Part shown: positions 1 to 64,000 of the stretch, one piece after another
How the letters are laid out: each line of letters begins with the position of its first letter
How positions within the stretch are numbered: the stretch's first letter is position 1
From: an uncultured Actinomycetota bacterium
GTDB lineage: Bacteria > Actinomycetota > Humimicrobiia > Humimicrobiales > Humimicrobiaceae
Assembly (NCBI GenBank): GCA_964578625.1
Contig: CAZODQ010000001.1
Location: forward strand, 23,401 to 87,400
Direction of reading: 5' to 3'
Length of the DNA: 64,000 nucleotides
Program-made: the position numbers and the translations under genes
The notes under the pieces: generated by a model
The model's input: the letters and a program-made list of their open reading frames with translations, nothing else
Databases searched by the model: none
What the model was told of the DNA's origin: nothing

Positions 1-77
1 AATTTAGCAATTATTTTAATATAAAATCTAAAATATAAAAAACAAAAACCTTTCTAAATAATCACACTCCAGCTTGA

Positions 78-872
78 TCATAAAAATATGCTTTTTATCA
101 CAGCAATAAAAAACCTGAATCCAAGAAGCAGTAACAGCAGCGGCATAAGAACGACCTTCCAGCTATTTTTATAATTCTTCCAGAAAAAGTAAAATACACT
201 TCTCTGCATCCTAAAACTTGCTTTGATCTTCCTTCCTCCGCTGCTCCCTCCTATATGATGCATTACTTCGGAATGCGGGCAGTAATATACCTTCCAGTTC
301 TTCTGCCACATCCTGTAGCAGATATCCAGATCCTCAACATACATAAAATAATTCTCATCGAGAAAGCCGGATTCTTCCAAAGCTTTTCTCCTGACAATCA
401 TACAGGAGCCGGAAACCCAGTCAACTTCAAAAGGACTGTCCTTTTTCGTATCGGCAAGTTTATACTTTCTTGAAAAAGGGTTATGAGGAAAGATATTCGT
501 AAGTACAGTATGAGCTGCAGCATCAAACGCAGAAGGAAATCTTCTGCAGGATAGCTGAATGGTCCCATCTGTGTTTATTATTTTAGGTCCCGCTATTCCC
601 ACTTCGGGATTCTTTTCCATAAATTCCGTTAAATTGTCCAGTGATTTTTTAAAAACGCGGCAATCACTGTTCATCAGAATTATATATTTTGAATCTGACC
701 TCTCAATAGCCCTGTTATTAGCTGCAGCAAAACCAATATTTTTATCATTTGAGATCACTGTCACTTCCGGGTAATTCTCTTTTACAAATTCAACAGTACC
801 GTCGCTGGAAGCATTGTCGACCACTATGATCCCGTAATCCTTTCCAGGCGGGTTTGCCGATATAGAATCCAA
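78..872 (-). CDS. Glycosyltransferase family 2; true start probably upstream (open frame continues to ~974 with no ATG)
   Basis: GT2 motifs seen (GIIVVDNASSDGT, NIGFAAANN, acidic ED near YVEDLDICYR). The frame upstream of the first listed start (TTG at 870-872) stays open to a TAA at 975-977 and encodes ...KKIRDLTISIVSHNSLSFLKECLDSI..., the usual GT2 N-terminal strand. The annotated start is therefore too short and a non-ATG start is likely. Confidence 0.75.
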   Translation of the reverse strand: MDSISANPPGKDYGIIVVDNASSDGTVEFVKENYPEVTVISNDKNIGFAAANNRAIERSDSKYIILMNSDCRVFKKSLDNLTEFMEKNPEVGIAGPKIINTDGTIQLSCRRFPSAFDAAAHTVLTNIFPHNPFSRKYKLADTKKDSPFEVDWVSGSCMIVRRKALEESGFLDENYFMYVEDLDICYRMWQKNWKVYYCPHSEVMHHIGGSSGGRKIKASFRMQRSVFYFFWKNYKNSWKVVLMPLLLLLLGFRFFIAVIKSIFL

Positions 873-1300
873 ACACTCTTTTAAAAAAGACAGGCTATTA
901 TGGCTGACTATACTTATTGTTAAATCTCTAATTTTCTTTACCCTTCTTAAAATCCGGTATCTCTTTAATTTAAATTATACATCTATTAAACTATTTGGAG
1001 ATACTATAAATTATATTATTTTAATATTATATTTAAAAATAATAAAATAAAGGCTCATAAGCTATTAGTAATTGATTTATTTTATGCCTAAAAAACAAAA
1101 CTCTTATCACTATTTTATTTAGGGGCAAGCCTTTAAACATAGATTACCAGACAGGGAGATTTAATCAATCTTATGGTAAATACAGGTATAAGCACAGGTA
1201 TACATCTTTATTACATAGTAAGGTAAATGGGGTACCGGTTAATCCCAGAACATTTTTACCTTAGAATAACTTACCCTCGTATTCAAAATAATATTTTTTA

Positions 1301-1331
1301 TTGACAGGGCAGTAAAAAGTCCAACATAATA
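1301..1331 (+). promoter_or_regulatory. Candidate sigma70-like promoter (TTGACA, ~18 bp spacer, CATAAT) about 90 nt upstream of the 1420 CDS
   Basis: TTGACA at 1301-1306 and CATAAT at 1325-1330 read directly from the sequence. The region is AT-rich, so chance matches are common. Confidence 0.2.
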
Positions 1332-1419
1332 ATGAAAAAGGAAAAAAGTTTATATAGGATTTGTATATCTGTTTATCCAAAGGAAAAAATAAACAACCAG
1401 TGAAAGAAGAAATTAAGAT

Positions 1420-1887
1420 ATGATTACTCTAAAAGATTCAATAGAAATAAAAACAACACCTGATAAGATTTTTAATTGGTTTAAAAATCTCGATAAAAAT
1501 TTTACAAAGTGGCATCCAAATCATAAGAAATTCATAAAAATAACTGGAGGCTTGGATGAAGAAGACATTGTTTACTTTGAGGAATGTGTTGATGAGAAGT
1601 GGTTCAAAATCAAATGTAAAATTACTAATATAGAAAAAAAGAATCGGAGTTGGAGGGCTGATTTTGAATCCGTACATTGGCTTGGTCGAATTATTGGGAC
1701 ACGAATATCATTCATCGGGAAAGCCAAAGGAGACATTTGTATTTTTACCCATATTGAAAGTTTTGGATTTAGAGCAAATATTATCTCAAACTTAATTTTA
1801 AAACTGCTTAAATCCTGGTTTCCTTTAATTAAAAAGGATATGGAAGAAGATAACTTAAATTTAAAAAGGATATTAGAAATTGGTTAA
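1420..1887 (+). CDS. SRPBCC (polyketide cyclase/START-like) family protein
   Basis: 155 aa. The N-terminal pattern IEIKTTPDKIFNWFKNLDKNFTKWHP resembles the Polyketide_cyc2/SRPBCC N-terminal signature, and the size fits. Confidence 0.45.
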   Translation: MITLKDSIEIKTTPDKIFNWFKNLDKNFTKWHPNHKKFIKITGGLDEEDIVYFEECVDEKWFKIKCKITNIEKKNRSWRADFESVHWLGRIIGTRISFIGKAKGDICIFTHIESFGFRANIISNLILKLLKSWFPLIKKDMEEDNLNLKRILEIG

Positions 1888-1986
1888 TAGGGAGACAAAA
1901 CACCACATCATTTTTTAGTGCAGTACTATATTCTGGTAACATTTTATAGTCTTTAGATATAGTTTTTATTTCAAGGGAGGAAGATT

Positions 1987-2598
1987 TTGAAGATCAAGGA
2001 AATCAAAATTGTAAAGTCTGTTTTAAGTAAAGAAATCGGGTGGTTATGGCTTATCCTCTTAACCAGATGCTTGATCAGAAAAAATGCAGTATTTAAAAAA
2101 ACTCACTGGGCAAAAATTAAGAATACCGAAACAGAGCTCTTCAAACGCCTTTCTCTTGTTGCCGCTTCATATATGGGACTTCAGGCAAAATTTGGTAAAG
2201 AAAAGGCTTTCAAGATAATGAGAAAAATAATTGTTCCTATTGGCTGTAATGAACCGATGATACTTCTACAATCCTTAAAGACCTCCGGGAAGAAACCCAT
2301 GGAGTTACTTATAAATTACCTTGATTTAGTGGATAAAAAGGGGATGGGTCGATTTTGCAACAGGAAATATAAAAATCGGAATAATAACATCTGCCATCGT
2401 ATAGTCACTAAATGTCCATTCCATGGTTTCTTTACCGAGACAGGAACTCCAGAATTAACCAGATTATTCTGCGAGGTAGATAAAGAATTTTATTCAAAAG
2501 CTTTCCCGGATCTTAAATTTCACCGTGGTAGCTCGTGGGAAAATACCATTGCCTATGGCAAAGGTCATTGTGATTTTATATTTGAAAAGAAAAAATAA
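1987..2598 (+). CDS. ATC-hydrolase-like (PF14196-like) protein; TTG start
   Basis: 203 aa. The Cys-containing C-terminal region (CHRIVTKCPFHG...FCEVD...GKGHCDF) is reminiscent of the L-2-amino-thiazoline-4-carboxylate hydrolase family. Position 1987-1989 is TTG. The assignment is weak. Confidence 0.3.
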   Translation: MKIKEIKIVKSVLSKEIGWLWLILLTRCLIRKNAVFKKTHWAKIKNTETELFKRLSLVAASYMGLQAKFGKEKAFKIMRKIIVPIGCNEPMILLQSLKTSGKKPMELLINYLDLVDKKGMGRFCNRKYKNRNNNICHRIVTKCPFHGFFTETGTPELTRLFCEVDKEFYSKAFPDLKFHRGSSWENTIAYGKGHCDFIFEKKK

Positions 2599-2667
2599 TT
2601 ATATATTCCAACAAACCTTAATATTAAAAACGCTATTAATTATATAAATATATATTATGTAAAAATC

Positions 2668-3480
2668 TTAAGATTTTAATACTCTGCTGACACCCGACAT
2701 GAAACTCTCTACCTTCTTAATACCCTTTTTTAAATCATCCGTCTCGAGCAGTAAGGACAAGATCTTGCTTCCTATTATGATACCATCGCAGTAGTCCTTA
2801 ATACGGATTATCTGTTCCCTATTGGAAAGACCGAATCCCAACGCAAGCGGAAGACTGGTTATTTTTCTTAAACTGCGAAGGAAAGTCCTTACTTCCGGAT
2901 TTACACTATCTCTTACACCGGTGACTCCTTTTACTGAAACGCAATATACGAATCCTCTGCCTTCTTTTGCGATGATAGATAACCTTTTTTGTGTGGAAGT
3001 CAGAGAAGCAAACATAATATTATCTATATTAGTATTATTAAAATAACTCCTGTAACTTTTGAATTCTTCCAGAGGCAGGTCCGGGATTATGAGGCCGTTT
3101 ACACCTGCATCCTCGGCTTTTTTTAAAAATCTGTTAAAACCATAATGGTAAACAGTATTAAAATAAGTCATGACAGCTATAGGTGTATCACTCCTTTTCC
3201 TTATCTTAAGTATTGAACTAAAAACAATATCAGTATTTATTCCATTTTCCAGGGCAATCTTCGAGGTAGCCTGAATGACTGAGCCGTCAGCCAGCGGATC
3301 CGAAAATGGGATGCCTACTTCGATTATATCTGCTCCATTTCTATCCAGAGTATCAAATAGAGTAAAAAAGCCGTCAAGACTGGGAAATCCGCAGGTTAAA
3401 AATGGGATAAACGCTTTTTGGTTATTTTCCCTTAATCCCTTAAAAACTCCACCTATGTTTCTGCTTTTAAAGTCATTCAC
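2668..3480 (-). CDS. trpA: Tryptophan synthase alpha subunit
   Basis: 270 aa. Shows a TrpA-like pattern (IPFLTCGFPS...GADIIEVGIPFSDPLADGSVIQ) and is the last gene of the trp operon. Confidence 0.93.
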   Translation of the reverse strand: MNDFKSRNIGGVFKGLRENNQKAFIPFLTCGFPSLDGFFTLFDTLDRNGADIIEVGIPFSDPLADGSVIQATSKIALENGINTDIVFSSILKIRKRSDTPIAVMTYFNTVYHYGFNRFLKKAEDAGVNGLIIPDLPLEEFKSYRSYFNNTNIDNIMFASLTSTQKRLSIIAKEGRGFVYCVSVKGVTGVRDSVNPEVRTFLRSLRKITSLPLALGFGLSNREQIIRIKDYCDGIIIGSKILSLLLETDDLKKGIKKVESFMSGVSRVLKS

Positions 3481-3500
3481 TGATCTTCTCCAATTACCTC

Positions 3501-4724
3501 TTACTTATTATCAATATCCTTATCCCCCCGCCCCGACAGATTGACAATGATCACTTTATTACTGTCCAAGGTCGGGGCAAGCTTTGCAGCATAAGCCAGG
3601 GCATGAGCACTTTCATATGCCGGAATTATCCCTTCACATACCGATAATACCTTAAATGCCTCCAGAGCTTCTCTGTCCGATACATGCTCATACTTGACTA
3701 TTTTATTTTCCTTAAAATATGCATGTTCCGGACCGACTCCGGGATAATCAAGCCCTGCAGATACAGAGTATGCTTCCTCTATCTGGCCGTAATCATCCTG
3801 CAGCACATAGCTAAAAGCACCGTGAAAAACACCTTTTTCCCCACAACATAAAGTCGCCCCGTGCTTCTTACTACTGATACCCTTACCTCCTGCTTCTACT
3901 CCTATAAGTTTTACCGAATCTATGTCTTTTAAAAATGGGTAAAATATCCCGATTGAATTGCTCCCTCCGCCGACACAGGCTATGATATAATCAGGAAGTC
4001 TTCCTTCTATATTTAATATCTGCCTTTTAGTCTCCTTACCTATAACTACCTGGAAGTCCCTTACCATGGTTGGATAGGGATGGGGGCCCACCACCGAACC
4101 TAAAACATAATAAGTATCATCCACTCTCGAGACCCAGTAGCGAAGAGCCTCGTTTACTGCATCTTTTAGTGTCTTACTTCCTGATGAGACTTCTATTACC
4201 TCTGCATTCATAAGTTTCATTCTGTAAACATTGGATGACTGCCTCTTGATATCCTTGCTTCCCATAAAAATCTTACAATCCATATTAAACAGCGCTGCTG
4301 CTGCAGCAGTAGCAACACCATGCTGCCCTGCACCGGTCTCCGCTATTATAAACTTCTTCCCCATTTTTTTGGCAAGCAGTACCTGACCTATGGTATTATT
4401 GATCTTATGAGCACCGAGATGACAGAGATCTTCTCTCTTTAAATATATCTTTGCTTTACCCAATCTGTGTGAAAGTCTTTCAGCATAGTACAGGGGTGTC
4501 GGCCTCCCGGCATAATTTTTTAAATAAAATGAAAGTTCTTTTTTAAAACTTTTATCCTTTTTAAACTTAAAGTAACTCTTCTCCAGCTCATCCAATGCGT
4601 TTATTAGTATTTCTGGAACATATCTTCCGCCATAAATTCCGAAATATCCATCCCTGTGACTCTTATAGTTCTTCTGTTTAAAAATACCGCTTGCTTTCTT
4701 TAGTCTTTTTTTATCTTTCTTCAT
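3501..4724 (-). CDS. trpB: Tryptophan synthase beta subunit
   Basis: 407 aa. PLP-lysine motif HLGAHKINN, the [10 protein letters not shown] glycine loop and a GGGSNS-type motif are present. Confidence 0.95.
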
Positions 4725-4744
4725 CTACTGTCAATCTCCATTAA

Positions 4745-5422
4745 CTACCTTAAGGCATTAATAAATCTACTGACTTTGTATACATCCTTTTTACCTGGAT
4801 AAGTCTCTAATTTAGACGAGGCATCGACACCGAAAGGTTTCACTATGTTTACAGCCTGTCTCACATTTTCTGTATCAAGTCCTCCGGATAATATAATAGG
4901 AATTTCACTGAAACAATTTTTTGCAATATTCCAATCAAAAGATATCCCTGTCCCTCCATAAATATTTTCACTGTAGCTATCCAGCAGAATAAAATCTATA
5001 TGCTCTTTTATTTTCTTTATCTCTTTGCTCAGCCCGCCTTTATAAGACTGGCCTCCGCCTTTAATCCTTATAGACTTTATGATCTTTATACCTCTGCGCC
5101 TATCATTCAAATCTTTTAAAAAATGTATATCCTCATCTCCGGAAAGCTGAATGTAATCAAGCTTTAGGTATTCAGAATCCTTAATGACTTTTGAAATCTT
5201 CTCATTTACAAATACGCCCACCATTGAAATCTTTTTATTTTGCTTATTTCTAACAGCTTCAATTATTTTTTTCGCTTTAGAAGCATTTACTTTTCTGGGA
5301 CTGTTGGTAGACAGTATGAAACCCATTGCATCTATATTTAACTTGGATATTTTTTCTGCATCTTCTAAATTAGTGATCCCGCATATTTTTATCCAAACCA
5401 TATTTAAGTTCACCTTATCCAT
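4745..5422 (-). CDS. trpF: Phosphoribosylanthranilate isomerase
   Basis: 225 aa. N-terminus VWIKICGITNLEDA and the IDAMGFIL pattern are typical of PRAI. It lies between trpC and trpB. Confidence 0.85.
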   Translation of the reverse strand: MDKVNLNMVWIKICGITNLEDAEKISKLNIDAMGFILSTNSPRKVNASKAKKIIEAVRNKQNKKISMVGVFVNEKISKVIKDSEYLKLDYIQLSGDEDIHFLKDLNDRRRGIKIIKSIRIKGGGQSYKGGLSKEIKKIKEHIDFILLDSYSENIYGGTGISFDWNIAKNCFSEIPIILSGGLDTENVRQAVNIVKPFGVDASSKLETYPGKKDVYKVSRFINALR

Positions 5423-5457
5423 ATTTATATTCTGTCTTTTAGGACTTCTTTTTTTCT

Positions 5458-6270
5458 TTATATCAATTTTTTATCTCTAAGCTCAAGTTCCATACTCTCA
5501 AGGGTCTTCTTAAGATTTTCACTGGCCATAAAGTATCCACCGATTAGAAAAGTATTCAGACCGCTTGAAAATAGATCTTTAATATATTCAGTATCTTCTA
5601 TTCCACTCTCACAAACAAAAACCTTATCTTTTAAATCCTCTTTTTGCATGTAATCTAAAAAATTGTAAATATTTGTACCATCAACACTCATGTCTTTCAA
5701 ATTACGGTTATTTATACCTATAAATCGTGTACCGGTATCCAGTGCTTTATCTAAATCTTTTATGTTGTGTATCTCAACCAGTACATCCAATCCAAGACTT
5801 ACAGCTAAATCGTAAAGTTTTTTTAACTTCCTCCCCGCTAAAAGTGAGCTGATAAGCAGAATGCAATCAACTCCAAGAGCAGCGCTTTCATAAATCTGTA
5901 TATCACTGAAGATAAAATCTTTTCTCAATACCGGCATATCTGAATTTTCCTTAGCTATCTTTACGTCCTCCGGTTTACCCTTAAAATATAATGACTCTGT
6001 TAGGACAGAAATACCACAAATAAAACTTCTAAACTTATTATAGGTGAGCACAGTCTCTTTGATATCAAGTTGTTTGTTTATAATTCCTTTTGAAGGAGAG
6101 GCTTTTTTAATCTCCGCAATTACATTTATTTTTCCATTTCCGATATTTTTAAAGAAACTCCTCTTATCTCTTACTGTTTCTTTTAGAACAGATTTTATCA
6201 AACTTGAATTTTCTTCTATCTTTTTTATTTCTTCTTTTTTTGAGATTAAAATCTCTTTTATATACTTCAA
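5458..6270 (-). CDS. trpC: Indole-3-glycerol phosphate synthase
   Basis: 270 aa. IAEIKKASPSKG motif and IGINNRNL-type motif of IGPS. Confidence 0.9.
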   Translation of the reverse strand: MKYIKEILISKKEEIKKIEENSSLIKSVLKETVRDKRSFFKNIGNGKINVIAEIKKASPSKGIINKQLDIKETVLTYNKFRSFICGISVLTESLYFKGKPEDVKIAKENSDMPVLRKDFIFSDIQIYESAALGVDCILLISSLLAGRKLKKLYDLAVSLGLDVLVEIHNIKDLDKALDTGTRFIGINNRNLKDMSVDGTNIYNFLDYMQKEDLKDKVFVCESGIEDTEYIKDLFSSGLNTFLIGGYFMASENLKKTLESMELELRDKKLI

Positions 6271-6279
6271 AATTATCCA

Positions 6280-7311
6280 CTACCTTTTCATGCATGTAAA
6301 TTCTATCAATTTTTCCAATTTCTCATATGCTTTTCCACTTTCAATAGAGCTGCAGGCTAGATCCACTGCTTCAGACAATGAGTCGGCTTTTTTCCCTGCA
6401 ACTATAGCAGCTGCCGCATTGATGACAGCAGAATCTTTTTTAGCACCTTTATCGGCTCCGGTAAGGATGTCGATTAAAATTCTGGCATTTACCTTTGCAT
6501 CTCCACCAATAAGATCTGCAATATTTGATCTTTTAAAGCCGAGTTCTTCAGGATCAAAGATATATTTACTGACTTTTCCGTCTCTAAGTTCGGCAACTGA
6601 ACTTTTACCTGAAACAGAAAGTTCATCAAGTCCCTCTTCACTGTTCACCACAAATGCCCTATCCACGCCTAAATTCTTCAGGGTATTTATCATGATATCC
6701 GCTAAACTATTATCAAATATACCCAGGATACGGCCGTTTGCCATTGCCGGATTGGTAATAGGACCTAAAATATTAAAAACGGTTCTTATACCCATATCTT
6801 TTCTTGCCTTTGCTACATGCTTCATAGCCGTATGTGCTTTAGGAGCAAAAATAAAACCTATGCCTACTTCATCCAGACAACTTGAAACTTCGCTGCATTC
6901 AAGATTTATATTTACCCCCAGTTCTTCCAAAACATCAGCACTTCCACTTCTGCTGGATACACTTCTATTGCCATGTTTCGCAACCGGCACACCAGCCCCA
7001 GCAGCTATAAATGCAGCAGTAGTGGAAATATTAAAGGTATTTAAGCCGTCACCACCGGTTCCGCAGGTATCCACTATATTTTTATATTTACTTTTTACTT
7101 TTACAGCTTTATCCAGCATGGCTCTGGAAAAGCCGCTCACTTCATCAGTTGTTTCACCTTTCATTTTCAATGCGACAAGAAAAGCTGCGATTTGACAGTC
7201 ATTAGCATTCCCTTCCATTATAAACTGCATTGCCTTATATGCTTCATCCTGGCTTAGACTTATTCCATTTAAAACCTTCTCTAAAAAATTCTTCATCTTA
7301 TACACCTCCAT
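6280..7311 (-). CDS. trpD: Anthranilate phosphoribosyltransferase
   Basis: 343 aa. GTGGDG motif, KHGNRSVSS...GSADVLE. Confidence 0.93.
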   Translation of the reverse strand: MEVYKMKNFLEKVLNGISLSQDEAYKAMQFIMEGNANDCQIAAFLVALKMKGETTDEVSGFSRAMLDKAVKVKSKYKNIVDTCGTGGDGLNTFNISTTAAFIAAGAGVPVAKHGNRSVSSRSGSADVLEELGVNINLECSEVSSCLDEVGIGFIFAPKAHTAMKHVAKARKDMGIRTVFNILGPITNPAMANGRILGIFDNSLADIMINTLKNLGVDRAFVVNSEEGLDELSVSGKSSVAELRDGKVSKYIFDPEELGFKRSNIADLIGGDAKVNARILIDILTGADKGAKKDSAVINAAAAIVAGKKADSLSEAVDLACSSIESGKAYEKLEKLIEFTCMKR

Positions 7312-7349
7312 ACCCGATCATTACTTTTAATATATTTCCTGCAGCCGGC

Positions 7350-8852
7350 CTATTTAAATAATCCAATAGCCTTAAAAAGAGCAGCTGCCTTATTTACAGT
7401 TTCATTAAATTCGTTTTCAGGCTTGGAATCATATACTATACCGGCACCCGCCTGAATATAAGCTATACTATCTTTTATAATAGCCGTCCTGATAGTGATA
7501 CAGCTGTCAAGATTCCCATCATAACCAAAATATCCTACGGCTCCCCCATAAGGGCCCCGGCTGGTAGGCTCCAGTTCACTTATGATCTGCATTGCCCTTA
7601 TTTTTGGAGCTCCGGACAATGTACCCGCTGGAAATACACTTCTGAGAGCATCATATATTGAATTATTTTTGCTTAAAGTCCCCTCTACCTTTGATACCAG
7701 ATGCATGACATGTGAATATTTCTCCACACTCATATATTTTTTGACCTTCACGCTGCCATACCTGCATACTCTTCCAAGATCATTCCTGGAAAGATCGACC
7801 AGCATATTATGTTCGGCTTTCTCTTTCTTATCATTTAACAGGTCATTTGCCAGATCCCTGTCTTCCTTTAAAGTCCGGCCTCTTCTTCTTGTACCGGCAA
7901 TAGGACAGGTCAGTATTTTTCTGCCGTTTATCTTGATCAAAGGTTCCGGAGAAGCTCCTATGATCTTTATATTACCAAAATTGAAATAATACATATACGG
8001 CGATGGATTTATGGTTCTGAGTCCGCGGTAAATACCAAAGGGGTCGGAAAATTTATCGGTATAAAACCGCTGGGACAGTACTATCTGGAAAGCTTCCCCT
8101 TCAGTGATATATTCTTTTGCCCGTCTTACTGCCATCAGGAACTTTTCCTTTTTAAAGTTGGAATTTAAATTAAAGACTTTAAAAGACGAACTGCTGACAG
8201 CTGCAGAGTCAAAGCTGCTTTTTAAAAAATTTCCATTGGTTGCAATGATCTTCTTTTCCAAACTTTTAATTTTTTCAACCGAAATATCGTAAGTCTTCCC
8301 GGCAGAAACCCTGCTTCCAATTTTTACTGTGGAAACTATTTTCATACGGTTAAGCAGGTGATCAAAAACCACCACCAGATCTGTAAGATAAAGCATAATC
8401 TCAGGTATATGTAACTTATTTTCATAAACAGGGATTTGGTCAAAATATTTAACCAGATCATAACTCAGATAACCTACGGCACCGCCTACGAAATGGCTGA
8501 GCTCCGGATTTTTATACATATTATTTTTTTTCATGATTTTTTCTAATTCCAGAAGCGGGGTTCTCGTATTTATTTTAAATACCTTGTTTTTTCCTGTATT
8601 TAAAGTAAAAACTTCATTATCAAATTTTATTAAATTATCACATCCCACTCCGATAAAAGAATATCTTGACAGGTTTTTTGAACCCTCTATGCTTTCCAAT
8701 AAAAATCCATACCCTTCGAGCCCACCGGTCTTTACAAATATTGAGGCAGGTGTTTCTGTATCTACTATATATTCTTTATATACCGGTATTAAATTATAAT
8801 CTCCTGCAATTTTTAAATATTCGTTTTTAGACGGATAAAACATAAAACCCAC
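7350..8852 (-). CDS. trpE: Anthranilate synthase component I
   Basis: 500 aa. Chorismate-binding domain motifs (LLESIEGS, GGAVGYFGYD, TIRTA). No fused glutamine amidotransferase domain. Confidence 0.93.
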   Translation of the reverse strand: MGFMFYPSKNEYLKIAGDYNLIPVYKEYIVDTETPASIFVKTGGLEGYGFLLESIEGSKNLSRYSFIGVGCDNLIKFDNEVFTLNTGKNKVFKINTRTPLLELEKIMKKNNMYKNPELSHFVGGAVGYLSYDLVKYFDQIPVYENKLHIPEIMLYLTDLVVVFDHLLNRMKIVSTVKIGSRVSAGKTYDISVEKIKSLEKKIIATNGNFLKSSFDSAAVSSSSFKVFNLNSNFKKEKFLMAVRRAKEYITEGEAFQIVLSQRFYTDKFSDPFGIYRGLRTINPSPYMYYFNFGNIKIIGASPEPLIKINGRKILTCPIAGTRRRGRTLKEDRDLANDLLNDKKEKAEHNMLVDLSRNDLGRVCRYGSVKVKKYMSVEKYSHVMHLVSKVEGTLSKNNSIYDALRSVFPAGTLSGAPKIRAMQIISELEPTSRGPYGGAVGYFGYDGNLDSCITIRTAIIKDSIAYIQAGAGIVYDSKPENEFNETVNKAAALFKAIGLFK

Positions 8853-9318
8853 CTTTTAAATCTTTAAACCAATATTCTAACCTGCTAGTAATTGGTTTTA
8901 TCCTTTTATTAATAAAAGCATCCCCATTAAGGATCTCCTATCTTTTAGCTTTGCTTTTATGGAAATACTCTTAAATAGTCAGTTATTTATTAATGTAAAT
9001 TGAATATGTAGAAAAATTTAAATAGAAGCGAGAAATTCCCACAAGCCAAGCTTTTACAAGCTCTGCCAGCAGGAATTATCTTTTAACCAGAGTAACATGC
9101 TTATCAGCTTTTTTGTGTAATTATATTTTCGTATATTAAAAATCATAAATCCAGCTAAAATATTTACCATTAGTCCGTACTTTCAGATTTTCTATATATT
9201 AGCATATTTTTTTATCAAGTCAATGACAATGATTTAACACTTTATATAAAGCAGGGCAGTATAAAAATCTATTGAAGAATCATATATAATTTTATAACAG
9301 TCAATTTCGGCTAGTACA
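8853..9318 (-). promoter_or_regulatory. About 466-nt non-coding leader/promoter region upstream of trpE
   Basis: No ORF of 60 aa or more. It is the only long intergenic gap around the operon. No recognisable T-box core and no (G/U)AG repeat array were seen by eye, so the regulatory mechanism is unassigned. Confidence 0.3.
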
Positions 9319-9537
9319 CTATTTCTTTTTACTTTTTTCGGCAGCTTCAAGCATTTTCTTAGCAATCCTGAGCTCGGTTTTTCTTCTGGTCTCTTCAGTA
9401 TAAACCCTAAGCTCCGCTACCAACCTGTTGTACCTTGTTATAAATATTGTATCGCCTAAATTTTCCGTTAGATACTTTGTGAGGTTAACCCTCAACTCAT
9501 TAGTATCAATTCTTTTAACGTCTTCTTCGTAAGCCAT
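9319..9537 (-). CDS. Small Phd/YefM-like (type II antitoxin fold) protein
   Basis: 72 aa. IDTNELRVNLTKYLTENLGDTIFITRYNRLVAELRVYTEE matches the Phd/YefM pattern (..aR.NL..vl..v..ge.v.ITR.g.p.AVLvs.ee) and is followed by a basic tail. No adjacent toxin ORF of 60 aa or more. Confidence 0.45.
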   Translation of the reverse strand: MAYEEDVKRIDTNELRVNLTKYLTENLGDTIFITRYNRLVAELRVYTEETRRKTELRIAKKMLEAAEKSKKK

Positions 9538-9774
9538 ATCTCACTCCTTCAATACCATCAACTTTACAAAATTTTTATTATTAAATTTGTATTAGTTTCT
9601 AATAATATATTTAATAACTAATTTTTATTATTATCTCATATTTAATTAAAAATTTCTATAATAAAATGATTAAATTTTATATTTTGGATTATATTATAAA
9701 ACAAATTTAAAAATAATTAAATACTTTTTAAAAATACTTCTAAATACTTATTTGAATATTATATTTTTATTGTA

Positions 9775-10851
9775 TTATATTTTCTGAAAGATGCCGTAGA
9801 TATAACCGCATATTTTTGAAAAATCTATTAGCAGAAGTAAAAAAGGTATGGTTGGGATAGATAGGAACTTCTCAAACCTATAAAAAATAAAGCTTCTCTT
9901 ACCATTCCAGTTTCTGACCAGTCTGACATAGGGCTTTAAAATGTAAAGCATGAAAAGGGGTATCAATACAGCCAATATCCATTTACTAAAATAAAACGCA
10001 CTGAACAAAATAATTAAGAAAGCAAGAAATGCAGCAAATCTTATAAGATGGCGGGCCGGATACATATTGCCTACGGCGTCGCCTTTTGCATATCTAAAGA
10101 ACTGCTGGGATATTTGAATAAGGTTCTCCCTCATCCTCCAATAAACCACAGCTTTTGGATTGAACCTTATTTTATAACCGGCAGATTTTATATTAAAATT
10201 AAATCTCATATCTTCTCCGTATTCCATATTTTCGGGATAACCGCCGGCTATAGTCCAGATATCCCTTTTAAAACTAATATTTCTGGACGAAGGCATATAC
10301 CTTTCAGCTTTTATTTCCTTTTCCGCAGGCATGATACATACGGCAAGACATTTCTGTATGAAATTCCGGCATAACGGCAGATTAAGACCTCCGACCACAT
10401 TACATGAACTATCATTATAAAAGGCAGTAATTTCTTTTAGCCAGTTTCTATCTAGAATACAGCCTGCATCACCTACGCATATAATCCTGCCTGACGTGTT
10501 TTTTATGGCATTATTTCTACCCTGTGAAATATTTGCACCTTTTTTTCTTATCAACCTGATATTTATGACATATGTCCCACTTTTATTCTTTTTTATCCTA
10601 CCCCTGTTATTTTCATTTAACACAATATTCAGACCCCTGTGTTTCGGTGAAGCTATATTTTTGAAAAATTTTGAAGTAATACTAAAAGTCTTATCTTCAG
10701 AACCTCCGTCCACTATAACTATTTCCCCAGGAAGACATGTCTGTGCCATTAGACTTTTTAGAAATTCAGAAATATTCCCTTCCTCATTATAAACAGTAGT
10801 TATGAAGCTTATATCCGGAAGTATGATTTTTTTACTATTTTCAACTGTCAT
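9775..10851 (-). CDS. GT2 glycosyltransferase with C-terminal transmembrane helices
   Basis: 358 aa. ISFITTVYNEEG...IVIVDGGSEDKT. The hydrophobic C-terminal third resembles the membrane anchor of polyprenyl-phosphate sugar synthases. Overlaps the next gene by 11 nt. Confidence 0.75.
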   Translation of the reverse strand: MTVENSKKIILPDISFITTVYNEEGNISEFLKSLMAQTCLPGEIVIVDGGSEDKTFSITSKFFKNIASPKHRGLNIVLNENNRGRIKKNKSGTYVINIRLIRKKGANISQGRNNAIKNTSGRIICVGDAGCILDRNWLKEITAFYNDSSCNVVGGLNLPLCRNFIQKCLAVCIMPAEKEIKAERYMPSSRNISFKRDIWTIAGGYPENMEYGEDMRFNFNIKSAGYKIRFNPKAVVYWRMRENLIQISQQFFRYAKGDAVGNMYPARHLIRFAAFLAFLIILFSAFYFSKWILAVLIPLFMLYILKPYVRLVRNWNGKRSFIFYRFEKFLSIPTIPFLLLLIDFSKICGYIYGIFQKI

Positions 10852-11815
10852 ATCCCTGACCTCTGAAGTATGATTTTAAGACCTTAAAATAAATCAAAAG
10901 CTTAGCTCTATTACTTTTGACCGGTTTAAATACAGATAATATTATAAATAACAGTATCCTGTTTATAATTCCTGTTAAATAAATAAAACTTAAAAACTCC
11001 TCATGTGTTTTAGAATAATTTTTCTTAAAATATAATCTTCTGCTTGTCCAGATACCTATTTCCCTTACAGCCATATTCCTGGATGCAATAGCCATGTCAA
11101 CATGCTCTATTATAAAGTATGGAAAATAATAGTTCTTAAAGCCCTTTCTATATAATTTAAGACAAAGATCACTGTCCTCGCTGTATATAAAATAATCCTC
11201 ATCAAACATCCCCACTTCTATAAAGTCATCCTTTTTTATAAACATAAATGAGCCTGTAAGCCAATCCACTTCTCTTTCGCTTTCATGGTCCCACCAGCTC
11301 ATAAAATAAGATCCGAAAATACGGCTTTTTTTAAATATCCTGTATAAAAAATAACTCTCATAAAATTGTCTTGCAAGTGTTGGAAAAGATCTTGAGCTGA
11401 GCTGAAGAGTTCTATCCATATTTAATATTTTTGCTCCTATTACCCCTACCCTGCCGTTTCTATTCCTTTTATTATAAAAAACTATAATATCTTTTAAATC
11501 ACCCTCTAAAAACTTTGTATCAGGATTTAAAAACAGCAGGTATTTACCTTTCGCTTTTGAAGCTCCGATATTGGATGCTCTTGAAAAACCCATATTTTTC
11601 TTATTAGCTATAAAACGGAAAGTATCATTCATTTTGTCCTGTTCTTCCAGATACTCTATACTTCCGTCACCGGATTTATTATCCACAACCAATATCTCAT
11701 AACTTAATTTATTTTTTTTTCTCTTATTTGTTTCAGTGATCTTGCTTATGCTTCCGAGGCAGTCTTTAATAAAACTAAGACTGTTATAATTTACGATTAT
11801 AATACTAATATCCAA
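10841..11815 (-). CDS. GT2 glycosyltransferase
   Basis: 324 aa. IIVNYNS...VVDNKSGDGS...FIYSEDSDLC acidic motif. Confidence 0.8.
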   Translation of the reverse strand: MDISIIIVNYNSLSFIKDCLGSISKITETNKRKKNKLSYEILVVDNKSGDGSIEYLEEQDKMNDTFRFIANKKNMGFSRASNIGASKAKGKYLLFLNPDTKFLEGDLKDIIVFYNKRNRNGRVGVIGAKILNMDRTLQLSSRSFPTLARQFYESYFLYRIFKKSRIFGSYFMSWWDHESEREVDWLTGSFMFIKKDDFIEVGMFDEDYFIYSEDSDLCLKLYRKGFKNYYFPYFIIEHVDMAIASRNMAVREIGIWTSRRLYFKKNYSKTHEEFLSFIYLTGIINRILLFIILSVFKPVKSNRAKLLIYFKVLKSYFRGQGYDS

Positions 11816-11842
11816 TCATACCACCAGTCGACAATCCCTTTG

Positions 11843-13468
11843 CTATTTTTTTAATAAGTCACTGACTATTGAAATCAGGTTCCTTTTAAAATTTATATTT
11901 GAAAATCTTCTGCAGTTTTTAACTGCATTCTTTCTAATTCCTTTTGTATCAATTTCCCCGCGTATTATGCTTAAAGTAATATTTTTAAGTTCCTCCCAGC
12001 TTTCAAATAAAAATCCGTTATACTTGTCATTTATGATCTCCTTTTGACCTCCCTTATTGATAACAACAGGAATACATCCAGCTGCCATTGCCTCTACGGT
12101 AGTTATTCCAAAATGTTCAAATTTCTCAGGATGGATTTTTTCATCTTCATCCATCCCGGAAGCGTGCCAGAAAATATACGATTTTGCAAAAAGTTTTACC
12201 AGTCGCGGCCATTCCATATTAGTAATTACCCTTATGGGGTAATTCTTACTCACTTCCCTTATCTTTTCCACATACTTCAGATGGTCAGGCCTCCTGTCCA
12301 GACCGCCGACCAGATATAGAGTATAACCCTTCATGTCATCAGGATACAGCCTCAGCAGCTCCTTGAATATCTCAGCCAGTTCCAGCTGCTTTTTATTATG
12401 ATGCTCCGGGAAAAATCTACCTACGCTTAAGATAATTTTCTCCTTAATGCCGGATTTAAGATTAGCAATATCTACGGGAGGGAATAAAACAATGCTCTGT
12501 CTGTTCCATAATCTCTTTATCCACTTTTTTGAATATACCGATATGGCAATTATTTTATGGTAGGTCTCCAAAAATTTCAGATCCCTGGGAAAAGTTATCA
12601 GAAATAAAGGGATATACCCTAAAATCTTGAGTATTATTTTTTTATAAAAGTGTATCCTTCTCCGATCATAGACTACTATACCAAGCTTTCTGGAATCCTT
12701 TGAACTTTCACCTGCTTCCAGCGGAATAAAAGTATCGGATGAGATTATGACTTTACAATATTTTTCATCATTACCTAATGGAATTTCAAAAGTACATTTA
12801 ACTCCTCTTCCAAGCCTTATATGTTTATCATATAGAAGTCTCTCCTTTTTTTCTCCAGCCCCGAATACCTTGATATCCACCCCTATTTTACTTAGACTGC
12901 TTGCTTTAGGATTCTTGAAGCCTAGTATCAACGGCTGGTCAGTTTTTTTTACCTTTAAAATTACCCTCCCGCTGCTCCAGCTTCCTCTTCTTAACAGAAA
13001 CCTTTTGGGATCATATAATCCTTCAACTATTTCTATTTCGTTGAAGCTGCACGAGAATCTTTCTGAATATTTAAAAAGCCATAACGCAGGCAATCTGAAA
13101 AAAAACAATAAAAACTTATGAATTAACCGGAAATCCACATCAAAAGGAGTTGGGAAATAACATAAATATATGTTCTTCTTACCATATGCAGGAAGCGAGC
13201 TTAAATAAGTGGCATTTATAAACAGATCATACTTCTTTATGATCCTTTCAGCATAATCCTCTGATATAAAAGGGAATATTTTCAGGTTTACCCTTTCCAG
13301 TTCAAGATTTAACCTGCCGGAAGTCTCTTTTAAATCAGCAAATATATCAGTTATCAGATCTACTTCAAACTCTTTATTTTCAGATAAAACTTCCGCAATC
13401 TTGCAGCTGTACCGTTCTCCGCCGCCAGCCGTCGATAAATATCTATCATAAATAGCTATATTTTTCAT
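11843..13468 (-). CDS. GT4 (Glycos_transf_1) glycosyltransferase with extended N-terminal region
   Basis: 541 aa. The C-terminal GT-B domain shows ...LYLVGGL...FWHASGMDEDEKIHPEKFEHFGITTVEAMAAGCIPVV. Confidence 0.8.
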   Translation of the reverse strand: MKNIAIYDRYLSTAGGGERYSCKIAEVLSENKEFEVDLITDIFADLKETSGRLNLELERVNLKIFPFISEDYAERIIKKYDLFINATYLSSLPAYGKKNIYLCYFPTPFDVDFRLIHKFLLFFFRLPALWLFKYSERFSCSFNEIEIVEGLYDPKRFLLRRGSWSSGRVILKVKKTDQPLILGFKNPKASSLSKIGVDIKVFGAGEKKERLLYDKHIRLGRGVKCTFEIPLGNDEKYCKVIISSDTFIPLEAGESSKDSRKLGIVVYDRRRIHFYKKIILKILGYIPLFLITFPRDLKFLETYHKIIAISVYSKKWIKRLWNRQSIVLFPPVDIANLKSGIKEKIILSVGRFFPEHHNKKQLELAEIFKELLRLYPDDMKGYTLYLVGGLDRRPDHLKYVEKIREVSKNYPIRVITNMEWPRLVKLFAKSYIFWHASGMDEDEKIHPEKFEHFGITTVEAMAAGCIPVVINKGGQKEIINDKYNGFLFESWEELKNITLSIIRGEIDTKGIRKNAVKNCRRFSNINFKRNLISIVSDLLKK

Positions 13469-13479
13469 AAGAAGCCTTG

Positions 13480-14889
13480 CTAAAAATCCCTCATCCAGCT
13501 TTTAATAATTCTATCATGAATTTTCCTGCTGTTTCTTATTCTGATTCTAACCAATAAATTTTTGGGAAGTAAATAAAACAGTTCAAAGAAGACCCTGATC
13601 CTGATTGGAATATCAATTCTTTTCTGCATCTTCCTCCTTAACTTTCCAGCCAGGTAGCTCAAGATATTGATTATATTTGAAAGGATAAATGCCGCGCAAC
13701 TTTTAAAAAATAAAAGCGGCCAGCCGCATTTAAAAATCATAAGCAGCCTATTCCTAACCACATGATATATAAAATTATAAGACCACTCCTTGCTGGTACC
13801 GCAGTGAAAATGTCTTACAATAGATTTGGGAGTAAAGAAATTTTTCCAACCTGCCAATCTGGACCTCCAGAACAAATCAATATCTTCATAGTATGTGAAA
13901 AAGTTATTATCAAAACAACCCATATCTTCAAACATTTTTCTATCCATCATAAAGCTGCTTCCGCTTAAGCCAAAGACCTCCTCAACCCTGCTGTACTGGC
14001 CTTCATCAAAACTTTCAAAACCCCTATCCCTGCTGTAAAAAGATTTATTTATTTTAATACCGCAGCTATTAATAATATCTTTCCTGTGGGTAAAAAGTCT
14101 TCTGGGAATCTTTATTCTAACTGTTTTAGCCCTCCCGGTAACTTTCATATCTTTTACTATTTCTTCGCCTATTACCATTTGTAAATTATTGGGTGAGATA
14201 TATGATAATACTTTAAAGCTTAAATCCAATTCTTTGTTTAGATCCTCAACCGGTACAGCCAGAACTGCGTTACCCTTTGACCAGCAGTAGATTTCCCCAC
14301 TCTCATCTGATTCCTGGGGATAAAAACCATCCATATACTTGATACTCTTATTTAAAATACTCTTTCCGTTGTCTTTTTCTCCAGCACTTCCGACTTTTAT
14401 ATCATATATTTTAACACCAAGCCTTCTTGATCTTTTACTGCTGCGCATGTCTGTTTGACTGATACTGCTTGCAATTAACTGAAGAGGCAGGTAAGGGTAA
14501 TAAAAAACTACTTTGGAACCTACTGCTCCTATTTTCGAATCATCAGTGGATTGCCTGAAGATGGAAAGCATTTCGTACAACCAGTTTTTATCGACCACAC
14601 AATCATTATTAATCAGGGCAATATATTTACCCTTTGAACGGTAAAATCCTTCATTATTACCTCCGGCATAACCTTTGTTTTCATTTAATGCGATTATCTC
14701 TACCTGCGGAAATTCCTTTTTTACAAACTCAACCGAACCATCTGTAGAATTATTATCTACCATTATTATCTGAATTTTTTTAAGTGGATAATTAAGATCG
14801 AGTATAGAATTAAAAAGGTTATATAAAAATCTCTTACCGTTAAAATTTACAGTGATAATTGATATTAAAGGATCATCATCTTGCACCAA
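13480..14889 (-). CDS. GT2 glycosyltransferase (long, with inserted region)
   Basis: 469 aa. ISIITVNFNGKRFL...IIMVDNNSTDGS...NENKGYAGGNN...YYEDIDLF. Confidence 0.8.
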   Translation of the reverse strand: MVQDDDPLISIITVNFNGKRFLYNLFNSILDLNYPLKKIQIIMVDNNSTDGSVEFVKKEFPQVEIIALNENKGYAGGNNEGFYRSKGKYIALINNDCVVDKNWLYEMLSIFRQSTDDSKIGAVGSKVVFYYPYLPLQLIASSISQTDMRSSKRSRRLGVKIYDIKVGSAGEKDNGKSILNKSIKYMDGFYPQESDESGEIYCWSKGNAVLAVPVEDLNKELDLSFKVLSYISPNNLQMVIGEEIVKDMKVTGRAKTVRIKIPRRLFTHRKDIINSCGIKINKSFYSRDRGFESFDEGQYSRVEEVFGLSGSSFMMDRKMFEDMGCFDNNFFTYYEDIDLFWRSRLAGWKNFFTPKSIVRHFHCGTSKEWSYNFIYHVVRNRLLMIFKCGWPLLFFKSCAAFILSNIINILSYLAGKLRRKMQKRIDIPIRIRVFFELFYLLPKNLLVRIRIRNSRKIHDRIIKSWMRDF

Positions 14890-14920
14890 TTAAATATCCC
14901 ACCTTACTTAAACTGAAATG

Positions 14921-15319
14921 TCATCCTCTGGAAATTACAATTACTCCTATAGTTATTATAAGTGCACCTATCCATCGTATTAAGTTTACATCTTCTTTCA
15001 GTATAAACTTTGAAAGAATCAATAACATTACATAAGTAGATCCAATAAACGGATAAGCAAAACTAAGGTCCACAGCAGATAGTACTACAAGCCATATCGC
15101 AGCTGAAATAATATATAAAAATAGACCAGATATTACCAGGGGACTTTTTATTATTCCAAGAAATAATTGACCGAGATAATCAAGCCCGTTTAAACTAACT
15201 ATCCTAATGCGGTTTATACCTATTTTCAATAACATCTGTCCACCCACAGCTATAGAGACGCTTAGTAAAATAAGTAATATTGTACTTACCAGACTCAATT
15301 TATTTCTCTCCTTAATCAT
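14921..15319 (-). CDS. Small 4-TM DMT/SMR-like membrane protein (ArnE/ArnF-like flippase subunit family)
   Basis: 132 aa, four hydrophobic segments, ...KEDVNLIRWIGALIITIGVIVI C-terminal pattern typical of EamA/SMR-type small transporters. Paralogous to 30940..31278 and 31282..31656. Confidence 0.5.
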   Translation of the reverse strand: MIKERNKLSLVSTILLILLSVSIAVGGQMLLKIGINRIRIVSLNGLDYLGQLFLGIIKSPLVISGLFLYIISAAIWLVVLSAVDLSFAYPFIGSTYVMLLILSKFILKEDVNLIRWIGALIITIGVIVISRG

Positions 15320-15352
15320 AGTTACACTATATTTTATTATCAGACTCGACAG

Positions 15353-17665
15353 TTAAGATCTATGTTTTCTTGCCAAATAATATTTGTTAGAGACAGTCAG
15401 GCCCATTATTCTGTCAATATTTTCCAGATCCCTCAGCAATACCTCAAGTTTCTGATCAATATCTATCTTCAGACCTGATTTGCTTTTGGGTTTAAAATTG
15501 CCTAAAACTTCCCTTAAACTACTAATATCATAACCAAGGCTTTTAATTTCTTTATGAAGAGTACGGAATATATCAAAATATATAAGAATCAATCTCTCCC
15601 GGTTCTTTCGATTCAGTTCATTCATTTCTTTATTTATTTGAACCTGAATATTATTATTAATGGCTTTTATCGACTGGTTATAACTCTTCCTTAAATTCTC
15701 AAAATACATACTGGTAAGGAGGTATATATATCTCCTCAGTCTTCCCTTTACATCCTTATCTTTACTCAGCTCTTCAGAATTTAAAATATCAAACCTGCTT
15801 AAAAGCCTTAAATCTTCAAAATTCTCTCTGTCCAGTTTTATCTCGAAAAGTTCAAATAATTCATTCCTGCCATATATCTCACCTATTTCATCTTTATTGC
15901 TATCTATTGTTCTATACTCTATTTCATCCCATATTCCCTTATCCTTGATCTCAAAACCGGCATTTTTTAATATATATTCAATAGTAAAATCATCAATTCT
16001 TACACTGGACCGGCTTCTTCTTGTACCCTCACCAAGAACCTTATAAAGCCCTCTTTCATCAGGAATTGAAAAAAACAGCAAACCATCCACTTTTAACTTT
16101 GATGCAAGTACGTTTATCAGGTCATAGAAAAATTTCGGAGATATTTTATAAAAGACATTATTTAAAATAATACCTTCATATTTGGTCCTTTCAGTTATTT
16201 TAGACTTTAGCATTCCTATTTCATCCAGCTCTTTCTCTTCATCTTCTATAACTGCCAGGCCAACATCCATCTCCATCCAAAATATTCTGCCCACATTAGT
16301 CCCACTTATAGCTTCTTCATCTCTATATTTATTAGAGGTTATATTCAGGACATTGGCACAGCCTTCAAAATTGTCTTTTATGATTTTTGATATTTTACTG
16401 TTCTGCAGATTAACCAACTCGGTGATCTTTTTCTTGTCAACCGCATAATCGGGATTAACACAGTATTTGACAAGCGGTTTGGTCACATTTTCCCAGTAAA
16501 ACCTGGGGGCAATTTTAATTAGATTTTTCCTGTATATCTCTCTTAAGCTTTTATTAGTAGCCATACTCTCCATGACTCTTGCCAGCTGTGCGGTATTTTC
16601 ATACTTTACCACTTCACCTATGTTCTCGGCCTTTACCATCTTCGCTATAGAATCCCCTTCGGTTGTTATAACCGGAAGTCGCGCCCAGATGTAATCTATG
16701 ACCCTCGTCCTATAGGAAAACTCGGTTTCTATCCTTTCTTGATGGATCGACAAGCCCACATCTGCGTCCAGCAGGAATGTCTGTCTTAGGTCGTATGGCG
16801 TCCATTCATTAAAAAATACAAGCTTTTCATACATATCGAGCTCTTTACTCAATTGTATTGCCTCCATGCATTTTTTCATTTCAGGAAGGCTGGAGTCCGG
16901 GTGTTTTATTCCCATAAATATCATTTTTATATTCTTTTTATCCCTGGTAATCTCCCATAATGCTTTAATAGCCGTAATTGGATCGAGCCAGTTCCAGATA
17001 CCACCTCCCCATAGGATTATACTGTCACGTTCATTGATACCCGGGATTCTATCCCCAGTATACGAAGTAGAGCGCTTGGGAGGCTGGGAAGGCATTCCGG
17101 AAGGAACAATATCTATCAGGTTCCTTAAGGTTTTATCGGAATCATAGCTGTACGGATTTATTCTACCCATGGCATTTAACATCCCTACCCAATAGTCCCT
17201 CTGTTTTTCACTTGCACAGATAAAGAAATCTCCTATTGAAAGCTGCATTTTCAATATATTTAAATTATTTTTATCAATTCTGATCCTCTCCGCAATATCA
17301 CTGTCTCTGAACATTTCCAGGCTCTCTAAATTGAAAGGATTATACAGATCTACAATAATCTTGCCTTTAAAGTTTCTGAGGAAAGGAAAATAGTAAAGAA
17401 TATGACCCTGGATCAATATGGTATCCGCCTTATCAATATATCTCTGTAAGCTTTTATAACTTCCTAACTTGTACTGTCTAGCCTTAAAGCCTTCAGTATC
17501 AATATCTATCTTATTGGGAGTAACCAGAGTAACATCCAGGTAATCAGATAAAATTTTTGCAAACTCGTAAAACCTTATACCTGGACCGGCCATATTTCTA
17601 CCAATGATGTCATAACTTATTATACAGATATTCGAAGAACTTTTATTGTTTAATTCGGTATCCAT
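15353..17665 (-). CDS. Multidomain protein: N-terminal GT-B (GT4-like, WGGG-type) glycosyltransferase, degenerate class-I methyltransferase-like domain and C-terminal coiled-coil
   Basis: 770 aa. The GT domain (IILWGGGIWNWLDP...LPVITTEGD) is paralogous to domains in 18850..20319 and 51638..54145. The middle region (KYEGIILNNVFYKISPKFFYDLINVLASKLKVDGLLFFSIPDE) aligns by eye to motifs II-III of the MTase 62433..63650 but has no GxGxG motif I. The C-terminal roughly 200 aa are heptad-rich and charged. Confidence 0.6.
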   Translation of the reverse strand: MDTELNNKSSSNICIISYDIIGRNMAGPGIRFYEFAKILSDYLDVTLVTPNKIDIDTEGFKARQYKLGSYKSLQRYIDKADTILIQGHILYYFPFLRNFKGKIIVDLYNPFNLESLEMFRDSDIAERIRIDKNNLNILKMQLSIGDFFICASEKQRDYWVGMLNAMGRINPYSYDSDKTLRNLIDIVPSGMPSQPPKRSTSYTGDRIPGINERDSIILWGGGIWNWLDPITAIKALWEITRDKKNIKMIFMGIKHPDSSLPEMKKCMEAIQLSKELDMYEKLVFFNEWTPYDLRQTFLLDADVGLSIHQERIETEFSYRTRVIDYIWARLPVITTEGDSIAKMVKAENIGEVVKYENTAQLARVMESMATNKSLREIYRKNLIKIAPRFYWENVTKPLVKYCVNPDYAVDKKKITELVNLQNSKISKIIKDNFEGCANVLNITSNKYRDEEAISGTNVGRIFWMEMDVGLAVIEDEEKELDEIGMLKSKITERTKYEGIILNNVFYKISPKFFYDLINVLASKLKVDGLLFFSIPDERGLYKVLGEGTRRSRSSVRIDDFTIEYILKNAGFEIKDKGIWDEIEYRTIDSNKDEIGEIYGRNELFELFEIKLDRENFEDLRLLSRFDILNSEELSKDKDVKGRLRRYIYLLTSMYFENLRKSYNQSIKAINNNIQVQINKEMNELNRKNRERLILIYFDIFRTLHKEIKSLGYDISSLREVLGNFKPKSKSGLKIDIDQKLEVLLRDLENIDRIMGLTVSNKYYLARKHRS

Positions 17666-17757
17666 TATATCTCTCCATTATGTCTACCATAAATAAAAAT
17701 TAAAATCATAAACAAATCCCAGTGCTCTCAAATAGTCCGGCTAATTTTGAGATGCAA

Positions 17758-18792
17758 TCATTTTAACTCTAATTTATTCAAGATTAAATGATTTTTTAAT
17801 TTAATTACCAAATTATATGGTAAAAATATAAAATTTAAAAAATAAGCATAAAGAATCGGCAAGACCTGGTCAGCTGTAGCACTGTTTTTAAACCAGGCCA
17901 ATTCTGAACAAATAAATTTTCTTAAGAAATTTAAAAATCCCAGATTTATAACTGCGCATCTGATTCTATTTTTATGGTAGTACTTATAAAAATTTTTACT
18001 AAATTTTTTTACAGAAGCACCCTCAAAATGTCTGGCAATAGAATTATAGTTTACAACCACCCGTCTCCCCGTTCTTTTGATTTTAATACAGTAATCAAGC
18101 TCCTCAAAATATAAAGGCCTGTAACCCGAATCAAATCCGCCTAAGGCTTTAAACAGCTGAAATTCAGTAGCCAAAAACGCTCCGGTAATATAATCTGCAT
18201 CTTTTAAATTGCCTGCTAATTCCGGCACATTTTTTTTATTTCCTTTATGTCTATATTCCTGTTTTAGATCATAATAACTTTTCCCGTACCCTATGTGGGA
18301 AGTAATAAAATTGTCCTCAATCCTCCCACCGAGGTGTTGTATGGCATCTTTTTTATAGTCAAGAATAAGTCCGCCTGCGGCTCCAATTTCTTTGAACGGT
18401 TTGCAGTGATTTTCCCCGATTTTGAAAGTCGAAACCAATTTCTGCAACGCGCTTCGCTTTAAACATATATCCGGGTTCAGCAAAATCAGGAATTTTAATT
18501 CTCTTTCCAGATTTTTATTCTCTCCTGATACAAAATTGAATACTGCATAATTGACCGCTCCTGAAAATCCGATATTTTTCCTTAGAGTAATAAGCTTAAA
18601 ACTACTGCTGGTCATACCCCGGTATATATCTCTGAACTCTTTTACCTTTGCTACTGTTTTATCATTTGAATTATTATCTATGACTGTCAGGAACCAGTCA
18701 TTATAACTTTGTTCTGCTACCGAACAGAGACAGTTTTCAATAAAGTCCTGGCTGTTATAGGTTACAATTACTATTAAACTTTTAGTGCCCAT
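17758..18792 (-). CDS. GT2 glycosyltransferase
   Basis: 344 aa. LIVIVTYNSQDFI...LTVIDNNSNDKT...NIGFSGAVN. Confidence 0.8.
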   Translation of the reverse strand: MGTKSLIVIVTYNSQDFIENCLCSVAEQSYNDWFLTVIDNNSNDKTVAKVKEFRDIYRGMTSSSFKLITLRKNIGFSGAVNYAVFNFVSGENKNLERELKFLILLNPDICLKRSALQKLVSTFKIGENHCKPFKEIGAAGGLILDYKKDAIQHLGGRIEDNFITSHIGYGKSYYDLKQEYRHKGNKKNVPELAGNLKDADYITGAFLATEFQLFKALGGFDSGYRPLYFEELDYCIKIKRTGRRVVVNYNSIARHFEGASVKKFSKNFYKYYHKNRIRCAVINLGFLNFLRKFICSELAWFKNSATADQVLPILYAYFLNFIFLPYNLVIKLKNHLILNKLELK

Positions 18793-18849
18793 ATTGCTTC
18801 CTGTTATAATCCGTATAATGCCAAGAGAAGGCAGGAGCGGGATAGAAGG

Positions 18850-20319
18850 TCAACTGGAGATTTTCCTTTTAATAATTCTTAGATACCCGTATATTTTATA
18901 AATCAAACCTTTCTTTACTATCCCTTCAAGCTCTGATATTCGCTTATCTCTCTCTTCTATCATCTTTTTCTGGCGCAGGGTTATTTGTACCAAATTCTTG
19001 ACAGCTTCTTCCCTCTTGAAAAAAAACTTTCTTTTTCTTCCTTTATCGGGGGAACATGAAGGATTACCAGTCCATTCCTGTAATTTCTTGGTAGTCCTTT
19101 TAAAATTAAAATGCTCCAGTCCGTATTTTTTACCGGCATCTGCAGTTTTTTTGACCTCATTCGGGTGATCAGCAAGATAGATCAGTTTACTGCTCAGCTC
19201 CCTATGATCATAAGGTTTAAATGTATATCCGATCTTTTCTTTCTCTATAATATTAGTCAATTCACAAACATTGGATGAAAGTACACAGAGCCCTGCCCTT
19301 AACCAGTCCAGAATACGGTTTTTACTGCCCAACCTTACCTCATAAATATCTCTGTCGATATTTATACCCACATCTGCTTCCATGTAATAATTAGGCACAT
19401 CTTCACCTTTGATCCAGCCTTTCATTATAAATCTGTCCTTATAAGAGCTGCCGTTTATCATAGATAAAAACCTGGGATAAGTCTTTATATCCTGTTCAGG
19501 TATCTCCCCGCCGGTAGATACAAATTTGATCTTTGGATTCTTCTCCATTGCAAGCGCAAGCCCCTTAAATAAAGTATCAACATCAGTCCAGGTATTATAT
19601 CCTCCGGTCCACAGCACTATAAAATCATCCTTTTTTATTCCATTTTTTCCCCGGAGAACATCCCTGGTATATTTGTATTCTTCCAGAGGAACACCGCATG
19701 GAATGACATTGGTAAAATCATAACCCGATGTGTATTTATTAAGTCTGCCGACTGCTCCAAGCTCCCCTATTAGAGCATACTGCTGCCTTGACGACACACA
19801 CGAAAAAATATCTGCATTGGATATAACATTATATTCACTATTCCAGTAATGAAACAGACAGTCGTCATTTTCATCAATACTTGCCCGAGCCTGTGCTTCT
19901 GCCATTACATGCCCAAATAAATCTGCCCAGAAAGGAACGGCACTGTCTTTAAGATAATAAAGCAGCCTGGAGGCGATATAAGAAGGATAAAAAGTGCAGC
20001 CGACTATACAGTCAGGTTTGAAAGATTTAAAAATTTTTAATATTAATTCAATATTTTCAAATTCATCTTTCTTAAGTATATTATAATTAAAATTGTACTT
20101 TAAACTTTTAGCAAAATCCTTTTTAAAACCTGACTTAAAATCATCTGGATATGCCGAGGGTATGGCATAATTACATACACACACCTTAAAATCTTTTTCC
20201 AGCAGAGGCAGTATAAATTGCCACGTTCTGATACCGGTCCCGTATACTTTTTTGTCATTCTCAAATGGTAACGGGCTCATTCCCAGTAAAAATACTTTTT
20301 TCATATCAAATAAAATCAC
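18850..20319 (-). CDS. GT-B glycosyltransferase (GT4-like, WGGG/WTGG-type) with short C-terminal coiled-coil
   Basis: 489 aa. IVLWTGGYNTWTDVDTLFKGL...ADVGINIDRD...AGLCVLSS is paralogous to the GT domains of 15353..17665 and 51638..54145. C-terminus has QKKMIEERDKRISELEGIVKK. Confidence 0.6.
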   Translation of the reverse strand: MILFDMKKVFLLGMSPLPFENDKKVYGTGIRTWQFILPLLEKDFKVCVCNYAIPSAYPDDFKSGFKKDFAKSLKYNFNYNILKKDEFENIELILKIFKSFKPDCIVGCTFYPSYIASRLLYYLKDSAVPFWADLFGHVMAEAQARASIDENDDCLFHYWNSEYNVISNADIFSCVSSRQQYALIGELGAVGRLNKYTSGYDFTNVIPCGVPLEEYKYTRDVLRGKNGIKKDDFIVLWTGGYNTWTDVDTLFKGLALAMEKNPKIKFVSTGGEIPEQDIKTYPRFLSMINGSSYKDRFIMKGWIKGEDVPNYYMEADVGINIDRDIYEVRLGSKNRILDWLRAGLCVLSSNVCELTNIIEKEKIGYTFKPYDHRELSSKLIYLADHPNEVKKTADAGKKYGLEHFNFKRTTKKLQEWTGNPSCSPDKGRKRKFFFKREEAVKNLVQITLRQKKMIEERDKRISELEGIVKKGLIYKIYGYLRIIKRKISS

Positions 20320-20498
20320 CGTGAGATTAAATCTTTTTATTTTACCGATTTTACCTATATAAATGAAATTATAAAATAAAATCGTTTTTCCGGACTAATC
20401 TTATTTTTTTAGCTTTTTTTAATTATAATTGTACTAATAAAAAAACTATACTACCATAGCATAAACGATAGAACACTAAAAACAATTTATTTTGTTTT

Positions 20499-22481
20499 AT
20501 GAAAGTTATATTAATAATACTTATAATTCTATTTCTAGCAATAACATCACTATACGGGATCACTATAATCAACAAAAATAAAAGTATTGACTACGAAGAC
20601 GAATATAGTCTAACAACAGAAGAAAAAAGTGAAGATAGCAAAACAACTTCTCCCGATTCAAAAGTAGAAACTATCGGTGACAATCAGGAAATTCTTAATA
20701 TTGATTTAGATAATATAGGAGCCGATGATGAAGAAAGCAATACTACAGAAGACAAACAGGAAGATTTAACCTCAGACGATGAAAAAACTCCGGAAACTCA
20801 ACAGAACGAGGGGGAGGAAGCTGAAGAAGAAGTTGAGGAAGTTGAAGAAGCCGAGGAAGAAGAATCAGAGGAAGAAGAAAAAATAGAGGATAATACCATC
20901 AGGATCTTCTTAGATGGAGATATGGAGAATGGTATATACCTGGGTGAAACAATATGTGACCAGGAATCAATAGAAGCATATGGTCTTTACGGAGAAGAAT
21001 TTAAAAATACGGGTTTTAAATTTACATGGGAAAATAATGATGTAAATTTCCTTCCAGGTTCAACCCATTATATTTATATATATTTCTATAGTACCGAATT
21101 AGGATGGGACCATATCAGAGAAGAAATAAATTTGCCGGGTGAAAAAGATTGTGAAAGGGACATAATAATCTTTATAGATAAACCACAGGAAAAAACCATT
21201 ACTGAAAGCCTTCAGTTAATTGATGGGTGGACTGTAGACTTGAGAAACGATGAAAGTCCGGGTATAAAAGAAGTAGAGATTTACTTAAACGGACCAAAGG
21301 ATTACGGCAAATCCATAGGCACAATACAGTATGGTATACCAAGATATGATGTAGTAGAATTTTTAAAAAACCAGAGCTATCTTAATAGTGGTTATCGGTT
21401 CGATGAACCAATTGATCTTGAACCCGGGTCCAAGCATACACTATTCATATATGCCTACAGTTCACAAGACAATTCATTCAATTATGAAAAAAGAGAAATT
21501 TACCTGTCAGGAATAAAAGAAGAAAAAGCAATAATTAAAGCTCAAATTAACCAGGAAAAACTCTCTCAAGATAATATCATCGAAGTTACCGGTTGGGCTA
21601 TTAATAAAAAAATTCTAGAGGATTACCTAAAAGAAAAACTAGAGCTTGAGAAGGAAACTACTGAAAGTGAAGATGGATATTCTATAAAAAAGGCAGTATT
21701 TACCTCTAATAGGGACGGTAATAAAAACATTTACAGTATAAATATTGACGGGACAGGAATCACCAGGTTGACCAGTTATTCTGGAAATGATTTTTATCCG
21801 GAGGCATCACAGGACGGACATAAAATTGCCTATGCTTCAGACATTGGAGGCGTATGGCAAATAATGGTCATGGATTGGGATGGGAAAAACAAAAAACAAA
21901 TTACCCATAATAGTTTCCGCTGTGGATATCCCAGCTGGTCTTTCGACGGCAAATATATATATTTTGAAGCTTATATTGACGGAGATTGGGAACTTTTCAG
22001 GATAAACAGCAATGGGACAGGCCAGAAAAGGCTGACCTTTGATTCTAATCACAACGACTGGCATCCAAACGGACATCCATTCAAATATAAAATTATCTAT
22101 GAATCAGGTGTTACCGGACATGAAAACATCTATGTAATGGATCATAATGGTTCAGGAATCAAAAATATATGTGATAGCGGTCCCAGAAGAAGAGTCCCAG
22201 ATGTATCAAACGATGGAAATAAAATAACTTATATGAGGTACTCCGGAGATAATAGTGAAATTTGGATTATGGATTACAGCGGACAAAACGAAACAAGGCT
22301 TACCTCTAATCCCGACTGGGATGGACATCCATCATTTTCCCCGGACGATAAATATATTATTTATGATGAGAAAAAAGGATCTAAAGAAGATTTGATTTTA
22401 ATAGATCTTGCCAGTGGAATAAAGACAAATATAACTAATTCTTCCAGTATTGATGAAGATCCAAGTTTTCTATACCGGTAG
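20499..22481 (+). CDS. Membrane-anchored surface protein: N-terminal TM, poly-Glu/Asp linker, two repeats of an ~85-aa domain, C-terminal TolB-like PD40 beta-propeller
   Basis: 660 aa. N-terminus VILIILIILFLAITSLYGI; acidic low-complexity run EEAEEEVEEVEEAEEEESEEEEK. The C-terminal ~270 aa carry repeated PD40-type blades (FTSNRDGNKNIYSINIDG, ASDIGGVWQIMVMDWDG, FDGKYIYFEA, SNDGNKITYMRYSG, SPDDKYIIYDE). Confidence 0.7.
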   Translation: MKVILIILIILFLAITSLYGITIINKNKSIDYEDEYSLTTEEKSEDSKTTSPDSKVETIGDNQEILNIDLDNIGADDEESNTTEDKQEDLTSDDEKTPETQQNEGEEAEEEVEEVEEAEEEESEEEEKIEDNTIRIFLDGDMENGIYLGETICDQESIEAYGLYGEEFKNTGFKFTWENNDVNFLPGSTHYIYIYFYSTELGWDHIREEINLPGEKDCERDIIIFIDKPQEKTITESLQLIDGWTVDLRNDESPGIKEVEIYLNGPKDYGKSIGTIQYGIPRYDVVEFLKNQSYLNSGYRFDEPIDLEPGSKHTLFIYAYSSQDNSFNYEKREIYLSGIKEEKAIIKAQINQEKLSQDNIIEVTGWAINKKILEDYLKEKLELEKETTESEDGYSIKKAVFTSNRDGNKNIYSINIDGTGITRLTSYSGNDFYPEASQDGHKIAYASDIGGVWQIMVMDWDGKNKKQITHNSFRCGYPSWSFDGKYIYFEAYIDGDWELFRINSNGTGQKRLTFDSNHNDWHPNGHPFKYKIIYESGVTGHENIYVMDHNGSGIKNICDSGPRRRVPDVSNDGNKITYMRYSGDNSEIWIMDYSGQNETRLTSNPDWDGHPSFSPDDKYIIYDEKKGSKEDLILIDLASGIKTNITNSSSIDEDPSFLYR

Positions 22482-22983
22482 TAGACGGCTTTTCCACTTG
22501 GCGTTTAGCTTCATGTTTAAACCTTTTGTATTTTACTGCAAATCTCAACCTAATAGATGAACCAATGGAAATTCCAAGCCATAAAGACCAAATAATATTA
22601 TTGGAAAAGAAATAATAAACAAGGTCTGAGACAGTTAAGTCTGTACCAAAGAACTTAACCGCTATCAGATTAACAGCACCTGTGCCGTTGAGTATTAAAG
22701 CAAGAGCTGGAATAAAACCCACTATTAGAAACACCTTGATATCAAAATAATTCCTTTTAGCTTTGGGTTTCATAGTAAGAATTATTAAAAGCCCGATCAT
22801 AAAACCAATAATAAAAACAATAAAATATCTCAGGAGACTCAAGTAACCAGCAGATATATTATAACCAGCAAAGGCATCCAATATATTATCAAAGTAGGCA
22901 AAGCCCGCATAGTAAAGAATTATGTTTATAAAACTGAATACCGTTAGAAAAACTCTCATTTTCTTCCAGCTGATAATATACAT
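22435..22983 (-). CDS. Small polytopic (about 4-TM) membrane protein of unknown family
   Basis: 182 aa. Paralog of 24939..25418 (shared MR[VI]FL..FSFIN...IIWSLWLGISIGSSIRL-type motifs). Its 3' end overlaps the 3' end of the convergent gene 20499..22481 by 47 nt. Confidence 0.5.
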   Translation of the reverse strand: MYIISWKKMRVFLTVFSFINIILYYAGFAYFDNILDAFAGYNISAGYLSLLRYFIVFIIGFMIGLLIILTMKPKAKRNYFDIKVFLIVGFIPALALILNGTGAVNLIAVKFFGTDLTVSDLVYYFFSNNIIWSLWLGISIGSSIRLRFAVKYKRFKHEAKRQVEKPSTTGIENLDLHQYWKN

Positions 22984-23158
22984 GTATAAATAAACAATTA
23001 GATGTTAGCTCAAAAATATATTAATTTCAATTAACCCTGTAATCTGTTATACTTTTAAACCTGAAAAATATATTTTATTAATTTAATAAATATAATTAAA
23101 TTACTCTTTAATTTTTTAATATTCAAATAAAACCTTTGATATTTAGATATTAATAAGA

Positions 23159-24937
23159 ATGAAAACAGTAACCATAATAACCATAATTTTATTTCTGACA
23201 GCATCAATTTTTCTTGGGATTGTAGTCTTCAAATATATTGGAACTAAAATATTTTCTGATACGGAGATTTCCGAAATAGAGCAAAATATTCCAGAACAGG
23301 ATATTCCGACAGTAGCTGAAGAAAATGAGGAGGAAGTTGAAAAGGAAGTTGAAATAGACACTGAAGATATAGCCGCAGTAGAAATATATCTCGATGGTAA
23401 CAGCGAAAACGGCATCTTTTTAGGAGAGGCATCATACGGAACTACCTCCGAAGAAGCTTCTATTATCTATGGTGAAGACTTTTCAGATTCCGGTTTTCTT
23501 CTTTCTTTAGATAATAAAGGTTATGTTTTTGAACCGGGTTCGATCCACTACCTTTATGTATACACTTCAATACCAAAATATGGGTGGGATTACATCCGTA
23601 AAAAGATTTCGATCCCAGGAGAAACAGACTACGATGATAGTATTCAATTCTCTATAGATGACCCATCACATAATACAATAATAAAAGGAGCCGATAAAGC
23701 CAATATACGTGTATCCGGCTGGTCAGTGGACCTTGATCATTTAGATTCTACCGGTATTGATAGAATAGAAGTATATTTAAACGGGCCAAGGGGCTTTGGA
23801 AAATCCGAAGGTCCTGTGGATTATGGAATTGAACGGTCGGATGTGGCCAATGCATTTCAAAACGCAAATTATACCAATTCGGGTTATTCCCTTTATTTCG
23901 ATGGGAGTCAACTTGAAGACGGGAGCGAAAATACCCTATATATTTATTACTATTCCACCTCTGGTACTTATTCTTTAGCTATGGTGGATTTTAAAATAGA
24001 AGGTGAGGAAAAAGAATCCAATGCTGTAATCTCAATAGAAGATTATGATTTTAATGATCAGATTATAGAAATAATTGGATGGGCTACAAATAAAGATTGG
24101 ATACTGGAAGGTAGACCCCCACGAAGCCTGGACGTAGAATATTCTACTAAAAAAATAGTCTTCACTTCCAATATGAATGGTAATGAAGATATATTCAGTA
24201 TGAATATAGATGGTTCTGAACTTACTCAATTAACAGATTATCCAGGAAAAGATAATTACCCTGCTGTTTCTCCAGATGGGGAAAAAATTGCATATACCTC
24301 GGACATTAACGGCACATGGCAGATCATGGTCATGAACTGGGATGGAACAGAAAAGGTACAGCTTACCCATAATCCCTGGAGAAGCGGATATCCAGCCTGG
24401 TCTTTTGATGGAAGATTTATCTACTTTGAAGCAGCCCCGGAGGGAGATTATGAAATATACAGAATAGACAGCGACGGAAGTAATATGAAACGGCTTACAT
24501 TCAATCCAAACATTGATGACTGGCATCCCTATGGTCATCCTTTCCAATATAAAGTCATTTACGAATCCGGAGCATCAAGAAACGAGGACCTTTACATAAT
24601 GGATTATGATGGTAAAAATATTAAAAGGATTTCTGATATAAATATGAGGAAAAGAGTCCCTGCAATTTCAGTTGATGGAAAATTAATTGTTTTTAGTGAT
24701 AATTCTTCTATCTATACTATGGACAGTAATGGAGAAAATATAAAAAAAATTACCGAAAACCTTGCGAATTGCAGACATCCCGATATCTCACCTGATAATA
24801 ATTATATAACTTTTGAGGGCGGTGCCGAGGGACAGGAAGATATATATATTGTTAATCTTAACGGTTCAAACCCTGTAAAGCTGACTAATTTTCCAGGGAC
24901 TGATTATGATCCCTCTTTTATGTATCAGACACCTTAA
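23159..24937 (+). CDS. Paralogous membrane-anchored TolB-like PD40 beta-propeller surface protein
   Basis: 592 aa. Same architecture as 20499..22481: TM (VTIITIILFLTASIFLGIVVF), short acidic stretch, two ~85-aa repeats (VEIYLDGNSENGIFLGE..., IEVYLNGPRGFGKSEG...), PD40 blades (FTSNMNGNEDIFSMNIDG, TSDINGTWQIMVMNWDG, FDGRFIYFEA, SPDNNYITFEG). Confidence 0.7.
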   Translation: MKTVTIITIILFLTASIFLGIVVFKYIGTKIFSDTEISEIEQNIPEQDIPTVAEENEEEVEKEVEIDTEDIAAVEIYLDGNSENGIFLGEASYGTTSEEASIIYGEDFSDSGFLLSLDNKGYVFEPGSIHYLYVYTSIPKYGWDYIRKKISIPGETDYDDSIQFSIDDPSHNTIIKGADKANIRVSGWSVDLDHLDSTGIDRIEVYLNGPRGFGKSEGPVDYGIERSDVANAFQNANYTNSGYSLYFDGSQLEDGSENTLYIYYYSTSGTYSLAMVDFKIEGEEKESNAVISIEDYDFNDQIIEIIGWATNKDWILEGRPPRSLDVEYSTKKIVFTSNMNGNEDIFSMNIDGSELTQLTDYPGKDNYPAVSPDGEKIAYTSDINGTWQIMVMNWDGTEKVQLTHNPWRSGYPAWSFDGRFIYFEAAPEGDYEIYRIDSDGSNMKRLTFNPNIDDWHPYGHPFQYKVIYESGASRNEDLYIMDYDGKNIKRISDINMRKRVPAISVDGKLIVFSDNSSIYTMDSNGENIKKITENLANCRHPDISPDNNYITFEGGAEGQEDIYIVNLNGSNPVKLTNFPGTDYDPSFMYQTP

Positions 24938-24938
24938 C

Positions 24939-25418
24939 TTACTTGGAATTTTCCTTTTCAGTTTTATCAATTGACATATGCCTGTATACTCTACCAGAAA
25001 AACTGAAGCGTACCGATGAACCTACGGCAAAACCAAACCATAATGACCAGATAGCCTGTCTTGAGAAAAGATAAAACACCATTTCGCTTAACTTTTCACT
25101 TGAGTTGAAAAATTTATTTATAATAAAACCGGTAATAGTACCCTCGGACAGTATAAGACAGATAAACGGAATAATTCCAATAATTATAAGGTTTTTAAAA
25201 CTAAAAAGACTTTTCTCTATATTTAACCGCATTATAAGCATTATACTTACACCCATACAAAATCCGACAATTAAAAGTGCTGTCAGTTTGATATAATTAG
25301 CCGCTGTCGGAGATAAATTCACTGCTCCCAATATTTCCAAAATCTTATCAAAAAAAGAATATATAAGAATATAAAAAATGGTATTAATAAAAGAAAATAT
25401 TATTAAAAAAATCCTCAC
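24939..25418 (-). CDS. Small polytopic membrane protein, paralog of 22435..22983
   Basis: 159 aa. Conserved segments with 22435..22983 (MRIFLIIFSFIN..., AIWSLWFGFAVGSSVRF). Lies 1 nt from the stop of the convergent propeller gene. Confidence 0.5.
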   Translation of the reverse strand: MRIFLIIFSFINTIFYILIYSFFDKILEILGAVNLSPTAANYIKLTALLIVGFCMGVSIMLIMRLNIEKSLFSFKNLIIIGIIPFICLILSEGTITGFIINKFFNSSEKLSEMVFYLFSRQAIWSLWFGFAVGSSVRFSFSGRVYRHMSIDKTEKENSK

Positions 25419-25488
25419 GATCTATCCTTCTCCTCTTATTTAAATACATTTGTCTTTGACATATTAATAAAAATTATATCTAAAATAA

Positions 25489-27309
25489 CTAAAGCCTCTG
25501 TCCAACACTGCCGAGATAATGAGAGACATAACTAAAAACCGTATGGGCAACAACTGAAGCTCCAGCCGGACTGTAATGCATTCCGTCAACAAGATACTCT
25601 CCCGGATTCTGTGACAGCGGAGTCATTACATCTATAACTACCACCCCATGTTTTGCAGCAATCTGTTTAATTATTTCGTTATATTTTGGATATCCTTCTT
25701 TACCAGACCGATATATAGGACCGATAAGATTAATAAATACCCTGGCACCCAGATTCTTTGCCTTAATGATCAAACCTTCAATATTGTGATCAAATCCCGA
25801 ATATCTGGGACCGACATCATTAGTTCCATAGGCAATTATGATTATATCAGGATGGTATACAGATACAGTACTATCAAATCTTTCATAGCCACCACCTGAC
25901 ATCTCGCCACCCTTTCCACTGGCAATGGTATTGTATTCTGCATATGGATAATTAGCCTCCAGGAGCCCGTCAAACGTTTGTACCCAGTTAGACATTTCTA
26001 TTAAAGAATCGCCCATCGCAACAATAGTCAGGTTAACATTTCCTTTGACATTAAGACTTTTAGACGGCAGCTCAATTTCTCCATTGCCGTCTTCAATTTT
26101 AAAATGAGTGGTAATCGTGCCCCCCGTATTGACCAGGTTATCATTTATCTTCATACTGAAAGTTATTTCTTTTTCCTCTCCCATACCCAGATCTTGTAAA
26201 TCCCATATAAGGCCCCTTATGTCATCACTCCATCTAATTCCTTCTGCAGTACCCGACCTGCTAATATAAGTAGCTTCAGCAGGTATGGGACAAATAACTC
26301 TATAATTTTCCTCTTTCTTATCACCAGTATTTCTAACCATAATTTTTACACCTATGGTTTCACCAGGCCAAAGTTCTCTGCCATTTGTATCATATATATA
26401 ATCTTCCGATGTACTTAAATCAGAAAAAAGACTTAACTCTTCCTCTACCGACTTTTCTATAACTGTTGATCCATATTTTAAAGTACCCTGATTAGTTATG
26501 AGTTCATCACCGTTTAAGTCATCTTTTACCTTGACTTCGAAGGAAAAAGTCCTGGGTTTATTTATTTCTATATTATTAACTTTCCATAATACATAATTAT
26601 CCTTATATTCACCTAACCCGGTGATAGAATTTTCAATTATATTCACATATTCCGATAGATCGCTTCTAATTTCTACATCAGAAGCATCCATATCACCGGT
26701 ATTTTCTACTGTCAGATTATATTGTATAACATCACCCAGCATAACAATGTCGCCGTTTTCATCAATAGCTTCTAATTTGAAATTATTTAGATTAGGACTG
26801 CTTTCAATCTTACTGACCAGATCCGCACCAATATCATCATTAAATGAATCTCTCCCCGCTCCGTATCTAAATTTCACTTTATCCAGTTCAATCAAAGTAC
26901 CATTGTCCAGCGGCTTATCCGCCTCCACTATGAAATTAATGCTGTCTCCTTCATTTCTTTTAACATTTCCAATTTCAAAATCCAGAGTTCTATCATCATT
27001 TGTTAAAGTACTGTTATGGTCCGATGATACAAAAAAAGTATTATCCGGTACCTCAAGTTCTATTACCAAATCCTCTATATTTCTGTTTCCTGTATTCTTA
27101 AAGTTTATTGTGTATGTTATTTCCTCACCGGGTTTTAAATATTCACCCTGATCACTGTATATAAAATTAGATTGTCTATCACCAAAAATTGGTTTGGCAA
27201 GATAAATTTTAAAATAATAAAAGACACCAAATGATATCACAATAAATATGACTATAAGATAAATCCATCTTCTATCACTTTTTATATAATTTAAAAATCT
27301 CTTAAACAT
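25489..27309 (-). CDS. Membrane-anchored protein with DUF11/CARDB-like repeats and C-terminal SGNH (GDSL) hydrolase domain
   Basis: 606 aa. N-terminal TM (WIYLIVIFIVISFGVFYYF). Repeats of the type GEEITYTINFKNTGNRNIEDLVIELEVPDNTFF and GDVIQYNLTVENTGDMDASDVEI. The C-terminal region has GDS-block (VAMGDSLIE), GTND block and a DGMHYS DxxH block of SGNH esterases. Confidence 0.65.
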   Translation of the reverse strand: MFKRFLNYIKSDRRWIYLIVIFIVISFGVFYYFKIYLAKPIFGDRQSNFIYSDQGEYLKPGEEITYTINFKNTGNRNIEDLVIELEVPDNTFFVSSDHNSTLTNDDRTLDFEIGNVKRNEGDSINFIVEADKPLDNGTLIELDKVKFRYGAGRDSFNDDIGADLVSKIESSPNLNNFKLEAIDENGDIVMLGDVIQYNLTVENTGDMDASDVEIRSDLSEYVNIIENSITGLGEYKDNYVLWKVNNIEINKPRTFSFEVKVKDDLNGDELITNQGTLKYGSTVIEKSVEEELSLFSDLSTSEDYIYDTNGRELWPGETIGVKIMVRNTGDKKEENYRVICPIPAEATYISRSGTAEGIRWSDDIRGLIWDLQDLGMGEEKEITFSMKINDNLVNTGGTITTHFKIEDGNGEIELPSKSLNVKGNVNLTIVAMGDSLIEMSNWVQTFDGLLEANYPYAEYNTIASGKGGEMSGGGYERFDSTVSVYHPDIIIIAYGTNDVGPRYSGFDHNIEGLIIKAKNLGARVFINLIGPIYRSGKEGYPKYNEIIKQIAAKHGVVVIDVMTPLSQNPGEYLVDGMHYSPAGASVVAHTVFSYVSHYLGSVGQRL

Positions 27310-27399
27310 CTATATTGTCTCAACATTTGTATTTATAAAAAAACAGCTTTATATTATATCAAAAATCTAATATCTAAATAAAGCCCTTTGCTTACAATC

Positions 27400-27780
27400 C
27401 TAATTCTTTATGTTCATTTCAATATCATCACAATCAATATAATTATCACGATAAGTTGCCCTGAACTTTATTAAAGAATTACCGGGAGTGCTGCCCTTAA
27501 GTTTCACAATTAGATTAATCTTACCGTTCCCTTTTATTACATATGAATCACTTACCCACATATATATACCATTACTCAAGCCGGGATACTGATTAATATA
27601 TCCATCAAGGCTTACTCCTTCAAATCCAATATTATCCGGGAGTTCTAATTCGAGAGAACTGATTTTAGCATCATACTCATTGGTGTTTCTTATAATATAT
27701 TCAACAGTAAATTCCTCTCCGATTTCCTTGGTATAATCGTCAACCATATATTCAATTTTGATACTCCTATCCAGATTTAA
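27400..27780. repeat. About 0.38-kb DNA-level repeat (copy 1) encoding the shared DUF11-like C-terminal domain
   Basis: Nucleotide similarity is visible between 27400-27780 and 29013-29395. For example, 27548-27600 cccacatatatataccattactcaagccgggatactgattaatatatccatcaagg matches 29166-29222 cccacatatacataccccggctcaagccaggatcctgatcaatatatccggaagg. Confidence 0.7.
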
Positions 27781-28992
27781 ATAATTAACATATTGATCGG
27801 GTGGAATATAGCTATTAAATTCTACTCTTTTTATGTTATTGAGATTAATCGTTCTCATATCTTCAATTCCGCCCCAGTATCTTACTGCACCCCTATAACC
27901 CGCTTCCGGAATTAAATGCCATTTTGAGGAAGAATTATTATCATAAGGCCATGCAAAAAATAGAACTTCATTTCCCAGGTGTGATTCTATATCCTCCTTT
28001 GATTGGGTGAGTTCATATAAAAACTCATCATCAGTAGCAAGGCCCAATCTTACATGATTTACTGTATGTGATAAAAACTCACATCCATACTCATACATCT
28101 CTTCGATTTCAGGCCATATAAGTATCGGCCTTATTACATCAGTTCTCTTATTAAAATAAGCATTTGTCTTTCTTTCAGCTTCCGTTTCCCCGATTGCTCC
28201 GGTGACCAGAAAAACAGTCATCTTATACCCATACTTTTTAAGAATGGGAAACCCATTGGTGTAAACATCCTGGAATCCATCATCAGAGGTTATGATCACC
28301 GGCCTTTCGGGCAGTGCTTTACCAAAGTCTATATAATTTAAAACATCAGTAAAGGTAATGGTTTCATATCCGTATTCTTTTAATACCTTACACAATCTAT
28401 CGAAATGGCTGGTATACAGTTCTATTGCAGCTCCAATATCATCCTCTATAGCATGTAATCCTATTATTGGAATAAAATTCCCTTCAAAATGCTTAACACC
28501 ATAAACCATTATGCCATAATCAGGACTTGTAAAAGAATCCACTTCGTCTGAAGATATTTCCAGCCTGCACCATGCCAGTATGTCTTCAGTTATCTTATCC
28601 GTTAAAGTCAGAGTGGTATTAAAAGTAATCCTCTCCCCCGCATCCAGAACATCAACATTCCAGCTGGTTTCTTTCCCGTTGGATATAAAGAAATTGTCGT
28701 AAGTAAGGTCGACTTTTACATTGTTTACCTTTATACCGCCGTTATTTAAAACAGTTACATTTACCTCTAATTTTTCACCGGGATATGTGTCACCGCCATT
28801 TATATCCACAAATTCTACAGTGGAACCGGTAAATGACGGAAATAACTCTTCGGCAATACTACTGCTATTATCCCTGCCGCTAATTCCGGCAAGTAAGGAA
28901 CAGCTGACAAGAATCACTAAAATAATTATTATAAAAACGGATAATATAAATATATTAATTCTTTTTTTAGGATTTTTCTTCAGAAACATCAT
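27400..28992 (-). CDS. Polysaccharide deacetylase (CE4/NodB) with N-terminal TM, CARDB-like domain and C-terminal DUF11-like domain
   Basis: 530 aa. CE4 motifs ITSDDGFQD (TFDDG-type) and HTVNH. The C-terminal ~120 aa (GEEFTVEYIIRNTNEYDAKISSLELELPDN...) are about 60% identical to the C-terminus of 29013..30902. Confidence 0.7.
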   Translation of the reverse strand: MMFLKKNPKKRINIFILSVFIIIILVILVSCSLLAGISGRDNSSSIAEELFPSFTGSTVEFVDINGGDTYPGEKLEVNVTVLNNGGIKVNNVKVDLTYDNFFISNGKETSWNVDVLDAGERITFNTTLTLTDKITEDILAWCRLEISSDEVDSFTSPDYGIMVYGVKHFEGNFIPIIGLHAIEDDIGAAIELYTSHFDRLCKVLKEYGYETITFTDVLNYIDFGKALPERPVIITSDDGFQDVYTNGFPILKKYGYKMTVFLVTGAIGETEAERKTNAYFNKRTDVIRPILIWPEIEEMYEYGCEFLSHTVNHVRLGLATDDEFLYELTQSKEDIESHLGNEVLFFAWPYDNNSSSKWHLIPEAGYRGAVRYWGGIEDMRTINLNNIKRVEFNSYIPPDQYVNYLNLDRSIKIEYMVDDYTKEIGEEFTVEYIIRNTNEYDAKISSLELELPDNIGFEGVSLDGYINQYPGLSNGIYMWVSDSYVIKGNGKINLIVKLKGSTPGNSLIKFRATYRDNYIDCDDIEMNIKN

Positions 28993-29012
28993 AGCTTACT
29001 CTTATTTTTAAA

Positions 29013-29395
29013 TTAATCTGTTATTTCCATTTCAATATCATCACAGTTAACATAAACCTCATTTGTAGTCAACCTAAACTTAATAGGTGACTTTCCCGGC
29101 TTGGTACCCCTAAGTTCTACAATTAAATTTATTTCATCTTCTCCCTCAATAACATATGAATCACTGACCCACATATACATACCCCGGCTCAAGCCAGGAT
29201 CCTGATCAATATATCCGGAAGGAATTGTTCCTATAAATTTAATATTATCCGGAAGCTCCAGTTCAAGCGAGCTGATTTTAATGCTTTTTTTATTCTTATT
29301 ACTGATTATATATTCAACGGTAAATTCCTCACCATATTTTCTACTGTAACTATCGCTGTAGTAATCTATTTCCACATTCACGACAGTTTCATTGA
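29013..29395. repeat. About 0.38-kb DNA-level repeat (copy 2) encoding the shared DUF11-like C-terminal domain
   Basis: See copy 1. The encoded peptides share GEEFTVEYII.N.N...KISSLELELPDNI.F....GYI.Q.PGLS.G.YMWVSDSYVI.G...INLIV.L.G..PG.S.IKFR.....Y..CDDIEM.I. Confidence 0.7.
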
Positions 29396-30902
29396 CCTTA
29401 TAAAGTTTTAATGTTTCATCGTATCTATCCCAGGTATAAGTTTTTCCTACCTGTTCGGCATCAAATATGGATAACAATGCATTATTATTGCCTACAAAAT
29501 ATACAGTAATGCCGTCATCCAGAGATTTAATCATATCCTCAACCGTATATTCAGGAACCTTATGAGAAATATACTCTATATTTTTTTCACCATATTCATA
29601 TCGATCTACAAACATTCCTATATTGGTTGATTTCGCCAGAACATATACTTTGGAATTACTCTCCATGTTACTGAAAGCTTCGTCCCAGAATTTGTAAACA
29701 TCCGGGGGCTCCGAAAGATCAAGTTTATTATAATTTTTCATAATAAAGTATAATGGCAGAAAAGTAAAAAATAAGATCAATATGACCATTACAAAATATT
29801 TTAAAAAGTTACTAATTTTCGGGATTTTACTGTTCTTAATCAATTTATCAAAAAGAAATATTGACCTATTTAGTATAAATAACATTCCAAATGCTATATA
29901 AAAAGAAAAAACAATCATGGAATTAAGCAGATAATTACGGAGCGCATGACCTGCGTAAAGAGGTGGTATAATAAAATTTAAAATTACCAGCAAAAATGTA
30001 CAAAGGCTAAACTTTAAATTTTTTCTAATTAAAAAGATAAATCCTATCAACGCTATAATTAGAAGTACGATACCATAACTCTGGTAAACCATATTAAGAT
30101 AATCTTTCAATACCTTGAGGATCAATGAAAGATTTTTATCACCAAAACTTCCTCCATGAAGTTCACCTGTTACTTCCCTCCCCATTATATAATAAAAAAA
30201 TCTCAAAGGAGTGGTTACTCCTCCATAACCTTGAAGGGACCTTATAGGAAGATATAAATATGATAGAAGAGGTAGAATAAAATATAATATACTGAGAAGG
30301 ATTGCCTTAATGCTTTTAAAAATCCGTGGATTTACAATAATTACATATAAAACAATGGCCGGAACCAGAAAAAAAGCAAGAGGATGATTGGTCAAACTTA
30401 AACCGAGACAGAAAGAGAAAAAATATAAATATTTTCTTGTTTTATTTTCTTTATAAATAATTGCCGAAAAAAACAACAAAACTATAAAAAAACTGTTTAA
30501 TGTATCAAATTCCAGCCTATTTGCCACTTCCCAGAAAGGCACAATAAAAGCAAATATCATAGAGCTTATAAAGCTTATAAACTCATTTTTTACCAGTTTA
30601 TTTATTGAAAGAAATAAAAATAATAGGGTAAGCGCACCAAATACTGCAGAAAAAAGATTAAGCCTGTAAGCAAGATCAGCAATAGGTAAAAAAGTGAAAA
30701 GTTTCTCCAATAAGGAGAAGGTCGGATACCCGGTGGGCACCATTAAACTCATTTCAGTAACCTGAAGTGCATACCAGCTGGTATCTCCCCCGATTAATTT
30801 ATGCTCCAATGTGAGTATATAAATAACTAGTGGTATAAGAAAAGAGAAAACCGCAAATATGACTTTTTTCTTACCAATAAGGAATTCTTTGATTTTTTGC
30901 AT
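29013..30902 (-). CDS. GT-C superfamily integral membrane glycosyltransferase (ArnT/PMT-like or DUF2723-like) with C-terminal extracytoplasmic DUF11-like domain
   Basis: 629 aa. About 11 hydrophobic segments in the first ~400 aa, with an early Asp-containing loop (IGGDTSWY) as in GT-C enzymes that use polyprenyl-phosphate sugar donors. The C-terminal soluble domain is shared with the CE4 protein. Confidence 0.5.
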   Translation of the reverse strand: MQKIKEFLIGKKKVIFAVFSFLIPLVIYILTLEHKLIGGDTSWYALQVTEMSLMVPTGYPTFSLLEKLFTFLPIADLAYRLNLFSAVFGALTLLFLFLSINKLVKNEFISFISSMIFAFIVPFWEVANRLEFDTLNSFFIVLLFFSAIIYKENKTRKYLYFFSFCLGLSLTNHPLAFFLVPAIVLYVIIVNPRIFKSIKAILLSILYFILPLLSYLYLPIRSLQGYGGVTTPLRFFYYIMGREVTGELHGGSFGDKNLSLILKVLKDYLNMVYQSYGIVLLIIALIGFIFLIRKNLKFSLCTFLLVILNFIIPPLYAGHALRNYLLNSMIVFSFYIAFGMLFILNRSIFLFDKLIKNSKIPKISNFLKYFVMVILILFFTFLPLYFIMKNYNKLDLSEPPDVYKFWDEAFSNMESNSKVYVLAKSTNIGMFVDRYEYGEKNIEYISHKVPEYTVEDMIKSLDDGITVYFVGNNNALLSIFDAEQVGKTYTWDRYDETLKLYKVNETVVNVEIDYYSDSYSRKYGEEFTVEYIISNKNKKSIKISSLELELPDNIKFIGTIPSGYIDQDPGLSRGMYMWVSDSYVIEGEDEINLIVELRGTKPGKSPIKFRLTTNEVYVNCDDIEMEITD

Positions 30903-30939
30903 ATATACTCCTTAAAACAATTTCTTTTATCAAAGCAAC

Positions 30940-31278
30940 CTATAAATTAAATATTATGACTCCTGCAATAACCAAAATATTTCCTAAAACCCTTAATCTG
31001 TCAACATCTTCTTTAAGAACTCTCCATGAAAACAACATAACAAAAAAGTAGCTTAATGCAGTAAAAGAATAAAAATTTGAAAAATCAATCACTCTCATAG
31101 TGATTATGGAAAGTATTGGAACCAGTAAAAATAAAAATATGCTTATCAATAGATATTTATTCTTAAAATTATAAATTAAAGGCTTTTTAAAATCTAACCT
31201 GATAGCTCCCATTTTAAGAATAACCTGAGCCAGAGCGACCAGTAACTGGATAGTGACTGCTAAAAAAATATAAAGCAT
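30940..31278 (-). CDS. Small 4-TM DMT/SMR-like membrane protein (ArnE/ArnF-like)
   Basis: 112 aa. ...WRVLKEDVDRLRVLGNILVIAGVIIF. Adjacent to a second paralog and to GT-C and GT2 genes. Confidence 0.5.
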   Translation of the reverse strand: MLYIFLAVTIQLLVALAQVILKMGAIRLDFKKPLIYNFKNKYLLISIFLFLLVPILSIITMRVIDFSNFYSFTALSYFFVMLFSWRVLKEDVDRLRVLGNILVIAGVIIFNL

Positions 31279-31281
31279 ATA

Positions 31282-31656
31282 TCAGACTCCTTCCAGCTTT
31301 TTACTGGACATGGTTATAATAATAACTCCGGACACTATTACAGCGGAACCTATTATTTTCATTAAAGTGATGTCTTCCCCAAATAAAATCTTCCCCAAAA
31401 ACAATGAAAAAAAGTAATTTAAACTTAAGAACGGATATATAAAAGACAGCTGAAATTTTCTATGCAGAATAAGCCAGAATGTAAATTTCAAACCGTAGGT
31501 CAGTATAAGAACAGATAACCAAAGGATAAAAATACTTGAGATATTAAGATTTATACCAATATATTTACCCGCTATTATACTTAATAAACTAATGCTGATA
31601 TTAAGGATGATTATAAGGATATAAAAAAATTTTTTACTGGTGTCTCTAAATTTCAT
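31282..31656 (-). CDS. Small 4-TM DMT/SMR-like membrane protein (ArnE/ArnF-like)
   Basis: 124 aa. ...ILFGEDITLMKIIGSAVIVSGVIIITMS. Forms a pair with 30940..31278, like ArnE/ArnF heterodimers. Confidence 0.5.
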   Translation of the reverse strand: MKFRDTSKKFFYILIIILNISISLLSIIAGKYIGINLNISSIFILWLSVLILTYGLKFTFWLILHRKFQLSFIYPFLSLNYFFSLFLGKILFGEDITLMKIIGSAVIVSGVIIITMSSKKLEGV

Positions 31657-31901
31657 CTTTTATTTTTTAATGATTTAAATCAAATAAACATCGTGAAACA
31701 CATTTTATATCAGAATTAATTAAATTATAAGTTTTTTTTATAGTGTATATAAAAGCATAAAAAAATCTTAAAGCCTATTATTTTTTGTGTTATAGTTATA
31801 AAATTATTTAAATTGAACAACAGTAAAATATCTTACATACGGACAATCTTTTATTCAATTGTAACTGAGTTATAAATAAGAGTCTTGATAACAAAATTAA
31901 T

Positions 31902-32858
31902 ATGATAAAGAAATTATTAGTGGCAATTCCTGCCTACAATGAAGAAGAAAAAATAGGTGAAGTAATACAAAACACCCCAAAAAAAATTGAAGGTGTATCT
32001 AAAGTCCATATACTGGTTATTGATGATGGCAGCACAGATAAAACTGTAAAAATTGCCAGGGGTTTACGTGCAGAAGTTATAAAAAATTATCACAATATGG
32101 GATACGGAGTAGCGTTTGGCAAAGCCCTGCAATATGCAGTGGATCATGACTTTGATTTAATGGTCAGTATTGACGGAGATGCTCAATTTGATCCAAAAGA
32201 TATTCCCAAACTTATTAGTCCGATTATAAAAGATGAAGCCGATCTGGTAACTGCATCAAGATTTATCAATAAAAGCTATTACCCTAAAATGCCTTTATCC
32301 AAATTCTGGGGGAATAAGTTAATGTCAATTTTAATCAGTAAACTGATCGGTAAAAAATTTTATGACGTCTCATGCGGATTCAGAGCATACTCACAAAAAA
32401 CTCTGCTTTCGCTAAATCTTCATGGAAAATTTACTTTTTCTCAAGAAACCTTTATTGACCTGTCATTCAAAGGGCTGAAGATCCTGGAAATCCCTATAAA
32501 GGTCAGATACTTTCCTTCACGAGTTTCAAAAATTTCCTCTAATCTTTTCACATATGGAATAAATGCTCTTAAAATTATTATTGAGACTTACCGTGACTAT
32601 AAGCCGTTTACTTTTTTTTCCTATATTGCCCTCTTCTTTTTTATAATAAGTATCTTTTTCGGATCAATTTTACTGTATACATATATTTCAATAGGATCAT
32701 TCCATCCAAATGTCTGGTCAGGATTTGTGGGAGGTACTTTCCTTTTTATCTCCATTATTTTTTTTATAGTCGGCATATCAGCAGATATAATCAAAAGAAT
32801 AAGAGTTAACCAGGAAGAAATTTTATATCTCTTAAAAAGAAATTCTCAAAGAAAATAA
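31902..32858 (+). CDS. GT2 polyprenyl-phosphate sugar synthase (ArnC/DPM1/GtrB-like) with C-terminal TM helices
   Basis: 318 aa. LVAIPAYNEEEKI...VIDDGSTDKT...DGDAQFD and two C-terminal TM helices (FFSYIALFFFIISIFFGSILLY; FLFISIIFFIVGISADI), the ArnC/GtrB architecture. Confidence 0.75.
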   Translation: MIKKLLVAIPAYNEEEKIGEVIQNTPKKIEGVSKVHILVIDDGSTDKTVKIARGLRAEVIKNYHNMGYGVAFGKALQYAVDHDFDLMVSIDGDAQFDPKDIPKLISPIIKDEADLVTASRFINKSYYPKMPLSKFWGNKLMSILISKLIGKKFYDVSCGFRAYSQKTLLSLNLHGKFTFSQETFIDLSFKGLKILEIPIKVRYFPSRVSKISSNLFTYGINALKIIIETYRDYKPFTFFSYIALFFFIISIFFGSILLYTYISIGSFHPNVWSGFVGGTFLFISIIFFIVGISADIIKRIRVNQEEILYLLKRNSQRK

Positions 32859-33155
32859 TTTAATAATACAACTTATACTTAAGATAATTTAAGTCAAATA
32901 AAATAAAAAATAGTATAATATTAAAAATGAAAAGAATTTTGTTTATAAAAATACTATATTACCTTTTTTATACATCTGTCTTTCTACTTGCATTAATCGT
33001 TTTCTTAGAAATTACAAAATTTAATTTCTATAATAATTACCTGAAAGATTTTTTTAATAAAATTTTTAGTATCTTAAATTTCTAATATTATTCTTATCCT
33101 GTTTTCTTAAATAAAGACATTTACAAATTTATTTTTAATGAAATAATACCAGTTT

Positions 33156-34553
33156 ATGAAGATATTTCTTTTATTTACTGAGATAAATCAAAAATTCGGA
33201 CCTTTATACTATCAGCATGGGCTGGCTTCTATTTCAGCCTTACTTAAAAAAAATGGAGTCCGATCCATCTCTCTAATACACTTTACCAGGGAACCCAATC
33301 TTAAAAAATGGGAGTCGCATATTAAGGAACAAAAACCAGACTTAATAGGTATTTATTCGACAACAGAGCAGTTTCACTTCATAAAGGGACTTGTCGGTAA
33401 AGTCCCCCGGGGCATATTTACAATTTGCGGAGGACCACACCCCACCTCTTATCCAATGTGCATTGAAGATATTCCACGATTGGATGCAATTTGTATAGGA
33501 GAGGGAGAGTATCCCGTATTAGAACTGGTAAATTCTTTAAAAGAAGGCAGAGATTATAGCAAGATAAAGAATCTATGGGTCAGAAAAGATGGGAATATTA
33601 TAAGGAATAAAACAAGACCGTTTATAACTGATTTAAATGAACTCCCATTTGAAGACCGTGAACTTTTCAATCACCAGAAATCGATTGACAAGTATGGTTT
33701 TGCACAGGTGCGGGTATTAACAACCAGAGGCTGCCCATACCAATGTACTTATTGTGCAAACAGGCAGATAAGTAAATCTCAGCCCGGAAGTTATGTCCGC
33801 TTCCGTTCTGCTGTACATATCATGGATGAGTTAAATTACCTTAATAGAAAGTATAAGTTCAAGGAAATCTTCTTTGATGACGATATTTTTATGATGAATA
33901 GAACAATCCGCAAGAAATTTTGTGAAAGATATCCAATGGAAATTGGCAAACCTTTCGTTTTCAGCGGATATATTAATATTTGCAATGAAGAAATGCTAAA
34001 AGAACTGAGAGAAGCAGGCGGGCGTAGAATCGATTTTGGTGTAGAATCCGGTAATGAGGAACTGCGGCAAAAAATCTTAAAGAGGAATATGACAGACATA
34101 CAAATTTTAGAAACTGCAAACATGGCCAGGAGAATCGGATTTCAGATTAAAACTCTGAACATGGTCGGGCTTCCCGGAGAAACCATTGAGAAACATCTGG
34201 ACACTGTAAATCTGAACAATGAAATAAAACCGGACGTAGCAAGCATATTCATATTCTATCCTTATCCCGGTACAGAATTATATGAATATTGTATCAAAAA
34301 GGGATATTTTAATCCTGATGAACCTCTGCCCAAAGGGTATATTTCACGGAGAAATTCATTACTTGATCTTCCTGATTTTTCTAGAAATGATATCGCGAAA
34401 TGTTTCCAGAGATTTGGGTTCCGTGTTTTTAAGAAGATTTCTGTAATGAAAGCTATTGAATATGCTGTCATATATTCTAAACATGGTGAACTTATTATGA
34501 GGATTACTTCAAAGCTTCGGAATATAATCATTAAGTTACTGCCAGGATTTTAA
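33156..34553 (+). CDS. B12-binding domain radical SAM protein (class B radical SAM)
   Basis: 465 aa. N-terminal cobalamin-binding-like Rossmann region (IGIYSTTEQF...ICGGPHPTSYP...DAICIGEGE) followed by the radical SAM cluster motif CPYQCTYC. Confidence 0.75.
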   Translation: MKIFLLFTEINQKFGPLYYQHGLASISALLKKNGVRSISLIHFTREPNLKKWESHIKEQKPDLIGIYSTTEQFHFIKGLVGKVPRGIFTICGGPHPTSYPMCIEDIPRLDAICIGEGEYPVLELVNSLKEGRDYSKIKNLWVRKDGNIIRNKTRPFITDLNELPFEDRELFNHQKSIDKYGFAQVRVLTTRGCPYQCTYCANRQISKSQPGSYVRFRSAVHIMDELNYLNRKYKFKEIFFDDDIFMMNRTIRKKFCERYPMEIGKPFVFSGYINICNEEMLKELREAGGRRIDFGVESGNEELRQKILKRNMTDIQILETANMARRIGFQIKTLNMVGLPGETIEKHLDTVNLNNEIKPDVASIFIFYPYPGTELYEYCIKKGYFNPDEPLPKGYISRRNSLLDLPDFSRNDIAKCFQRFGFRVFKKISVMKAIEYAVIYSKHGELIMRITSKLRNIIIKLLPGF

Positions 34554-34602
34554 TTTCTTCCCTGATTTAAAATAACTACCTGGTGAGATTTTTTATAGAA
34601 CA

Positions 34603-35643
34603 TCAAATATTTTGATTTTTATGATCATTTGATATTTCCGGTTTTATTCTTTTAGACCTGCCTTCAAAATAGGGTCTTGCAGTATATATAATTCCCCCCA
34701 GTACTCCCATTAGAACTATCATAAACAATATCAGAAGAGAACATAAAGCAGCTTTCTCGTTAGTAACCCCCATAGCTACCAGAATAAAGACCAGAGAATT
34801 TTCCCTCAATCCGATACCGCCAATGGAAATGGGGATCATGGCTATTATTGCCACTATCGGCACAATAAAAATAAATGCGGTCAAGCTTAGGTTTATTCCT
34901 AGGGCTCTGGCTGCTAAAAACCAGTTAAGTATAACTGAAAACTGAAGAAGAAAACTGAATACCAGCACTACGACAAGAGCTTCCTTATACTTTTTAAAAC
35001 TCAACAGGGTCTTATAAACATTAGACAGCTTTTCATTTATTTTACGCATAAATTTAAACTTATTGGAAATCTTACCCAATCCGAAAAAAGAAGGATTGAT
35101 AATAAGGAAAGCTATGATCACAGTTATTACGAAAAATATGACAATTGGAATTATTACCGACCGGTGGCCGATAGCCGTAAATCCTAAAAATAAAGCTATA
35201 ACCGCATAAATAGCTGCGCTTACCACTCCGGAAAATCTTTCAACTATGATCACTGAAACAGATTTTCCCATAGGAATGTCAGCTTTTTTTGAAGCATCAT
35301 AACTCCTGAATACATCTCCTCCTATACTGGTAGGTAAAAAATTATTAAAAAAAGAGCCAATAAGAACTGTAACACTCAATGAAGCAGTACTTAATCTTAC
35401 ATCCTGCGTATTTAAAAGAACCTTCCATCTCACAGCAGTTATATAGGTCCCCAGAGCATGAGTGGAGAGCGAAAGTAAAAGTAAGACTTTATTTGATGAT
35501 TTCAAAATCTCAATTATACTGGAGAAATCTTTCATTTGTGTCTTAACCAGAAAAGCAATAAGGGAAGCACTGATTATGACTCTGGCTAAAAGAAGTATTA
35601 TCTTCTTATTTTTTATGTAAAAAGAGACGATCCTATTTTTCAT
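34603..35643 (-). CDS. Flippase-like polytopic membrane protein (LPG_synthase_TM / PF03706-like)
   Basis: 346 aa, about 8 TM. Central NFLPTSIGGDVFRSY motif characteristic of this family. Paralogs at 41009..42025 and 50496..51581. Confidence 0.55.
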   Translation of the reverse strand: MKNRIVSFYIKNKKIILLLARVIISASLIAFLVKTQMKDFSSIIEILKSSNKVLLLLSLSTHALGTYITAVRWKVLLNTQDVRLSTASLSVTVLIGSFFNNFLPTSIGGDVFRSYDASKKADIPMGKSVSVIIVERFSGVVSAAIYAVIALFLGFTAIGHRSVIIPIVIFFVITVIIAFLIINPSFFGLGKISNKFKFMRKINEKLSNVYKTLLSFKKYKEALVVVLVFSFLLQFSVILNWFLAARALGINLSLTAFIFIVPIVAIIAMIPISIGGIGLRENSLVFILVAMGVTNEKAALCSLLILFMIVLMGVLGGIIYTARPYFEGRSKRIKPEISNDHKNQNI

Positions 35644-35666
35644 TTTTAATCGAATCAGCTGTTTAA

Positions 35667-36410
35667 TTATTTTCTAAATTTGGCAACTCTTGCGGGTACT
35701 CCTGCAGCTATAGAGAAAGGCGGAATATCTTTTGAAACTACAGCGCCTGCTGCAATAATGGTATCTTTTCCAATAATAATACCGTCAAAAATCAAAGCGC
35801 CTGCACCTATCCAGCAATTCTTTTTTATCTTTATGCCATAAGAAGGCTTTTCCTGCTCAGATATGGGAACATCTATTCTGGAATACTCATGTCCACCACC
35901 AATAATATAAACATATGCGGAAATTAATGTATTTTCACCAATGGTTACATTACTTGCCGAAATTATCTCACAGTTAAATCCTATAACTACATTTTTTTCC
36001 AGTACTATATCGCCATTTTTACAGCTTAATATACTGCCTCTGCCTATAAAAATATTTCTTCCTATGCTAATTCCATTGTTGTCCAGTCCTTTGGCATCGA
36101 GAACACAATAATCATCTATTACTACATTATCTTCAATGGATATTTTATGAGGATGCCTTATAGTTACAGACTTCCCAAAACTGACTCCCTTCCCTACTTT
36201 CTTAAAAAGCAAGGGAAAGAATAAATTTCTAAAAAAGATACCAATAGCTCCAGGCATGTCCTGAAACAGTGTAATTATCAATTCATATTTCAGTAAACTA
36301 AAAAAACCTTTTTTCCCTACAAATAAATCTATATATTTGGCAATTTTTGACCTATCTCTGGCAAAAAGCGTTTTCTGTATCTTGTCTTCATATTTTTCTA
36401 TTTCAATCAA
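35667..36410 (-). CDS. Hexapeptide-repeat (left-handed beta-helix) sugar O-/N-acetyltransferase
   Basis: 247 aa. Tandem hexapeptide repeats (IGRNIFIGRGSILSC, VVIGFNCEIISASNVTIGENTLISAYVYIIGG, IGAGALIFDGIIIGKDTIIAAGAVV). Confidence 0.75.
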   Translation of the reverse strand: MIEIEKYEDKIQKTLFARDRSKIAKYIDLFVGKKGFFSLLKYELIITLFQDMPGAIGIFFRNLFFPLLFKKVGKGVSFGKSVTIRHPHKISIEDNVVIDDYCVLDAKGLDNNGISIGRNIFIGRGSILSCKNGDIVLEKNVVIGFNCEIISASNVTIGENTLISAYVYIIGGGHEYSRIDVPISEQEKPSYGIKIKKNCWIGAGALIFDGIIIGKDTIIAAGAVVSKDIPPFSIAAGVPARVAKFRK

Positions 36411-36536
36411 CTCCTTTTCCGATAATAAAGAATAAGCTCTAAAAAATTAAATAAAACACTTCTTTCCAGGACGAGTAAAACTGCAATCGGTTTAATAAAT
36501 TAAAGCTGCCTTCTTCTTTAGCTGAAATATCTTTTC

Positions 36537-37535
36537 TTAGTTTCTTAAATGATCCCTTATAAAAATTCCAAGATATTCTAAAGGAATACCCAAAAAAGAT
36601 TTCCTCCCGATCCTATCGCAATCCCTGCAGGGAACTATATTATCAATTATACTAGATTTAAATGCTTTTCTTATACTCCTTATAATTTCATTATTAAAAA
36701 TTTCATCAATCCTGCTTTCATTAATATCCCCCAGACAGATTTTACCCTCAAAATCCTGGGGACATAAGAATACCCTTCCATCATAAAATATAGTCAGCGA
36801 GTACCACGGAAAAGTGCAGGAAGTGACTTTTTTATCTTTAATTTTTTTATCAATTCCGCCTGTTTTAAACAGGCCCCCCCAATTATGAGGGGCTCTTGTT
36901 ACCATTTTATCCAGAGGAAGATCCTTAAAATTCTTTAAAAAATTTTTCTTTTGTTCTGCCAACTTTTTTTTAGATGGTCCTGACTCATTCTGTATGACCT
37001 GGATAACTGTATACGGCTTTTTTGATTTTAACTGTTTTTTTATTTTAAGAAAATCAATTATATTGGTTAAACTCTCATCAAACCTTGCACCAGACCTGTT
37101 TCTTTCATACACTTCTTTGGTATAACCATCAAATGAGAACGAAATAAAGTCCAGGCCTGCTAATATCATGTCTTTGCCAAGTTCTTTATCCAAAAGAGTA
37201 GCATTGGTATGAATTCTGGTTTTAACTCCACTTTTACCGGCATAAGCGATCATTGGTATTATATTGTTATTGAGCAGCGGCTCTCCTCTATGAAATAAAT
37301 TGACATCTTGGACTTTCCCCGCGATTTCATCGATTATTCTTTTATAAAGATCGAAACTCATATCCCCTTTTTGATATGGCAGAAGGTTTTTATTCACGCA
37401 AAACCGGCACTTTAAATTACATCTGCTTGATAATTCTATCCATATTCTGATGGGATGATAATTACAATTCGTCTTTTTAAAATAGTAATTTATATAAATC
37501 CTAAGCAGATCAAGAACACGATTTAACTTACTCAT
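36537..37535 (-). CDS. Radical SAM / SPASM-domain protein
   Basis: 332 aa. CNLKCRFC CxxxCxxC motif near the N-terminus. Cys-rich C-terminal region (TSCTFPW...LCPQD...VPCRDCDR) consistent with an auxiliary Fe-S (SPASM/twitch) domain. Confidence 0.75.
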   Translation of the reverse strand: MSKLNRVLDLLRIYINYYFKKTNCNYHPIRIWIELSSRCNLKCRFCVNKNLLPYQKGDMSFDLYKRIIDEIAGKVQDVNLFHRGEPLLNNNIIPMIAYAGKSGVKTRIHTNATLLDKELGKDMILAGLDFISFSFDGYTKEVYERNRSGARFDESLTNIIDFLKIKKQLKSKKPYTVIQVIQNESGPSKKKLAEQKKNFLKNFKDLPLDKMVTRAPHNWGGLFKTGGIDKKIKDKKVTSCTFPWYSLTIFYDGRVFLCPQDFEGKICLGDINESRIDEIFNNEIIRSIRKAFKSSIIDNIVPCRDCDRIGRKSFLGIPLEYLGIFIRDHLRN

Positions 37536-37548
37536 TATAAGTTCATAT

Positions 37549-38523
37549 TTACTTTAGAATCATTTCCTTTACCACGTATGTAGATCTATTTCGAACTTCA
37601 TGATGTACCCGCATAAGCACTTCTGCAAGAAGCCCCATAGTAATAAGCTGGATTCCTATAAAAATCATAAATATTGACAGGATAAATAACGGTCTCTCCG
37701 AAAGGGGTTGATTGAAAAATATCCTCATTATAATCAGGTAAGCAGTCATGATAAAACCAGCAGTAGCTGAAAATAATCCCAGCACTCCGAATATCTGGAT
37801 CGGACTCTGCGAATAACTTAAAAGAAATTTTACTGTGATTATATCAAGAATCACCTTTATAGTCCTGGATACTCCATATTTGGATCTTCCATACTTTCTG
37901 CTGTGATGTCTCACAGGAACCTCCGCCACCCTTACTCCCATCCAGCTTGCTATGGCAGGAATATATCGATGCATTTCACCATACAGGTCAATATTTTTTA
38001 TCACTTCTCTCTTGTATGCCTTTAGGGTGCACCCATAATCATGAAGATAAACTCCGGTAAGCTTTGATATTATTCTATTTGCAATAATTGAGGGGAACCT
38101 CCTGGTAATAGCTTTATCTTTTCTATTCACACGCCATCCGCTTACAATATCATAACCTTCATTTAACTTCTCCAGTAGAAGTGGTATATCACGTGGATCA
38201 TTTTGTAAATCTGCATCCAGAGTTATTATGACTTTGCCCTCTGCAAAATCAAAACCTGCGCTAATAGCTGATGTCTGTCCGAAATTTTTTCTAAAACTGA
38301 TGATTTTAAACAATTTATTTTCATTATTGACGTTTACAAGTTCATTAAAAGTGCCATCTGTACTTCCATCATCTATTAGCAGCACTTCATACTTCAAAGT
38401 CATCCCGGAGAGAGTTTTATAAAGTTCTTTATAAAGTTTTAAAATACTTTCTTTTTCATTATAAATAGGAATGACAATAGATAGATCAATGTCAGATTTA
38501 AGTTTTTTTGAAACTTTATTCAT
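37549..38523 (-). CDS. GT2 polyprenyl-phosphate sugar synthase (ArnC/DPM1-like) with C-terminal TM helices
   Basis: 324 aa. LSIVIPIYNEKESI...LLIDDGSTDGT...DADLQNDP, then two C-terminal TM segments. Overlaps the downstream SDR gene by 8 nt. Confidence 0.8.
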   Translation of the reverse strand: MNKVSKKLKSDIDLSIVIPIYNEKESILKLYKELYKTLSGMTLKYEVLLIDDGSTDGTFNELVNVNNENKLFKIISFRKNFGQTSAISAGFDFAEGKVIITLDADLQNDPRDIPLLLEKLNEGYDIVSGWRVNRKDKAITRRFPSIIANRIISKLTGVYLHDYGCTLKAYKREVIKNIDLYGEMHRYIPAIASWMGVRVAEVPVRHHSRKYGRSKYGVSRTIKVILDIITVKFLLSYSQSPIQIFGVLGLFSATAGFIMTAYLIIMRIFFNQPLSERPLFILSIFMIFIGIQLITMGLLAEVLMRVHHEVRNRSTYVVKEMILK

Positions 38524-39493
38524 TTAAAAAGCCTTTTTCTTTTTTTTCTTTATACCATCTTATGAATTTGGTCAAACCCTCATTAATATTAGTCTCAGGA
38601 AAATATTTTAACATTTTTCTTGCTTTTCTAATATCTGCATAAGTCATAAAGACATCACCCGGCTGTCTGTTTATAAACTTTAAGTTTGCTTTTTCTCCTG
38701 TGACAGTTTCGATTAATCTCACCAGATCTATTAATTTAATGGTGTTTGAATTTCCCAAATTGATAATTTCAAAACCTTTTATTCTGTCCAGACTGTTAAC
38801 CACACCGGAAATTACATCATCAATATAAGTATAATCCCGTGAAGAAGAACCGTTGCCATATATTTCTATCTGCTCTCCGTTCAGTATCTGCCGGGTAAAT
38901 TTATGTATAGCCATCTCCGGCCTCTGCCGCGGGCCGTAGACCGTAAAAAATCTAAAACAGAAAATTGATATCTTATACAGACTGTGATAGGTGTAACAGA
39001 TCAGCTCTCCTGCTTTTTTAGTGGCAGCATATGGAGATACGGGATGGTCAACATTATCATCTTCTGAAAAAGGGATTTTCTTGCTCTCGCCATAGACAGA
39101 AGACGACGAAGCAAAGATAAATTTTGGAATATTATATTTTTTACAGCATTCCAGTAAATTCATAGTCCCAAGAACATTTACCTTCTGGTATAAAAGAGGA
39201 CTTTTTATCGATGGCCTCACACCGGCCTTTGCTGCCAGATGAATCACCATTCCTATATCATTTTTTAAAAATATTTTTTCCAGTTGGTCCAGATTACAGA
39301 TATCCAAGCGATAAAGCTTGAAATTATTGTTATTAATAACTCCCCGGATGTTGTCTTCTTTTATTTCAGGGCTGTAAAAGTCATCAAAGTTGTCAATACA
39401 GATTATTTTAAATCCCAGATTTATTAATTTTTCACAGAGATAAGATCCAATAAATCCTGCTCCGCCGGTTACTATAATATTCATTATTTTCAA
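38516..39493 (-). CDS. NAD-dependent nucleotide-sugar epimerase/dehydratase (SDR extended family)
   Basis: 325 aa. TGGAGFIGS Rossmann motif, YAATK YxxxK catalytic motif. Confidence 0.8.
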   Translation of the reverse strand: MKIMNIIVTGGAGFIGSYLCEKLINLGFKIICIDNFDDFYSPEIKEDNIRGVINNNNFKLYRLDICNLDQLEKIFLKNDIGMVIHLAAKAGVRPSIKSPLLYQKVNVLGTMNLLECCKKYNIPKFIFASSSSVYGESKKIPFSEDDNVDHPVSPYAATKKAGELICYTYHSLYKISIFCFRFFTVYGPRQRPEMAIHKFTRQILNGEQIEIYGNGSSSRDYTYIDDVISGVVNSLDRIKGFEIINLGNSNTIKLIDLVRLIETVTGEKANLKFINRQPGDVFMTYADIRKARKMLKYFPETNINEGLTKFIRWYKEKKEKGFLNE

Positions 39494-39888
39494 TCTTTAC
39501 ATTTCCTTTATTTTAAAACGGGATAAATAAAAATTTTTAACTAATTATACACAAAAAAAAATATTTTATTAATTACAAATAAAATAATAAGACCCGGATA
39601 AAAAGAATCGAAGACTCATGAAAGACAGGTTCGCGGTTATGAAAAAAACTCTTATATTTTGATAATTGATGAAGTCGGGAAATAGGTTATTTTTGATAGA
39701 AATACTATTATTAGATATACTAATAAAATACAAATCCTGAATAATGCAATATTTAATTATGACTTCATTTTAAAGGTTAAAAGTAACAGCAAATAAAACA
39801 ATTGTCACAAGAGAGCAAGAGAAAGTATAATTGATGGGATAATAATCCTACTGTCTAAATTATAGAAGAGATAAAGGAAAATTATGAT

Positions 39889-41004
39889 ATGAAGATAGGA
39901 ATTATGTTAAGGCATATAAACGAATTAGGAGGAATAGCAGTCTACACTAAAAATCTTATTGGAAAACTGCTGGAGATCGATAAAAGGAATGAATATGTTT
40001 TTTTATATAATACTTATTCTCTGGTAGGCACTTATTCTAAATATAAAAATGTTAAAGAAGTAGTCATAGATACACCGAATAAACTGCTCTGGGATCAAAT
40101 CGGAGTGCCCAAGGTGGTCAAATCAGAGAATATTGATATAATATTTAATCCAAAATTATCCATTCCGGTGTTTACTCCTTCTAAAAAGGTATTCACTCTT
40201 CCCGGATTAGAACAGTTTGCCTTACCCAATGTGTTCAAATGGTACGATCATATATATTTTCGCATAATGATACCTCTCTATTGCCATCGTTCAAATGCAA
40301 TTATTGTTATGACAAACACAGGCAAGAACGATTTAATGAAATATATCAATGTAAATAGGAATAAAATAGAGGTTATATACGGGTCTTGTCATAAGAGATT
40401 CAGATTCACAAAACAAATAAAAAATATCCTTAGGATAAAGAAAAAATATAATCTCCCTGATAAATATATACTTTTTGTAGGTGGAATAACCCCGCTGAAA
40501 AATTTTTCAAATATTATTAGAGCATTTAACATAATAAAGAACAAAATTTCCATCAAATTAATTGTAGTCGGATTCAAAAGATGGAAATATGCTAAAGACA
40601 TATGCTTAATAAATAAACTCGATTTACAAAACGATATAATAACTCTTGGATTTATTTCGGATGATGATCTTCCTTATCTTTACAATTCAGCTCAGTGTCT
40701 TGCATTGCCCTCTCTATATGAAGGTTTTGGCATACCTATACTGGAAGCTCAGGCCTGCGGATGTCCGGTTATTTGTTCAAAAACAGGATGTGCCCCGGAA
40801 GTTTCCGGCGGAGCAGCATTATTGGTAGATCCATATAACTATAAAGAAATAGCACAGGTAATGTATGATGTTTTAAGTGATATAGATCTAAGAAAGAAGC
40901 TTATAGCAGCCGGATTGGAAAATGTAAAAAATTTCAGCTGGTTGAAAGCTGCTGAGCAAACTTTACAATTATTTAAAAAAATTTCTCAATCTAAATCTGT
41001 TTAA
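39889..41004 (+). CDS. GT4 (Glycos_transf_1) glycosyltransferase
   Basis: 371 aa. LPSLYEGFGIPILEAQACGCPVICS E-x7-E-type motif. Confidence 0.8.
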   Translation: MKIGIMLRHINELGGIAVYTKNLIGKLLEIDKRNEYVFLYNTYSLVGTYSKYKNVKEVVIDTPNKLLWDQIGVPKVVKSENIDIIFNPKLSIPVFTPSKKVFTLPGLEQFALPNVFKWYDHIYFRIMIPLYCHRSNAIIVMTNTGKNDLMKYINVNRNKIEVIYGSCHKRFRFTKQIKNILRIKKKYNLPDKYILFVGGITPLKNFSNIIRAFNIIKNKISIKLIVVGFKRWKYAKDICLINKLDLQNDIITLGFISDDDLPYLYNSAQCLALPSLYEGFGIPILEAQACGCPVICSKTGCAPEVSGGAALLVDPYNYKEIAQVMYDVLSDIDLRKKLIAAGLENVKNFSWLKAAEQTLQLFKKISQSKSV

Positions 41005-41008
41005 CTTT

Positions 41009-42025
41009 ATGAAACGTAGATTTAATTTTATTTTCAAAAGACCCCTTGAATTTTTAAAACGCAGGAAACGCATATTTAATTTCATTATCCAATTAGTAGT
41101 CAGCATTATACTGATAACTCTATTATTGCGCTGGGTAAATATTGGTGATATGATCTCCCTTTTTAAAAATATAAATATTTACTATTTCATTCTTCTTTTA
41201 GCCCTTGTTACCCTTGATAGAATCTTCATGGCATATAAATGGCACCTGTTGCTTAAGATAAAAGATACAAGTATTTCTTTAGTAAGTGCTATAAGGACCT
41301 ACTACATAGGAACATTCATAGGTTCTTTTCTACCCACTACAGTCGGCGGAGATATAGTTCGGGTCTTAAAATTGCATAGTGAAAAACGAAAAGGGACTGA
41401 CGTATTATCTTCTGTAATACTGGAAAGGATGTTAGGTTTTATAGCCTCCGCCGTTTTAGCTCCAATTGCAGCTTTGTTTTTAATATCTTTTTTTAAACTG
41501 AATATAGGGCGTTTTCTGGGAATAGCAGGAGTATTATTATTTCTCTTTATCATATTAATGTTAATTCCATTTAGCGAAGCTATATTCCGGAAAATAGATA
41601 AAAACGAGAAGTTATCCAGAAATTTTTTATTTAATAAATTTAGAAATCTTTATCTATCCTATGCGAAATATAAAAATAATAAAAATATACTCATCCTGTT
41701 TTTAGCTCTATCTATTTTGGAACAGTTGGTACCGGTAATCGGTAACTACCTGGCTAGCCGAGCATTAAACCTATCCATACCATTTGTATACTTTCTACTT
41801 ATAGTCCCCCTGGTGCAGCTTATCTCAAGAATTCCTATTTCCTTCGAGGGATTTGGAGTCAATGAAGGACTTCTGGTATACTTTTTCTCTTTGCTGGGCC
41901 TTTCCAAAACAGGTGCTTTTACTATAGGGCTGCTTGGCCATATTGCAATTATTATTGCTACCCTACCAGCTTTGTTCTTCTATTTTAAAGATATTAAAAC
42001 TTCTTTCGATCAGGTCAAGCATTAA
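41009..42025 (+). CDS. Flippase-like polytopic membrane protein (PF03706-like)
   Basis: 338 aa. GSFLPTTVGGDIVRVLK motif. Paralog of 34603..35643 and 50496..51581. Confidence 0.55.
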   Translation: MKRRFNFIFKRPLEFLKRRKRIFNFIIQLVVSIILITLLLRWVNIGDMISLFKNINIYYFILLLALVTLDRIFMAYKWHLLLKIKDTSISLVSAIRTYYIGTFIGSFLPTTVGGDIVRVLKLHSEKRKGTDVLSSVILERMLGFIASAVLAPIAALFLISFFKLNIGRFLGIAGVLLFLFIILMLIPFSEAIFRKIDKNEKLSRNFLFNKFRNLYLSYAKYKNNKNILILFLALSILEQLVPVIGNYLASRALNLSIPFVYFLLIVPLVQLISRIPISFEGFGVNEGLLVYFFSLLGLSKTGAFTIGLLGHIAIIIATLPALFFYFKDIKTSFDQVKH

Positions 42026-42156
42026 TATTAAGCAGACATAGAATATAAATTGAAAACAATAGAATTTAAGTTAAATTTAATGTATATTTACATAAATAAT
42101 TACTAGTAAACTGGAATATTTTCTAACAATAATTACATCATTATAATTTAAAAGAG

Positions 42157-43476
42157 ATGGAAATTAAAAATCTGTTTGAATATCTAAAAAGCAAGGAAAA
42201 AAAAATCGCCGTAGTTGGCCTTGGTTATGTGGGTTTACCTCTTCTCGTAGCATTCAGTAAATATTTTAAGGTTATTGGTTTTGACATAAACAGCGAAAAA
42301 ATAACTAATTTAAAAAACGGAATAGATGAAAATAATGAAGTTAAAACCAGTAAACTATCCTCAATAGATTGCATTCTAACCAGTAATGCTAATGATTTAA
42401 AAAACATAAATTTTTTTATAATAACAGTTCCTACACCTATTGATATTTATAAAAACCCTGATTTAAGCCATGTTGAAAAAGCAACAAGGCTGGTAGGACA
42501 AAATATGCCAAAAGGTTCAATAATAGTTTATGAATCTACAGTTTATCCTGGAGTAACTGAAGAATTCTGCATTCCACTACTTGAAAAAGAATCAAAACTT
42601 ATAAACAAAAAAGATTTTTATGCAGGCTACTCCCCTGAAAGAATAAACCCAGGAGATAAAGAACATTCAATAGAAAATATAATAAAGGTCGTCTCAGCGC
42701 AGGATGAAGATTCCCTGGAAATAATAAGTAAAGTTTATAGTAAAGTAGTTAAAGCCGGAATATTTAAAGCAAAAAGTATAAAAATAGCTGAAGCAGCAAA
42801 GGTAATTGAAAATATACAAAGGGATATAAACGTGGCTCTTATTAATGAAATAGCCATTTTATTTTCTAAGTTAGGAATTGATACAAAAGAAGTTATTGAA
42901 GCTGCTAGAACCAAATGGAATTTTTTAGATTTTAGACCAGGCTTGGTAGGAGGCCACTGTATTGGAGTTGACCCTTATTATTTATCTTTTAAAGCTAAAG
43001 AGGTTAATTACTATCCCGAAATAATTAACACTGGCCGAAAACTAAATGATAATATGGGTTTTTTTATTGGAGAACAGATAATTAAAACACTACTTAGCAA
43101 TCACAATAAAAAAACAAACTTTAAGGTTGTCCTGTTTGGAATATCTTTTAAAGAAAATGTAGCAGATCCTAGAAACTCAAGAGTAATTGATATATACAAT
43201 TATCTAATCCAGCACAATATTGACGTTCAGATATTTGATCCTATTGTAAACACTATAGAAGTTAAGGAAACTTACGGAATTGACCTTATAAAATTTGGAG
43301 AAATAAATAACATTGACGCTGCTGTCTTCTGTGTGGCACATAACTATTTTAAAAAAACGAACCTTATAGAATTAAAATCAAAAATGACTAGAGACAATCC
43401 ATTTGTATTTGATATAAAATGGATCTTCGATAAAGAAAATATTGAAAAACTGGGCTTCAGATACTGGAGAATTTAG
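42157..43476 (+). CDS. Nucleotide-sugar dehydrogenase (UDP-GlcNAc 6-dehydrogenase TviB/WbpO/WecC-like)
   Basis: 439 aa. N-terminal VVGLGYVGLP NAD motif and catalytic-Cys motif GGHCIGVDPYY. The size and the immediately following 4-epimerase-like gene resemble TviB-TviC / WbpO-WbpP pairs. Confidence 0.8.
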   Translation: MEIKNLFEYLKSKEKKIAVVGLGYVGLPLLVAFSKYFKVIGFDINSEKITNLKNGIDENNEVKTSKLSSIDCILTSNANDLKNINFFIITVPTPIDIYKNPDLSHVEKATRLVGQNMPKGSIIVYESTVYPGVTEEFCIPLLEKESKLINKKDFYAGYSPERINPGDKEHSIENIIKVVSAQDEDSLEIISKVYSKVVKAGIFKAKSIKIAEAAKVIENIQRDINVALINEIAILFSKLGIDTKEVIEAARTKWNFLDFRPGLVGGHCIGVDPYYLSFKAKEVNYYPEIINTGRKLNDNMGFFIGEQIIKTLLSNHNKKTNFKVVLFGISFKENVADPRNSRVIDIYNYLIQHNIDVQIFDPIVNTIEVKETYGIDLIKFGEINNIDAAVFCVAHNYFKKTNLIELKSKMTRDNPFVFDIKWIFDKENIEKLGFRYWRI

Positions 43477-43478
43477 CA

Positions 43479-44468
43479 TTGGATTTAGAGAAATTAACTA
43501 TAGATAAAGATAAAAAAATTCTAATTACAGGCTGTGCAGGATTTATTGGCTCTCATCTTACCGAATTCTTTCTTAAAAAAGGAGCACTGGTAAAAGGGCT
43601 TGATAATCTGTCTACAGGCTTTAAGAAAAACATTAACGATGCATTATCCAATGCTTCAAGAGAAAATGAAAACATTTATTTTGAATTTATAAATGGTGAT
43701 ATAACAGATTATAATGAATGTCTTACAAATACAAAAAGTATTGATATTGTCCTGCACCAGGCAGCTTTAGGTTCCGTACAGAGGTCTATAGAAAAACCAC
43801 TTGATTCTAACGCTGCCAATATAGAAGGGACCTTAAATTTACTGAAAGCTTCTGTAGAGAATAAAGTAAAAAGATTTATATACGCATCATCCTCATCCAT
43901 TTACGGGGATTCGGAAAAACTTCCTAAAGATGAATCTATGCCGCCCAATCCAAAATCAATTTATGCGGTGACCAAATTAACCGCAGAATATTACTGCAGA
44001 TTATTTTATAAATTATATGGTCTTAAGACCATTTCCCTGCGTTATTTTAATGTTTTTGGCGGAAGGCAAAATCCTGATTCAATTTATTCTGCAGTCATTC
44101 CCATTTTTTTAAAAAAAATAACAGCCAACAAATCTCCAGTTATATACGGTGATGGAAACCAGACCAGGGATTTCACTTATATAGATAATGTAATTTACGC
44201 AAATTACCTGGCCGCTTTTATTGAAAATGAAAATATATATGGAAATTACTATAATGTCGCATGCGGACAGAATATCAGCTTAAATAAAATTATTACCCTA
44301 TTAGCAAAATACTTTAAAAAGGAAATAAAACCGATATATACAAAAGAAAGAATCGGGGATATAAAACACAGCTTAGCATCAATAGAAAAAATAAAAAAGG
44401 ACATTAACTACACCCCCATAATTAAATTCAATGAAGGCCTGGAAAAGCTGGTTTTTCAACAGCAATAA
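43479..44468 (+). CDS. NAD-dependent UDP-sugar 4-epimerase (WbpP/TviC-like SDR)
   Basis: 329 aa. ITGCAGFIGSH, YAVTK YxxxK. Start is 3 nt after the dehydrogenase stop. Confidence 0.7.
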   Translation: MDLEKLTIDKDKKILITGCAGFIGSHLTEFFLKKGALVKGLDNLSTGFKKNINDALSNASRENENIYFEFINGDITDYNECLTNTKSIDIVLHQAALGSVQRSIEKPLDSNAANIEGTLNLLKASVENKVKRFIYASSSSIYGDSEKLPKDESMPPNPKSIYAVTKLTAEYYCRLFYKLYGLKTISLRYFNVFGGRQNPDSIYSAVIPIFLKKITANKSPVIYGDGNQTRDFTYIDNVIYANYLAAFIENENIYGNYYNVACGQNISLNKIITLLAKYFKKEIKPIYTKERIGDIKHSLASIEKIKKDINYTPIIKFNEGLEKLVFQQQ

Positions 44469-44630
44469 AAAATAATTTTACATGTTTTTCCGGCAGAAAT
44501 CTTTCCTATTAATACTAAATGTTATAAAATATCGGAAACGATTTCGTGAGAATTTTTAATAGTTTGAAAAATTACTTTATCATTTAAACTGGTTAACTGC
44601 TATTAAATTCTTTAAGGAAAGGAAGAAAAA

Positions 44631-45614
44631 TTGAAATTATTAGTAACAGGTGGGACCGGTTTCACAGGAAGCAGGCTGGTAGAATATTTAATAAACAAAG
44701 GACACAACGTTTCGGCATTGGATAATCAAAAAGGCATTCTATATGACCATCTTATAAAAAAAGGAGCAAACATTACTCTGGGATCGGTTACTGATAGAGA
44801 AACAGTAAAAAAATCTTTAGATGGCATACAAGGTGTTTTTCACCTTGCCGCAGCCTTCAGGCAGATTAATGCTACGAAAAAAACTTACTTGAACGTCAAT
44901 GTGGAAGGAACCCGTATTCTTTGTGAAGAAGCGCTTAAAAAGCCCCTAAAGAAATTTGTTTATTGTTCAACCCAGGGTGTGCATGGAGATATTAAAAATC
45001 CACCTGGCGACGAAGATTCTCCAATAGTACCGGTTGATTATTATCAATATACTAAATACGAAGGTGAAAAAGTGGTAAAGGAGTTTACCGCAAAGGGACT
45101 TAAGAGTGTCATTATAAGACCAACCGCTATATACGGTCCCGGTGATCCTGAAAGATTTTTTTATCTATTTCGATTTGCTAAAAAAGGTAAATTTTATATG
45201 TTCGGAAACGGAAAAGCTTTATACCATCCCGTATATATAGATAATCTTAATGATGGGTTCTATGCAGCCTGGGAAAGTAACAAAATCAACGCCGAAACTT
45301 ACATTATTGCTGACCAGCAGTATTTTACAATTAAAAAACTGGTTAAAAAAATCGGCCAGTCGATGGGCATAAAAGTAAAATTTATTCAACTGCCCTTTTT
45401 CCCTTTATACATAGCAGCCTGTTTATGCGAATTCATCTGTATGCCCTTTAAAATATCCCCTCCTCTATTCAGGCGGCGGGTTGATTGGTACAGACAGAAC
45501 CGGGCTTTTAAAATTGACAAAGCCAGAAGAGAAATAAACTATAATCCACGAGTAGGGATCGAAGAAGGCTTAAAAAGAACAGCAAAGTGGTATAAAGATA
45601 ACAATTATCTCTAA
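44631..45614 (+). CDS. NAD-dependent epimerase/dehydratase family protein
   Basis: 327 aa. VTGGTGFTGS Rossmann motif, YQYTK catalytic motif. Confidence 0.7.
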   Translation: MKLLVTGGTGFTGSRLVEYLINKGHNVSALDNQKGILYDHLIKKGANITLGSVTDRETVKKSLDGIQGVFHLAAAFRQINATKKTYLNVNVEGTRILCEEALKKPLKKFVYCSTQGVHGDIKNPPGDEDSPIVPVDYYQYTKYEGEKVVKEFTAKGLKSVIIRPTAIYGPGDPERFFYLFRFAKKGKFYMFGNGKALYHPVYIDNLNDGFYAAWESNKINAETYIIADQQYFTIKKLVKKIGQSMGIKVKFIQLPFFPLYIAACLCEFICMPFKISPPLFRRRVDWYRQNRAFKIDKARREINYNPRVGIEEGLKRTAKWYKDNNYL

Positions 45615-45687
45615 AAATAGATAACCAATATTCAAATTTTTATATCAGTAAGTAAAATTTATAAAATAATATTCAGGAATTAATATT

Positions 45688-47553
45688 ATGTGTGGAATCT
45701 GCGGTTTTAACTGGGATGACGAAAAACTCATTCAAAAAATGGTCCAAAAAATTCACCACAGAGGACCGGATGCCAGCGGCACAAAGACTTTTCCTTCATT
45801 ATCCATGGGAAATGCTCGTTTGAGTATCATTGACCTTTCCGTTAAGGGAAACCAACCGATGTCCGATAGAAATGGAAAGCTATGGATTGTTTACAACGGT
45901 GAAGTATATAACTTCCCTGATATAAAAAAAGAACTAATTGCAAGAGGTTATAAGTTTAACAGCCATACCGATACTGAAGTAGTTTTAAAAAGCTATGAAG
46001 AATTTGGCCCTAAGTGCCTTGAAAAATTTAACGGTATGTTTGCCTTCGCCATATGGGACGAAGAAAAAAAGGAACTTTTTTTGGCCAGGGATAGAATTGG
46101 GATCAAACCTTTATATTATTACTTAAAAGATGGGAAATTAATCTTCGGCTCAGAAATAAAAAGCATACTTGAAGCAGATTGTGTAAAAAGGGAGGTGAAC
46201 CTCCAATCCATGTATTATTACCTGGGATATGAATTCGTTCCTGCTCCGGATACCATGTTCAAGAACATCTACAAACTCCGGCAGGGACATTACGCCATTT
46301 TTAAAAACGGTGACCTGCAAATCACAAAATACTGGGAATTAAAATTCAAACCAGAAATATCTAATGAAGAAGAAGCAGCGGACAGGATATTTGCTGCTCT
46401 GGAAAAATCCGTAAAAAGACGTTTGATCAGTGATGTTCCTTTGGGTGTTTTTTTATCCGGAGGGCTCGATTCCAGCACTGTTGTAGGTTTTGTTTCCAGA
46501 CTATATCCAAATAAGGTCCGGACCTTTTCCATAGGATATAAAGATAAAACTTTTTCAGAGCTTCCTTATGCTAAAATAGTCTCCGATTTTTTTCATACCG
46601 AACATAATGTATTGATGATCGATCCGGTCTCACCGGAAGATATCGAAAGAAGCCTTTATCATTTAGACGAACCTATGACCGACCTTTCCACTATTCCTTT
46701 TTACCTTATTAGCTGTAAAGCAAGAGAAAAAGTAAAAGTGTGTCTTAGCGGAGAAGGAGGAGACGAAATATTCCTGGGATATGACAGGTTTAAAGCAGCA
46801 AAAATAAACCGCTACTATAATATTTTTCCGTCTTTTATTAGAAAAAAGATCTTATCACCACTCGTCCTTAAGCTGCCTGACCAGCCCCAAAAAAAAGGTG
46901 CTATTAACATGCTTAAGCGCTATATGGAAGGAACACTTTATCCTGAAGAAGCAGGAGCTATGCGCTGGCAGTACTTCCTGAATCCAAAAATAGAACAAAA
47001 TATCCTTAATAAACATTCTCAAGGTAACATATCTTTTACCCCTTTTATTCCTATATATTATTTTTCGAAGATCTGCAATTCTGTAAATCAAATAGACAGG
47101 GATATTTTTGTGGATATAAAACTCACTATGGCCGATAGTGTCCTTATGAAAATTGACAAAATGAGTATGGCTACTTCTTTAGAGGTAAGAGTTCCCTTCC
47201 TGGATCATGAAGTCGTGGAACTCTGCGCTTCTATTCCGGCCGGCTTGAAACTTAATAAACTGACTACCAAATATATTTTCAGAAAAACTCTAAAAAAATA
47301 CAACTTCCTGCCGGAAAGCATCATCTACAGGGGTAAACAGGGTTACAGCCTGCCTGTTAAAAATTGGCTAAGAGAAGAATTAAAAGATTATATGACAGAC
47401 CTCTTTAGAAAATCGCCTATTATCAGAGAGAATTTCAATAGTCCATATTTATCACTTCTTATAAAGGAACATTCGGAATTAAAGCACAACTATAATCATA
47501 TTCTATGGGCCCTGGTAAATTTAAGTTTGTGGTATAAAAAATTTTTTCTTTAG
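45688..47553 (+). CDS. Asparagine synthase-like glutamine amidotransferase (AsnB/WbpS-like)
   Basis: 621 aa. N-terminal MCGICGF class-II GATase nucleophile and SGGLDSS PP-loop motif. Confidence 0.85.
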   Translation: MCGICGFNWDDEKLIQKMVQKIHHRGPDASGTKTFPSLSMGNARLSIIDLSVKGNQPMSDRNGKLWIVYNGEVYNFPDIKKELIARGYKFNSHTDTEVVLKSYEEFGPKCLEKFNGMFAFAIWDEEKKELFLARDRIGIKPLYYYLKDGKLIFGSEIKSILEADCVKREVNLQSMYYYLGYEFVPAPDTMFKNIYKLRQGHYAIFKNGDLQITKYWELKFKPEISNEEEAADRIFAALEKSVKRRLISDVPLGVFLSGGLDSSTVVGFVSRLYPNKVRTFSIGYKDKTFSELPYAKIVSDFFHTEHNVLMIDPVSPEDIERSLYHLDEPMTDLSTIPFYLISCKAREKVKVCLSGEGGDEIFLGYDRFKAAKINRYYNIFPSFIRKKILSPLVLKLPDQPQKKGAINMLKRYMEGTLYPEEAGAMRWQYFLNPKIEQNILNKHSQGNISFTPFIPIYYFSKICNSVNQIDRDIFVDIKLTMADSVLMKIDKMSMATSLEVRVPFLDHEVVELCASIPAGLKLNKLTTKYIFRKTLKKYNFLPESIIYRGKQGYSLPVKNWLREELKDYMTDLFRKSPIIRENFNSPYLSLLIKEHSELKHNYNHILWALVNLSLWYKKFFL

Positions 47554-47555
47554 AC

Positions 47556-48425
47556 TTATCTGTTTCTGCTCTTAATATAATCTTTCAGTGCTTCCTTCCA
47601 GTTTTTTAAATCAGACAGTCCGATTTTCCTCAAATTAAAGTTATCCAGAACAGAATAATACGGCCTTCTTGCTTTTGCTCCAAACTGTTCAGTAGTGATG
47701 GGTATCACCTTTGTATTTAATTTCATAAGCCTGGATATTTCACAGGCAAACTCATACCATGAACAGATCCCGGTATTTGTCATATGGTAAATACCATATT
47801 TTCCGGTTTGTATCAACTCAAAAAGCTTTTCTGAAACATCCAGAGTGCTGGTCGGGGTAAGTATTTGATCATTTACTATTCTTATTTCCCCTTTCTCTTC
47901 AGCTAATTTTATTACCGACTCTACAAAATTAGTGCTCCCTTTGCCGACACATCCTGCATGGCCGTAAAGCCCGCTTAACCTTACTATATAATACTTATCA
48001 AGGATATACCGTATTACCTGCTCTCCCGCCAGTTTGGATATTCCATACAGGCTGAGCGGTCTGGCGCAATCATCCTCTACATAAGGTACATTTTTTTTAC
48101 CATCAAATATGTAATCAGTACTGAAATGTACAAGCGGGATATCAATCTCCCTGCATATCAATGCCAGATTTTTAACTCCTATTACATTTACTTTAAAAGC
48201 AGAAAGGGCCTCTTCTTCACAAAGGTCTACATCATGAAAGGCAGCCGTATTTATAACTATATCAGGCCTGACCTTTTTTAAAACACTTTCACTTACCTTA
48301 TAATCACAAACATCAATATCCTTTAAACCCACCAGTCCCGTAATTTCAATACCTTTCTTTTTAAAATGACTATTGATATCAGTTCCAAGCTGGCCGTCGA
48401 CTCCTATTAATACAATTTTTCCCAT
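47556..48425 (-). CDS. RmlD-like NAD(P)H-dependent sugar 4-ketoreductase (dTDP-4-dehydrorhamnose reductase family)
   Basis: 289 aa. IVINTAAFHDVDLCEE and FSTDYIFDG...YGISKLAGE match the RmlD family pattern. No rmlABC in the window, so the substrate is uncertain. Confidence 0.6.
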   Translation of the reverse strand: MGKIVLIGVDGQLGTDINSHFKKKGIEITGLVGLKDIDVCDYKVSESVLKKVRPDIVINTAAFHDVDLCEEEALSAFKVNVIGVKNLALICREIDIPLVHFSTDYIFDGKKNVPYVEDDCARPLSLYGISKLAGEQVIRYILDKYYIVRLSGLYGHAGCVGKGSTNFVESVIKLAEEKGEIRIVNDQILTPTSTLDVSEKLFELIQTGKYGIYHMTNTGICSWYEFACEISRLMKLNTKVIPITTEQFGAKARRPYYSVLDNFNLRKIGLSDLKNWKEALKDYIKSRNR

Positions 48426-48434
48426 AAAATCCCC

Positions 48435-49148
48435 TTAAGCTCCAGACAGGACTAAAAATCTTAAAATAAAGTAAATGCAAATCTCGATTACAGCCAGTGC
48501 CGTATAGGAAACTGCGATCCATATGATTTTTCTTTTTCTTCCGGCAATAACTGTTACTCTTAAAATCTCTATGATTATTATGCCCAGTATAAACAGATAT
48601 AAAAATGTGAAGTATTTATTTGAATACAACTTATAAAAGAATTCGGAAAATGGATGCTTACTATACCAGGGTTTCATTTCAAGCTGGCTGAAATAATCTT
48701 TTTCTATCCTGAATACATTATCCCCAGGATTCTCTAAAAAGCCACCTATATTTATTCTGGAAAGATCATATCCATCGTTGATTTTTAAATCAAATTCCAG
48801 GTAAGTGTAATCACTAGGAGTAAAACTAAAACCGTCCGAGTAGTCATTCTCGTTTAAAGTGGCAGAAAATTCTATTTTATCCCTCCCGACATAGATTACA
48901 TCATTTTCTTCCTCCAGTCCTCTTAAGCTGTATTTGGTTATCTTGCCATCGGTAGAAATTACACCATCAAACTTCGTTTCTTTAAGGTCTACACTCCACT
49001 CTACGAATATGCTGCCGTCCTCTTCCCATATAAAATAACCATAGCTGGCACCTGGAATATAAAAAATTCCTGTACATCCAGTAAGAAGCATTAAAATCAA
49101 TACCGCTACAAGAAAGAGTATAATAATTTTATTAGTTACTTTTATCAT
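48435..49148 (-). CDS. Hypothetical lipoprotein-like membrane protein (N-terminal signal/lipobox LLTGC, C-terminal TM helices)
   Basis: 237 aa. The order is hydrophobic N-terminus, soluble middle and two C-terminal hydrophobic segments. No recognisable family. Confidence 0.3.
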   Translation of the reverse strand: MIKVTNKIIILFLVAVLILMLLTGCTGIFYIPGASYGYFIWEEDGSIFVEWSVDLKETKFDGVISTDGKITKYSLRGLEEENDVIYVGRDKIEFSATLNENDYSDGFSFTPSDYTYLEFDLKINDGYDLSRINIGGFLENPGDNVFRIEKDYFSQLEMKPWYSKHPFSEFFYKLYSNKYFTFLYLFILGIIIIEILRVTVIAGRKRKIIWIAVSYTALAVIEICIYFILRFLVLSGA

Positions 49149-49155
49149 TTTTTCC

Positions 49156-50472
49156 TTAAATCCCGTTATTACCTGATTTATTTTCTATCAGTTTCTTATT
49201 GTCTTTATGGATAAGATAAATCATCCATAACGATACCCCCGTAAAAACACTTCTGAATATATTTACGAATTTGGCAGAATCGTAAAAACGCTCGATAACA
49301 GGGATAATACCTGTCAGATATATAAAATATTTATAATCTATAGGCGCGAAAACAAATTTAGTCACAAGATCTCCCCAATATATCAATATCACCATAAGCA
49401 AAAAAAATTGGATCCAGTGATAGTATAAAAGCGATCTTCTCCTTATGAAAATAATTATAAGAAAAGGAACCGTCCACAATACATACTGGGGATGGAAGTA
49501 ACAGATGCCCACATAAGCCAGGAATACAATTGCCCCGTAATTTAAAAGTAAATCGAAACTTTTCCTTCTGATATGTAAAAAACTAAGGATTATAAATACA
49601 TACACTGCAATAAAAACAAAAATGCTGCTGTGAGACCCGCCTACGAGATCAAACTTCGTGGAAAGGAGATACTCGAAATGCTTGGTTTGAAGCAGTGGTA
49701 TTATAACACTCTTGCCAAAAATAAAGCGGCATAAAAGTTCCACTGCCGCCATACCGGAAAATCCTGCCAGAGGTAATAAAATATAATCCTTTTTGGTACG
49801 CGCCAGATATAACACCAGAAGAGGAAGTATCATTATGGGGAAAAACCTCAGAGCTATGGCAACTGCAAGTGCTAGAATTGCCCAATATTTCCTATCTTTT
49901 TTCGCCAGAAGCAGTGCAATAAGAGTAACAAACACCGCAATGATATCGTGCCTGGCAAAGATATATACCACAAATAATAATATGGGATTAAATATCCAGA
50001 ATTTAAAAACCCGCAGTTTATTTTTGGGCTCCCCATCGAAGGAAATCCTCAGGATCAAAAACATGCATACTATATCGAAAAGAAGATATAATATTTTAAA
50101 AAGGGTCAGCACGGTAAATACATTATAACTGCTGTTGAACTGTATCCAGGATATCCAGGTATCCTTCTCCAGCAGAATGGGAAATAACTTATTTATTGCC
50201 GGAAATATTGATTTTATTATAAACAGATACGTAGTATGAATCATATTGGTAATTATCTGCAGGTTATCTAATCCCAGATTTTTGGTAGAAATTGTTTCAG
50301 CAGCTCTCTGATAGGTTGAAAGCAGGTCTCTCTGAAAAAAAAACGGCAGAAAAATGAACCTTACCAGCAGGCCTATCATGAAGTATTTATAAAGGGTTCT
50401 CAGCGACTTTTTGTCCTCGAAAATCTCTTTAGTAACTATTAAACTTCCTATCTTATCGAAAAATTTTTTCAT
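49156..50472 (-). CDS. Polytopic membrane protein, possible GT-C-type glycosyltransferase (DUF2029/GT87-like)
   Basis: 438 aa, 10 or more hydrophobic segments, sits in the glycan locus. The family assignment is tentative. Confidence 0.3.
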   Translation of the reverse strand: MKKFFDKIGSLIVTKEIFEDKKSLRTLYKYFMIGLLVRFIFLPFFFQRDLLSTYQRAAETISTKNLGLDNLQIITNMIHTTYLFIIKSIFPAINKLFPILLEKDTWISWIQFNSSYNVFTVLTLFKILYLLFDIVCMFLILRISFDGEPKNKLRVFKFWIFNPILLFVVYIFARHDIIAVFVTLIALLLAKKDRKYWAILALAVAIALRFFPIMILPLLVLYLARTKKDYILLPLAGFSGMAAVELLCRFIFGKSVIIPLLQTKHFEYLLSTKFDLVGGSHSSIFVFIAVYVFIILSFLHIRRKSFDLLLNYGAIVFLAYVGICYFHPQYVLWTVPFLIIIFIRRRSLLYYHWIQFFLLMVILIYWGDLVTKFVFAPIDYKYFIYLTGIIPVIERFYDSAKFVNIFRSVFTGVSLWMIYLIHKDNKKLIENKSGNNGI

Positions 50473-50495
50473 TTTTTAATAGAATAATCCTGCTT

Positions 50496-51581
50496 TTAAT
50501 TTTTTAAAATTTGCGTTTTATTATTTCCTTTTACTTTATAAAACGGCATACTTAGTATAATTGTGGCTATAACTCCCAGAGTAACGATAAATGCCAGTGT
50601 AATTATATGATAACCAAATGCAACTGCCTCCCATGTAATTCCGGTTATTTTAAATCCCAGTATACCAAGCACCAGCAAAAAAGCTCCTTCATAAGTCCCG
50701 AAGCCCGCAAGAGCATGAGTGGGAAGCACGGCAGATATCTCCGCAGCCACTACAGCCAGAAATATTATCCAGAAATTCAGCTCTGCAAAAGTGTATCCCT
50801 CCGGCTTCAATATAGCATAAATCATCATATAATATGAACCGAATTTCAAAACTCTTATTGCAATCGAAGAAAGATATACTTTCCAGTATATTCTTCTTTT
50901 TTGTATTATTTCAATATTTTTATTTATATCAACCATTTTTTTATAGATGATCCGTACTACTCTGTTTTTACCGATCCTGTATCTGGATAGAATCTTATCT
51001 ATAATCATAAGTAAAAATCCGATTACTTTTGAAAAATAAAATAAAACCAGAAGAAGAACGATAAGAAGTACCGCAGCTATAAGGACAACCGCCAGGTAGG
51101 AACCCGAAAATTTATTGATTAGAACTACGATGACGGAAATTACGATAAGCGAAAAAACAATTACTAGGTCAAATATCAGCACTATCATCAAAGTGGATAC
51201 GCCGATTTCCAGGGGAAACTTGAACTTTCTCTGAAGCACATAAACATAGGATAATTCGCCGGTCCTCGCGGGAAGCACCATATTAAAAGCATTCCTGACA
51301 AGGACTACCAGAAACATATCCGCCATACTGACCCTCTTGGATCCAACCAGTATATTCTTACGGTATGTCCTGATAAAAATGCTTACTGACAATACGACCA
51401 GGGCTATTATAACAGAAAGTCTATCTACTTCCGTAATTGCATCCTTTATCTGCCCAATACTTATTTTACCCAGAAGATAATAAACCAGAAATGCCCCAAA
51501 ACCTACCACAATAACAATATTTATGATTCTTAGTATAAGTCCTCTTTTACTTGACTTCCTATTCTGGTTTTTTATATCCAT
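50496..51581 (-). CDS. Flippase-like polytopic membrane protein (PF03706-like)
   Basis: 361 aa. NMVLPARTGELSYVYVLQ motif region. Third paralog. Confidence 0.5.
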   Translation of the reverse strand: MDIKNQNRKSSKRGLILRIINIVIVVGFGAFLVYYLLGKISIGQIKDAITEVDRLSVIIALVVLSVSIFIRTYRKNILVGSKRVSMADMFLVVLVRNAFNMVLPARTGELSYVYVLQRKFKFPLEIGVSTLMIVLIFDLVIVFSLIVISVIVVLINKFSGSYLAVVLIAAVLLIVLLLVLFYFSKVIGFLLMIIDKILSRYRIGKNRVVRIIYKKMVDINKNIEIIQKRRIYWKVYLSSIAIRVLKFGSYYMMIYAILKPEGYTFAELNFWIIFLAVVAAEISAVLPTHALAGFGTYEGAFLLVLGILGFKITGITWEAVAFGYHIITLAFIVTLGVIATIILSMPFYKVKGNNKTQILKN

Positions 51582-51637
51582 TTCTAAAATACTATCTATC
51601 TTCTATTTTTATTTTAAGAACCTCTCTAAATCCTTCT

Positions 51638-54145
51638 TTATCTACTTTTCAAGTAGTTAGATATAAATCTTGAAGTCTGCCTTGGACCACTTCTGAAGAA
51701 GTGATAAAAAAATCTCTTTATGAGATAAGAGCTGCCTTTCCCTGACGATTTGATTTTTTTAGCTGATAAGTCACTATTTCCATTGCTGTTTATACTATCA
51801 GATTTCCTATCTTTAAGGGCACTTGATACCGGATCCCGGCAAAAGTCTATAATGGGTCGGCATATCTTTTCCCAGTTATAACCTTCTGCCAATTTCTCTA
51901 TATTTTCTACGCATCGATTATAAAATTGTTTGTCATCAGCAAGCTTTATAACAGCATTAACAATTCCCTGGACATCACCATCTCCTGCAGTTATACCAAG
52001 ACCTTTTCTCTCAACCAGATCGCTCAGGTAATCACCTCTGGTTGAAATTACCGGCAAACCTGCCCAGAGGTAATCTAGTATTCTGGTTCTAAATGAAAAT
52101 CTGGTCTCAATATGTTCCGGATGAGTTATTATTCCTGCATCCGATTCCAGCAGATAATTCTGCCTGTCATTATAGTCAACCCACCCAAAGTTAAAAAAGA
52201 CATTTTTATCATACACATTTAATTTCCTGGCAAGACTAACCGTATCATTTACCAGCCGGAGTTCCTTGACTTCAGGGTTGGGATGCCTTATACCCATAAA
52301 GAACAATTTTATGTCATCTCTCATCTTTGCTATTTCTGCCATTGCTTTGATCAAGGTCAGTGGATCGAACCAGTTATAGATCCCTCCTCCCCAGATAATC
52401 ACAAAATCGTCCTTGTTTATACCACTTATCTTGCCTTTTAATACACCGGTGGTATGAACAGGCTTTGCAGATGGAAGACCGAACGGAACTATATCTATCA
52501 TTTTTTTCAGAGTAGGATCTTGATTGTAAGAGTATGGATTAACCCGGTTTAACGCCGCCAGCATGCCAAGCCAGAAATCCCTCTGCCTCTCTGAAGCACA
52601 TATAAAGAAATCTCCGTAGTAAAACTGCTCATTGAAAATATTATGTATAGATTTATGTATTTCCAGCCTCTTTTTTATAGGTTCGGAGCTGTATTCGGCA
52701 AGTGTCGCCAGATTATAAGGGTCATAAATGTCTATGATCAAATACTTTCCCGAATCTTTTATACTTCTGTATTTAGCAAAAGCCATCCCCCCGCTTAGTA
52801 TAATATCAGCCTGCTCTATAATCCCTTTTAACTTGCTGTCATCTGTAAACTGAATTATTTTAAAATTTTGTTCAGGCAGATCGACTTTATTTGGAACAGC
52901 CAGTATGACTTCCATGTACTGGGATAGAACCTGAGCAAAATTCCAAACCCTTATCGCTGGGCCTGCCATTTCCCCGGAGACGACTTCGCTTGATATTATA
53001 AGAAGTTTTCTTTTTATCTCTTTTTCAAAAACTCCATAAATACCCAGGGATTTTAAAAGATTTATTTGTTTTTCCTGGTAATCTTTGTCAGGTGAAACTG
53101 CCAGGAATTGCCCTTTGAAATAAGAGAAGATTGCTTTATCATCCCTTTTTCTTTTTTCCTGTATATTTTTCCTCTTCCTGGTAAGCTCCGGCAATTCATC
53201 CAGGAAATTCTTTACAGCCATAAGTGAACTTAATGGTTCATACTTTATTGCCCGGGGAGTAATCTTTCTCTGGTCACCAGCGCTGATACTCAGATCATAA
53301 TAGTTTTTATAATCAAATTTAAAATCCGTAAAGATACGGTTAAAAACATTTGCCAGAGAACCAGAAAGCACTCTGGCAAGATTGCTATCATCATAATTTT
53401 TAAAAACAGAATAAAGAGAATTTCTTTCCTTTAAAAATCTAAGCCTATCTTCACTAAAAGCTCTTGAAGTCCCGTGATGATGATGGTAGACAATAGATTG
53501 CGGGGCAAATACAACCTTGTAACCCAGCACCCAGAGCCTCCAGCCCAGGTCAACATCTTCATAATAAGCAAAAAAATCCTGGTCAAAACCACCGGCATCA
53601 AGAAAAACTTTCCTGTTTATCATCATTGACCCGCCGTTTACAAAGGGAAGAAACATGTATCTGTCATGGTTATCATTTTCTACCGGTGTGCCGTAATCAA
53701 TCTGGAAACCTTTTCCCTCAAAATTTATCATACCGCCTATAAAATCTATTTTCTTTCCATCTATAGAAAGAACTTTTGAACCTGAAGCTACAATCTCTTT
53801 ATCTTTATAAATAGGTCTTAAGAGTTCAATCAGCCAGTTTTTATCAACCCTGGTGTCATTATTTAAAAAAGCTATATATTCACCTTCAGCGGCTTTTGCA
53901 GCCTGATTATTTGCATAAGCAAAACCTATATTCCTGCTGTTTTCAATTATCTTCACATTGGGATAATTCTGCTTTATTAAAACCAGGGATCTGTCAGTTG
54001 AACCATTATCCACTACTATGACTTCCAGTTTATCCTGAGGGTAGTTCAAATCTTTTAAGCTATTAAGACACTCTTTTAAATATTTTTCTCCGTTAAGATT
54101 AACAATCAATACTGAAGCCTTGGGGAAAGTAAGAATATCTTTCAT
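51638..54145 (-). CDS. Dual-domain glycosyltransferase: N-terminal GT2 and C-terminal GT-B (WGGG-type GT4-like)
   Basis: 835 aa. GT2: VLIVNLNGEKYL...VIVVDNGSTDRS...NIGFAYANN...YYEDVDLGWR. GT-B: VIIWGGGIYNWFDP...LPVISTRGD, paralogous to 15353..17665 and 18850..20319. Confidence 0.75.
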   Translation of the reverse strand: MKDILTFPKASVLIVNLNGEKYLKECLNSLKDLNYPQDKLEVIVVDNGSTDRSLVLIKQNYPNVKIIENSRNIGFAYANNQAAKAAEGEYIAFLNNDTRVDKNWLIELLRPIYKDKEIVASGSKVLSIDGKKIDFIGGMINFEGKGFQIDYGTPVENDNHDRYMFLPFVNGGSMMINRKVFLDAGGFDQDFFAYYEDVDLGWRLWVLGYKVVFAPQSIVYHHHHGTSRAFSEDRLRFLKERNSLYSVFKNYDDSNLARVLSGSLANVFNRIFTDFKFDYKNYYDLSISAGDQRKITPRAIKYEPLSSLMAVKNFLDELPELTRKRKNIQEKRKRDDKAIFSYFKGQFLAVSPDKDYQEKQINLLKSLGIYGVFEKEIKRKLLIISSEVVSGEMAGPAIRVWNFAQVLSQYMEVILAVPNKVDLPEQNFKIIQFTDDSKLKGIIEQADIILSGGMAFAKYRSIKDSGKYLIIDIYDPYNLATLAEYSSEPIKKRLEIHKSIHNIFNEQFYYGDFFICASERQRDFWLGMLAALNRVNPYSYNQDPTLKKMIDIVPFGLPSAKPVHTTGVLKGKISGINKDDFVIIWGGGIYNWFDPLTLIKAMAEIAKMRDDIKLFFMGIRHPNPEVKELRLVNDTVSLARKLNVYDKNVFFNFGWVDYNDRQNYLLESDAGIITHPEHIETRFSFRTRILDYLWAGLPVISTRGDYLSDLVERKGLGITAGDGDVQGIVNAVIKLADDKQFYNRCVENIEKLAEGYNWEKICRPIIDFCRDPVSSALKDRKSDSINSNGNSDLSAKKIKSSGKGSSYLIKRFFYHFFRSGPRQTSRFISNYLKSR

Positions 54146-54408
54146 AAAAATTAATCTCCTAAAATTTATATCTTAAAACATTAGACAGATTAGAGTAAAT
54201 TATAACAGACAATTTATTTTTTTACATAAAATCTATCCATAAGTAAACCAGGATGTAATCCATATCATAATAAAAACAATAAAATGGTTTTTACAATTTG
54301 CCTCGTTTATAAATATTTTCCTTTATAATTGATATAATGATAAAATTTAATTTATAATTTTAAGCTTTAGAATCGTATTTATCATAAAATATAAAAAAGT
54401 TTTAAAAC

Positions 54409-56775
54409 ATGAAACAAATAAATATAGCTTTTATAACCGACAGAATGATAAAAGGCCATGGTGTTGACTTGGTAGTAGACAGGCTGGCAGACGGCCTGGC
54501 AAAAATAGGCTATGATTGTAAAGTTTACTGCAATTACTTCGATGAGACTTTTATAAACCGAAAGTCATACAATATAGAGAAATTCCACTACTTCAAACCT
54601 GATGTAAATCCGATAGTTTATGAAAGAAGAATTAGAAAATTAGTCCCTTACCTTAACAGCAAAGATATTGACCTTTTTATTATACAGTCATTTCCTTTCT
54701 ATAGTTTAATACCAAAATTAAGCAAACCGGTTTTAGTGGTTGACCATGGAATAATATCAGTCAGCGGACTGCCGTCAAAAAGAAGATTGAGATATAAATA
54801 TATGGAGATAAGCCAGAATATCTCATATTTTAAAAAAGCAAATAAAATTGTGACTGTCTCCAAATATTTATTAAATTGCCTGTCCAAAAATCTACAGGAA
54901 AAAGCTTCTTTTATCTACAATGGCTGTGACCATTACCAGCAAAAGACGATCGGCATGGAAAAGATCAAGAACTTCAGAAACGAGATAGGGGCAGGCCCGG
55001 AAGACATACTTCTCCTGTTTGTAGGAAGATTAAACCTTACCAATCAGCCTTATAAAGGATTGTCAGAACTTATTGGCATCTATCAAAACATTTCAAACAA
55101 ATATAAAAATGTAAAACTTCTTGCAGTGGGATATGGCACAAAAAATGATGAAGAACTGCTCAAGAACCAGGGAGTATTATCTATAAGCAACGCTCCGGAA
55201 GAACTTATGCCTTTAATATACAAATCCTGTGATATTTATACTACCTGTTCACACTGGGAAGGATTTGACCTGCCTATTGCAGAAGCTCACAGTTTCCAGA
55301 GACCGACCCTTTGCTATGATATCGGTGCCCACTCCGAAATCTCCAGAAACGGGAAGACAGGATTTGTAGTAAAGAACCGGAGTGAATTTACAAAGAAATT
55401 AGAGAACCTTATTAAAAATCCAAAGCTGAGAATAGAAATGGGAAAAAATGCCTTAGAATATGCCAAAAAATTTACCTGGGAGAATAGTGTAAAAAAATAT
55501 CACAGGATAATTAAAAAAATGCTTAATATAGCTGATTCGGATATCAAAGCCAAACCTTCTATCGACAGACACAAACCATTGTGGGGTAAAGATGTGTCAG
55601 TAATCATTGTCAACTACAACTCAAGTTATCCTGTACTGAAAGAATGCCTGGATTCTATTAAGAACCAATCATTCAAGAACATTGATATCATTATTTTTGA
55701 CAATAACTCCACCATTAATGTTCTTGAGGATATAAAAAGAGAATTTAAAGATATAAAGATAATATTTTCAAAAAAGAATCTCGGCCTGGGAGAAGGTATA
55801 AACCAGGCCCTAAAATATGCCGGCTCGGATCTGGTCTTAATATCAAATTTTGATCTGATATACAATCACGATGCTGTCGAACAAATGGTAAACTACATTA
55901 ACAGTCTTGAAAGCACATATTTAGGTGTAGCTCCAAAAATCAAACTTTACTACCAGAAAGATTTTTTAGAAAGTACGGGCATCTATATTGATGAAAATTT
56001 TTATATAGGCCATTACGGACTGGGGCAGTTAGATCTAAGCCAGTACAATAAAGAAGAAGATATCTTTGGAGTATCTTTTGTATCCTGCCTGATAAAACGC
56101 GATGCTTTTCTTGAAAATAAGGTTGGGCTAATCGACCCTACTTTATTCTTATTTTATGAAGACGTTGACTTCTGCTACAGGGCAAATCTTCATGGATACA
56201 GATTCCGGTCCTGTTCCCCTGCCATATGTTATCATAAATATGCATACAGCTTTAGAGATGAAGCTACTGCTTTTCAGACAAAATATTATTACCAGAAGCT
56301 GAATCTTTTAAAAACAGCCTATAAAAATGCGGAACTGCATAACCTTAATAGAATCATTTCAAATGAACTTAATATCCAGAAACAGAACTTAAAAGACATC
56401 AACCTTAAAGCAACTGCCAAGAAAATAATAAGTGAGTTTAAAAAAAGTATAAGATATCTTAAGAACAAAAGACAGTTTATCCAGTTCTCCAGACAGATAT
56501 TTGATACCGATATTATAAGATACAGCTGGGGAGAGGAAGTTTATTTCGATATCGTAAAAAATGAACCAGTTTATTCCATAGATAATCTTTATCAGTCTTA
56601 CCGCAGGTTATTTTCCCTTATGGGAAATGAAAGATATGGATTATATGTTAATTATCTGATGAACCTGAAAGACACTAAATTTAAAACTGAAACCAGCTTG
56701 TTTAAAAATATTCTTCATAGTAAATTAGAATATGAACCCACTTCAGTCCATAAATTTATAGATAAACTACAATGA
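54409..56775 (+). CDS. Dual-domain glycosyltransferase: N-terminal GT4 and C-terminal GT2
   Basis: 788 aa. GT4: CSHWEGFDLPIAEAHSFQRPTLCYDIG. GT2: VSVIIVNYNSSYPVL...IIIFDNNST...FYEDVDFCYR. Confidence 0.75.
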   Translation: MKQINIAFITDRMIKGHGVDLVVDRLADGLAKIGYDCKVYCNYFDETFINRKSYNIEKFHYFKPDVNPIVYERRIRKLVPYLNSKDIDLFIIQSFPFYSLIPKLSKPVLVVDHGIISVSGLPSKRRLRYKYMEISQNISYFKKANKIVTVSKYLLNCLSKNLQEKASFIYNGCDHYQQKTIGMEKIKNFRNEIGAGPEDILLLFVGRLNLTNQPYKGLSELIGIYQNISNKYKNVKLLAVGYGTKNDEELLKNQGVLSISNAPEELMPLIYKSCDIYTTCSHWEGFDLPIAEAHSFQRPTLCYDIGAHSEISRNGKTGFVVKNRSEFTKKLENLIKNPKLRIEMGKNALEYAKKFTWENSVKKYHRIIKKMLNIADSDIKAKPSIDRHKPLWGKDVSVIIVNYNSSYPVLKECLDSIKNQSFKNIDIIIFDNNSTINVLEDIKREFKDIKIIFSKKNLGLGEGINQALKYAGSDLVLISNFDLIYNHDAVEQMVNYINSLESTYLGVAPKIKLYYQKDFLESTGIYIDENFYIGHYGLGQLDLSQYNKEEDIFGVSFVSCLIKRDAFLENKVGLIDPTLFLFYEDVDFCYRANLHGYRFRSCSPAICYHKYAYSFRDEATAFQTKYYYQKLNLLKTAYKNAELHNLNRIISNELNIQKQNLKDINLKATAKKIISEFKKSIRYLKNKRQFIQFSRQIFDTDIIRYSWGEEVYFDIVKNEPVYSIDNLYQSYRRLFSLMGNERYGLYVNYLMNLKDTKFKTETSLFKNILHSKLEYEPTSVHKFIDKLQ

Positions 56776-57941
56776 CAGATAAAATTTTAAGAATCGGAAT
56801 CGATATATCAACCCTGCTAAATCATGGCCCGGATATCGGTGCCGGCAGATACATAATAAACCTTGTAAAAAACTTACTTAAAATCGATAAAAAAAATATC
56901 TATATTCTTACCGGAAGGTATACTTTAGAAACACATATCGAGATTGTATATAACATAAAAAAGGATTTTAAAAAAAGCAGGGTTGAACTGAAATTATATA
57001 AAACTTCCCAAAAAAACCTTGGTCTGTGGGACAGATTCGGATTCCCTCCCATTGAATTTCTAGGCTTTAAAGCAGATATACTGCACTGCCCCGATTATCT
57101 CATTCCCCCTACTCTAAATAAGAATATAATCCTGACAATTCATGATCTGGCCTTCATAAGGTTTCCGGAATTTAATTTTGAGTGGTTCATAAAAAAATAT
57201 ACAAGAGACGTCAGGAGAAATGCACATATCTCAAAGAAGATAATCGCTGATTCAAAAAGCACCAAAAATGATATTGTAAAATTCTTTAAAATAGATCCTC
57301 GTAAAGTGGATGTGGTCTATCTTGCCTCAGACAGGACATTTAAAATTCTGACTTCAAACAAGATCGATAAAAACATACTTAAAAAGTACAAAATAGATAA
57401 GAAATATATACTTTCAGTAGGGACTATTGAGCCCAGAAAAAATTTTATAACACTGATCAAATCTTTCAATCAATTAAAACAGAAAAGCACCGGCTTCGAT
57501 TATAAGCTTGTAATAGCGGGCAGGACCGGCTGGAAGAGTGAAGCCACTTACGAGGAGAGAGATAAGAGCCCTTACAAGGAAGATATCTTGTTTATAGGAA
57601 GAGTCCCGGACTTTGATCTTGTACAGATATACAACCAGGCTGAGCTCTTTGTTTACTCTTCTCTTTTTGAAGGTTTTGGCCTGCCTCCTCTGGAAGCGAT
57701 GAGCTGTGGACTCCCATTAATAACATCAAACAACTCAGCCTTAAAAGAAGTGATTGGTAATGCCGGAATAGCCGTTCCACCGAAAAATTATAATGAATTT
57801 CAAAAACAAATATTATATATACTCCAAAACAACAATATAAAAGATAGACTTAAGAAAAAATCACTAATGCAGGCAAAGAAATTCAACTGGACAAATACAG
57901 CCGGAAAAACTTTAGAAATTTATAAAAAACTATGCTGTTAA
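56772..57941 (+). CDS. GT4 (Glycos_transf_1) glycosyltransferase
   Basis: 389 aa. VYSSLFEGFGLPPLEAMSCGLPLITS. A 4-nt ATGA overlap couples it to the upstream gene. Confidence 0.8.
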   Translation: MTDKILRIGIDISTLLNHGPDIGAGRYIINLVKNLLKIDKKNIYILTGRYTLETHIEIVYNIKKDFKKSRVELKLYKTSQKNLGLWDRFGFPPIEFLGFKADILHCPDYLIPPTLNKNIILTIHDLAFIRFPEFNFEWFIKKYTRDVRRNAHISKKIIADSKSTKNDIVKFFKIDPRKVDVVYLASDRTFKILTSNKIDKNILKKYKIDKKYILSVGTIEPRKNFITLIKSFNQLKQKSTGFDYKLVIAGRTGWKSEATYEERDKSPYKEDILFIGRVPDFDLVQIYNQAELFVYSSLFEGFGLPPLEAMSCGLPLITSNNSALKEVIGNAGIAVPPKNYNEFQKQILYILQNNNIKDRLKKKSLMQAKKFNWTNTAGKTLEIYKKLCC

Positions 57942-57946
57942 GAAAT

Positions 57947-59332
57947 TTATCTGCCGGTATCATTTTTTATTTCTATTCTTGAATTTAAATCTGCAACACC
58001 TTCAGCTATTTTTCTGCTTATAACATTTATTGTAAACATATCATTTACCCAATCACAGTAGGTCATATTGTCCTTATATGCTACGGCAGATGAAATAAGA
58101 TACTCTCCGCCTATCAAAGGAATCTTCTGGTTAAAAATTACCTTTATCAAATCGTCCTTTTTAAATGTCCCTGTTTTTATATTATTCAATCTTGTATTGG
58201 TCCCGTATACAACATTGCCCCTGAAGTCTTTAATCCTTATCCCAAACACAGGTTCCTCAATTTTTTTCTTGAACAGCACCTCATAAACTATTTTAACATT
58301 ATCTCCATACTCACAAAAATCAATCTCTCTGTCCTTGCTGTCCAGGAGCTTTATATTTTGAATCTCGGCATCCCCGCTTCCAAATCTTTTAATAGTTTCT
58401 CCGCTTACACTCGAGTCAGCCAGTTTTATTATTTCTTCTCCATTGACTATTTTTCTGTTGCGTTCTATCACAGTCTTGAATATTTTCTTTCTTTCTATGC
58501 TCTGCTGTTCAATAATTCTCTTTTTCTCCAGCTCTTCAATATAAGCTCTATATTTCACTACTATATTTAATGGCTTGCCCATATCTACTATCTTTCCATC
58601 CTTTAAAAATATTACCTTGTTGCATAAATCAGAAATAGTATCCAGGTCATGCGAAACTATTATTATCGTCTTACCCTTTTTCATGAAATTATAAATGACT
58701 TTATAGCACTTTGCCTGGAAAGCCTGGTCTCCCACAGCCAAGACTTCATCAACAAGCAGAATATCCGGATTGACATTAATTGCAACAGAAAATCCCAGTC
58801 TCATATACATACCTGATGAATAATTCTTGACCGGCGTATCAATAAATTTGGCAAGTTCCGAAAATTCTATGATCTTGTCCATTTTTTTATCGACTTCTTT
58901 CTTCCTCATACCAAGAATCGCTGCATTTATATAAACATTTTCTCTTCCAGTAAGATCAGGGTGAAATCCTGCTCCCAATTCCAGAAGTGCCGACATCGAT
59001 CCATTCACAATAACTTCCCCGCTGGTAGGCTGAAGAATATTTGCCATTAGTTTAAGCAGGGTGCTCTTTCCCGAACCGTTCGGTCCGATTATACCCAGCG
59101 TCTGCCCGTGGTCTACTGTGAAAGATACATCATCCAGAGCCAGGAACTCTTCAAACGTTGTACGATTTCTCCTGAGAATGGTATTTTTCAGGCTTGGGAT
59201 CTTTTCATGGTAAATCCTGTACCTTTTAAATACAGACCTTATATCAACAGCCGCATCATTTCCAGGATCCTTAATCCCTTTCCCCATGTACTTATTCTCT
59301 TTTTTGTTCATTTGATTAGATTTCCTCTGCAA
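57947..59332 (-). CDS. wzt: Polysaccharide ABC exporter ATP-binding protein Wzt/TagH-like with C-terminal (Wzt_C-like) extension
   Basis: 461 aa. Walker A GPNGSGKST, ABC signature YSSGM, Walker B ILLVDEVLAVGD. About 190 additional C-terminal residues follow the NBD, as in Wzt proteins that bind capped glycan termini. Confidence 0.85.
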   Translation of the reverse strand: MQRKSNQMNKKENKYMGKGIKDPGNDAAVDIRSVFKRYRIYHEKIPSLKNTILRRNRTTFEEFLALDDVSFTVDHGQTLGIIGPNGSGKSTLLKLMANILQPTSGEVIVNGSMSALLELGAGFHPDLTGRENVYINAAILGMRKKEVDKKMDKIIEFSELAKFIDTPVKNYSSGMYMRLGFSVAINVNPDILLVDEVLAVGDQAFQAKCYKVIYNFMKKGKTIIIVSHDLDTISDLCNKVIFLKDGKIVDMGKPLNIVVKYRAYIEELEKKRIIEQQSIERKKIFKTVIERNRKIVNGEEIIKLADSSVSGETIKRFGSGDAEIQNIKLLDSKDREIDFCEYGDNVKIVYEVLFKKKIEEPVFGIRIKDFRGNVVYGTNTRLNNIKTGTFKKDDLIKVIFNQKIPLIGGEYLISSAVAYKDNMTYCDWVNDMFTINVISRKIAEGVADLNSRIEIKNDTGR

Positions 59333-60149
59333 ATCTGGGTTCTAATTTTTTAAAAACAAAATAACCTACAAAAAATATAAGCAGTGTTATCCCAAGAGCA
59401 ATCAAAGTCTCCATAGTGCTGGGGAAACCTGCACCTTCCGGATATTTTATATAATAGAAAATATTCCTGTAGTAAGCAGCATACACTGTCATCGGATTTA
59501 GTTTTATTATAAATTGAAATCTTTCCGGGACCATCTGCAAAGGATAGATAATAGGGGTACCGAAAAACCATACCATCATGATGATAGTTATCAGATGCTG
59601 AAGATCCCTGAAAAACACATTTAAGGCCGATACCAGCAGAGTCATGCCCACGACCAGGAAGAACTGTATAAATATCAATATGGGTAATACATAAAGAAAT
59701 AAATAGAATCTATATCCAAGAACAGCAAGCGCAATAAATAAGGCAACAAGCTCCAAAAGAAAGTTAAAAAGGTTGGCAAACACAATAGACAGAGGAAGTA
59801 TTTCTCTGGGAAAATAAATTTTATTCACAAGATTGCTATTGGAAATAATACTTCCCGTACTATAGTTGACTGAATTAGAAAGAAAATTAAATGGAAGCAA
59901 GGCACAGATTAAAAAAATTGCAAATTCTTCTATTCCTGCCCGCAGCACAATTGAAAAAACGAAAGTATATACCAGCATGGTCAGTATAGGATTTAAAAGG
60001 GACCAGAAAAAGCCTAAAACCGACCCCCTATATTTAACCTTAAGCTCTTTCTTTGTAAGACTAAAAAGAAGCTCTCTGTATGAAAAAAGTATTTTAAAAT
60101 TTTTTATCATCTTTATTCTTAAGCTCCAACCAGATTTTACAGAATCCAA
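59316..60149 (-). CDS. wzm: ABC-2 type polysaccharide exporter permease (Wzm/KpsM/TagG-like)
   Basis: 277 aa. KELKVKYRGSVLGFFWSLLNP ABC-2 signature and 6 TM segments. Overlaps wzt by 17 nt. Confidence 0.85.
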   Translation of the reverse strand: MDSVKSGWSLRIKMIKNFKILFSYRELLFSLTKKELKVKYRGSVLGFFWSLLNPILTMLVYTFVFSIVLRAGIEEFAIFLICALLPFNFLSNSVNYSTGSIISNSNLVNKIYFPREILPLSIVFANLFNFLLELVALFIALAVLGYRFYLFLYVLPILIFIQFFLVVGMTLLVSALNVFFRDLQHLITIIMMVWFFGTPIIYPLQMVPERFQFIIKLNPMTVYAAYYRNIFYYIKYPEGAGFPSTMETLIALGITLLIFFVGYFVFKKLEPRFAEEI

Positions 60150-60178
60150 TCTAATACTAAAATATTTATTTTATAAAC

Positions 60179-61345
60179 CTAATCAATAGCTTCAATCTGA
60201 CTTTTAAGTTTAGTAAATATATTTTTTATATCATAGTTCTTCACAACATACTCCCTGCCTCTCTCCCCCATTTTACCAGCTTCACTTTTATTTTTTAAAA
60301 GATAATCAATACCTTTCTTAAAACTATTATAATCATGATAAAGCAGCCCTCCACCACTTCTTCTTATATGTTCGACTATAACCTCCGAACCGTTACTTGC
60401 CAGTATAGAAGTCTTTTGAGCCATTGCTTCAAGAGTGACTATACTAAAACTTTCATTGGGGGACGGCATAATAAAGATATCAGCTCCACTCATTAATCTA
60501 AATTTTTCTCCCTCAGATACATTGCCCTTAAATATAATATCCCTGCTTGATAGGATTTTAATCTTATTATCTCCAGTCAATATTAAATGTAAATTAGATG
60601 GGTTATCCTTTTTATATTTTAAAAAGTAATCGACTAGTTGGTTGCAACCTTTATTTATATCAATTCTCCCACAATATAATATATAGGGAAAATTTAAATT
60701 GGCAGGAGGAAACTTTTTTGTTTCTACTCCCATGCCAATTACACAGCCTGGTAATTCTCCCCATAACGACTTGCCAAAATGATACTCACTCTCTGTATTC
60801 CATAGAATAATTCTCGTTCTCTTAGCCATATATTTATAAACGGAAAGATAAGCCGATGGCTCATCATGCAAGGTCGGTACAAATAAAATCTTATGCCGTG
60901 GAACATTAAACATCCCAAAATAAGTTGTGGGATAAAGATAGGTCAGAAATATCACAGCTTTGTATTGCCAGCTTTTTTCAGATAAAAAATTCATTAAATC
61001 ATTTGAGTATGGCCCCTGTTTATATATGAATTCTTCCTGAAGAGGAGCAGGCCATTCAATGAGTCTCTTCGTATTTCCAAATTCTTCTAAAAGCCGTCTA
61101 TGAATCTCTTCCCAATAGTCTGCTCTACCCTGTGAAACCTTAAATCTTTTAATACATATCCCATGTATGATTTCATCACCTTCATCCAGCACATTTTTCC
61201 ATTTTTCAAAATCTACTGCAGTTGTGGTTAGAATGTGAACCTCATAACTTTTTTTTAACAAATTCCCGTAATGCCATGCTTCAGCTTCAGAACCACCAAC
61301 AATTTTTTCATGACATCTTTGAACAACAATAGCCAATTTTCTCAT
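60179..61345 (-). CDS. GT-B glycosyltransferase (GT4-like)
   Basis: 388 aa. C-terminal ...FIMPSPNESFSIVTLEAMAQKTSILAS E-x7-E-like motif. Confidence 0.6.
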   Translation of the reverse strand: MRKLAIVVQRCHEKIVGGSEAEAWHYGNLLKKSYEVHILTTTAVDFEKWKNVLDEGDEIIHGICIKRFKVSQGRADYWEEIHRRLLEEFGNTKRLIEWPAPLQEEFIYKQGPYSNDLMNFLSEKSWQYKAVIFLTYLYPTTYFGMFNVPRHKILFVPTLHDEPSAYLSVYKYMAKRTRIILWNTESEYHFGKSLWGELPGCVIGMGVETKKFPPANLNFPYILYCGRIDINKGCNQLVDYFLKYKKDNPSNLHLILTGDNKIKILSSRDIIFKGNVSEGEKFRLMSGADIFIMPSPNESFSIVTLEAMAQKTSILASNGSEVIVEHIRRSGGGLLYHDYNSFKKGIDYLLKNKSEAGKMGERGREYVVKNYDIKNIFTKLKSQIEAID

Positions 61346-62436
61346 AGGTACTTACCAATAATATTTAAAAATTTCTGTTTAATTATTTTATTTGTAAAAT
61401 TATTTTTATATCTTCTCCAACCTGCTTCTCCCAGGAAAAAATAATCATTTCCACTGGTAACGATTTTATCAATTGTAGCGGTAATTAGGTTAATGTCTAA
61501 ATCCTCCCATACTATTCCACCATCACCAACCGTATCGGCAACTGCGGTTGAACCATAAGTTACAACAGGAATTTTCATACTCATAGCTTCAACCAAAGGC
61601 AAACAAAAACCTTCGTGATAGCTTGTCAGGACAAAAACTCTGGAAACAAGAAAATACGATTTCAATTGCTCATCACTGACTTTACCGGTAAATATGACAG
61701 AATTGTCGAGGTTCATATATCTTACTTTATAATCCAAATAATCAATATAAGCAGATAGCCATTGATGTCTATTACCCACTATGATCAATCTACTTTCTTT
61801 ATTAAAATGCTCGTTATATAAGGCAAAAGCGTCAATAAGTTCTGAAAATCCTTTATTAGGAACTACTCTACCCACAGATAAAATATTCACTTTATTATCA
61901 TTATATTTGTCTATTATGTTAAAATCAGGTTTAAGGTTTTTTAATTCCCCTATAGTATTAAACGGGGGGATAATAAAACACTTCGAGGCTTTGGCACCCT
62001 CGGAGATCATGCCTAACATATTAAACCTGGAATCACTTAAATAAATTTCTAAATCCAAATTAGCAATAATATTTAACTGTTCTATACCACCTCTACAAGT
62101 CTCGGCATGATTCGAGCTAAATCCATAGAAATAATAAGGTGGAGTTATATTATGGTATTTTATAATTTTTTTACAATCCAGCCTGGTCAATATATCCATA
62201 CCTTTAAACCACCCGGCAGACAGGTGGTATATTATTACATCTTCATTATGTTTAATAAAATTACCAATACAATCAATACTTTTTACTATCTTATACTTAT
62301 CCGAAATAAAGATGTTTTCTGCAAAAATGTTTACGTTAAGATTCTGCTTACTGAGGACGTCAAACATGCCTAGAACGTCGTTGCTTACTGCATCACCATT
62401 AGAAACCACTGAAGTACAAATAGCTATATTCTTCAT
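61342..62436 (-). CDS. GT4 (Glycos_transf_1) glycosyltransferase
   Basis: 364 aa. VFVLTSYHEGFCLPLVEAMSMKIPVV. Confidence 0.8.
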   Translation of the reverse strand: MKNIAICTSVVSNGDAVSNDVLGMFDVLSKQNLNVNIFAENIFISDKYKIVKSIDCIGNFIKHNEDVIIYHLSAGWFKGMDILTRLDCKKIIKYHNITPPYYFYGFSSNHAETCRGGIEQLNIIANLDLEIYLSDSRFNMLGMISEGAKASKCFIIPPFNTIGELKNLKPDFNIIDKYNDNKVNILSVGRVVPNKGFSELIDAFALYNEHFNKESRLIIVGNRHQWLSAYIDYLDYKVRYMNLDNSVIFTGKVSDEQLKSYFLVSRVFVLTSYHEGFCLPLVEAMSMKIPVVTYGSTAVADTVGDGGIVWEDLDINLITATIDKIVTSGNDYFFLGEAGWRRYKNNFTNKIIKQKFLNIIGKYL

Positions 62437-63650
62437 ATTTTATAACCTACTACTGCATAATCTTGAGGTCCGTAAAAATAATCATTGAACCGCTTTGAAG
62501 TCTCCGAATCATCTTCCTTTAATTTAAGATCATCATTATAGGGATTGATATCAATAACCTCTATATTAATAAAACCTCGGGATTCTAAAGCCAATTTAAC
62601 CAACAAGCTTGGCAATGGCTTATTATGGGTAGGATCCAGATAAAAACTGTAACTGCCTACCAAAACATTGCCAGGATTTGGAGTTTCCAATATTACCAGT
62701 CCACCTGGTTTCAATACACGCAATATTTCGTCCAGCAGTTTAATTAAAAAATCAAATCCATAATGCTCAATAAGGTGAAATCCGGTAACAGCGCCAAGAC
62801 TGTCATTGGAAACAGATTTCATAAAAGAAAACACTTCGGCTTCTATAACATCAAGTCCTCTTTCCTTGCAAATCTCCACCATGACTTTATTTGGATCCAA
62901 TCCTCTAGCATGTAAATTTGCTTCCTTTAACAATTCCAACCACTCGCCACGGCCGCAGCCTATATCCAGTACGGAAGAGTCTTTCGTCCCGACATTTGCC
63001 TTTTTTATAATAGGAATATAAACATTTAGGCGCTCTTTTATTTCCTTACGGCTGCCTCTTAAATTATCTTCCAAAAAAACATAAAGAGAATCCAGGCTGT
63101 GATCGATCTCTCTAGTTAAATTTTGCAATCTAGCTTTACCCATTTTTCTGGTATCCTTTCCTACACTTCCAGAAAGATTTTTTATTCCTTTCTCCAGTTG
63201 GATTAAATTATTCTTCAGATAATTTATTATATTATTAAGTTTATTAATCTCGATGTCCTTCTCTTCCAGTTTATTTTTTAGTTCCATAATTTTAGTATCA
63301 GACTGGGTCTTGTATTCAGCAAATCTGAACTTAAGTTTGTTGCAATCATCGATAATACTTCTCAGGGCATCAAGTATAGACAAGTTAAACTGCCTCTGGT
63401 TTATAGTGATTATCTTTAAAACCTTAATAAGAATCCTGCCAGCCCACCTGTAAATTATCCTTTTTGGAATAGACAAACTACTAAAAGAAGGTACATCTAA
63501 ACCAATTCTTGCATTTCTCTCTGCCCAATCCAAATAATCATAGATACTATTCTTTTCTTTATCCCTGCAATAAACCTCTGTTTCTTTTCTAATTTTTTTC
63601 TTTAAATCTTTAATATATTTTTTTGTATCATCCGAGCCAACCATAATCAC
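62433..63650 (-). CDS. Class-I SAM-dependent methyltransferase with N-terminal coiled-coil (candidate chain-terminating capping enzyme, WbdD-analogous)
   Basis: 405 aa. VLDIGCGRGEW motif I, DVIEAEV post-I acidic residue, LRVLKPGGLVILETPNP motif III. The N-terminal ~200 aa are heptad-like and charged (KIMELKNKLEEKDIEINKLNNIINYLKNNLIQLEKGIKNL). Confidence 0.75.
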   Translation of the reverse strand: MIMVGSDDTKKYIKDLKKKIRKETEVYCRDKEKNSIYDYLDWAERNARIGLDVPSFSSLSIPKRIIYRWAGRILIKVLKIITINQRQFNLSILDALRSIIDDCNKLKFRFAEYKTQSDTKIMELKNKLEEKDIEINKLNNIINYLKNNLIQLEKGIKNLSGSVGKDTRKMGKARLQNLTREIDHSLDSLYVFLEDNLRGSRKEIKERLNVYIPIIKKANVGTKDSSVLDIGCGRGEWLELLKEANLHARGLDPNKVMVEICKERGLDVIEAEVFSFMKSVSNDSLGAVTGFHLIEHYGFDFLIKLLDEILRVLKPGGLVILETPNPGNVLVGSYSFYLDPTHNKPLPSLLVKLALESRGFINIEVIDINPYNDDLKLKEDDSETSKRFNDYFYGPQDYAVVGYKI

Positions 63651-63657
63651 TCATCCC

Positions 63658-64000
63658 TCAATAAGCTCCCCTTCCAAACAGTATTACAGGAATAGTCTTT
63701 AAAATTATTTTAATATCCAGCTCAATAGACCAGTTTTGTATATAATATAGATCCAGCCTTGCCATCTCTTCAAAAGATAGTTCACTTCTTCCACTTATCT
63801 GCCACAATCCTGTACAACCCTGCTTAACCCCCATCCTTCTCAGCTCCCATTCGTCATATTTTTCAACTTCAACCGGAAGCGGCGGCCGAGGCCCTACCAG
63901 GCTTAGTTCCCCTTTTAAAACGTTTATAATCTGAGGTAATTCATCAATCGAAAATTTTCTTAATATTTTTCCAACCCGAGTAACTCTCGGATCATTTCTA
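63658..64000 (-). CDS. Polyprenyl-phosphate sugar phosphotransferase (bacterial sugar transferase family, WbaP/PglC-like); C-terminal part only, gene runs off the window
   Basis: Manual translation of the minus strand gives ...KFSIDELPQIINVLKGELSLVGPRPPLP...GLWQISGRSELSFEEMARLDLYYIQNWSIELDIKIILKTIP...*. This carries the hallmark DELPQ...LVGPRP motif of PF02397. Stop at 63658-63660. Absent from the ORF track because the N-terminus lies beyond 64000. Confidence 0.85.
   Translation of the reverse strand, partial: RNDPRVTRVGKILRKFSIDELPQIINVLKGELSLVGPRPPLPVEVEKYDEWELRRMGVKQGCTGLWQISGRSELSFEEMARLDLYYIQNWSIELDIKIILKTIPVILFGRGAY

Follow-up and report, generated by a model that had tools for sequence, protein, structure and literature searches.

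The locus lies in a window of 64,000 nucleotides, by which we mean the whole stretch of DNA analysed, and its source is an uncultured low-GC bacterium. Between about 9.7 and 63 kb, the window carries a large glycan island, in which more than ten glycosyltransferases, rmlD and Wzm/Wzt (with a Wzt_C domain) are encoded. At 33156-38523 and the adjoining SDR gene, all six genes are uninterrupted open reading frames, and the six-gene cluster of the preliminary description was borne out by the ORF list, Pfam and homolog alignments in its reading frames, domains and quoted motifs. Five of these genes form a minus-strand operon. The first encodes an SDR epimerase/dehydratase resembling UDP-uronic acid 4-epimerases (38516-39493; Pfam Epimerase 216 bits; PDB 5u4q 274 bits, 6zl6 241 and MoeE5, 6kv9, 182), and its end overlaps by 8 nt the start of an ArnC/GtrB-type polyprenyl-phosphate GT2 (37549-38523), which scores 250 bits across the whole NCBIfam ArnC model (equivalog cut-off 529) and PgfS at 184 bits, with C-terminal transmembrane helices at 241-306. 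After 13 nt follows a 332-residue radical SAM enzyme with a twitch domain (36537-37535), then an O-acetyltransferase with a left-handed beta-helix (LbH) of the LacA/Maa/WcaF group (35667-36410; Pfam Hexapep 52.3 bits, WcaF family 89 bits; top PDB matches LacA 65 bits, Maa 61 and polysialic acid O-acetyltransferase 54). The last gene, 23 nt further, encodes PF03706a, a PplT/UPF0104 membrane protein of the MprF flippase-domain type (34603-35643; LPG_synthase_TM/PF03706 148.9 bits, TIGR00374 flippase-like 94 bits, about eight transmembrane segments), so the twitch enzyme is encoded between a polyprenyl-phosphate GT2 and a flippase-like protein. PF03706a is convergent with the gene for the other radical SAM enzyme, a 465-residue B12-binding protein of class B type from an uncharacterised subfamily (33156-34553, plus strand); the two radical SAM genes thus lie on opposite strands and in separate transcription units.

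The content of the cassette stands as first proposed, but its boundaries do not, as the functional unit reaches well past both ends. Upstream of the B12-binding radical SAM gene lie the gene for a single-pass membrane protein of 52 residues (32927-33085, plus) and that for GT2a, a polyprenyl-phosphate hexose synthase of the AglJ/DPM-like type (31902-32858, plus; Glycos_transf_2 87 bits; AglJ model, full length, 120 bits with a cut-off of 325) with two C-terminal transmembrane helices at 234-300. On the minus strand there are two small four-helix EamA-type proteins like the ArnE/ArnF flippase subunits (30940-31278 and 31282-31656; EamA 29.6 and 24.2 bits; ArnF/ArnE models 25-38 bits, under their cut-offs), a PMT_2/TMEM260-like GT-C glycosyltransferase with about 11 transmembrane segments (29013-30902; PF11028 82 bits, PF13231 31 bits), predicted to use a lipid-phosphate-sugar donor outside the membrane, and a polysaccharide deacetylase (27400-28992; CE4/PF01522, Polysacc_deac_1 81 bits; NCBIfam PgaB/IcaB-like), anchored by one N-terminal transmembrane segment and carrying a CARDB-like domain. 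The deacetylase and the GT-C share a C-terminal domain of 120 residues that is 62% identical.

On the other side, a plus-strand operon at 39889-47553 was overlooked in the preliminary description, as was GT2a. It begins with a GT4 glycosyltransferase (39889-41004; Pfam), followed after 4 nt by a second flippase-like protein, PF03706b (41009-42025; Pfam), which is 29% identical to PF03706a; the window encodes three PF03706 proteins. Next come a TviB-like UDP-GlcNAc 6-dehydrogenase (42157-43476; NCBIfam TviB 452 bits) and, 2 nt on, a TviC-like 4-epimerase (43479-44468; TviC 275 bits), an SDR of the HpnA/OleD/3beta-HSD-like type (44631-45614; HpnA 149 bits) and an AsnB-like amidotransferase (45688-47553; NCBIfam XrtA-system amidotransferase 522 bits). 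No aminotransferase, and no UDP-glucose dehydrogenase as a source of UDP-GlcA, was found in the window. Both radical SAM enzymes lack transmembrane segments and are predicted to be soluble; the two GT2s sit in the membrane, as do the flippase-like proteins. The two GtrB/ArnC-type GT2s, the flippase-like proteins and the GT-C, as classified by Pfam and NCBIfam, uphold the lipid-carrier glycosylation context proposed earlier.

The B12-binding enzyme matches Pfam Radical_SAM at 79.4 bits and B12-binding at 43.7 bits (gathering cut-off 32.1), and its GGPH.T motif (G92, G93, P94, H95, T97) and C193/C197/C200 are invariant in homologs. The enzyme's N-terminal domain can be aligned to the cobalamin domains found in MgmA, OxsB, CysS and TokK, in keeping with the B12-binding signature first noted, and among PDB profiles the matches are AprD4 (108 bits), MgmA (82), OxsB (60), CysS (55) and TokK (43). 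The predicted structure (pLDDT 92) has AprD4 as its top fold match (TM-score 0.70-0.72). The Pfam B12-binding match alone does not prove that the enzyme uses cobalamin; AprD4 is not known to need it. No curated NCBIfam subfamily fits, the best model being HpnJ at 155 bits against a cut-off of 577.6. C-methylation had been deduced from class B membership, which does not follow, as AprD4, the nearest solved structure, is a diol dehydratase of the carbohydrate/aminoglycoside type, and HpnJ, the nearest curated family, is a proposed ring-contraction enzyme, with lipid-linked glucosamine as proposed substrate, that co-localises with MoeK5 and Fom3 in a sequence-similarity network (PMC9204698). Because the enzyme falls in no curated subfamily and HpnJ and AprD4 are its nearest relatives, C-methylation is merely one of three plausible chemistries. 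We favor it tentatively, at somewhat less than even odds; some other chemistry appears possible, a rearrangement or ring contraction rather doubtful, and dehydration more doubtful still.

The second radical SAM enzyme (Radical_SAM 59.7 bits; SPASM 47.9, cut-off 21.5) had been called SPASM-type. Beyond the invariant C39/C43/C46, its C-terminal domain has just four cysteines that are invariant in homologs (C240, C258, C303 and C306), indicating a BtrN-like twitch domain rather than a full SPASM domain, predicted to hold one auxiliary 4Fe-4S cluster. BtrN, invoked earlier as precedent, is indeed the top solved relative both by sequence (73 bits, E 2e-19, with a gap-free alignment of the twitch domain) and by fold (E 2.6e-13, TM-score 0.72 on target), followed in the fold comparison by SuiB, DesII, SkfB and BlsE. 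With BtrN, DesII and BlsE as best solved relatives of the twitch enzyme and AprD4 of the B12-binding one, and with no RiPP family cut-off approached, both look like small-molecule or sugar enzymes rather than peptide maturases, as had been supposed.

The gene arrangement exceeds chance, because it is syntenic in relatives, recurs in distant lineages and shows enriched neighbors. Full synteny at 72-80% identity is seen in four related metagenomic contigs (L088, L090-L092), and parts of the module occur in distant lineages of 31-67% GC, with 42-61% identity in other phyla. The order GT2a to B12-binding radical SAM is held in L088 and L091-L094, the GT-C in L088, L092, L094 and L172, and the GT4-PF03706 pair in L088, L170 and L171, the last two of which also have the twitch and B12-binding enzymes. 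L172 retains SDR-GT2-twitch-Hexapep-PF03706. In L008, from a Thermodesulfobacteriota MAG, and L099, AsnB-GT4-twitch-SDR on one strand face a B12-binding radical SAM gene and a second one followed by Hexapep-PF03706; an SDR of the HpnA/OleD-like type and AsnB lie near the B12-binding orthologs in these two loci and in L092. A Verrucomicrobia-labelled MAG (L004/L005), the high-GC contigs L002/L003 and L089 combine the B12-binding enzyme with PF03706, AsnB, Hexapep and PMT_2. We compared neighbors in loci of at least 12 kb between orthologs of the B12-binding enzyme (45-71% identity, n = 13) and paralogs (<36%, n = 58). Hexapep genes occur near 9 of the 13 orthologs versus 1 of the 58 paralogs (Fisher p = 9e-8), PF03706 genes, found beside orthologs in many lineages as PF03706a homologs, 9 versus 3 (p = 2e-6) and AsnB genes 8 versus 4 (p = 4e-5); with duplicate contigs removed, the p values are 2e-6, 3e-5 and 6e-4, respectively. 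Partner genes are sparse around some orthologs: L001 and L101 lack any Hexapep, PF03706 or AsnB homolog within 10 kb, and in L006 a PF03706 and a PMT_2 gene lie only at a distance of 4-7 kb. The twitch gene occurs near only 3 of the 13 distant orthologs; it is a variable partner, and the pairing of the two enzymes is not obligate.

Because no enzyme of the module reaches an equivalog cut-off, we infer all substrates. With a probability of roughly 0.5, the conserved module builds on a membrane lipid carrier, and exports, a chemically tailored sugar that probably derives from a uronic acid and is modified before flipping. The SDR and dehydrogenase enzymes would supply an NDP-uronic acid of the UDP-GalA or UDP-GalNAcA type; the ArnC-like GT2 and GT2a would load sugars onto polyprenyl phosphate, and for the GT4 the acceptor may be a glycerolipid, as for GpgS. 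Modification would take place at the cytoplasmic membrane face. There the twitch enzyme, by abstracting a hydrogen atom, may oxidize a secondary alcohol or bring about a dehydration or a decarboxylation, perhaps with an SDR as its partner. O-acetylation of the sugar would fall to the LbH enzyme and amidation of the carboxylate to the AsnB-like one, and the B12-binding enzyme might perform MoeK5-like C-methylation, HpnJ-like ring contraction or AprD4-like dehydration. The 52-residue protein may anchor this soluble enzyme at the membrane. Flipping of the lipid-linked sugar would be the task of the PF03706 proteins, the ArnE/F-like pair or both. The GT-C would then transfer it to an extracytoplasmic acceptor, on which the deacetylase, with its shared C-terminal domain, would also act. 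Gene order is only suggestive of radical SAM action at the lipid-linked rather than the nucleotide-linked stage.

That action might instead fall on cytoplasmic UDP- or dTDP-sugars in soluble form, with the radical SAM enzymes, SDRs, acetyltransferase and AsnB as tailoring enzymes, the GT2s and GT4s building the sugar into a Wzm/Wzt-exported polysaccharide, and PF03706 and GT-C as unrelated decoration. We consider this unlikely, albeit the most serious alternative: the solved relatives BtrN, DesII (a TDP-sugar enzyme), BlsE and AprD4 use soluble substrates, both radical SAM enzymes are predicted soluble and the surrounding island fits polysaccharide synthesis, but it is PF03706, Hexapep and AsnB, rather than polymerizing glycosyltransferases or ABC transporters, that are most conserved as neighbors of the B12-binding enzyme in different phyla, the twitch gene sits between a polyprenyl-phosphate GT2 and a flippase-like gene, and the top curated match, HpnJ, has a lipid-linked proposed substrate and groups with MoeK5. 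It is improbable that one or both enzymes modify a hydrocarbon chain, e.g. methylate or cross-link membrane lipids or the polyprenol carrier, as do the hopanoid methylases HpnP/HpnR, GDGT-modifying radical SAM enzymes and the ladderane-associated B12-binding one. Matches to lipid enzymes exist (NCBIfam ladderane-type 80 bits, HpnR 54; GDGT-MAS at 22-36 bits in the PDB lists of both enzymes), the SDR at 44631 resembles OleD, HpnA and sterol 3-dehydrogenases, and PF03706 proteins handle lipids; against this, those matches are far weaker than the sugar-enzyme ones, the conserved partners are a UDP-uronate-epimerase-like SDR, a sugar O-acetyltransferase, an AsnB-type amidotransferase, GT2 and GT4, and isoprenoid or fatty-acid genes are absent from the window and related loci.

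The 52-residue protein bears on the earlier statement that no precursor peptide was seen nearby: a conserved small ORF, overlooked before, does adjoin the B12-binding radical SAM gene, but neither radical SAM enzyme comes near any peptide-maturase (RiPP) cut-off in NCBIfam. The ORF, which the public gene calls listed for L088 lack, is exactly 52 codons long and gap-free in 11 other loci (in L094 via tblastn only). Its substitutions are distributed over the three codon positions as 716/312/995, as in coding DNA. In 10 other loci it adjoins the B12-binding radical SAM gene, upstream or downstream and in two orientations, as a substrate of that enzyme might, and models for ApyD (116 bits, B12-binding enzyme) and sactipeptide/ranthipeptide maturases (38-52 bits, twitch enzyme) do score. 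These scores are nevertheless far under cut-offs of 340-750 bits, the 21-kb locus L172 retains the ORF with no B12-binding radical SAM gene, and the neighbors are glycosylation genes only, with no peptidase, RiPP-recognition element or exporter. The product, a single hydrophobic transmembrane helix and a short tail with no Cys, is of fixed length and conserved throughout; among 1.84 billion proteins it forms four 50%-identity clusters of 52-53 residues, with no fusions. Maturation of it as a peptide is thus very improbable, and we regard it as a candidate for a protein that partners the B12-binding enzyme at the membrane or tethers it there. Least probable of all is a chance juxtaposition of two radical SAM genes from separate pathways: their opposite strands and variable co-occurrence outside the close lineage would suit it, but the synteny, the recurrence in other phyla of very different GC and the highly significant neighbor enrichment have already largely refuted it.

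The preferred reading, assembly of the sugar on a lipid carrier, points to an unusual cell-surface sugar, with the same module in other phyla. The tie to PF03706 lipid-flippase systems had been missed. PF03706 is a lipid-flippase domain found beside lipid glycosyltransferases (bioRxiv 2022.03.11.483950; GpgSDF, PMC12713373; HexSDF, PMC10128005), and its stand-alone members, GpgF and HexF included, are putative flippases (PMC12713373, PMC10128005). The GT4-PF03706b pair, a synthase followed by a flippase-like protein, is ordered like GpgS/GpgF in these systems (GpgSDF, PMC12713373; HexSDF, PMC10128005).

The six genes of the cassette put forward in the preliminary description are all uninterrupted open reading frames and a Pfam domain search backs every assignment, so the cassette itself can be taken as real. 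It comprises a 465-aa radical SAM enzyme with a B12-binding domain (B12-rSAM, 33156–34553, + strand) and, on the − strand, a PF03706/LPG_synthase_TM membrane protein (PF03706a, 34603–35643, 148.9 bits), a hexapeptide-repeat transferase (Hexapep, the LbH acetyltransferase, 35667–36410), a second, 332-aa radical SAM enzyme (twitch rSAM, 36537–37535), an ArnC-like GT2 (37549–38523) and an extended SDR recognised by domain search (SDR_38516, 38516–39493).

Gene content, relatedness and conservation of the locus are observed directly, and the cassette is a piece of a larger set in four transcription units. The − strand genes form one of them, unit B, read in the order SDR_38516, ArnC-like GT2 (8-nt overlap), twitch rSAM (13-nt gap), Hexapep (126 nt) and PF03706a (23 nt). 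The B12-rSAM ends unit A (+), following a second GT2 (GT2a, 31902–32858) and a 52-aa gene (orf52, 32927–33085); it converges with PF03706a, their stop codons lying 49 nt apart. Divergent from unit A is a set encoding two small 4-TM EamA-type proteins, a GT-C of the PMT_2/TMEM260-like kind, a membrane-anchored CE4 deacetylase and a GDSL/DUF11 protein. Unit C (+), divergent from unit B, encodes a GT4, a second PF03706 protein (PF03706b, 41009–42025) separated from it by 4 nt, TviB-like and TviC-like enzymes, an HpnA/OleD/3beta-HSD-like SDR and an AsnB-type amidotransferase. Transmembrane segments are predicted in the GT2s, the PF03706 proteins and the GT-C, and in neither rSAM.

The whole set lies within an envelope glycan island extending from about 9.7 to 63 kb of the window, with many GT2 and GT4 genes, rmlD, a third PF03706 gene and Wzm/Wzt. 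Tryptophan biosynthesis genes at 2668–8852 (−; a TrpB-like PALP enzyme, TrpD and TrpE) mark its left border. The third PF03706 paralog (50496–51581) adjoins two proteins without a Pfam match (48435–50472) and an 835-aa GT2+GT4 fusion (51638–54145); three such paralogs thus occur within 17 kb, PF03706a and PF03706b being 29% identical. The Wzt/Wzm pair at 57947–60149 (−), in which Wzt joins an ABC ATPase to a Wzt_C carbohydrate-binding domain, has several GT4 genes on its flanks, along with two large GT2+GT4 fusions (51638–54145 and 54409–56775), and this neighbourhood is an ABC-transporter-dependent glycan pathway inside the same island. Scans of the window for tRNAs and Rfam families gave no matches, and promoter and terminator scans gave scores no better than those of shuffled sequence.

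The twitch rSAM matches Radical_SAM and, at 47.9 bits, the Pfam SPASM family, and had been labelled SPASM-type on first reading; the cysteine pattern shows that label to be wrong. Among 24 homologs of 52–86% identity, C39, C43 and C46 of the radical SAM core are invariant, as are C240, C258, C303 and C306 in the C-terminal part. These four are the only invariant C-terminal cysteines, a fifth (C269 of the window protein) varying among the same homologs. Four ligands imply one auxiliary cluster and therefore, by definition, a twitch domain; a full SPASM domain with two auxiliary clusters needs seven to eight conserved C-terminal cysteines (CX9-15GX4C ... CX2CX5CX3C ... C). The Pfam SPASM match falls on the shared twitch portion, and the NCBIfam twitch model NF033640 matches residues 238–308. 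All NCBIfam models fall well short of their cut-offs; the highest score comes from a tungsten-cofactor maturase that matches the N-terminal half only (102 bits vs 380).

The precedent originally cited for this enzyme, BtrN, is confirmed as its best solved relative. BtrN is the butirosin 2-deoxy-scyllo-inosamine dehydrogenase and the founding twitch-domain rSAM. With a family profile it scores 73 bits (E 2e-19); the radical SAM core and the twitch domain both align, with all four auxiliary-cluster cysteines matched without gaps. In a fold search with the AlphaFold model (pLDDT 80), BtrN again ranks first (E 2.6e-13, TM 0.72 on target), ahead of SuiB, DesII, SkfB, BlsE and anSME. Unlike BtrN, the window enzyme has an extra N-terminal helix and an insert at 220–235 (low model confidence), and its setting is one of lipid-carrier glycosylation (GT2, SDR, LbH, PF03706) rather than aminoglycoside biosynthesis. 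Orthology with BtrN is rejected, given a fold-alignment identity of 19%, a length greater by about 80 residues and the absence of aminoglycoside genes nearby.

For the B12-rSAM, an HMM search bears out the initial assignment. Radical_SAM scores 79.4 bits (cut-off 29.5) and the N-terminal B12-binding domain PF02310 43.7 bits (gathering score 32.1); the GGPH.T motif is invariant in its homologs, and C193, C197 and C200 of the radical SAM motif CX3CX2C are invariant in 24 of them. In the structural model (pLDDT 92) residues 1–130 alternate strands and helices, and this stretch can be aligned to the cobalamin domains of MgmA/QCMT (PDB 9ccb; PMC12931638), OxsB, CysS and TokK, the GGPH being matched to that of TokK. 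Cobalamin binding is thus suggested by a domain-level signature. The best fold match is AprD4 (TM 0.70–0.72), then MgmA, TsrM, CysS, OxsB and TokK. AprD4, which is not known to use cobalamin, is also the best solved match by family profile (108 bits), over the radical SAM core only (positions 186–392).

The best NCBIfam model is HpnJ (TIGR03471), matched over nearly the full length at 154.9 bits vs a cut-off of 577.6, and among the 25 best of 43 matched families the enzyme reaches no curated cut-off. Other scores against cut-offs are 116/750 for ApyD, 111/481 for BchE, 88/600 for PhpK, 54/650 for HpnR and 61/500 for AprD4, and P-methylase, MgmA-type and ladderane-type models all fall below the HpnJ score. 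Orthology with HpnJ is rejected on this score and on the absence of hopanoid genes from the window. In a published similarity network HpnJ is grouped with MoeK5 and Fom3; it is proposed to catalyse ring contraction of lipid-linked glucosamine, and MoeK5, a C-methylase of moenomycin biosynthesis, is classed as a single-methylation B12-rSAM (PMC9204698). The step from class B membership to C-methylation taken in the preliminary description is therefore unsupported, the closest curated family being HpnJ and the closest solved match AprD4; the reaction could plausibly be a methylation, a ring contraction or other rearrangement, or a dehydration like that of AprD4. By these scores both rSAMs are members of uncharacterised subfamilies, and recent reviews of B12-rSAMs include no envelope-glycan member among those covered.

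How far the module is conserved was assessed by comparing related loci on other contigs and MAGs (L001–L172). A scan of GTDB representative genomes with generic patterns returned mostly paralogs below 40% identity, and a metagenome scan with ortholog-specific patterns was more useful. Each rSAM has more than 100 homolog clusters, at 39–82% identity for the B12-rSAM and 52–86% for the twitch rSAM, nearly all from metagenomes or MAGs; related proteins come from MAGs labelled Actinomycetota/Actinobacteria (e.g. RBG_19FT_COMBO_36_27) and Chloroflexota. Synteny is complete at 72–80% identity in four loci (L088, L090–L092). L172 retains SDR-GT2-twitch-Hexapep-PF03706 together with GT-C, AsnB and deacetylase and has no B12-rSAM within 21 kb. 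Two further loci (L170, L171) hold the twitch rSAM, GT4-PF03706, a B12 paralog of 41–42% identity, PMT_2 and deacetylase. In a Thermodesulfobacteriota MAG (L008, 50% GC) and in L099, AsnB-GT4-twitch-SDR(HpnA-like) occupy one strand and B12, a PD40 protein, a second B12 paralog, Hexapep and PF03706 the other. L107 has the twitch rSAM followed at some remove by B12-SDR-Hexapep-PF03706-GT2-GT4. Six loci from a Verrucomicrobia-labelled MAG and unlabelled contigs (L002–L005, L089, L105; 56–67% GC) combine PF03706, B12, SAM-methyltransferases, AsnB and Hexapep; very large PMT_2 proteins are added in L002–L005 and not in the other two, and none of the six has a twitch rSAM. Around the B12 orthologs of L001 and L101 such partners are absent, and in L006 the PF03706 and PMT_2 genes lie no closer than 4–7 kb.

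Enrichment was calculated with Fisher's test on loci of at least 12 kb, comparing B12 orthologs (45–71% identity, n = 13) with paralogs (<36%, n = 58). Hexapep lies near 9/13 orthologs and 1/58 paralogs (p = 9e-8; 2e-6 with duplicate contigs removed), PF03706 near 9/13 and 3/58 (p = 2e-6; 3e-5) and AsnB near 8/13 and 4/58 (p = 4e-5; 6e-4). The core around the B12-rSAM therefore consists of a PF03706 protein, an LbH acetyltransferase and an AsnB-type amidotransferase plus a glycosyltransferase, often with an SDR. The twitch rSAM was found near 3/13 orthologs and 4/58 paralogs (p = 0.11), and obligate pairing of the two rSAMs is rejected on this count. Judged from these neighbourhoods, the twitch rSAM is a frequent yet dispensable addition to the B12-rSAM module, and in the low-GC lineage it is tied to the SDR and ArnC-like GT2 pair.

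The comparison also brought several observations at the margins of the module. L008 (9306–10709) and L099 (12969–13805) carry, besides the ortholog, a second B12-rSAM that is 49–50% identical to the window enzyme and lies directly upstream of Hexapep-PF03706; some lineages therefore run the module with two B12-rSAMs. More distant paralogs (28–38% identity) sit beside AglJ-like GT2s in DPANN archaea (L011, L012, L026, L081, L084), and those of L048 (Saccharibacteria), L030 (Omnitrophota) and L026 lie near SPASM/twitch rSAMs; the pairing of a B12-rSAM with a lipid-carrier GT2 may be much broader than this clade. Genes for PD40/Tricorn-like beta-propellers recur near the module, both in the low-GC lineage (window 20499–22481 and 23159–24937; L088, L170–L172) and in the Thermodesulfobacteriota locus L008 (8028–9164).

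The enzymes around the rSAMs would suit a uronic-acid-type sugar and a membrane route. SDR_38516 matches PDB entries 5u4q (274 bits), 6zl6 (241 bits), which we take to be the Bacillus cereus UDP-glucuronate 4-epimerase, and MoeE5 (182 bits), a moenomycin-pathway epimerase (PMC3814723). In unit C the NCBIfam scores are 452 bits for the TviB-like UDP-GlcNAc 6-dehydrogenase, 275 bits for the TviC-like 4-epimerase and 522 bits for the AsnB-type amidotransferase, the last against the model for the XrtA-system amidotransferase. Among PDB entries, sugar O-acetyltransferases (LacA, Maa and polysialic acid O-acetyltransferase) resemble the LbH enzyme most. Among the glycosyltransferases, GT2a is AglJ/DPM-like (AglJ model 120 bits) with two C-terminal TM helices; the ArnC-like GT2, also with C-terminal TM segments, matches the ArnC and PgfS models over their full length and below their equivalog cut-offs (ArnC 250 bits, cut-off 529). 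The GT-C (29013–30902) has about 11 TM segments and scores 82 bits to PF11028 (cut-off 24.2) and 31 bits to PMT_2 (cut-off 26.1). The two EamA-type proteins resemble ArnE/ArnF weakly (25–38 bits; cut-offs 92 and 99), and the PF03706 proteins are alternative candidate flippases. We infer that the CE4 deacetylase (27400–28992) faces outwards, because it is membrane-anchored by one N-terminal TM segment. A 120-aa C-terminal domain is common to the GT-C (residues 510–629) and the deacetylase (residues 411–530), with 62% identity and no gaps, which suggests that both have the same extracytoplasmic target. Adjoining the deacetylase is a 606-aa protein (25489–27309, −) that combines DUF11/CARDB repeats with a GDSL/SGNH hydrolase domain at its C-terminus; it is kept in L088 and L172 and could be an extracytoplasmic O-acetyl esterase or transferase.

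The initial reading, which saw no precursor peptide nearby, overlooked orf52. The gene lies between GT2a and the B12-rSAM, and the public annotation shown for L088 lacks it too. In 11 other loci (in L094 by tblastn only) its length is likewise exactly 52 aa, with no gaps. Substitutions at codon positions 1, 2 and 3 number 716, 312 and 995, with 490 synonymous codon differences, which is the pattern of a real coding sequence. Its place is directly upstream of the B12-rSAM gene in eight close-lineage loci and directly downstream of a B12 paralog of 39–41% identity in L110, L116 and L171; in L172, whose locus has no B12-rSAM, it adjoins PF03706. Its product has one hydrophobic helix, a conserved tail of about 22 aa and no cysteine, and a search of 1.84 billion representative proteins returned four small clusters and no fusions to other domains. 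A small gene beside an rSAM might be taken for a RiPP-type precursor, the substrate of peptide maturation by one or both rSAMs, but all RiPP NCBIfam models fall far below their cut-offs for both enzymes and the only adjacent small ORF encodes this conserved, Cys-free, single-TM protein. On these two grounds the peptide-maturase reading is rejected as highly improbable, and we read orf52 as a probable membrane partner or tether of the B12-rSAM.

The best reading of the locus is the tailoring of a uronic-acid-type sugar on a membrane lipid carrier, with chemistry, substrate and step order that we infer from sequence and from analogy. In this respect the lipid-linked sugar tailoring of the preliminary description is retained; its C-methylation and SPASM components are not established. 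The cytoplasmic rSAMs, the acetyltransferase and the amidotransferase would modify the sugar after its loading onto the carrier. The two GtrB/ArnC-type GT2s would use polyprenyl phosphate as that carrier, and the GT4 might use a glycerolipid. The product would be flipped by PF03706 proteins, by the ArnE/F-like pair or by both, and transferred by the GT-C. Modification on the carrier is reasonable because ArnD tailors an undecaprenyl-phosphate sugar and MoeK5 and, as proposed, HpnJ act on lipid-linked sugars. The rSAMs might instead act on soluble nucleotide sugars; BtrN, DesII, BlsE and AprD4 are soluble-substrate precedents, and we regard this main alternative as unlikely, though well short of implausible. 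Carrier-linked tailoring, taken in its full form, would be an undescribed pathway spanning several phyla (low-GC Actinomycetota- and Chloroflexota-labelled MAGs, Thermodesulfobacteriota and Verrucomicrobia-type bacteria), in which a B12-rSAM, tethered by orf52 in some lineages, and the twitch rSAM act on a lipid-linked uronic acid or uronamide by C-methylation, ring contraction to a carbocycle, deoxygenation or decarboxylation, followed by PplT/PF03706 export and surface display by the GT-C. We tentatively assign this full form a probability of about 35%.

From its sequences, we classify the system as one of lipid-carrier glycosylation or glycolipid export with added rSAM tailoring. To our knowledge, rSAM reactions have been thoroughly described on antibiotic sugars and on the head groups of hopanoids, whereas no comparable documentation exists for the lipid-carrier systems that glycosylate bacterial envelopes. 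If the proposal is true, this would be the first case known to us in which rSAMs modify a sugar bound to a lipid carrier as part of primary envelope biogenesis, and it would define a substrate class for stand-alone PF03706 proteins. The module provides a concrete conserved gene set in which to seek a new branched, deoxygenated or carbocyclic surface sugar, a substrate of the putative stand-alone PF03706/PplT 'flippases' and a role for the overlooked 52-aa protein. Its occurrence in uncultured anaerobic lineages, whose envelopes are hardly known, points to unexplored cell-surface chemistry, and envelope biogenesis there is possibly cobalamin-dependent.

Several known systems resemble parts of the locus. 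The hopanoid side-chain module HpnI/HpnJ/HpnK/HpnL also places a GT2, a B12-rSAM, a deacetylase and a PF03706-family protein around a lipid-linked amino sugar. However, GT2a is AglJ/DPM-like, with no HpnI match at E ≤ 0.01 and HpnB (21.6 bits) as its only hopanoid-associated match; PF03706a matches only the generic TIGR00374 model; and the window deacetylase is a membrane-anchored CE4/PF01522 protein. Neither squalene-hopene cyclase nor other hopanoid genes were found in the window. Moenomycin unit F is formed with MoeGT1, the AsnB-like MoeF5 and the B12-rSAM C-methyltransferase MoeK5, and we know of no other pathway that joins a uronate 4-epimerase, transfer of a uronic acid to a lipid phosphate carrier, carboxamide formation by an AsnB-type enzyme and B12-rSAM methylation of the lipid-linked sugar. 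The likeness to the window lies in SDR_38516, which resembles the UDP-GlcA 4-epimerase MoeE5 in the structure search, and in the conserved presence of AsnB near the B12-rSAM; MoeF5, MoeGT1 and MoeK5 are compared by their described roles. Moenomycin is, however, a secondary metabolite built on a phosphoglycerate-isoprenoid lipid, whereas the locus belongs to an island for envelope glycosylation that includes ArnC-type GT2s, a GT-C and flippase-like proteins, and its twitch rSAM and acetyltransferase have no place in the moe pathway. In apramycin C3' deoxygenation, AprD4 and AprD3 act as rSAM diol dehydratase and SDR reductase; an SDR directly beside B12-rSAM orthologs or paralogs in L008, L099, L107 and L170 recalls this rSAM-plus-reductase logic, but AprD4 aligns only to the window rSAM core, whereas the window N-terminal domain aligns with true cobalamin domains.

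Three-component systems, namely ArnC/ArnD/ArnE-F/ArnT, GtrA/B/C, RgtE with the Rgt GT-Cs and streptococcal PgfS/E/M, share a general plan with the locus, in which an ArnC/GtrB-type GT2, an SDR epimerase and a CE4 deacetylase occur with a GT-C and two small flippase-like membrane proteins. In the Arn system, ArnD deformylates the sugar while it is on undecaprenyl phosphate; flipping by ArnE/F and transfer by ArnT follow. To such a plan the window adds two rSAMs, the LbH acetyltransferase and PF03706 proteins, all of which the Arn, Gtr, Rgt and Pgf systems lack. PF03706 is the MprF flippase domain, widespread as a stand-alone protein or fused to GT-A/GT-B (bioRxiv 2022.03.11.483950). In two operons studied by experiment, HexSDF of C. 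difficile (PMC10128005) and GpgSDF of P. aeruginosa (PMC12713373), a glycosyltransferase, a deacetylase and an MprF-flippase-domain protein yield an amino-sugar-modified membrane lipid, flipping being putative. The window's GT4, PF03706b and CE4 deacetylase may represent a similar architecture, the comparison being one of architecture and not of HexS, GpgS, HexF or GpgF sequences; here, however, the deacetylase is 11 kb away, the operon adds uronic-acid and amidation enzymes and the locus has rSAMs. Every equivalog test applied to the locus failed at the NCBIfam cut-offs, and the literature searched yielded no report of PF03706 with a glycosyltransferase, of a B12-rSAM with undecaprenyl, or of an rSAM with O-antigen and C-methyl. 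Across these comparisons, the locus joins in one place features that no single one of the compared systems combines.

What the first reader, a model, noticed from the sequence alone, without database searches (positions are those of the whole stretch)
42157..48425. UDP-N-acetyl-hexosaminuronic acid pathway with an AsnB-like amidotransferase: predicted amidated uronic acid sugar
A TviB/WbpO-like UDP-sugar 6-dehydrogenase (GGHCIGVD catalytic Cys motif) is immediately followed by a WbpP/TviC-like 4-epimerase and a further SDR. Next is an AsnB-type amidotransferase (MCGICGF, SGGLDSS), and an RmlD-like 4-ketoreductase lies convergently beside it. In Pseudomonas aeruginosa O6 the analogous WbpO/WbpP/WbpS trio produces GalNAcA and its amide GalNAcAN. 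This locus therefore likely incorporates an amidated 2-acetamido uronic acid, plus a 6-deoxyhexose.
Basis: partly seen in the sequence, partly recalled or inferred. Interest (0 to 1): 0.5.

Follow-up and report, generated by a model that had tools for sequence, protein, structure and literature searches.

The report
Uronic-acid sugar genes beside conserved amidotransferase
The five genes are real, but the sugar-acid genes are an optional two-gene insert, while the amidotransferase belongs to a separate gene pair of unknown substrate that is kept across many phyla without them, so the predicted amidated N-acetyl sugar acid is possible but not the best-supported reading.

Summary
All five ORFs exist at the stated coordinates with the quoted motifs. 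The dehydrogenase and epimerase (42157-44468) form a GnaA/GnaB (WbpO/WbpP, TviB/TviC) pair. They are 49% and 42% identical to the E. coli O121 pair and are best read as making UDP-GalNAcA.

The interval is not one pathway. The AsnB-type gene and the "further SDR" upstream of it (SDR3) are a conserved pair with their own conserved upstream region. They stay adjacent in 8 of 8 close-relative loci (Humimicrobiia-like Actinomycetota). They also occur in Auribacterota, Desulfobacterota, Proteobacteria, Acidobacteriota, Rokubacteria and Methanoperedens, usually with a hexapeptide acyltransferase and an LPG_synthase_TM membrane protein.

The dehydrogenase/epimerase cassette is missing in 6 of those 8 close loci and in every distant one. 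The AsnB clade has 97/100 NJ bootstrap support. It excludes E. coli O121 WbqG (33% identity), Listeria AsnB (35%) and E. coli AsnB (32%).

Uronamide formation remains the most likely chemistry. The substrate is probably not specifically GalNAcA; a conserved UDP-GlcA 4-epimerase homologue at 38516-39493 points to GalA as an alternative.

RmlD stands alone, with no rmlA, rmlB or rmlC in the window. Overall this is an ordinary pathway next to an uncharacterised conserved module.

The parts
42157..43476 (+). GnaA/WbpO/TviB-type UDP-GlcNAc 6-dehydrogenase; first gene of an accessory two-gene cassette.
   Evidence: NCBIfam TviB scores 452 bits (cut-off 592), against WecC 191-210 and Ugd 123 or less. 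It is 49% identical over 411 aa to E. coli O121 tviB/gnaA. blastn finds only tviB genes in E. coli. It has the lowest GC3 of the locus, 0.218. It is absent from L008, L009, L091, L092, L093 and L094.
43479..44468 (+). GnaB/WbpP/WbgU/TviC-type 4-epimerase for UDP-GlcNAcA to UDP-GalNAcA; second gene of the cassette, starting 2 bp after the dehydrogenase stop.
   Evidence: Best PDB matches are WbpP 1sb8 at 251 bits and WbgU at 251 bits. The best NCBIfam model is TviC at 275 bits. It is 42% identical to O121 GnaB. The Ser equivalent to WbpP S306 is kept (..DIKHSLAS). Clade B epimerases are always adjacent to a WbpO homologue (PMC3682973).
44495..44630 (+). Conserved upstream region (promoter/5'UTR and RBS) of the SDR3-AsnB operon; it marks the right-hand edge of the cassette insertion.
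   Evidence: The region aligns at high identity with the sequence upstream of SDR3 in L001, L008 and L091, whether the preceding gene is gnaB or the LPG_synthase_TM gene. There is no Rfam match and no unusual fold.
44631..45614 (+). SDR3: a 327-aa NAD-dependent extended SDR of unknown substrate and the obligate partner of the AsnB-type gene.
   Evidence: Best HMMs are HpnA at 149 bits and OleD at 146 bits, both far below cut-off. Best PDB match is 3wj7 at 115 bits. The AF2 model has pLDDT 89 and Foldseek returns generic NDP-sugar extended SDRs. Orthologues lie next to AsnB orthologues with parallel identity, 87% down to 46%, in most of the 17 loci whose AsnB is at least 46% identical.
45688..47553 (+). 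Glutamine-dependent AsnB-family amidotransferase belonging to a distinct, SDR3-linked clade.
   Evidence: HMM scores are TIGR03108 522, TIGR01536 499 and E. coli AsnB model 329 bits (cut-off 499). WbqG gives the same profile: 528, 460 and 268. Cys1, R49, N74, E76, D98, the PP-loop, E348, D351, K429 and K449 are kept in 15 of 15 clade members. The clade has 97/100 NJ bootstrap support and excludes WbqG, Listeria AsnB and K-12 AsnB.
47556..48425 (-). RmlD-family 4-ketoreductase; first gene of a convergent, lineage-conserved block with two unknown membrane proteins and an LPG_synthase_TM protein (to 51581).
   Evidence: TIGR01214 scores 295 bits, above the cut-off of 224. Best PDB match is 1vl0 at 226 bits. 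It is 29% identical to E. coli RfbD, and no RfbA or RfbC homologue occurs in the window. The block is conserved in L001, L008, L009, L091, L092 and L093.
38516..39493 (-). UDP-glucuronate 4-epimerase homologue, outside the finding. It is conserved in the locus and diverges directly from SDR3-AsnB where the insert is absent.
   Evidence: PDB matches are 5u4q at 274 bits, BcUGAepi 6zl6 at 241 bits and MoeE5 at 182 bits. It carries the motifs ASSSSVYG, YAATK and FTVYGPRQRPEM. The same motif protein occurs in L001, L009, L091, L092 and L093, and beside the sister AsnB branches L015, L017, L020 and L021.
37549..38523 (-). ArnC-like polyprenyl-phosphate sugar transferase (GT2), outside the finding.
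   Evidence: The ArnC model NF007986 scores 250 bits and PgfS 184 bits. Orthologues of 51-56% identity lie near AsnB-SDR3-HexAT in L011, L012 and L013.
35667..36410 (-). Hexapeptide-repeat acyltransferase (HexAT), a recurrent partner of the SDR3-AsnB pair, outside the finding.
   Evidence: It matches Hexapep and the WcaF/WbbJ-like models. Orthologues of 36-84% identity occur in 11 of the SDR3-linked loci.
34603..35643 (-). LPG_synthase_TM (flippase-like) membrane protein next to HexAT, one of three paralogues; this family is a recurrent partner of the pair.
   Evidence: PF03706 matches at E 2.9e-43. LPG_synthase_TM genes lie adjacent to AsnB or HexAT in L003, L005, L006, L014, L016 and L050.
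39889..42025 (+). GT4 glycosyltransferase plus a second LPG_synthase_TM protein: a variable block that precedes the cassette.
   Evidence: Searches give the family matches. The block is present in L001, L008 and L091 and absent in L009, L092, L093 and L094.

Best explanation
The interval holds three independent units, not one pathway.

**Unit 1: accessory gnaA-gnaB cassette (about 42026-44495).** It oxidises UDP-GlcNAc to UDP-GlcNAcA and epimerises that to UDP-GalNAcA. This gives one of the locus's many glycosyltransferases an acidic N-acetyl sugar. The function is inferred from orthology; the modular status is shown directly.

**Unit 2: conserved two-gene operon, SDR3 plus a glutamine-dependent AsnB-family amidotransferase (44631-47553).** It has its own conserved upstream region. 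It is part of a module that has spread across phyla together with a hexapeptide acyltransferase, an LPG_synthase_TM membrane protein and often an ArnC-like GT2 or a GT4.
- By analogy with the experimentally supported family members WbpS, WbqG and PGN_1234, the amidotransferase most likely adenylates a sugar carboxylate. It then converts it to a carboxamide using ammonia released from glutamine.
- Its usual substrate cannot depend on the cassette. A uronic acid made from housekeeping UDP-GlcA is the better candidate, for example GalA made by the conserved UDP-GlcA 4-epimerase homologue at 38516-39493, or a product of SDR3 itself.
- GalNAcA may be an additional substrate in genomes that carry the cassette.
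- The chemistry and the substrate are inferred; the linkage pattern is shown.

**Unit 3: RmlD-like reductase.** It heads a separate convergent block together with unknown membrane proteins.
For: **Cassette identity.** HMM ranking, 49% and 42% identity to the E. coli O121 gnaA and gnaB genes, WbpP/WbgU as best structures, and the adjacency rule of PMC3682973.

**Cassette is accessory.**
- It is present in the window and in L001/L002.
- It is absent from otherwise collinear loci: L091 (AsnB 93% identical), L008 (87%), L092, L009, L093 and L094.
- The 140 bp upstream of SDR3 is conserved regardless of which gene lies upstream.
- The cassette genes have the lowest GC3 of the locus.

**SDR3-AsnB is a conserved pair.**
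- The two genes are adjacent and co-oriented in 8 of 8 close loci.
- They co-occur with parallel identity in loci from at least 7 phyla, whereas the 65 loci carrying AsnB paralogues of 34-43% identity lack an SDR3 orthologue (best SDR3-like hits 25-39%).
- The AsnB clade has 97/100 bootstrap support.
- L014 is a compact SDR3-AsnB-LPGTM-HexAT-LPGTM island beside a transposase.

**Amidotransferase is catalytically competent.** All glutaminase and adenylation residues are kept.

**Family precedent for uronamide formation.** The wbpS knock-out in H. pullorum and the PGN_1234 knock-out, with WbqG cited as required. WbqG has the same HMM score profile as the window protein.

**Alternative uronic-acid source.** A UDP-GlcA 4-epimerase homologue is conserved in the locus, and the same motif protein lies beside the sister AsnB branches.
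Against: - No biochemical or compositional data exist for this lineage.
- Outside the close relatives, none of the SDR3-linked loci has any uronic-acid-forming or uronic-acid-epimerising gene within 8-10 kb. A sugar carboxylate substrate is therefore an analogy, not an observation.
- gnaA homologues of at least 73% identity are fairly common: about 37 clusters, against about 84 for AsnB at 74% or more. Several appear to share contigs with AsnB, judged only from equal contig lengths. The cassette therefore sits beside SDR3-AsnB repeatedly, which could reflect a functional link.
- Genomes that lack the cassette at this locus could carry gnaA/gnaB elsewhere. This could not be checked.
- The role of SDR3 is unknown; HMM, sequence and fold comparisons were all indecisive.
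Confidence: 0.5

Rival explanations
1. The dehydrogenase, epimerase and AsnB homologue act in series as in P. aeruginosa O6 (WbpO, WbpP, WbpS) to give UDP-GalNAcA and then its amide GalNAcAN.
For: The gnaA-gnaB pair lies immediately upstream on the same strand. The AsnB homologue's best NCBIfam model is TIGR03108, at the same score as WbqG, which is needed for GalNAcAN in E. coli O121. The cassette is found beside SDR3-AsnB in at least two independent assemblies, and probably in several more contigs.
Against: The protein is only 33% identical to WbqG, whereas true WbpS orthologues are 63% identical between Helicobacter and Pseudomonas. It sits in a separate clade with 97/100 support. The pair persists at 77-93% identity in 6 of 8 close loci that lack the cassette, and in all distant loci. 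SDR3-AsnB has its own conserved upstream region. The model also gives no role to SDR3, which is the invariant partner.
Confidence: 0.22
2. The SDR3-AsnB-HexAT-LPG_synthase_TM module does not act on a nucleotide sugar. It modifies a membrane-bound molecule, such as a polyprenyl-phosphate-linked sugar, a glycolipid or a lipid head group, on the cytoplasmic face before the molecule is flipped, in the manner of the Arn pathway.
For: LPG_synthase_TM genes recur next to AsnB and HexAT. The L014 and L007 islands contain no glycosyltransferase. An ArnC-like GT2 travels with the module at 51-56% identity in L011-L013. SDR3's best HMMs are lipid-related SDRs (HpnA, OleD, NSDHL, SdmB). GT-C-like enzymes lie in the locus. 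From my own knowledge, AsnB-type enzymes that act on lipid-linked substrates are known: MoeF5 in moenomycin synthesis and LtsA on lipid II.
Against: The predicted SDR3 fold is closest to ordinary NDP-sugar epimerases, dehydratases and decarboxylases. L011 and L012 place the module inside a normal Wzx-type polysaccharide cluster. There is no direct evidence for any lipid substrate.
Confidence: 0.18
3. The AsnB homologue is a housekeeping enzyme that merely happens to lie in the glycan locus. It would be either a real asparagine synthetase or a peptidoglycan meso-diaminopimelate amidotransferase of the Gram-positive AsnB/LtsA type.
For: It passes the broad TIGR01536 asparagine synthase model (499 bits against a cut-off of 267). 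It is highly conserved in the lineage, 75-93% identity across dozens of clusters. It is as similar to Listeria AsnB (35%) as to WbqG (33%). The host is probably an actinobacterium, and by my own knowledge LtsA-type enzymes exist in that group.
Against: It is always paired with SDR3 and usually with HexAT and LPG_synthase_TM, and the pair moves between phyla, including the archaeon Methanoperedens. It falls below the E. coli AsnB equivalog cut-off (329 against 499). Its clade excludes Listeria and E. coli AsnB with 97/100 support. Its acceptor-site motif (EPMTDLST) is invariant within the clade and unlike any of the landmark proteins.
Confidence: 0.08

Closest known systems
GnaA/GnaB pair (P. 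aeruginosa O6 WbpO/WbpP; Salmonella Typhi TviB/TviC; E. coli O121 gnaA/gnaB) for UDP-GalNAcA
   Same: The two genes are adjacent and co-oriented. The proteins are 49% and 42% identical to the E. coli O121 pair. TviB and TviC are the best NCBIfam models. WbpP and WbgU are the best solved structures, and the Ser that corresponds to WbpP S306 is present.
   Different: Both proteins score below the curated equivalog cut-offs (452 against 592; 275 against 760). The host is a low-GC, uncultured Humimicrobiia-like actinobacterium. Here the pair is a variable cassette inside a very large ABC-transporter-type glycan locus.
WbpS / WbqG / PGN_1234 uronamide-forming amidotransferases (AsnB family, TIGR03108-like)
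   Same: Length is similar (621 against 630 aa). The Ntn-glutaminase plus PP-loop architecture is the same and every catalytic residue is kept. The NCBIfam score profile matches that of WbqG, and the gene lies in a glycan locus that can make uronic acids.
   Different: Identity to WbqG is only 33%. The protein belongs to a separate, well-supported clade with a different acceptor-site motif (EPMTDLST against EPFADSSQ). Its conserved neighbours are SDR3, HexAT and LPG_synthase_TM rather than a uronic-acid pathway.
MoeE5/MoeF5 of moenomycin biosynthesis (UDP-GlcA 4-epimerase plus an AsnB-type amidotransferase that amidates a lipid-linked GalA). The functions are from my own knowledge, not verified here.
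   Same: The locus conserves a UDP-GlcA 4-epimerase homologue that matches MoeE5 at 182 bits, together with an AsnB-type enzyme and membrane-associated partners.
   Different: MoeF5 itself was not compared because no sequence was available. There is no phosphoglycerate-lipid machinery here, and the context is cell-surface glycan synthesis rather than antibiotic synthesis.
Arn (L-Ara4N) pathway logic: UDP-GlcA-derived sugar, SDR step, acyl transfer, ArnC, flippase, GT-C
   Same: The locus has an ArnC-like GT2 (250 bits), extended SDRs, an acyltransferase, flippase-like membrane proteins and GT-C-like enzymes.
   Different: There is no ArnA, ArnB, ArnD or ArnT orthologue. An amidotransferase is present where Arn has an aminotransferase. 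The resemblance is in architecture only.

Membership tests
GnaA / WbpO / TviB UDP-GlcNAc 6-dehydrogenase | Three-domain UDPG_MGDP_dh architecture with the catalytic Cys in GGHCIGVD | tested here: met
   PF03721, PF00984 and PF03720 are all present. The motif is read directly in the translation.
GnaA / WbpO / TviB UDP-GlcNAc 6-dehydrogenase | Closer to UDP-GlcNAc 6-dehydrogenases than to UDP-ManNAc or UDP-Glc dehydrogenases | tested here: met
   TviB scores 452 bits, WecC-type models 191-210 and Ugd-type models 22-123. The protein is 49% identical to E. coli O121 GnaA. The score is below the equivalog cut-off of 592, so this is clade-level placement, not equivalog-level.
GnaA / WbpO / TviB UDP-GlcNAc 6-dehydrogenase | Oxidises UDP-GlcNAc to UDP-GlcNAcA | not testable with these tools
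   Requires an enzyme assay.
GnaB (clade B epimerase: WbpP, TviC, WbgU) | Adjacent to a WbpO/GnaA homologue | tested here: met
   There is a 2-bp gap after the dehydrogenase gene. The adjacency rule is stated in PMC3682973.
GnaB (clade B epimerase: WbpP, TviC, WbgU) | Closest to WbpP/WbgU/TviC rather than to GalE/Gne | tested here: met
   1sb8 and 3ru7 score 251 bits against 98 bits for E. coli GalE. TviC scores 275 against GalE 169. The protein is 42% identical to O121 GnaB. It is below the TviC cut-off of 760, as is O121 GnaB itself at 509.
WbpS / WbqG uronamide amidotransferase | Glutamine-hydrolysing N-terminal Cys domain plus a PP-loop adenylating domain | tested here: met
   C1, R49, N74, E76, D98, SGGLDS, E348, D351, K429 and K449 are all conserved.
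WbpS / WbqG uronamide amidotransferase | Orthology with WbpS/WbqG (true orthologues are about 63% identical across Proteobacteria) | tested here: not met
   Identity to WbqG is 33%. The NJ clade with 97/100 support excludes WbqG. The 63% figure comes from PMC6025236. P. aeruginosa WbpS itself was not available for comparison.
WbpS / WbqG uronamide amidotransferase | Conserved linkage to a uronic-acid-forming pathway | tested here: not met
   gnaA/gnaB are present in 2 of 8 close loci and in none of the distant SDR3-linked loci.
WbpS / WbqG uronamide amidotransferase | Product is a uronamide in the glycan | not testable with these tools
   Needs glycan composition analysis or an enzyme assay.
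Asparagine synthetase B (E. coli/human type) | Reaches the AsnB equivalog score and clusters with AsnB | tested here: not met
   NF006949 scores 329 bits against a cut-off of 499, in three separate stretches. Identity to K-12 AsnB is 32%, and K-12 AsnB is a distant outgroup. The Arg of the TTIRAS motif is replaced by Leu, but that Arg is also missing in Listeria AsnB, so it is not diagnostic. Only the broad TIGR01536 model is passed.
RmlD dTDP-4-dehydrorhamnose reductase | Reaches the TIGR01214 cut-off | tested here: met
   295 bits against a cut-off of 224. Best PDB match is 1vl0 at 226 bits.
RmlD dTDP-4-dehydrorhamnose reductase | Accompanied by RmlA, RmlB and RmlC | tested here: not met
   tblastn with E. 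coli RfbA and RfbC finds nothing in the 64 kb, and RfbB finds only 27-28% matches to other SDRs. The rest of the genome was not available.
HpnA (hopanoid-associated SDR), considered for SDR3 | Reaches the TIGR03466 cut-off | tested here: not met
   149 bits against a cut-off of 368. Identity to annotated hpnA genes is 29%.
UDP-glucuronate 4-epimerase (BcUGAepi/Gla/MoeE5), considered for 38516-39493 | Family signature motifs and closest solved structures | tested here: met
   5u4q scores 274 bits, 6zl6 241 bits and 6kv9 182 bits. The motifs ASSSSVYG, YAATK and FTVYGPRQRPEM are present.

The most novel reading that the evidence does not exclude
SDR3-AsnB, together with the hexapeptide acyltransferase, the LPG_synthase_TM protein and often an ArnC-like GT2, is an undescribed, horizontally mobile module. 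It builds an amidated (and acetylated) acidic sugar on a polyprenyl-phosphate carrier and delivers it outside the membrane through flippase-like and GT-C-type proteins. This would be an Arn-like surface-modification route used by bacteria of many phyla and by Methanoperedens. SDR3 would be the enzyme that makes the amidotransferase's substrate.
Probability: 0.2. Interest if true: 0.6.

Novelty: new variant of a known kind. Interest (0 to 1): 0.35.

Why it matters
The practical lesson concerns annotation. An AsnB-type gene next to gnaA/gnaB cannot be read automatically as WbpS. Here the amidotransferase belongs to a separate, widely distributed clade whose constant partner is an uncharacterised SDR.

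If that pair is worked out, it would assign a function to a gene module found in uncultured Actinomycetota, Auribacterota, Desulfobacterota, Acidobacteriota, Proteobacteria and an archaeon. It would also help predict the surface chemistry (charge-neutralising amidation of acidic sugars) of subsurface lineages that cannot yet be grown.

The gnaA/gnaB part is routine.

Tried and rejected
- **Exact look-up of the window's AsnB product.** It found nothing. The identical protein P0001 carries no name or accession, so the host was inferred from named relatives.
- **Atribacterota assumption.** I first assumed the relatives were Atribacterota. The taxonomy look-up showed that Humimicrobiaceae and Hydromicrobium belong to Actinomycetota, and I corrected this.
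- **Loss of the E. coli AsnB Arg (TTIRAS) as evidence against asparagine synthesis.** Rejected as diagnostic, because Listeria AsnB lacks it too.
- **PDB comparison of the dehydrogenase.** It cannot separate the clades, because no TviB or WbpO structure exists.
- **SDR3 function.** HMMs, PDB sequence search, an AF2 model with Foldseek, and plasmid tblastn gave only generic extended-SDR or weak HpnA/OleD-like matches. An Indioceanicola homologue (41% identical) sits near a UDP-GlcA decarboxylase and GalE but has no AsnB nearby.
- **Promoter and terminator scan.** Uninformative in this AT-rich DNA, with counts equal to the shuffled controls.
- **Riboswitch upstream of SDR3.** No Rfam hit and a fold z-score of -0.18.
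- **Literature search for the module** (asparagine synthase + LPG synthase + epimerase + acetyltransferase). Nothing relevant was found, and MoeF5 is not in the searchable library.
- **Hopanoid-like reading of the HpnA/HpnJ/HpnL-type hits.** All scores are far below cut-off, so this is kept only as a passing note.

Full report
**1. Observation**

- 42157-43476 (+), 439 aa: nucleotide-sugar dehydrogenase with GGHCIGVD.
- 43479-44468 (+), 329 aa: SDR, starting 2 bp after the dehydrogenase stop.
- 44631-45614 (+), 327 aa: a second SDR, called SDR3 here.
- 45688-47553 (+), 621 aa: AsnB-type protein starting MCGICGF and carrying SGGLDSS.
- 47556-48425 (-), 289 aa: convergent RmlD-like gene.

Pfam and NCBIfam matches have E-values from 1e-80 to 1e-156.

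**2. Host and setting**

- The window has 34% G+C and holds a trp operon followed by about 55 kb of glycan genes. These include many GT2 and GT4 enzymes, two GT2/GT4 fusion proteins, Wzm/Wzt, three LPG_synthase_TM proteins, radical SAM enzymes and GT-C-like proteins.
- Named relatives of the AsnB, dehydrogenase and SDR3 proteins are mostly 'Actinobacteria/Actinomycetota' MAGs, Candidatus Humimicrobiaceae and Candidatus Hydromicrobium.
- NCBI taxonomy places these in Actinomycetota, class Humimicrobiia.

**3. The dehydrogenase and epimerase are a GnaA/GnaB pair**

Dehydrogenase:
- It scores 452 bits on the TviB model, 191-210 on UDP-ManNAc dehydrogenase models and at most 123 on UDP-Glc dehydrogenase models.
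- A distant blastn search of 5,426 E. coli genomes hit only genes annotated tviB, including the gene in the O121 O-antigen cluster.
- The protein is 49% identical to that O121 enzyme over 411 residues.

Epimerase:
- Its best solved relatives are WbpP and WbgU, each at 251 bits, against about 98 bits for E. coli GalE.
- It keeps the Ser that corresponds to WbpP S306.
- It is 42% identical to O121 GnaB.

Cunneen et al. (PMC3682973) define this clade as UDP-GlcNAcA 4-epimerases that are always adjacent to a WbpO homologue. Production of UDP-GalNAcA is well supported by orthology, although both proteins score below the strict equivalog cut-offs.

**4. The AsnB homologue is catalytically complete but is not a WbpS orthologue**

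- Catalytic residues: all glutaminase residues, the PP-loop and the adenylation-site residues are conserved.
- HMM profile: its scores (TIGR03108 522, TIGR01536 499, E. coli AsnB model 329) are almost the same as those of E. coli O121 WbqG (528, 460, 268). The literature reports WbqG to be required for GalNAcAN (PMC7468200).
- Identity to landmarks: only 33% to WbqG, 35% to Listeria AsnB and 32% to E. coli AsnB. By contrast, Helicobacter pullorum and Pseudomonas WbpS are 63% identical to each other (PMC6025236).
- Tree: in a neighbour-joining tree of 88 long AsnB proteins, the window protein falls in a clade of 15 sequences with 97/100 bootstrap support. That clade excludes all three landmarks.

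So the second refutation test (clustering with genuine asparagine synthetases) is not triggered. The positive claim of being WbpS-like is met only at the level of the broad family.

**5. Gene neighbourhoods decide the matter**

I scanned one genome per GTDB species with an alignment of the AsnB clade and kept 80 loci. I also fetched ten further metagenomic or genomic loci, L001-L007 and L091-L094. The loci then in hand (L001-L087) were compared with all window proteins.

Among loci whose AsnB is at least 46% identical:
- Almost every one has an SDR3 orthologue next to it, and the SDR3 identity tracks the AsnB identity (87% down to 46%).
- Most also have an orthologue of the hexapeptide acyltransferase at 35667-36410 and an LPG_synthase_TM gene.
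- Several have a GT4, or an ArnC-like GT2 orthologous to 37549-38523 (51-56% identical in L011-L013; ArnC model 250 bits).
- These loci come from Humimicrobiia-like MAGs, Auribacterota, Desulfobacterota, Proteobacteria, Vicinamibacterales, Rokubacteria and Methanoperedens.
- Outside the close relatives, none has a TviB-like or TviC-like gene within 8-10 kb.

The 65 loci with AsnB paralogues of 34-43% identity lack an SDR3 orthologue; their best SDR3-like hits reach only 25-39% identity.

**6. Among close relatives the dehydrogenase/epimerase pair is optional**

| Locus | AsnB identity | Arrangement |
|---|---|---|
| Window, L001/L002 | 100%, 88% | GT4-LPGTM-gnaA-gnaB-SDR3-AsnB |
| L091 | 93% | GT4-LPGTM-SDR3-AsnB |
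| L008 | 87% | GT4-LPGTM-SDR3-AsnB |
| L009, L092, L093 | 83%, 85%, 81% | SDR3-AsnB diverges directly from the gene at 38516-39493 |
| L094 | 77% | SDR3-AsnB present; another arrangement again |

- The 140 bp upstream of SDR3 is conserved whether gnaB or the LPG_synthase_TM gene precedes it. SDR3-AsnB therefore carries its own control region, and the cassette is an insertion of about 2.5 kb (roughly 42026-44495).
- The two cassette genes have the lowest GC3 of the locus.
- The cassette is not rare, however. About 37 protein clusters are at least 73% identical to the dehydrogenase, and equal contig lengths suggest that several of them share contigs with AsnB. A functional link in cassette-bearing genomes cannot be excluded.

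**7. An alternative source of uronic acid**

- The gene at 38516-39493 is a UDP-glucuronate 4-epimerase homologue. It scores 274 bits to 5u4q, 241 to the characterised Bacillus cereus enzyme and 182 to MoeE5, and it carries the FTVYGPRQRPEM signature.
- It is conserved in the close relatives.
- Proteins with the same signature lie beside the AsnB branches nearest to the SDR3-linked clade: L015, L017, L020 and L021.
- This makes GalA, or another derivative of housekeeping UDP-GlcA, a plausible usual substrate.
- The distant SDR3-linked loci lack this gene. One possibility, untested, is that SDR3 itself makes the substrate.

**8. SDR3 remains unassigned**

- It has a GxxGxxG motif, an acidic residue at the end of strand 2 and a Ser/Thr...YxxxK catalytic set.
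- Its best HMMs (HpnA 149 bits, OleD 146 bits) are far below cut-off.
- Its best solved relative by sequence is Gox2253.
- A confident AF2 model (pLDDT 89) matches NDP-sugar epimerases, dehydratases and decarboxylases about equally well.

**9. RmlD**

- The gene passes the RmlD model.
- E. coli RfbA and RfbC find nothing in the 64 kb, and RfbB finds only weak matches to other SDRs. Small ORFs show no cupin domain.
- In close relatives RmlD is the first gene of a conserved block with two membrane proteins that match no family and a further LPG_synthase_TM protein.
- A 6-deoxyhexose is therefore possible but not supported by this window.

**10. Verdict**

- The amidated-GalNAcA half is one possibility among several, at about 0.2.
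- The best-supported picture is an accessory gnaA/gnaB cassette lying next to a conserved SDR3-AsnB pair. That pair is part of a cross-phylum module of unknown product. Its most likely chemistry is amidation of a sugar carboxylate, but this is inferred by analogy only.
- The module is an uncharacterised variant of a known kind of system and is of moderate interest.

Noticed in passing
window 31902-35643: A GT2 (AglJ/dolichyl-phosphate-hexose-transferase-like) lies beside a B12-binding radical SAM protein and an LPG_synthase_TM/HpnL-like protein. The radical SAM protein's best NCBIfam hit is HpnJ (155 bits, far below cut-off). The set resembles HpnI/HpnJ/HpnL of hopanoid side-chain loci.
   Followed up: no
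window 34603-35643, 41009-42025, 50496-51581: Three paralogous LPG_synthase_TM (flippase-like) membrane proteins lie within 17 kb of one glycan locus.
   Followed up: partly
window 48435-50472 (-): Two membrane proteins of 237 and 438 aa have no Pfam or NCBIfam match even at E <= 1. They are conserved together with RmlD and an LPG_synthase_TM gene in close relatives.
   Followed up: partly
window 51638-56775: Two divergently transcribed giant fusion glycosyltransferases are present: GT2+GT4 of 835 aa and GT4+GT2 of 788 aa. A Wzt (with the Wzt_C carbohydrate-binding domain) and Wzm exporter follow at 57947-60149.
   Followed up: no
window 20499-30902: This region holds a cluster of probable surface proteins and enzymes: two PD40 beta-propeller proteins, a DUF11/CARDB protein fused to a GDSL esterase, a CARDB protein fused to a polysaccharide deacetylase, and a TMEM260/PMT_2-type GT-C enzyme.
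   Followed up: no
window 44495-44630: About 140 bp upstream of SDR3 are conserved in L001, L008 and L091 regardless of the upstream gene. There is no Rfam family match and no unusual RNA fold (z = -0.18).
   Followed up: yes
L014 8934-14756 and 16280-17545: In a Vicinamibacterales MAG the module is a compact SDR3-AsnB-LPGTM-HexAT-LPGTM island with no glycosyltransferase. It lies next to an IS3-type transposase, which is consistent with horizontal mobility.
   Followed up: partly
L005, L006, L010-L013, L016: Outside the close relatives, the module is often extended by a GlpD-like FAD oxidoreductase (about 550 aa), one or two methyltransferases and a GT4. L012 also has a Wzx-type flippase.
   Followed up: partly
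L092 11900-12667: A truncated 255-aa UDPG_MGDP_dh fragment (N-terminal and central domains only) lies 3 kb downstream of AsnB in a relative that lacks the intact cassette.
   Followed up: no
window 2668-8852 (-): A complete trpE-D-C-F-B-A operon borders the glycan locus. The 383-aa ORF on the opposite strand at 6044-7195 overlaps trpD and is probably spurious.
   Followed up: no

Follow-up and report, generated by a model that had tools for sequence, protein, structure and literature searches.

Gene content of the operon

The window analysed here is a 64,000-nucleotide stretch of DNA from an uncultured Actinomycetota bacterium. All the ORFs of an earlier note on this DNA were present at the coordinates claimed there, on the minus strand at one end of the window, and they follow the order PGT (cut by the window edge), methyltransferase, GT4, GT4, Wzm and Wzt:

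57947..59311, minus strand: Wzt, ATPase subunit with C-terminal carbohydrate-binding domain (Pfam ABC_tran and Wzt_C)
57986..58390, minus strand: Wzt_C carbohydrate-binding domain (PF14524), aa 315-449 in the numbering of the 461-aa ORF
59316..60149, minus strand: Wzm, ABC-2 type permease of the glycan exporter, 277 aa (Pfam ABC2_membrane, E 8.9e-18)
60179..61345, minus strand: GT4 glycosyltransferase, 388 aa (Pfam Glycos_transf_1, E 4.2e-22)
61342..62436, minus strand: GT4 glycosyltransferase, 364 aa (Pfam Glycos_transf_1, E 5.6e-27)
62433..63650, minus strand: anchor-coiled-coil-methyltransferase, putative chain terminator (ORF; Pfam Methyltransf_23/11/25)
62436..63101, minus strand: class I SAM-dependent methyltransferase catalytic domain, aa 184-405 (PDB 3DLI match, E 1e-32)
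63105..63164, minus strand: flexible Gly/Ser/Lys-rich linker from helix to catalytic domain, aa 163-182 (AF2 disorder)
63165..63470, minus strand: single long predicted alpha-helix, aa 61-162, 102 residues (AF2 pLDDT ~80-89)
63336..63548, minus strand: conserved N-terminal 'anchor' block of the methyltransferase, aa ~35-105 (alignment, HMM)
63658..64000, minus strand: 3' end of an initiating polyprenyl-phosphate glycosylphosphotransferase (PGT), WbaP/EpsZ type, running off the window edge

Since neighbouring genes overlap or are spaced by 7-30 bp (the stop of the methyltransferase and the 364-aa GT4 gene overlap by 4 bp), they constitute one operon, as the earlier grouping of PGT, methyltransferase and Wzm/Wzt had supposed. 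The PGT ends with a TGA stop codon at 63658-63660, and its C-terminus (113 aa, translated from 63661..63999, minus strand) matches the last ~115 profile positions of the NCBIfam models TIGR03025 (E 2e-56) and WbaP TIGR03022 (E 2.5e-51). Two GT4 genes lie between the methyltransferase and Wzm; the latter, with its TAA stop codon at 59316-59318, matches the NCBIfam Wzm/RfbD and KpsM models under cutoff. Two glycosyltransferases composed of two modules are also encoded nearby (788 aa, GT4-GT2, and 835 aa, GT2-GT4). An identical gene order, including the position of the 388-aa GT4, is kept in the relatives L081/L082, which additionally present a complete PGT (649 aa in L081, with CoA_binding_3 and Bac_transf domains) and, just upstream of it, a Wzy_C-family gene, in a region that here lies outside the window.

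Domain architecture of Wzt and of the methyltransferase

The longest ORF for Wzt (57947..59332) gives 461 aa from a TTG at 59332, the true start being likely the ATG at 59311 (454 aa) or that at 59287 (446 aa); the 446-aa form is identical to the database protein P0121 and homologues are 446-454 aa long. An ABC_tran domain (aa 66-197, Pfam) is followed by a helical linker between the nucleotide-binding domain (NBD) and the carbohydrate-binding domain (CBD), and then by the Wzt_C domain. The tail predicted earlier to add ~190 residues after the NBD, to be Wzt_C-like and to fold as a beta carbohydrate-binding domain has about 185 residues and is a true Wzt_C carbohydrate-binding domain: PF14524 matches it over positions 3-143 of 143 (E 7.7e-33, 113.9 bits, cutoff 30.4), it is all-beta in the AF2 model, and on its own it matches three solved Wzt CBDs (6O14/8DKY, 5HNO and 2R5O). 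The best PDB sequence matches of Wzt are to Aquifex aeolicus Wzt (E 8e-70, NBD), and the top Foldseek matches of its model are to the full-length A. aeolicus protein, comprising NBD and CBD (E ~1e-37, ~420 columns). In the A. aeolicus CBD a tryptophan stacks on the 3-O-methyl cap (PMC9445017); counting residues by hand in the alignment, Trp362 of Aquifex corresponds to the W of a YCDW motif, a position invariant across this Wzt clade, and, among the methyl-pocket residues, Ala348 is kept, Thr346 is replaced by Ser and Leu300 by Arg.

For the methyltransferase, the ORF from the GTG at 63650 has 405 aa, and the start is probably the ATG at 63644 (403 aa), judging from a GAGGGA ribosome-binding site 9 nt ahead of it; the database protein P0001 (403 aa) is 100% identical. 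In the AF2 model (mean pLDDT 82) the catalytic domain is predicted with pLDDT >90. It opens with a conserved LDSLYVFLEDNLRGSRxEIKxRL cap and a GCGRGEWL SAM-binding loop, and Pfam places class I SAM-methyltransferase domains at aa 222-330. All its Pfam and NCBIfam matches are to generic class I models (MetW, UbiE/UbiG-like) under the family cutoffs, and no function is known for 3DLI, the nearest solved structure. The linker that precedes it (pLDDT <50 at aa 164-182) is poorly conserved and rich in indels.

The N-terminal part comprises a short charged helix (aa 6-29) and the anchor block, which is the most conserved N-terminal feature, is not a coiled coil and was absent from the earlier note. 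Its motifs are AExNAxIG ... KRxxYRxxxRxLxKxL ... ITxNQRxFNLS; we found no description of AExNAxIG and QRxFN in the literature searched. Across 42 aligned sequences, the most distant at 39% identity, residues A43, G50, Q85 and N89 never vary; Q85/N89 are found in 93 of 94 homologues, and aa 64-81 form a basic amphipathic stretch (muH 0.68, net charge +5). Of 80 loci, 43, spread over many phyla, have a methyltransferase ORF that an HMM of the block matches, each time near aa 50-125. In the protein P0252 the same block comes after an FkbM-type methyltransferase.

The coiled-coil spacer occupies roughly aa 85-160 of the long helix. Heptad scores exceed those of 99% of shuffles at aa 92-119 and at aa 120-161, and a single register spans aa 113-161; profile searches return weak matches to myosin and keratin coiled coils. 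The N-terminal coiled coil claimed earlier was thus recovered by its heptad signal, and so was the order of coiled coil followed by methyltransferase; it does not fill the N-terminal half, being restricted to ~75-100 residues (roughly 11-15 nm). None of the 94 homologues lacks a significant heptad signal in its spacer, against a coverage of 0.6% in the catalytic domain. The anchor-to-enzyme distance varies 3.5-fold among these homologues (84-294 aa; 43-262 aa among genome loci), and the spacer sequence drifts while the anchor and the catalytic domain at its two ends stay conserved. A spacer or ruler would be expected to show this pattern, and drift with variable length and a retained coiled coil is typical of a length-determining spacer.

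Synteny and the proposed cap-gated export

The methyltransferase family has >7,100 matches in >10 phyla, with 561 relatives within species-representative genomes; close homologues bear Actinomycetota labels, and some are labelled in IMG as 'O-antigen chain-terminating methyltransferase' or 'SAM-dependent methyltransferase/coiled-coil protein SlyX'. The 'distinct terminator design' proposed earlier therefore stands as regards the reversed domain order, but not as regards the rarity it implied. The pathway type is well known and this domain order is a common variant, uncharacterised so far: in the literature searched we found no biochemical or genetic data for members with the anchor, coiled coil, methyltransferase order.

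Among 65 informative loci (at least 4 kb upstream of the methyltransferase, >10 phyla), 49 encode Wzt together with Wzm beside the methyltransferase, 27 of them with Wzt directly upstream. Most of these 49 Wzt proteins are long-tailed (44, at least 380 aa) and match the tail of the Wzt described here (42). A Wzt neighbour is found in 36/41 anchor-positive loci vs 13/24 anchor-negative ones, and a homologue of either GT4 is directly downstream of the methyltransferase in 41/74 loci. Since this adjacency is kept across phyla, a functional link between the methyltransferase and the CBD of Wzt is strongly supported by synteny. In five loci the coiled-coil methyltransferase is paired with a short Wzt devoid of a CBD, and about a quarter of the informative loci have no Wzt inside 10 kb, so that CBD coupling is not obligatory for the family.

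We propose, with a probability of about 0.6, that the operon supplies the core functions of a cap-gated glycan pathway that depends on an ABC transporter, from chain initiation through capping to export. In this pathway the completed chain is probably capped by the methyltransferase on its coiled-coil stalk, leading to its recognition and export by the ABC transporter; what we infer here is the capping itself, the chemistry of the cap and the role of the helix as a ruler. The PGT, a member of the WbaP family, would start the chain on polyprenyl phosphate, and the two GT4 enzymes and the 788/835-aa dual-module glycosyltransferases, given their domain content, may build and polymerise it in the cytoplasm. 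The methyltransferase would act as a chain-terminating O-methyltransferase, held at the membrane or at an assembly complex by the anchor block (aa ~35-105). The ~100-residue helix and the ~20-residue linker keep its catalytic domain distant from the anchor, and methylation of the non-reducing end may be limited to chains that reach it. The methyl cap would stop elongation and be bound by the CBD of Wzt, licensing export by Wzm/Wzt. In the relatives, the Wzy_C-family protein probably moves the exported glycan onto its acceptor.

It is rather unlikely, in our view, that the methyltransferase caps the chain for the CBD of Wzt while its helix merely oligomerises it or tethers it near the machinery, chain length then depending on how polymerase and terminator balance each other, in kinetics or in stoichiometry. 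This would agree with the flexible linker, which in the model parts helix from enzyme and would blur any ruler, and with the spacer lengths, whose differences are not heptad multiples (no quantisation was seen among the 94 homologues). The coiled coil of WbdD measures ~20 nm, and the helix described here is much shorter. Chain length is also swayed by stoichiometry in WbdD systems, but every characterised coiled-coil terminator tested so far acts as a ruler (PMC11231755), and the universal retention of coiled-coil character in a spacer so variable between conserved ends argues for the same role here.

More doubtful is that the methyltransferase decorates, by methylation of internal sugars, of a sugar-nucleotide or of a lipid-linked intermediate, with a GT4-added terminal residue as the epitope of the CBD; the model for this is the Kdo caps put on by WbbB-type glycosyltransferases. 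The two GT4 genes between the methyltransferase and Wzm have no assigned specificity, CBDs bind several cap chemistries, Kdo included (PMC9445017, PMC11231755), and the Leu300 position of the methyl pocket differs. The methyltransferases PA5457/PA5459 of the P. aeruginosa CPA locus also behave unlike WbdD (PMC3560663), but they have neither the conserved anchor nor the coiled-coil stalk, both needless for plain decoration. The invariant methyl-stacking Trp and the adjacency of methyltransferase and CBD-bearing Wzt, kept while the glycosyltransferase complement varies, also speak against it. That the enzyme is unrelated to the glycan, with a protein, lipid or small molecule as its substrate and a place in the operon due to chance, is very improbable: it would suit the generic, sub-cutoff matches and 3DLI, but not the translational overlap with neighbours inside a glycan operon nor the synteny with Wzm/Wzt and GT4 in 49/65 loci of >10 phyla.

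Comparison with known systems

The best reading of the methyltransferase is, by analogy, a counterpart of WbdD with reversed polarity, the comparators being WbdD of E. coli O8 and Klebsiella O5 (methyltransferase) and of E. coli O9a and Klebsiella O3 (kinase-methyltransferase). Each of the two has a class I SAM methyltransferase, a long coiled coil and a region close to the membrane or complex, with the catalytic module and the presumed anchor at opposite helix ends (PMC11231755, PMC3482155), and each shares its locus with Wzm, a CBD-bearing Wzt and separate GT4-type polymerase candidates. In WbdD the order is methyltransferase(-kinase), coiled coil and amphipathic helix, whereas here it is anchor, coiled coil and methyltransferase, with no kinase domain, a shorter helix (~100 aa), a flexible linker to the enzyme and an anchor with motifs of its own (AExNAxIG, QRxFN). 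We considered orthology with WbdD and rejected it: WbdD is not detectably nearer to this catalytic domain than other class I methyltransferases are, which indicates analogy.

On the Wzt side, A. aeolicus WzmWzt (PDB 7K2T, 8DKU, 6O14, 8DKY), which recognises 3-O-methyl-Man/Rha caps, is the best match in sequence and structure, with a CBD of the same Pfam family, in which the stacking Trp is retained and Ala/Ser stand at the equivalent places of the methyl pocket. The two differ in overall sequence (~32% identity), in the Arg at the Leu300 position and in the NBD-CBD linker helix, longer here. The comparison covers Wzt only, since the capping methyltransferase of Aquifex was not identified (PMC9445017).

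K. pneumoniae O12 WbbB, O7 ORF6 and O4 ORF7 likewise join a terminator, a coiled-coil ruler and a CBD-bearing Wzt, in O4 with the activities on separate polypeptides, as here (PMC11231755). They differ in that the terminating module is N-terminal, with the coiled coil central or C-terminal, the caps are Kdo or methyl-phosphate and, in WbbB and ORF6, polymerase modules are on the same polypeptide. The S-layer glycan (slg) cluster of Geobacillus stearothermophilus NRS 2004/3a encodes WsaP, WsaE, Wzm/Wzt and WsaB, an arrangement that we take to match the Wzy_C-PGT-MTase-...-Wzm-Wzt order of the relatives and the Actinomycetota labels of close homologues. Its methyltransferase is the N-terminal domain of the multifunctional rhamnosyltransferase WsaE, and we know of no separate anchor-coiled-coil methyltransferase described there. 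Compared by gene order, the TET operon of Pseudomonas syringae, wzm-wzt-'wbdD' (SAM methyltransferase)-wbdA (PMC7820976), presents the succession of Wzm, CBD-bearing Wzt, methyltransferase and GT4 seen in most of the 80 loci, and a transposon mutant of its methyltransferase is among the rough-LPS mutants listed (PMC7820976).

Export operon and surrounding glycan region

Over its final 6 kb, the window carries six co-directional minus-strand genes that overlap or are separated by 7–30 bp, which we call the export operon. The elements listed in the earlier note, namely an initiating PGT, a methyltransferase (MTase), Wzm and a Wzt with an additional tail, were all recovered there as ORFs with domain matches at the expected coordinates.

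Genes of the export operon, its neighbours and its counterparts
Running past the window edge, minus strand: 3' end of the PGT gene, WbaP/EpsZ type; the 113 C-terminal aa match TIGR03025 (E 2e-56)
62433..63650, minus strand: MTase, an ORF of 405 aa with likely start ATG 63644 (403 aa)
In the export operon, minus strand: two GT4 glycosyltransferases, identified by domain search
In the export operon, minus strand: Wzm, matching ABC2_membrane (E 8.9e-18)
Start most likely ATG 59311 (454 aa) or 59287 (446 aa), minus strand: Wzt, in agreement with homologue lengths
51638-54145 and 54409-56775, divergent: dual-module GTs of 835 aa (GT2-GT4) and 788 aa (GT4-GT2), beside the export operon and kept in the related locus L081
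2668-8852: tryptophan operon (trpA, PALP-family trpB-like gene, PRAI, IGPS, trpD, trpE), bordering the glycan region
L081:5737-9968 and L082:1682-3631, in relatives of the window locus: full-length PGT of 649 aa (CoA_binding_3 + Bac_transf), directly upstream of the orthologous MTase

The 113-aa PGT fragment aligns to the last ~115 positions of TIGR03025, as a Bac_transf/TIGR03025 protein should, and its score falls short of the cutoff for the full-length profile solely because the gene is truncated at the window edge. Start ATG 63644 of the MTase is preceded, 9 nt ahead, by a GAGGGA ribosome-binding site, and a database protein 100% identical to the MTase (P0001) agrees on 403 aa. The ABC-2 permease gene adjoins that of Wzt, the Wzm stop lying 4–28 bp ahead of the candidate Wzt starts. 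A promoter and terminator scan of the export operon gave terminators not above expectation.

The same gene order is observed in the relative's contig L081, whose MTase is ~65% identical: Wzy_C, PGT, MTase, GT4, GT4, Wzm and Wzt (with Wzt_C), after which it shares with the window a convergent GT4 and the GT4-GT2 protein of 788 aa, and also has a GT2-GT4 protein. In L081, the gene preceding the PGT encodes a 754-aa Wzy_C protein (ligase or O-oligosaccharyltransferase-like) and, by analogy, a Wzy_C gene and the rest of the PGT gene probably lie just past the right edge of the window. The two dual-module GTs (835 and 788 aa) are likely to be the polymerase.

The glycan region extends over ~54 kb (9775-64000), next to the trp operon; RmlD and several sugar-nucleotide enzymes are encoded there too. 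It also encodes three paralogous LPG_synthase_TM ('flippase-like') membrane proteins (34603-35643, 41009-42025 and 50496-51581), all of them with GT2 or multi-TM genes as neighbours, which may be components of polyprenyl-phosphate-sugar systems for side branches, acting outside the cytoplasm. Protein or extracytoplasmic glycosylation is hinted at by a 629-aa GT-C membrane protein (29013-30902) of the same region, which matches models of TMEM260-like/PMT_2 protein O-mannosyltransferases. A B12-binding radical SAM enzyme (33156-34553) and a SPASM-domain radical SAM enzyme (36537-37535), among glycosyltransferase genes, together with an AsnB-like amidotransferase farther along (45688-47553), suggest unusual sugar modification. 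The segment 20499-27309 encodes two PD40 beta-propeller proteins and a DUF11/CARDB plus GDSL-lipase protein, and is followed by a CARDB plus polysaccharide deacetylase protein (27400-28992); these are probable surface or secreted proteins interrupting the glycosyltransferase region. At E<=1e-3 to 1e-4, Pfam gave nothing for three ORFs of the glycan region, 15353-17665 (770 aa), 48435-49148 (237 aa) and 49156-50472 (438 aa). The 438-aa product seems to cross the membrane several times and may be a novel GT-C or polymerase-like protein.

Wzt tail and its predicted cap pocket

In Wzt, an ABC_tran domain (E 9.5e-23) is followed by Pfam Wzt_C (PF14524). The profile search proposed in the earlier note for this tail gave a match well above the gathering threshold (113.9 bits for a cutoff of 30.4, E 7.7e-33) and covering the profile in full (positions 3-143 of 143). 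In the AF2 model, the nucleotide-binding domain (NBD) is joined through a helical linker to an all-beta domain with ~9 strands, at pLDDT ~70-88 in the tail; the mean pLDDT of the whole model is only 70 and its domain-to-domain orientation is not reliable. Foldseek searches of this model against the PDB returned full-length Aquifex aeolicus Wzt chains on top (8DL0, 8DKU and 7K2T), with alignments of ~420 columns spanning the NBD and the carbohydrate-binding domain (CBD) at E ~1e-37, and a sequence search with the tail alone matched the three solved Wzt CBDs (6O14/8DKY, 5HNO and 2R5O). The tail thus has the beta-sandwich-type fold on which the reading in the earlier note depended and, judged from sequence and model, it is a true Wzt CBD.

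The A. aeolicus CBD binds a 3-O-methyl-mannose/rhamnose cap, with Trp362 stacking on the methyl group and Leu300, Thr346 and Ala348 forming the methyl pocket (PMC9445017). By residue count in the alignment, in which the chain index is the numbering of PMC9445017 + 1, Trp362 corresponds to the tryptophan of a YCDW motif that is invariant in 40 homologues of the Wzt studied here, Ala348 is kept as alanine, Thr346 is replaced by serine and Leu300 by arginine. Such a predicted pocket is compatible with a methyl cap, although it does not prove one.

Methyltransferase architecture, putative anchor block and spacer

The MTase is a class I SAM-dependent enzyme, with a Rossmann-type fold and a Gly-rich SAM loop. 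In its AF2 model (mean pLDDT 82), two helices (aa 6-29 and 36-47) precede an unbroken one of 102 residues (aa 61-162, pLDDT ~80-89); aa 163-182 form a disordered linker, and the catalytic domain has pLDDT >90. The structure prediction suggested in the earlier note therefore places the long helix N-terminal and the MTase domain (aa 184-405) C-terminal. On a home-made heptad score with shuffle controls, aa ~92-161 of this helix, which AF2 modelled as a single chain, exceed the 99th percentile of shuffles, and a single register runs through 113-161. The N-terminal half had been described as one long coiled coil; this applies to the heptad-patterned part (aa ~92-161), whereas aa 1-183 as a whole are not uniform and comprise short helices, a conserved block and the linker.

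This conserved block (aa ~35-105), hereafter the anchor block, was missed in the earlier note and is the most novel element here. It was identified in alignments of 42 and 94 homologues by the motifs AExNAxIG, KRxxYRxxxRxLxKxL and ITxNQRxFNLS, with Ala43, Gly50, Gln85 and Asn89 invariant or nearly so, while the segment that follows is weakly conserved and has many insertions and deletions. Within it, aa 64-81 (RIIYRWAGRILIKVLKII) are strongly amphipathic and basic (muH 0.68, net charge +5), with a hydrophobicity below that of a transmembrane helix, and are therefore a candidate in-plane membrane or protein-docking helix.

The MTase family is large, with >7,100 of 8,000 scored candidates at E<=1e-5, mostly of 400-420 aa and mostly with full query coverage. 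Some homologues already carry automatic labels in IMG, either the terminator label 'O-antigen chain-terminating methyltransferase' or 'SAM-dependent methyltransferase/coiled-coil protein SlyX'. A scan of species-representative genomes yielded 561 MTase relatives, and the best 80 of these loci, which do not include the window's own genome, come from Cyanobacteria, Acidobacteriota, Nitrospirota, Desulfobacterota, Ignavibacteria, Chlorobi, Bacteroidota, Verrucomicrobiota, Firmicutes, Proteobacteria and one Thermoplasmata archaeon.

The neighbourhood was analysed at the ORF level; for Wzt, this covered the 65 of these 80 loci whose sequence extends 4 kb or more upstream of the MTase gene. Wzt is encoded in 49 of them (75%), immediately upstream of the MTase on the same strand in 27 loci; 44 of the 49 Wzt proteins have at least 380 aa and 42 directly match the Wzt tail of the window. 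Directly downstream of the MTase, a homologue of the window GT4s was found in 41 of 74 usable loci, and a search for partner genes across loci returned only GT4, Wzt and Wzm as widespread, the other enriched clusters being lineage-specific. MTases with the anchor block have a Wzt neighbour more often (36 of 41 loci) than those without it (13 of 24; Fisher p 0.006, uncorrected for phylogeny). In five loci (L005, L014, L035, L037 and L043), a coiled-coil MTase of the family adjoins a short Wzt (243-280 aa) without any CBD, and in these lineages a terminator-like enzyme is apparently uncoupled from cap recognition by the transporter.

Of the 94 homologues, 93 have the Gln85/Asn89 anchor, whose spacing from the N-terminus changes little (mostly ~90-109 aa); the first invariant catalytic-domain residue follows it at a distance of 84 to 294 aa. 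Likewise, an HMM of the anchor block matched the MTase ORF in 43 of the 80 loci, always near aa 50-125, with gaps to the catalytic domain of 43 to 262 aa. The spacer has a significant heptad signal in all 94 homologues (mean coverage 58%, compared with 0.6% in the catalytic domain) and about one third of the proline/glycine content of the catalytic domain. Conserved ends joined by a drifting, length-variable heptad helix are the pattern that would be expected of a spacer or ruler. The main rival explanation keeps the MTase as the terminator and takes the helix as a tether or oligomeriser rather than a ruler; it is somewhat favoured by the flexible linker and by the lack of heptad quantisation, as multiples of 7 or 11 are not enriched among the spacer lengths of the homologues, although the flexible linker counted in these lengths would hide any such pattern.

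When aa 1-183 were searched with phmmer in 1.84 billion representatives, no more than 25 matches were obtained, among them one alternative fusion, P0252. This 373-aa protein has an N-terminal FkbM/RfbT-type MTase (PF05050, aa 28-195), the anchor block at aa 248-323 and a short coiled coil, so that both its domain order (opposite) and its MTase family differ from those of the window MTase. A search with the P0252 tail found nothing, and the anchor-block HMM matched no non-MTase ORF over the 80 loci. P0252 hints that the anchor block is a portable, perhaps docking, module. A bolder proposal, which we put forward tentatively and consider rather unlikely, is that the anchor block is an undescribed portable docking module tethering capping MTases to the membrane polymerase or exporter and that, with the variable coiled coil, it defines an 'N-anchored' class of ruler-terminators, an independent parallel to WbdD spread over >10 phyla and at least one archaeon. 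On this proposal, the position of the block C-terminal to an unrelated MTase in P0252 would make the anchor, and not the enzyme, the unit of evolution.

Proposed cap-gated export and known terminators

A cap-gated, ABC-transporter-dependent glycan pathway is the best-supported reading of the export operon. In this pathway, the PGT would start the chain, the GT4 and dual-module GTs would lengthen it, the MTase, held by aa 35-105, would methylate the non-reducing end when the growing chain gets as far as the enzyme, with the helix controlling length, and the CBD of Wzt would read the cap and license export. The MTase could instead decorate the chain, with a GT4 as the true capper, but two points speak against this: PA5457/PA5459, as examples of decorating MTases, have neither anchor nor coiled coil (PMC3560663), and the pairing of MTase with CBD-bearing Wzt is what the phyla conserve.

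As for the product of the cap-gated pathway, the close homologues are labelled as 'Actinomycetota bacterium' MAGs and, therefore, 'O antigen' may be the wrong term here. By analogy with the slg system of Geobacillus, which concerns an S-layer-type glycan, a cell-wall or S-layer-type glycan would be equally possible.

Length control of a template-free polymer has a textbook answer, in which a terminator with a molecular ruler acts together with cap-gated export; to our knowledge, its experimental prototypes all come from a few Enterobacteriaceae and have an N-terminal catalytic module. The anchor-coiled coil-MTase order is very common, and its close linkage to CBD-bearing Wzt extends over cyanobacteria, Acidobacteriota, Desulfobacterota, Firmicutes, uncultured Actinomycetota-like lineages and others. 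Confirmation would imply more than one origin of the ruler principle, would make an anchor block and a GCGRGEWL-type MTase beside Wzt_C a signature for methyl-capped, length-controlled glycans in uncultured organisms, and would offer glyco-engineering a compact terminator of 400 aa.

In WbdD, the E. coli O8/O9a terminator, the catalytic MTase (with or without kinase) is N-terminal and is followed by the coiled coil and a membrane-binding region, whereas here the helix (aa 61-162) precedes the MTase domain (aa 184-405). WbdD of the O9a type also has a kinase domain, for which no counterpart was found here, neither in Pfam/NCBIfam nor as an unassigned folded domain in the AF2 model. WbdD was absent from the phmmer matches of the MTase at E<=0.01 and from the best 60 of 84 family-profile matches at E<=1. 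The MTase thus departs from the WbdD family in domain order, in specific homology of the MTase domain and in the kinase and, on these sequence comparisons, it is an analogue of WbdD and not an orthologue, no closer to it than to other class I MTases. The distinct terminator design proposed in the earlier note holds for the order of domains, the reverse of that in WbdD; any rarity that 'distinct' might suggest does not hold, as the design is widespread (561 relatives, >10 phyla) and some of its members carry a terminator label in IMG. A census of terminators and CBDs by Mann, Kimber and Whitfield, reportedly published in Glycobiology in 2019, may already list this architecture.

Among other proteins considered, PA5457/PA5459 of P. 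aeruginosa were rejected as the same kind of protein, as they are without the extra domains (PMC3560663). The family may have a genetically characterised member in the MTase of the P. syringae 'TET' operon (wzm-wzt-MTase-wbdA), for which a transposon mutant is listed as rough-LPS (PMC7820976). In each of the characterised terminators, WbdD of O8/O9a, WbbB of O12, ORF7 of O4 and ORF6 of O7, the terminating module precedes the coiled coil (Kelly et al., 2024, PMC11231755). Like these, the presumed terminating protein described here has an extended, in its case predicted, coiled coil and is encoded with a CBD-bearing Wzt, in this case in the same operon, and it obeys the same rule with its polarity reversed.
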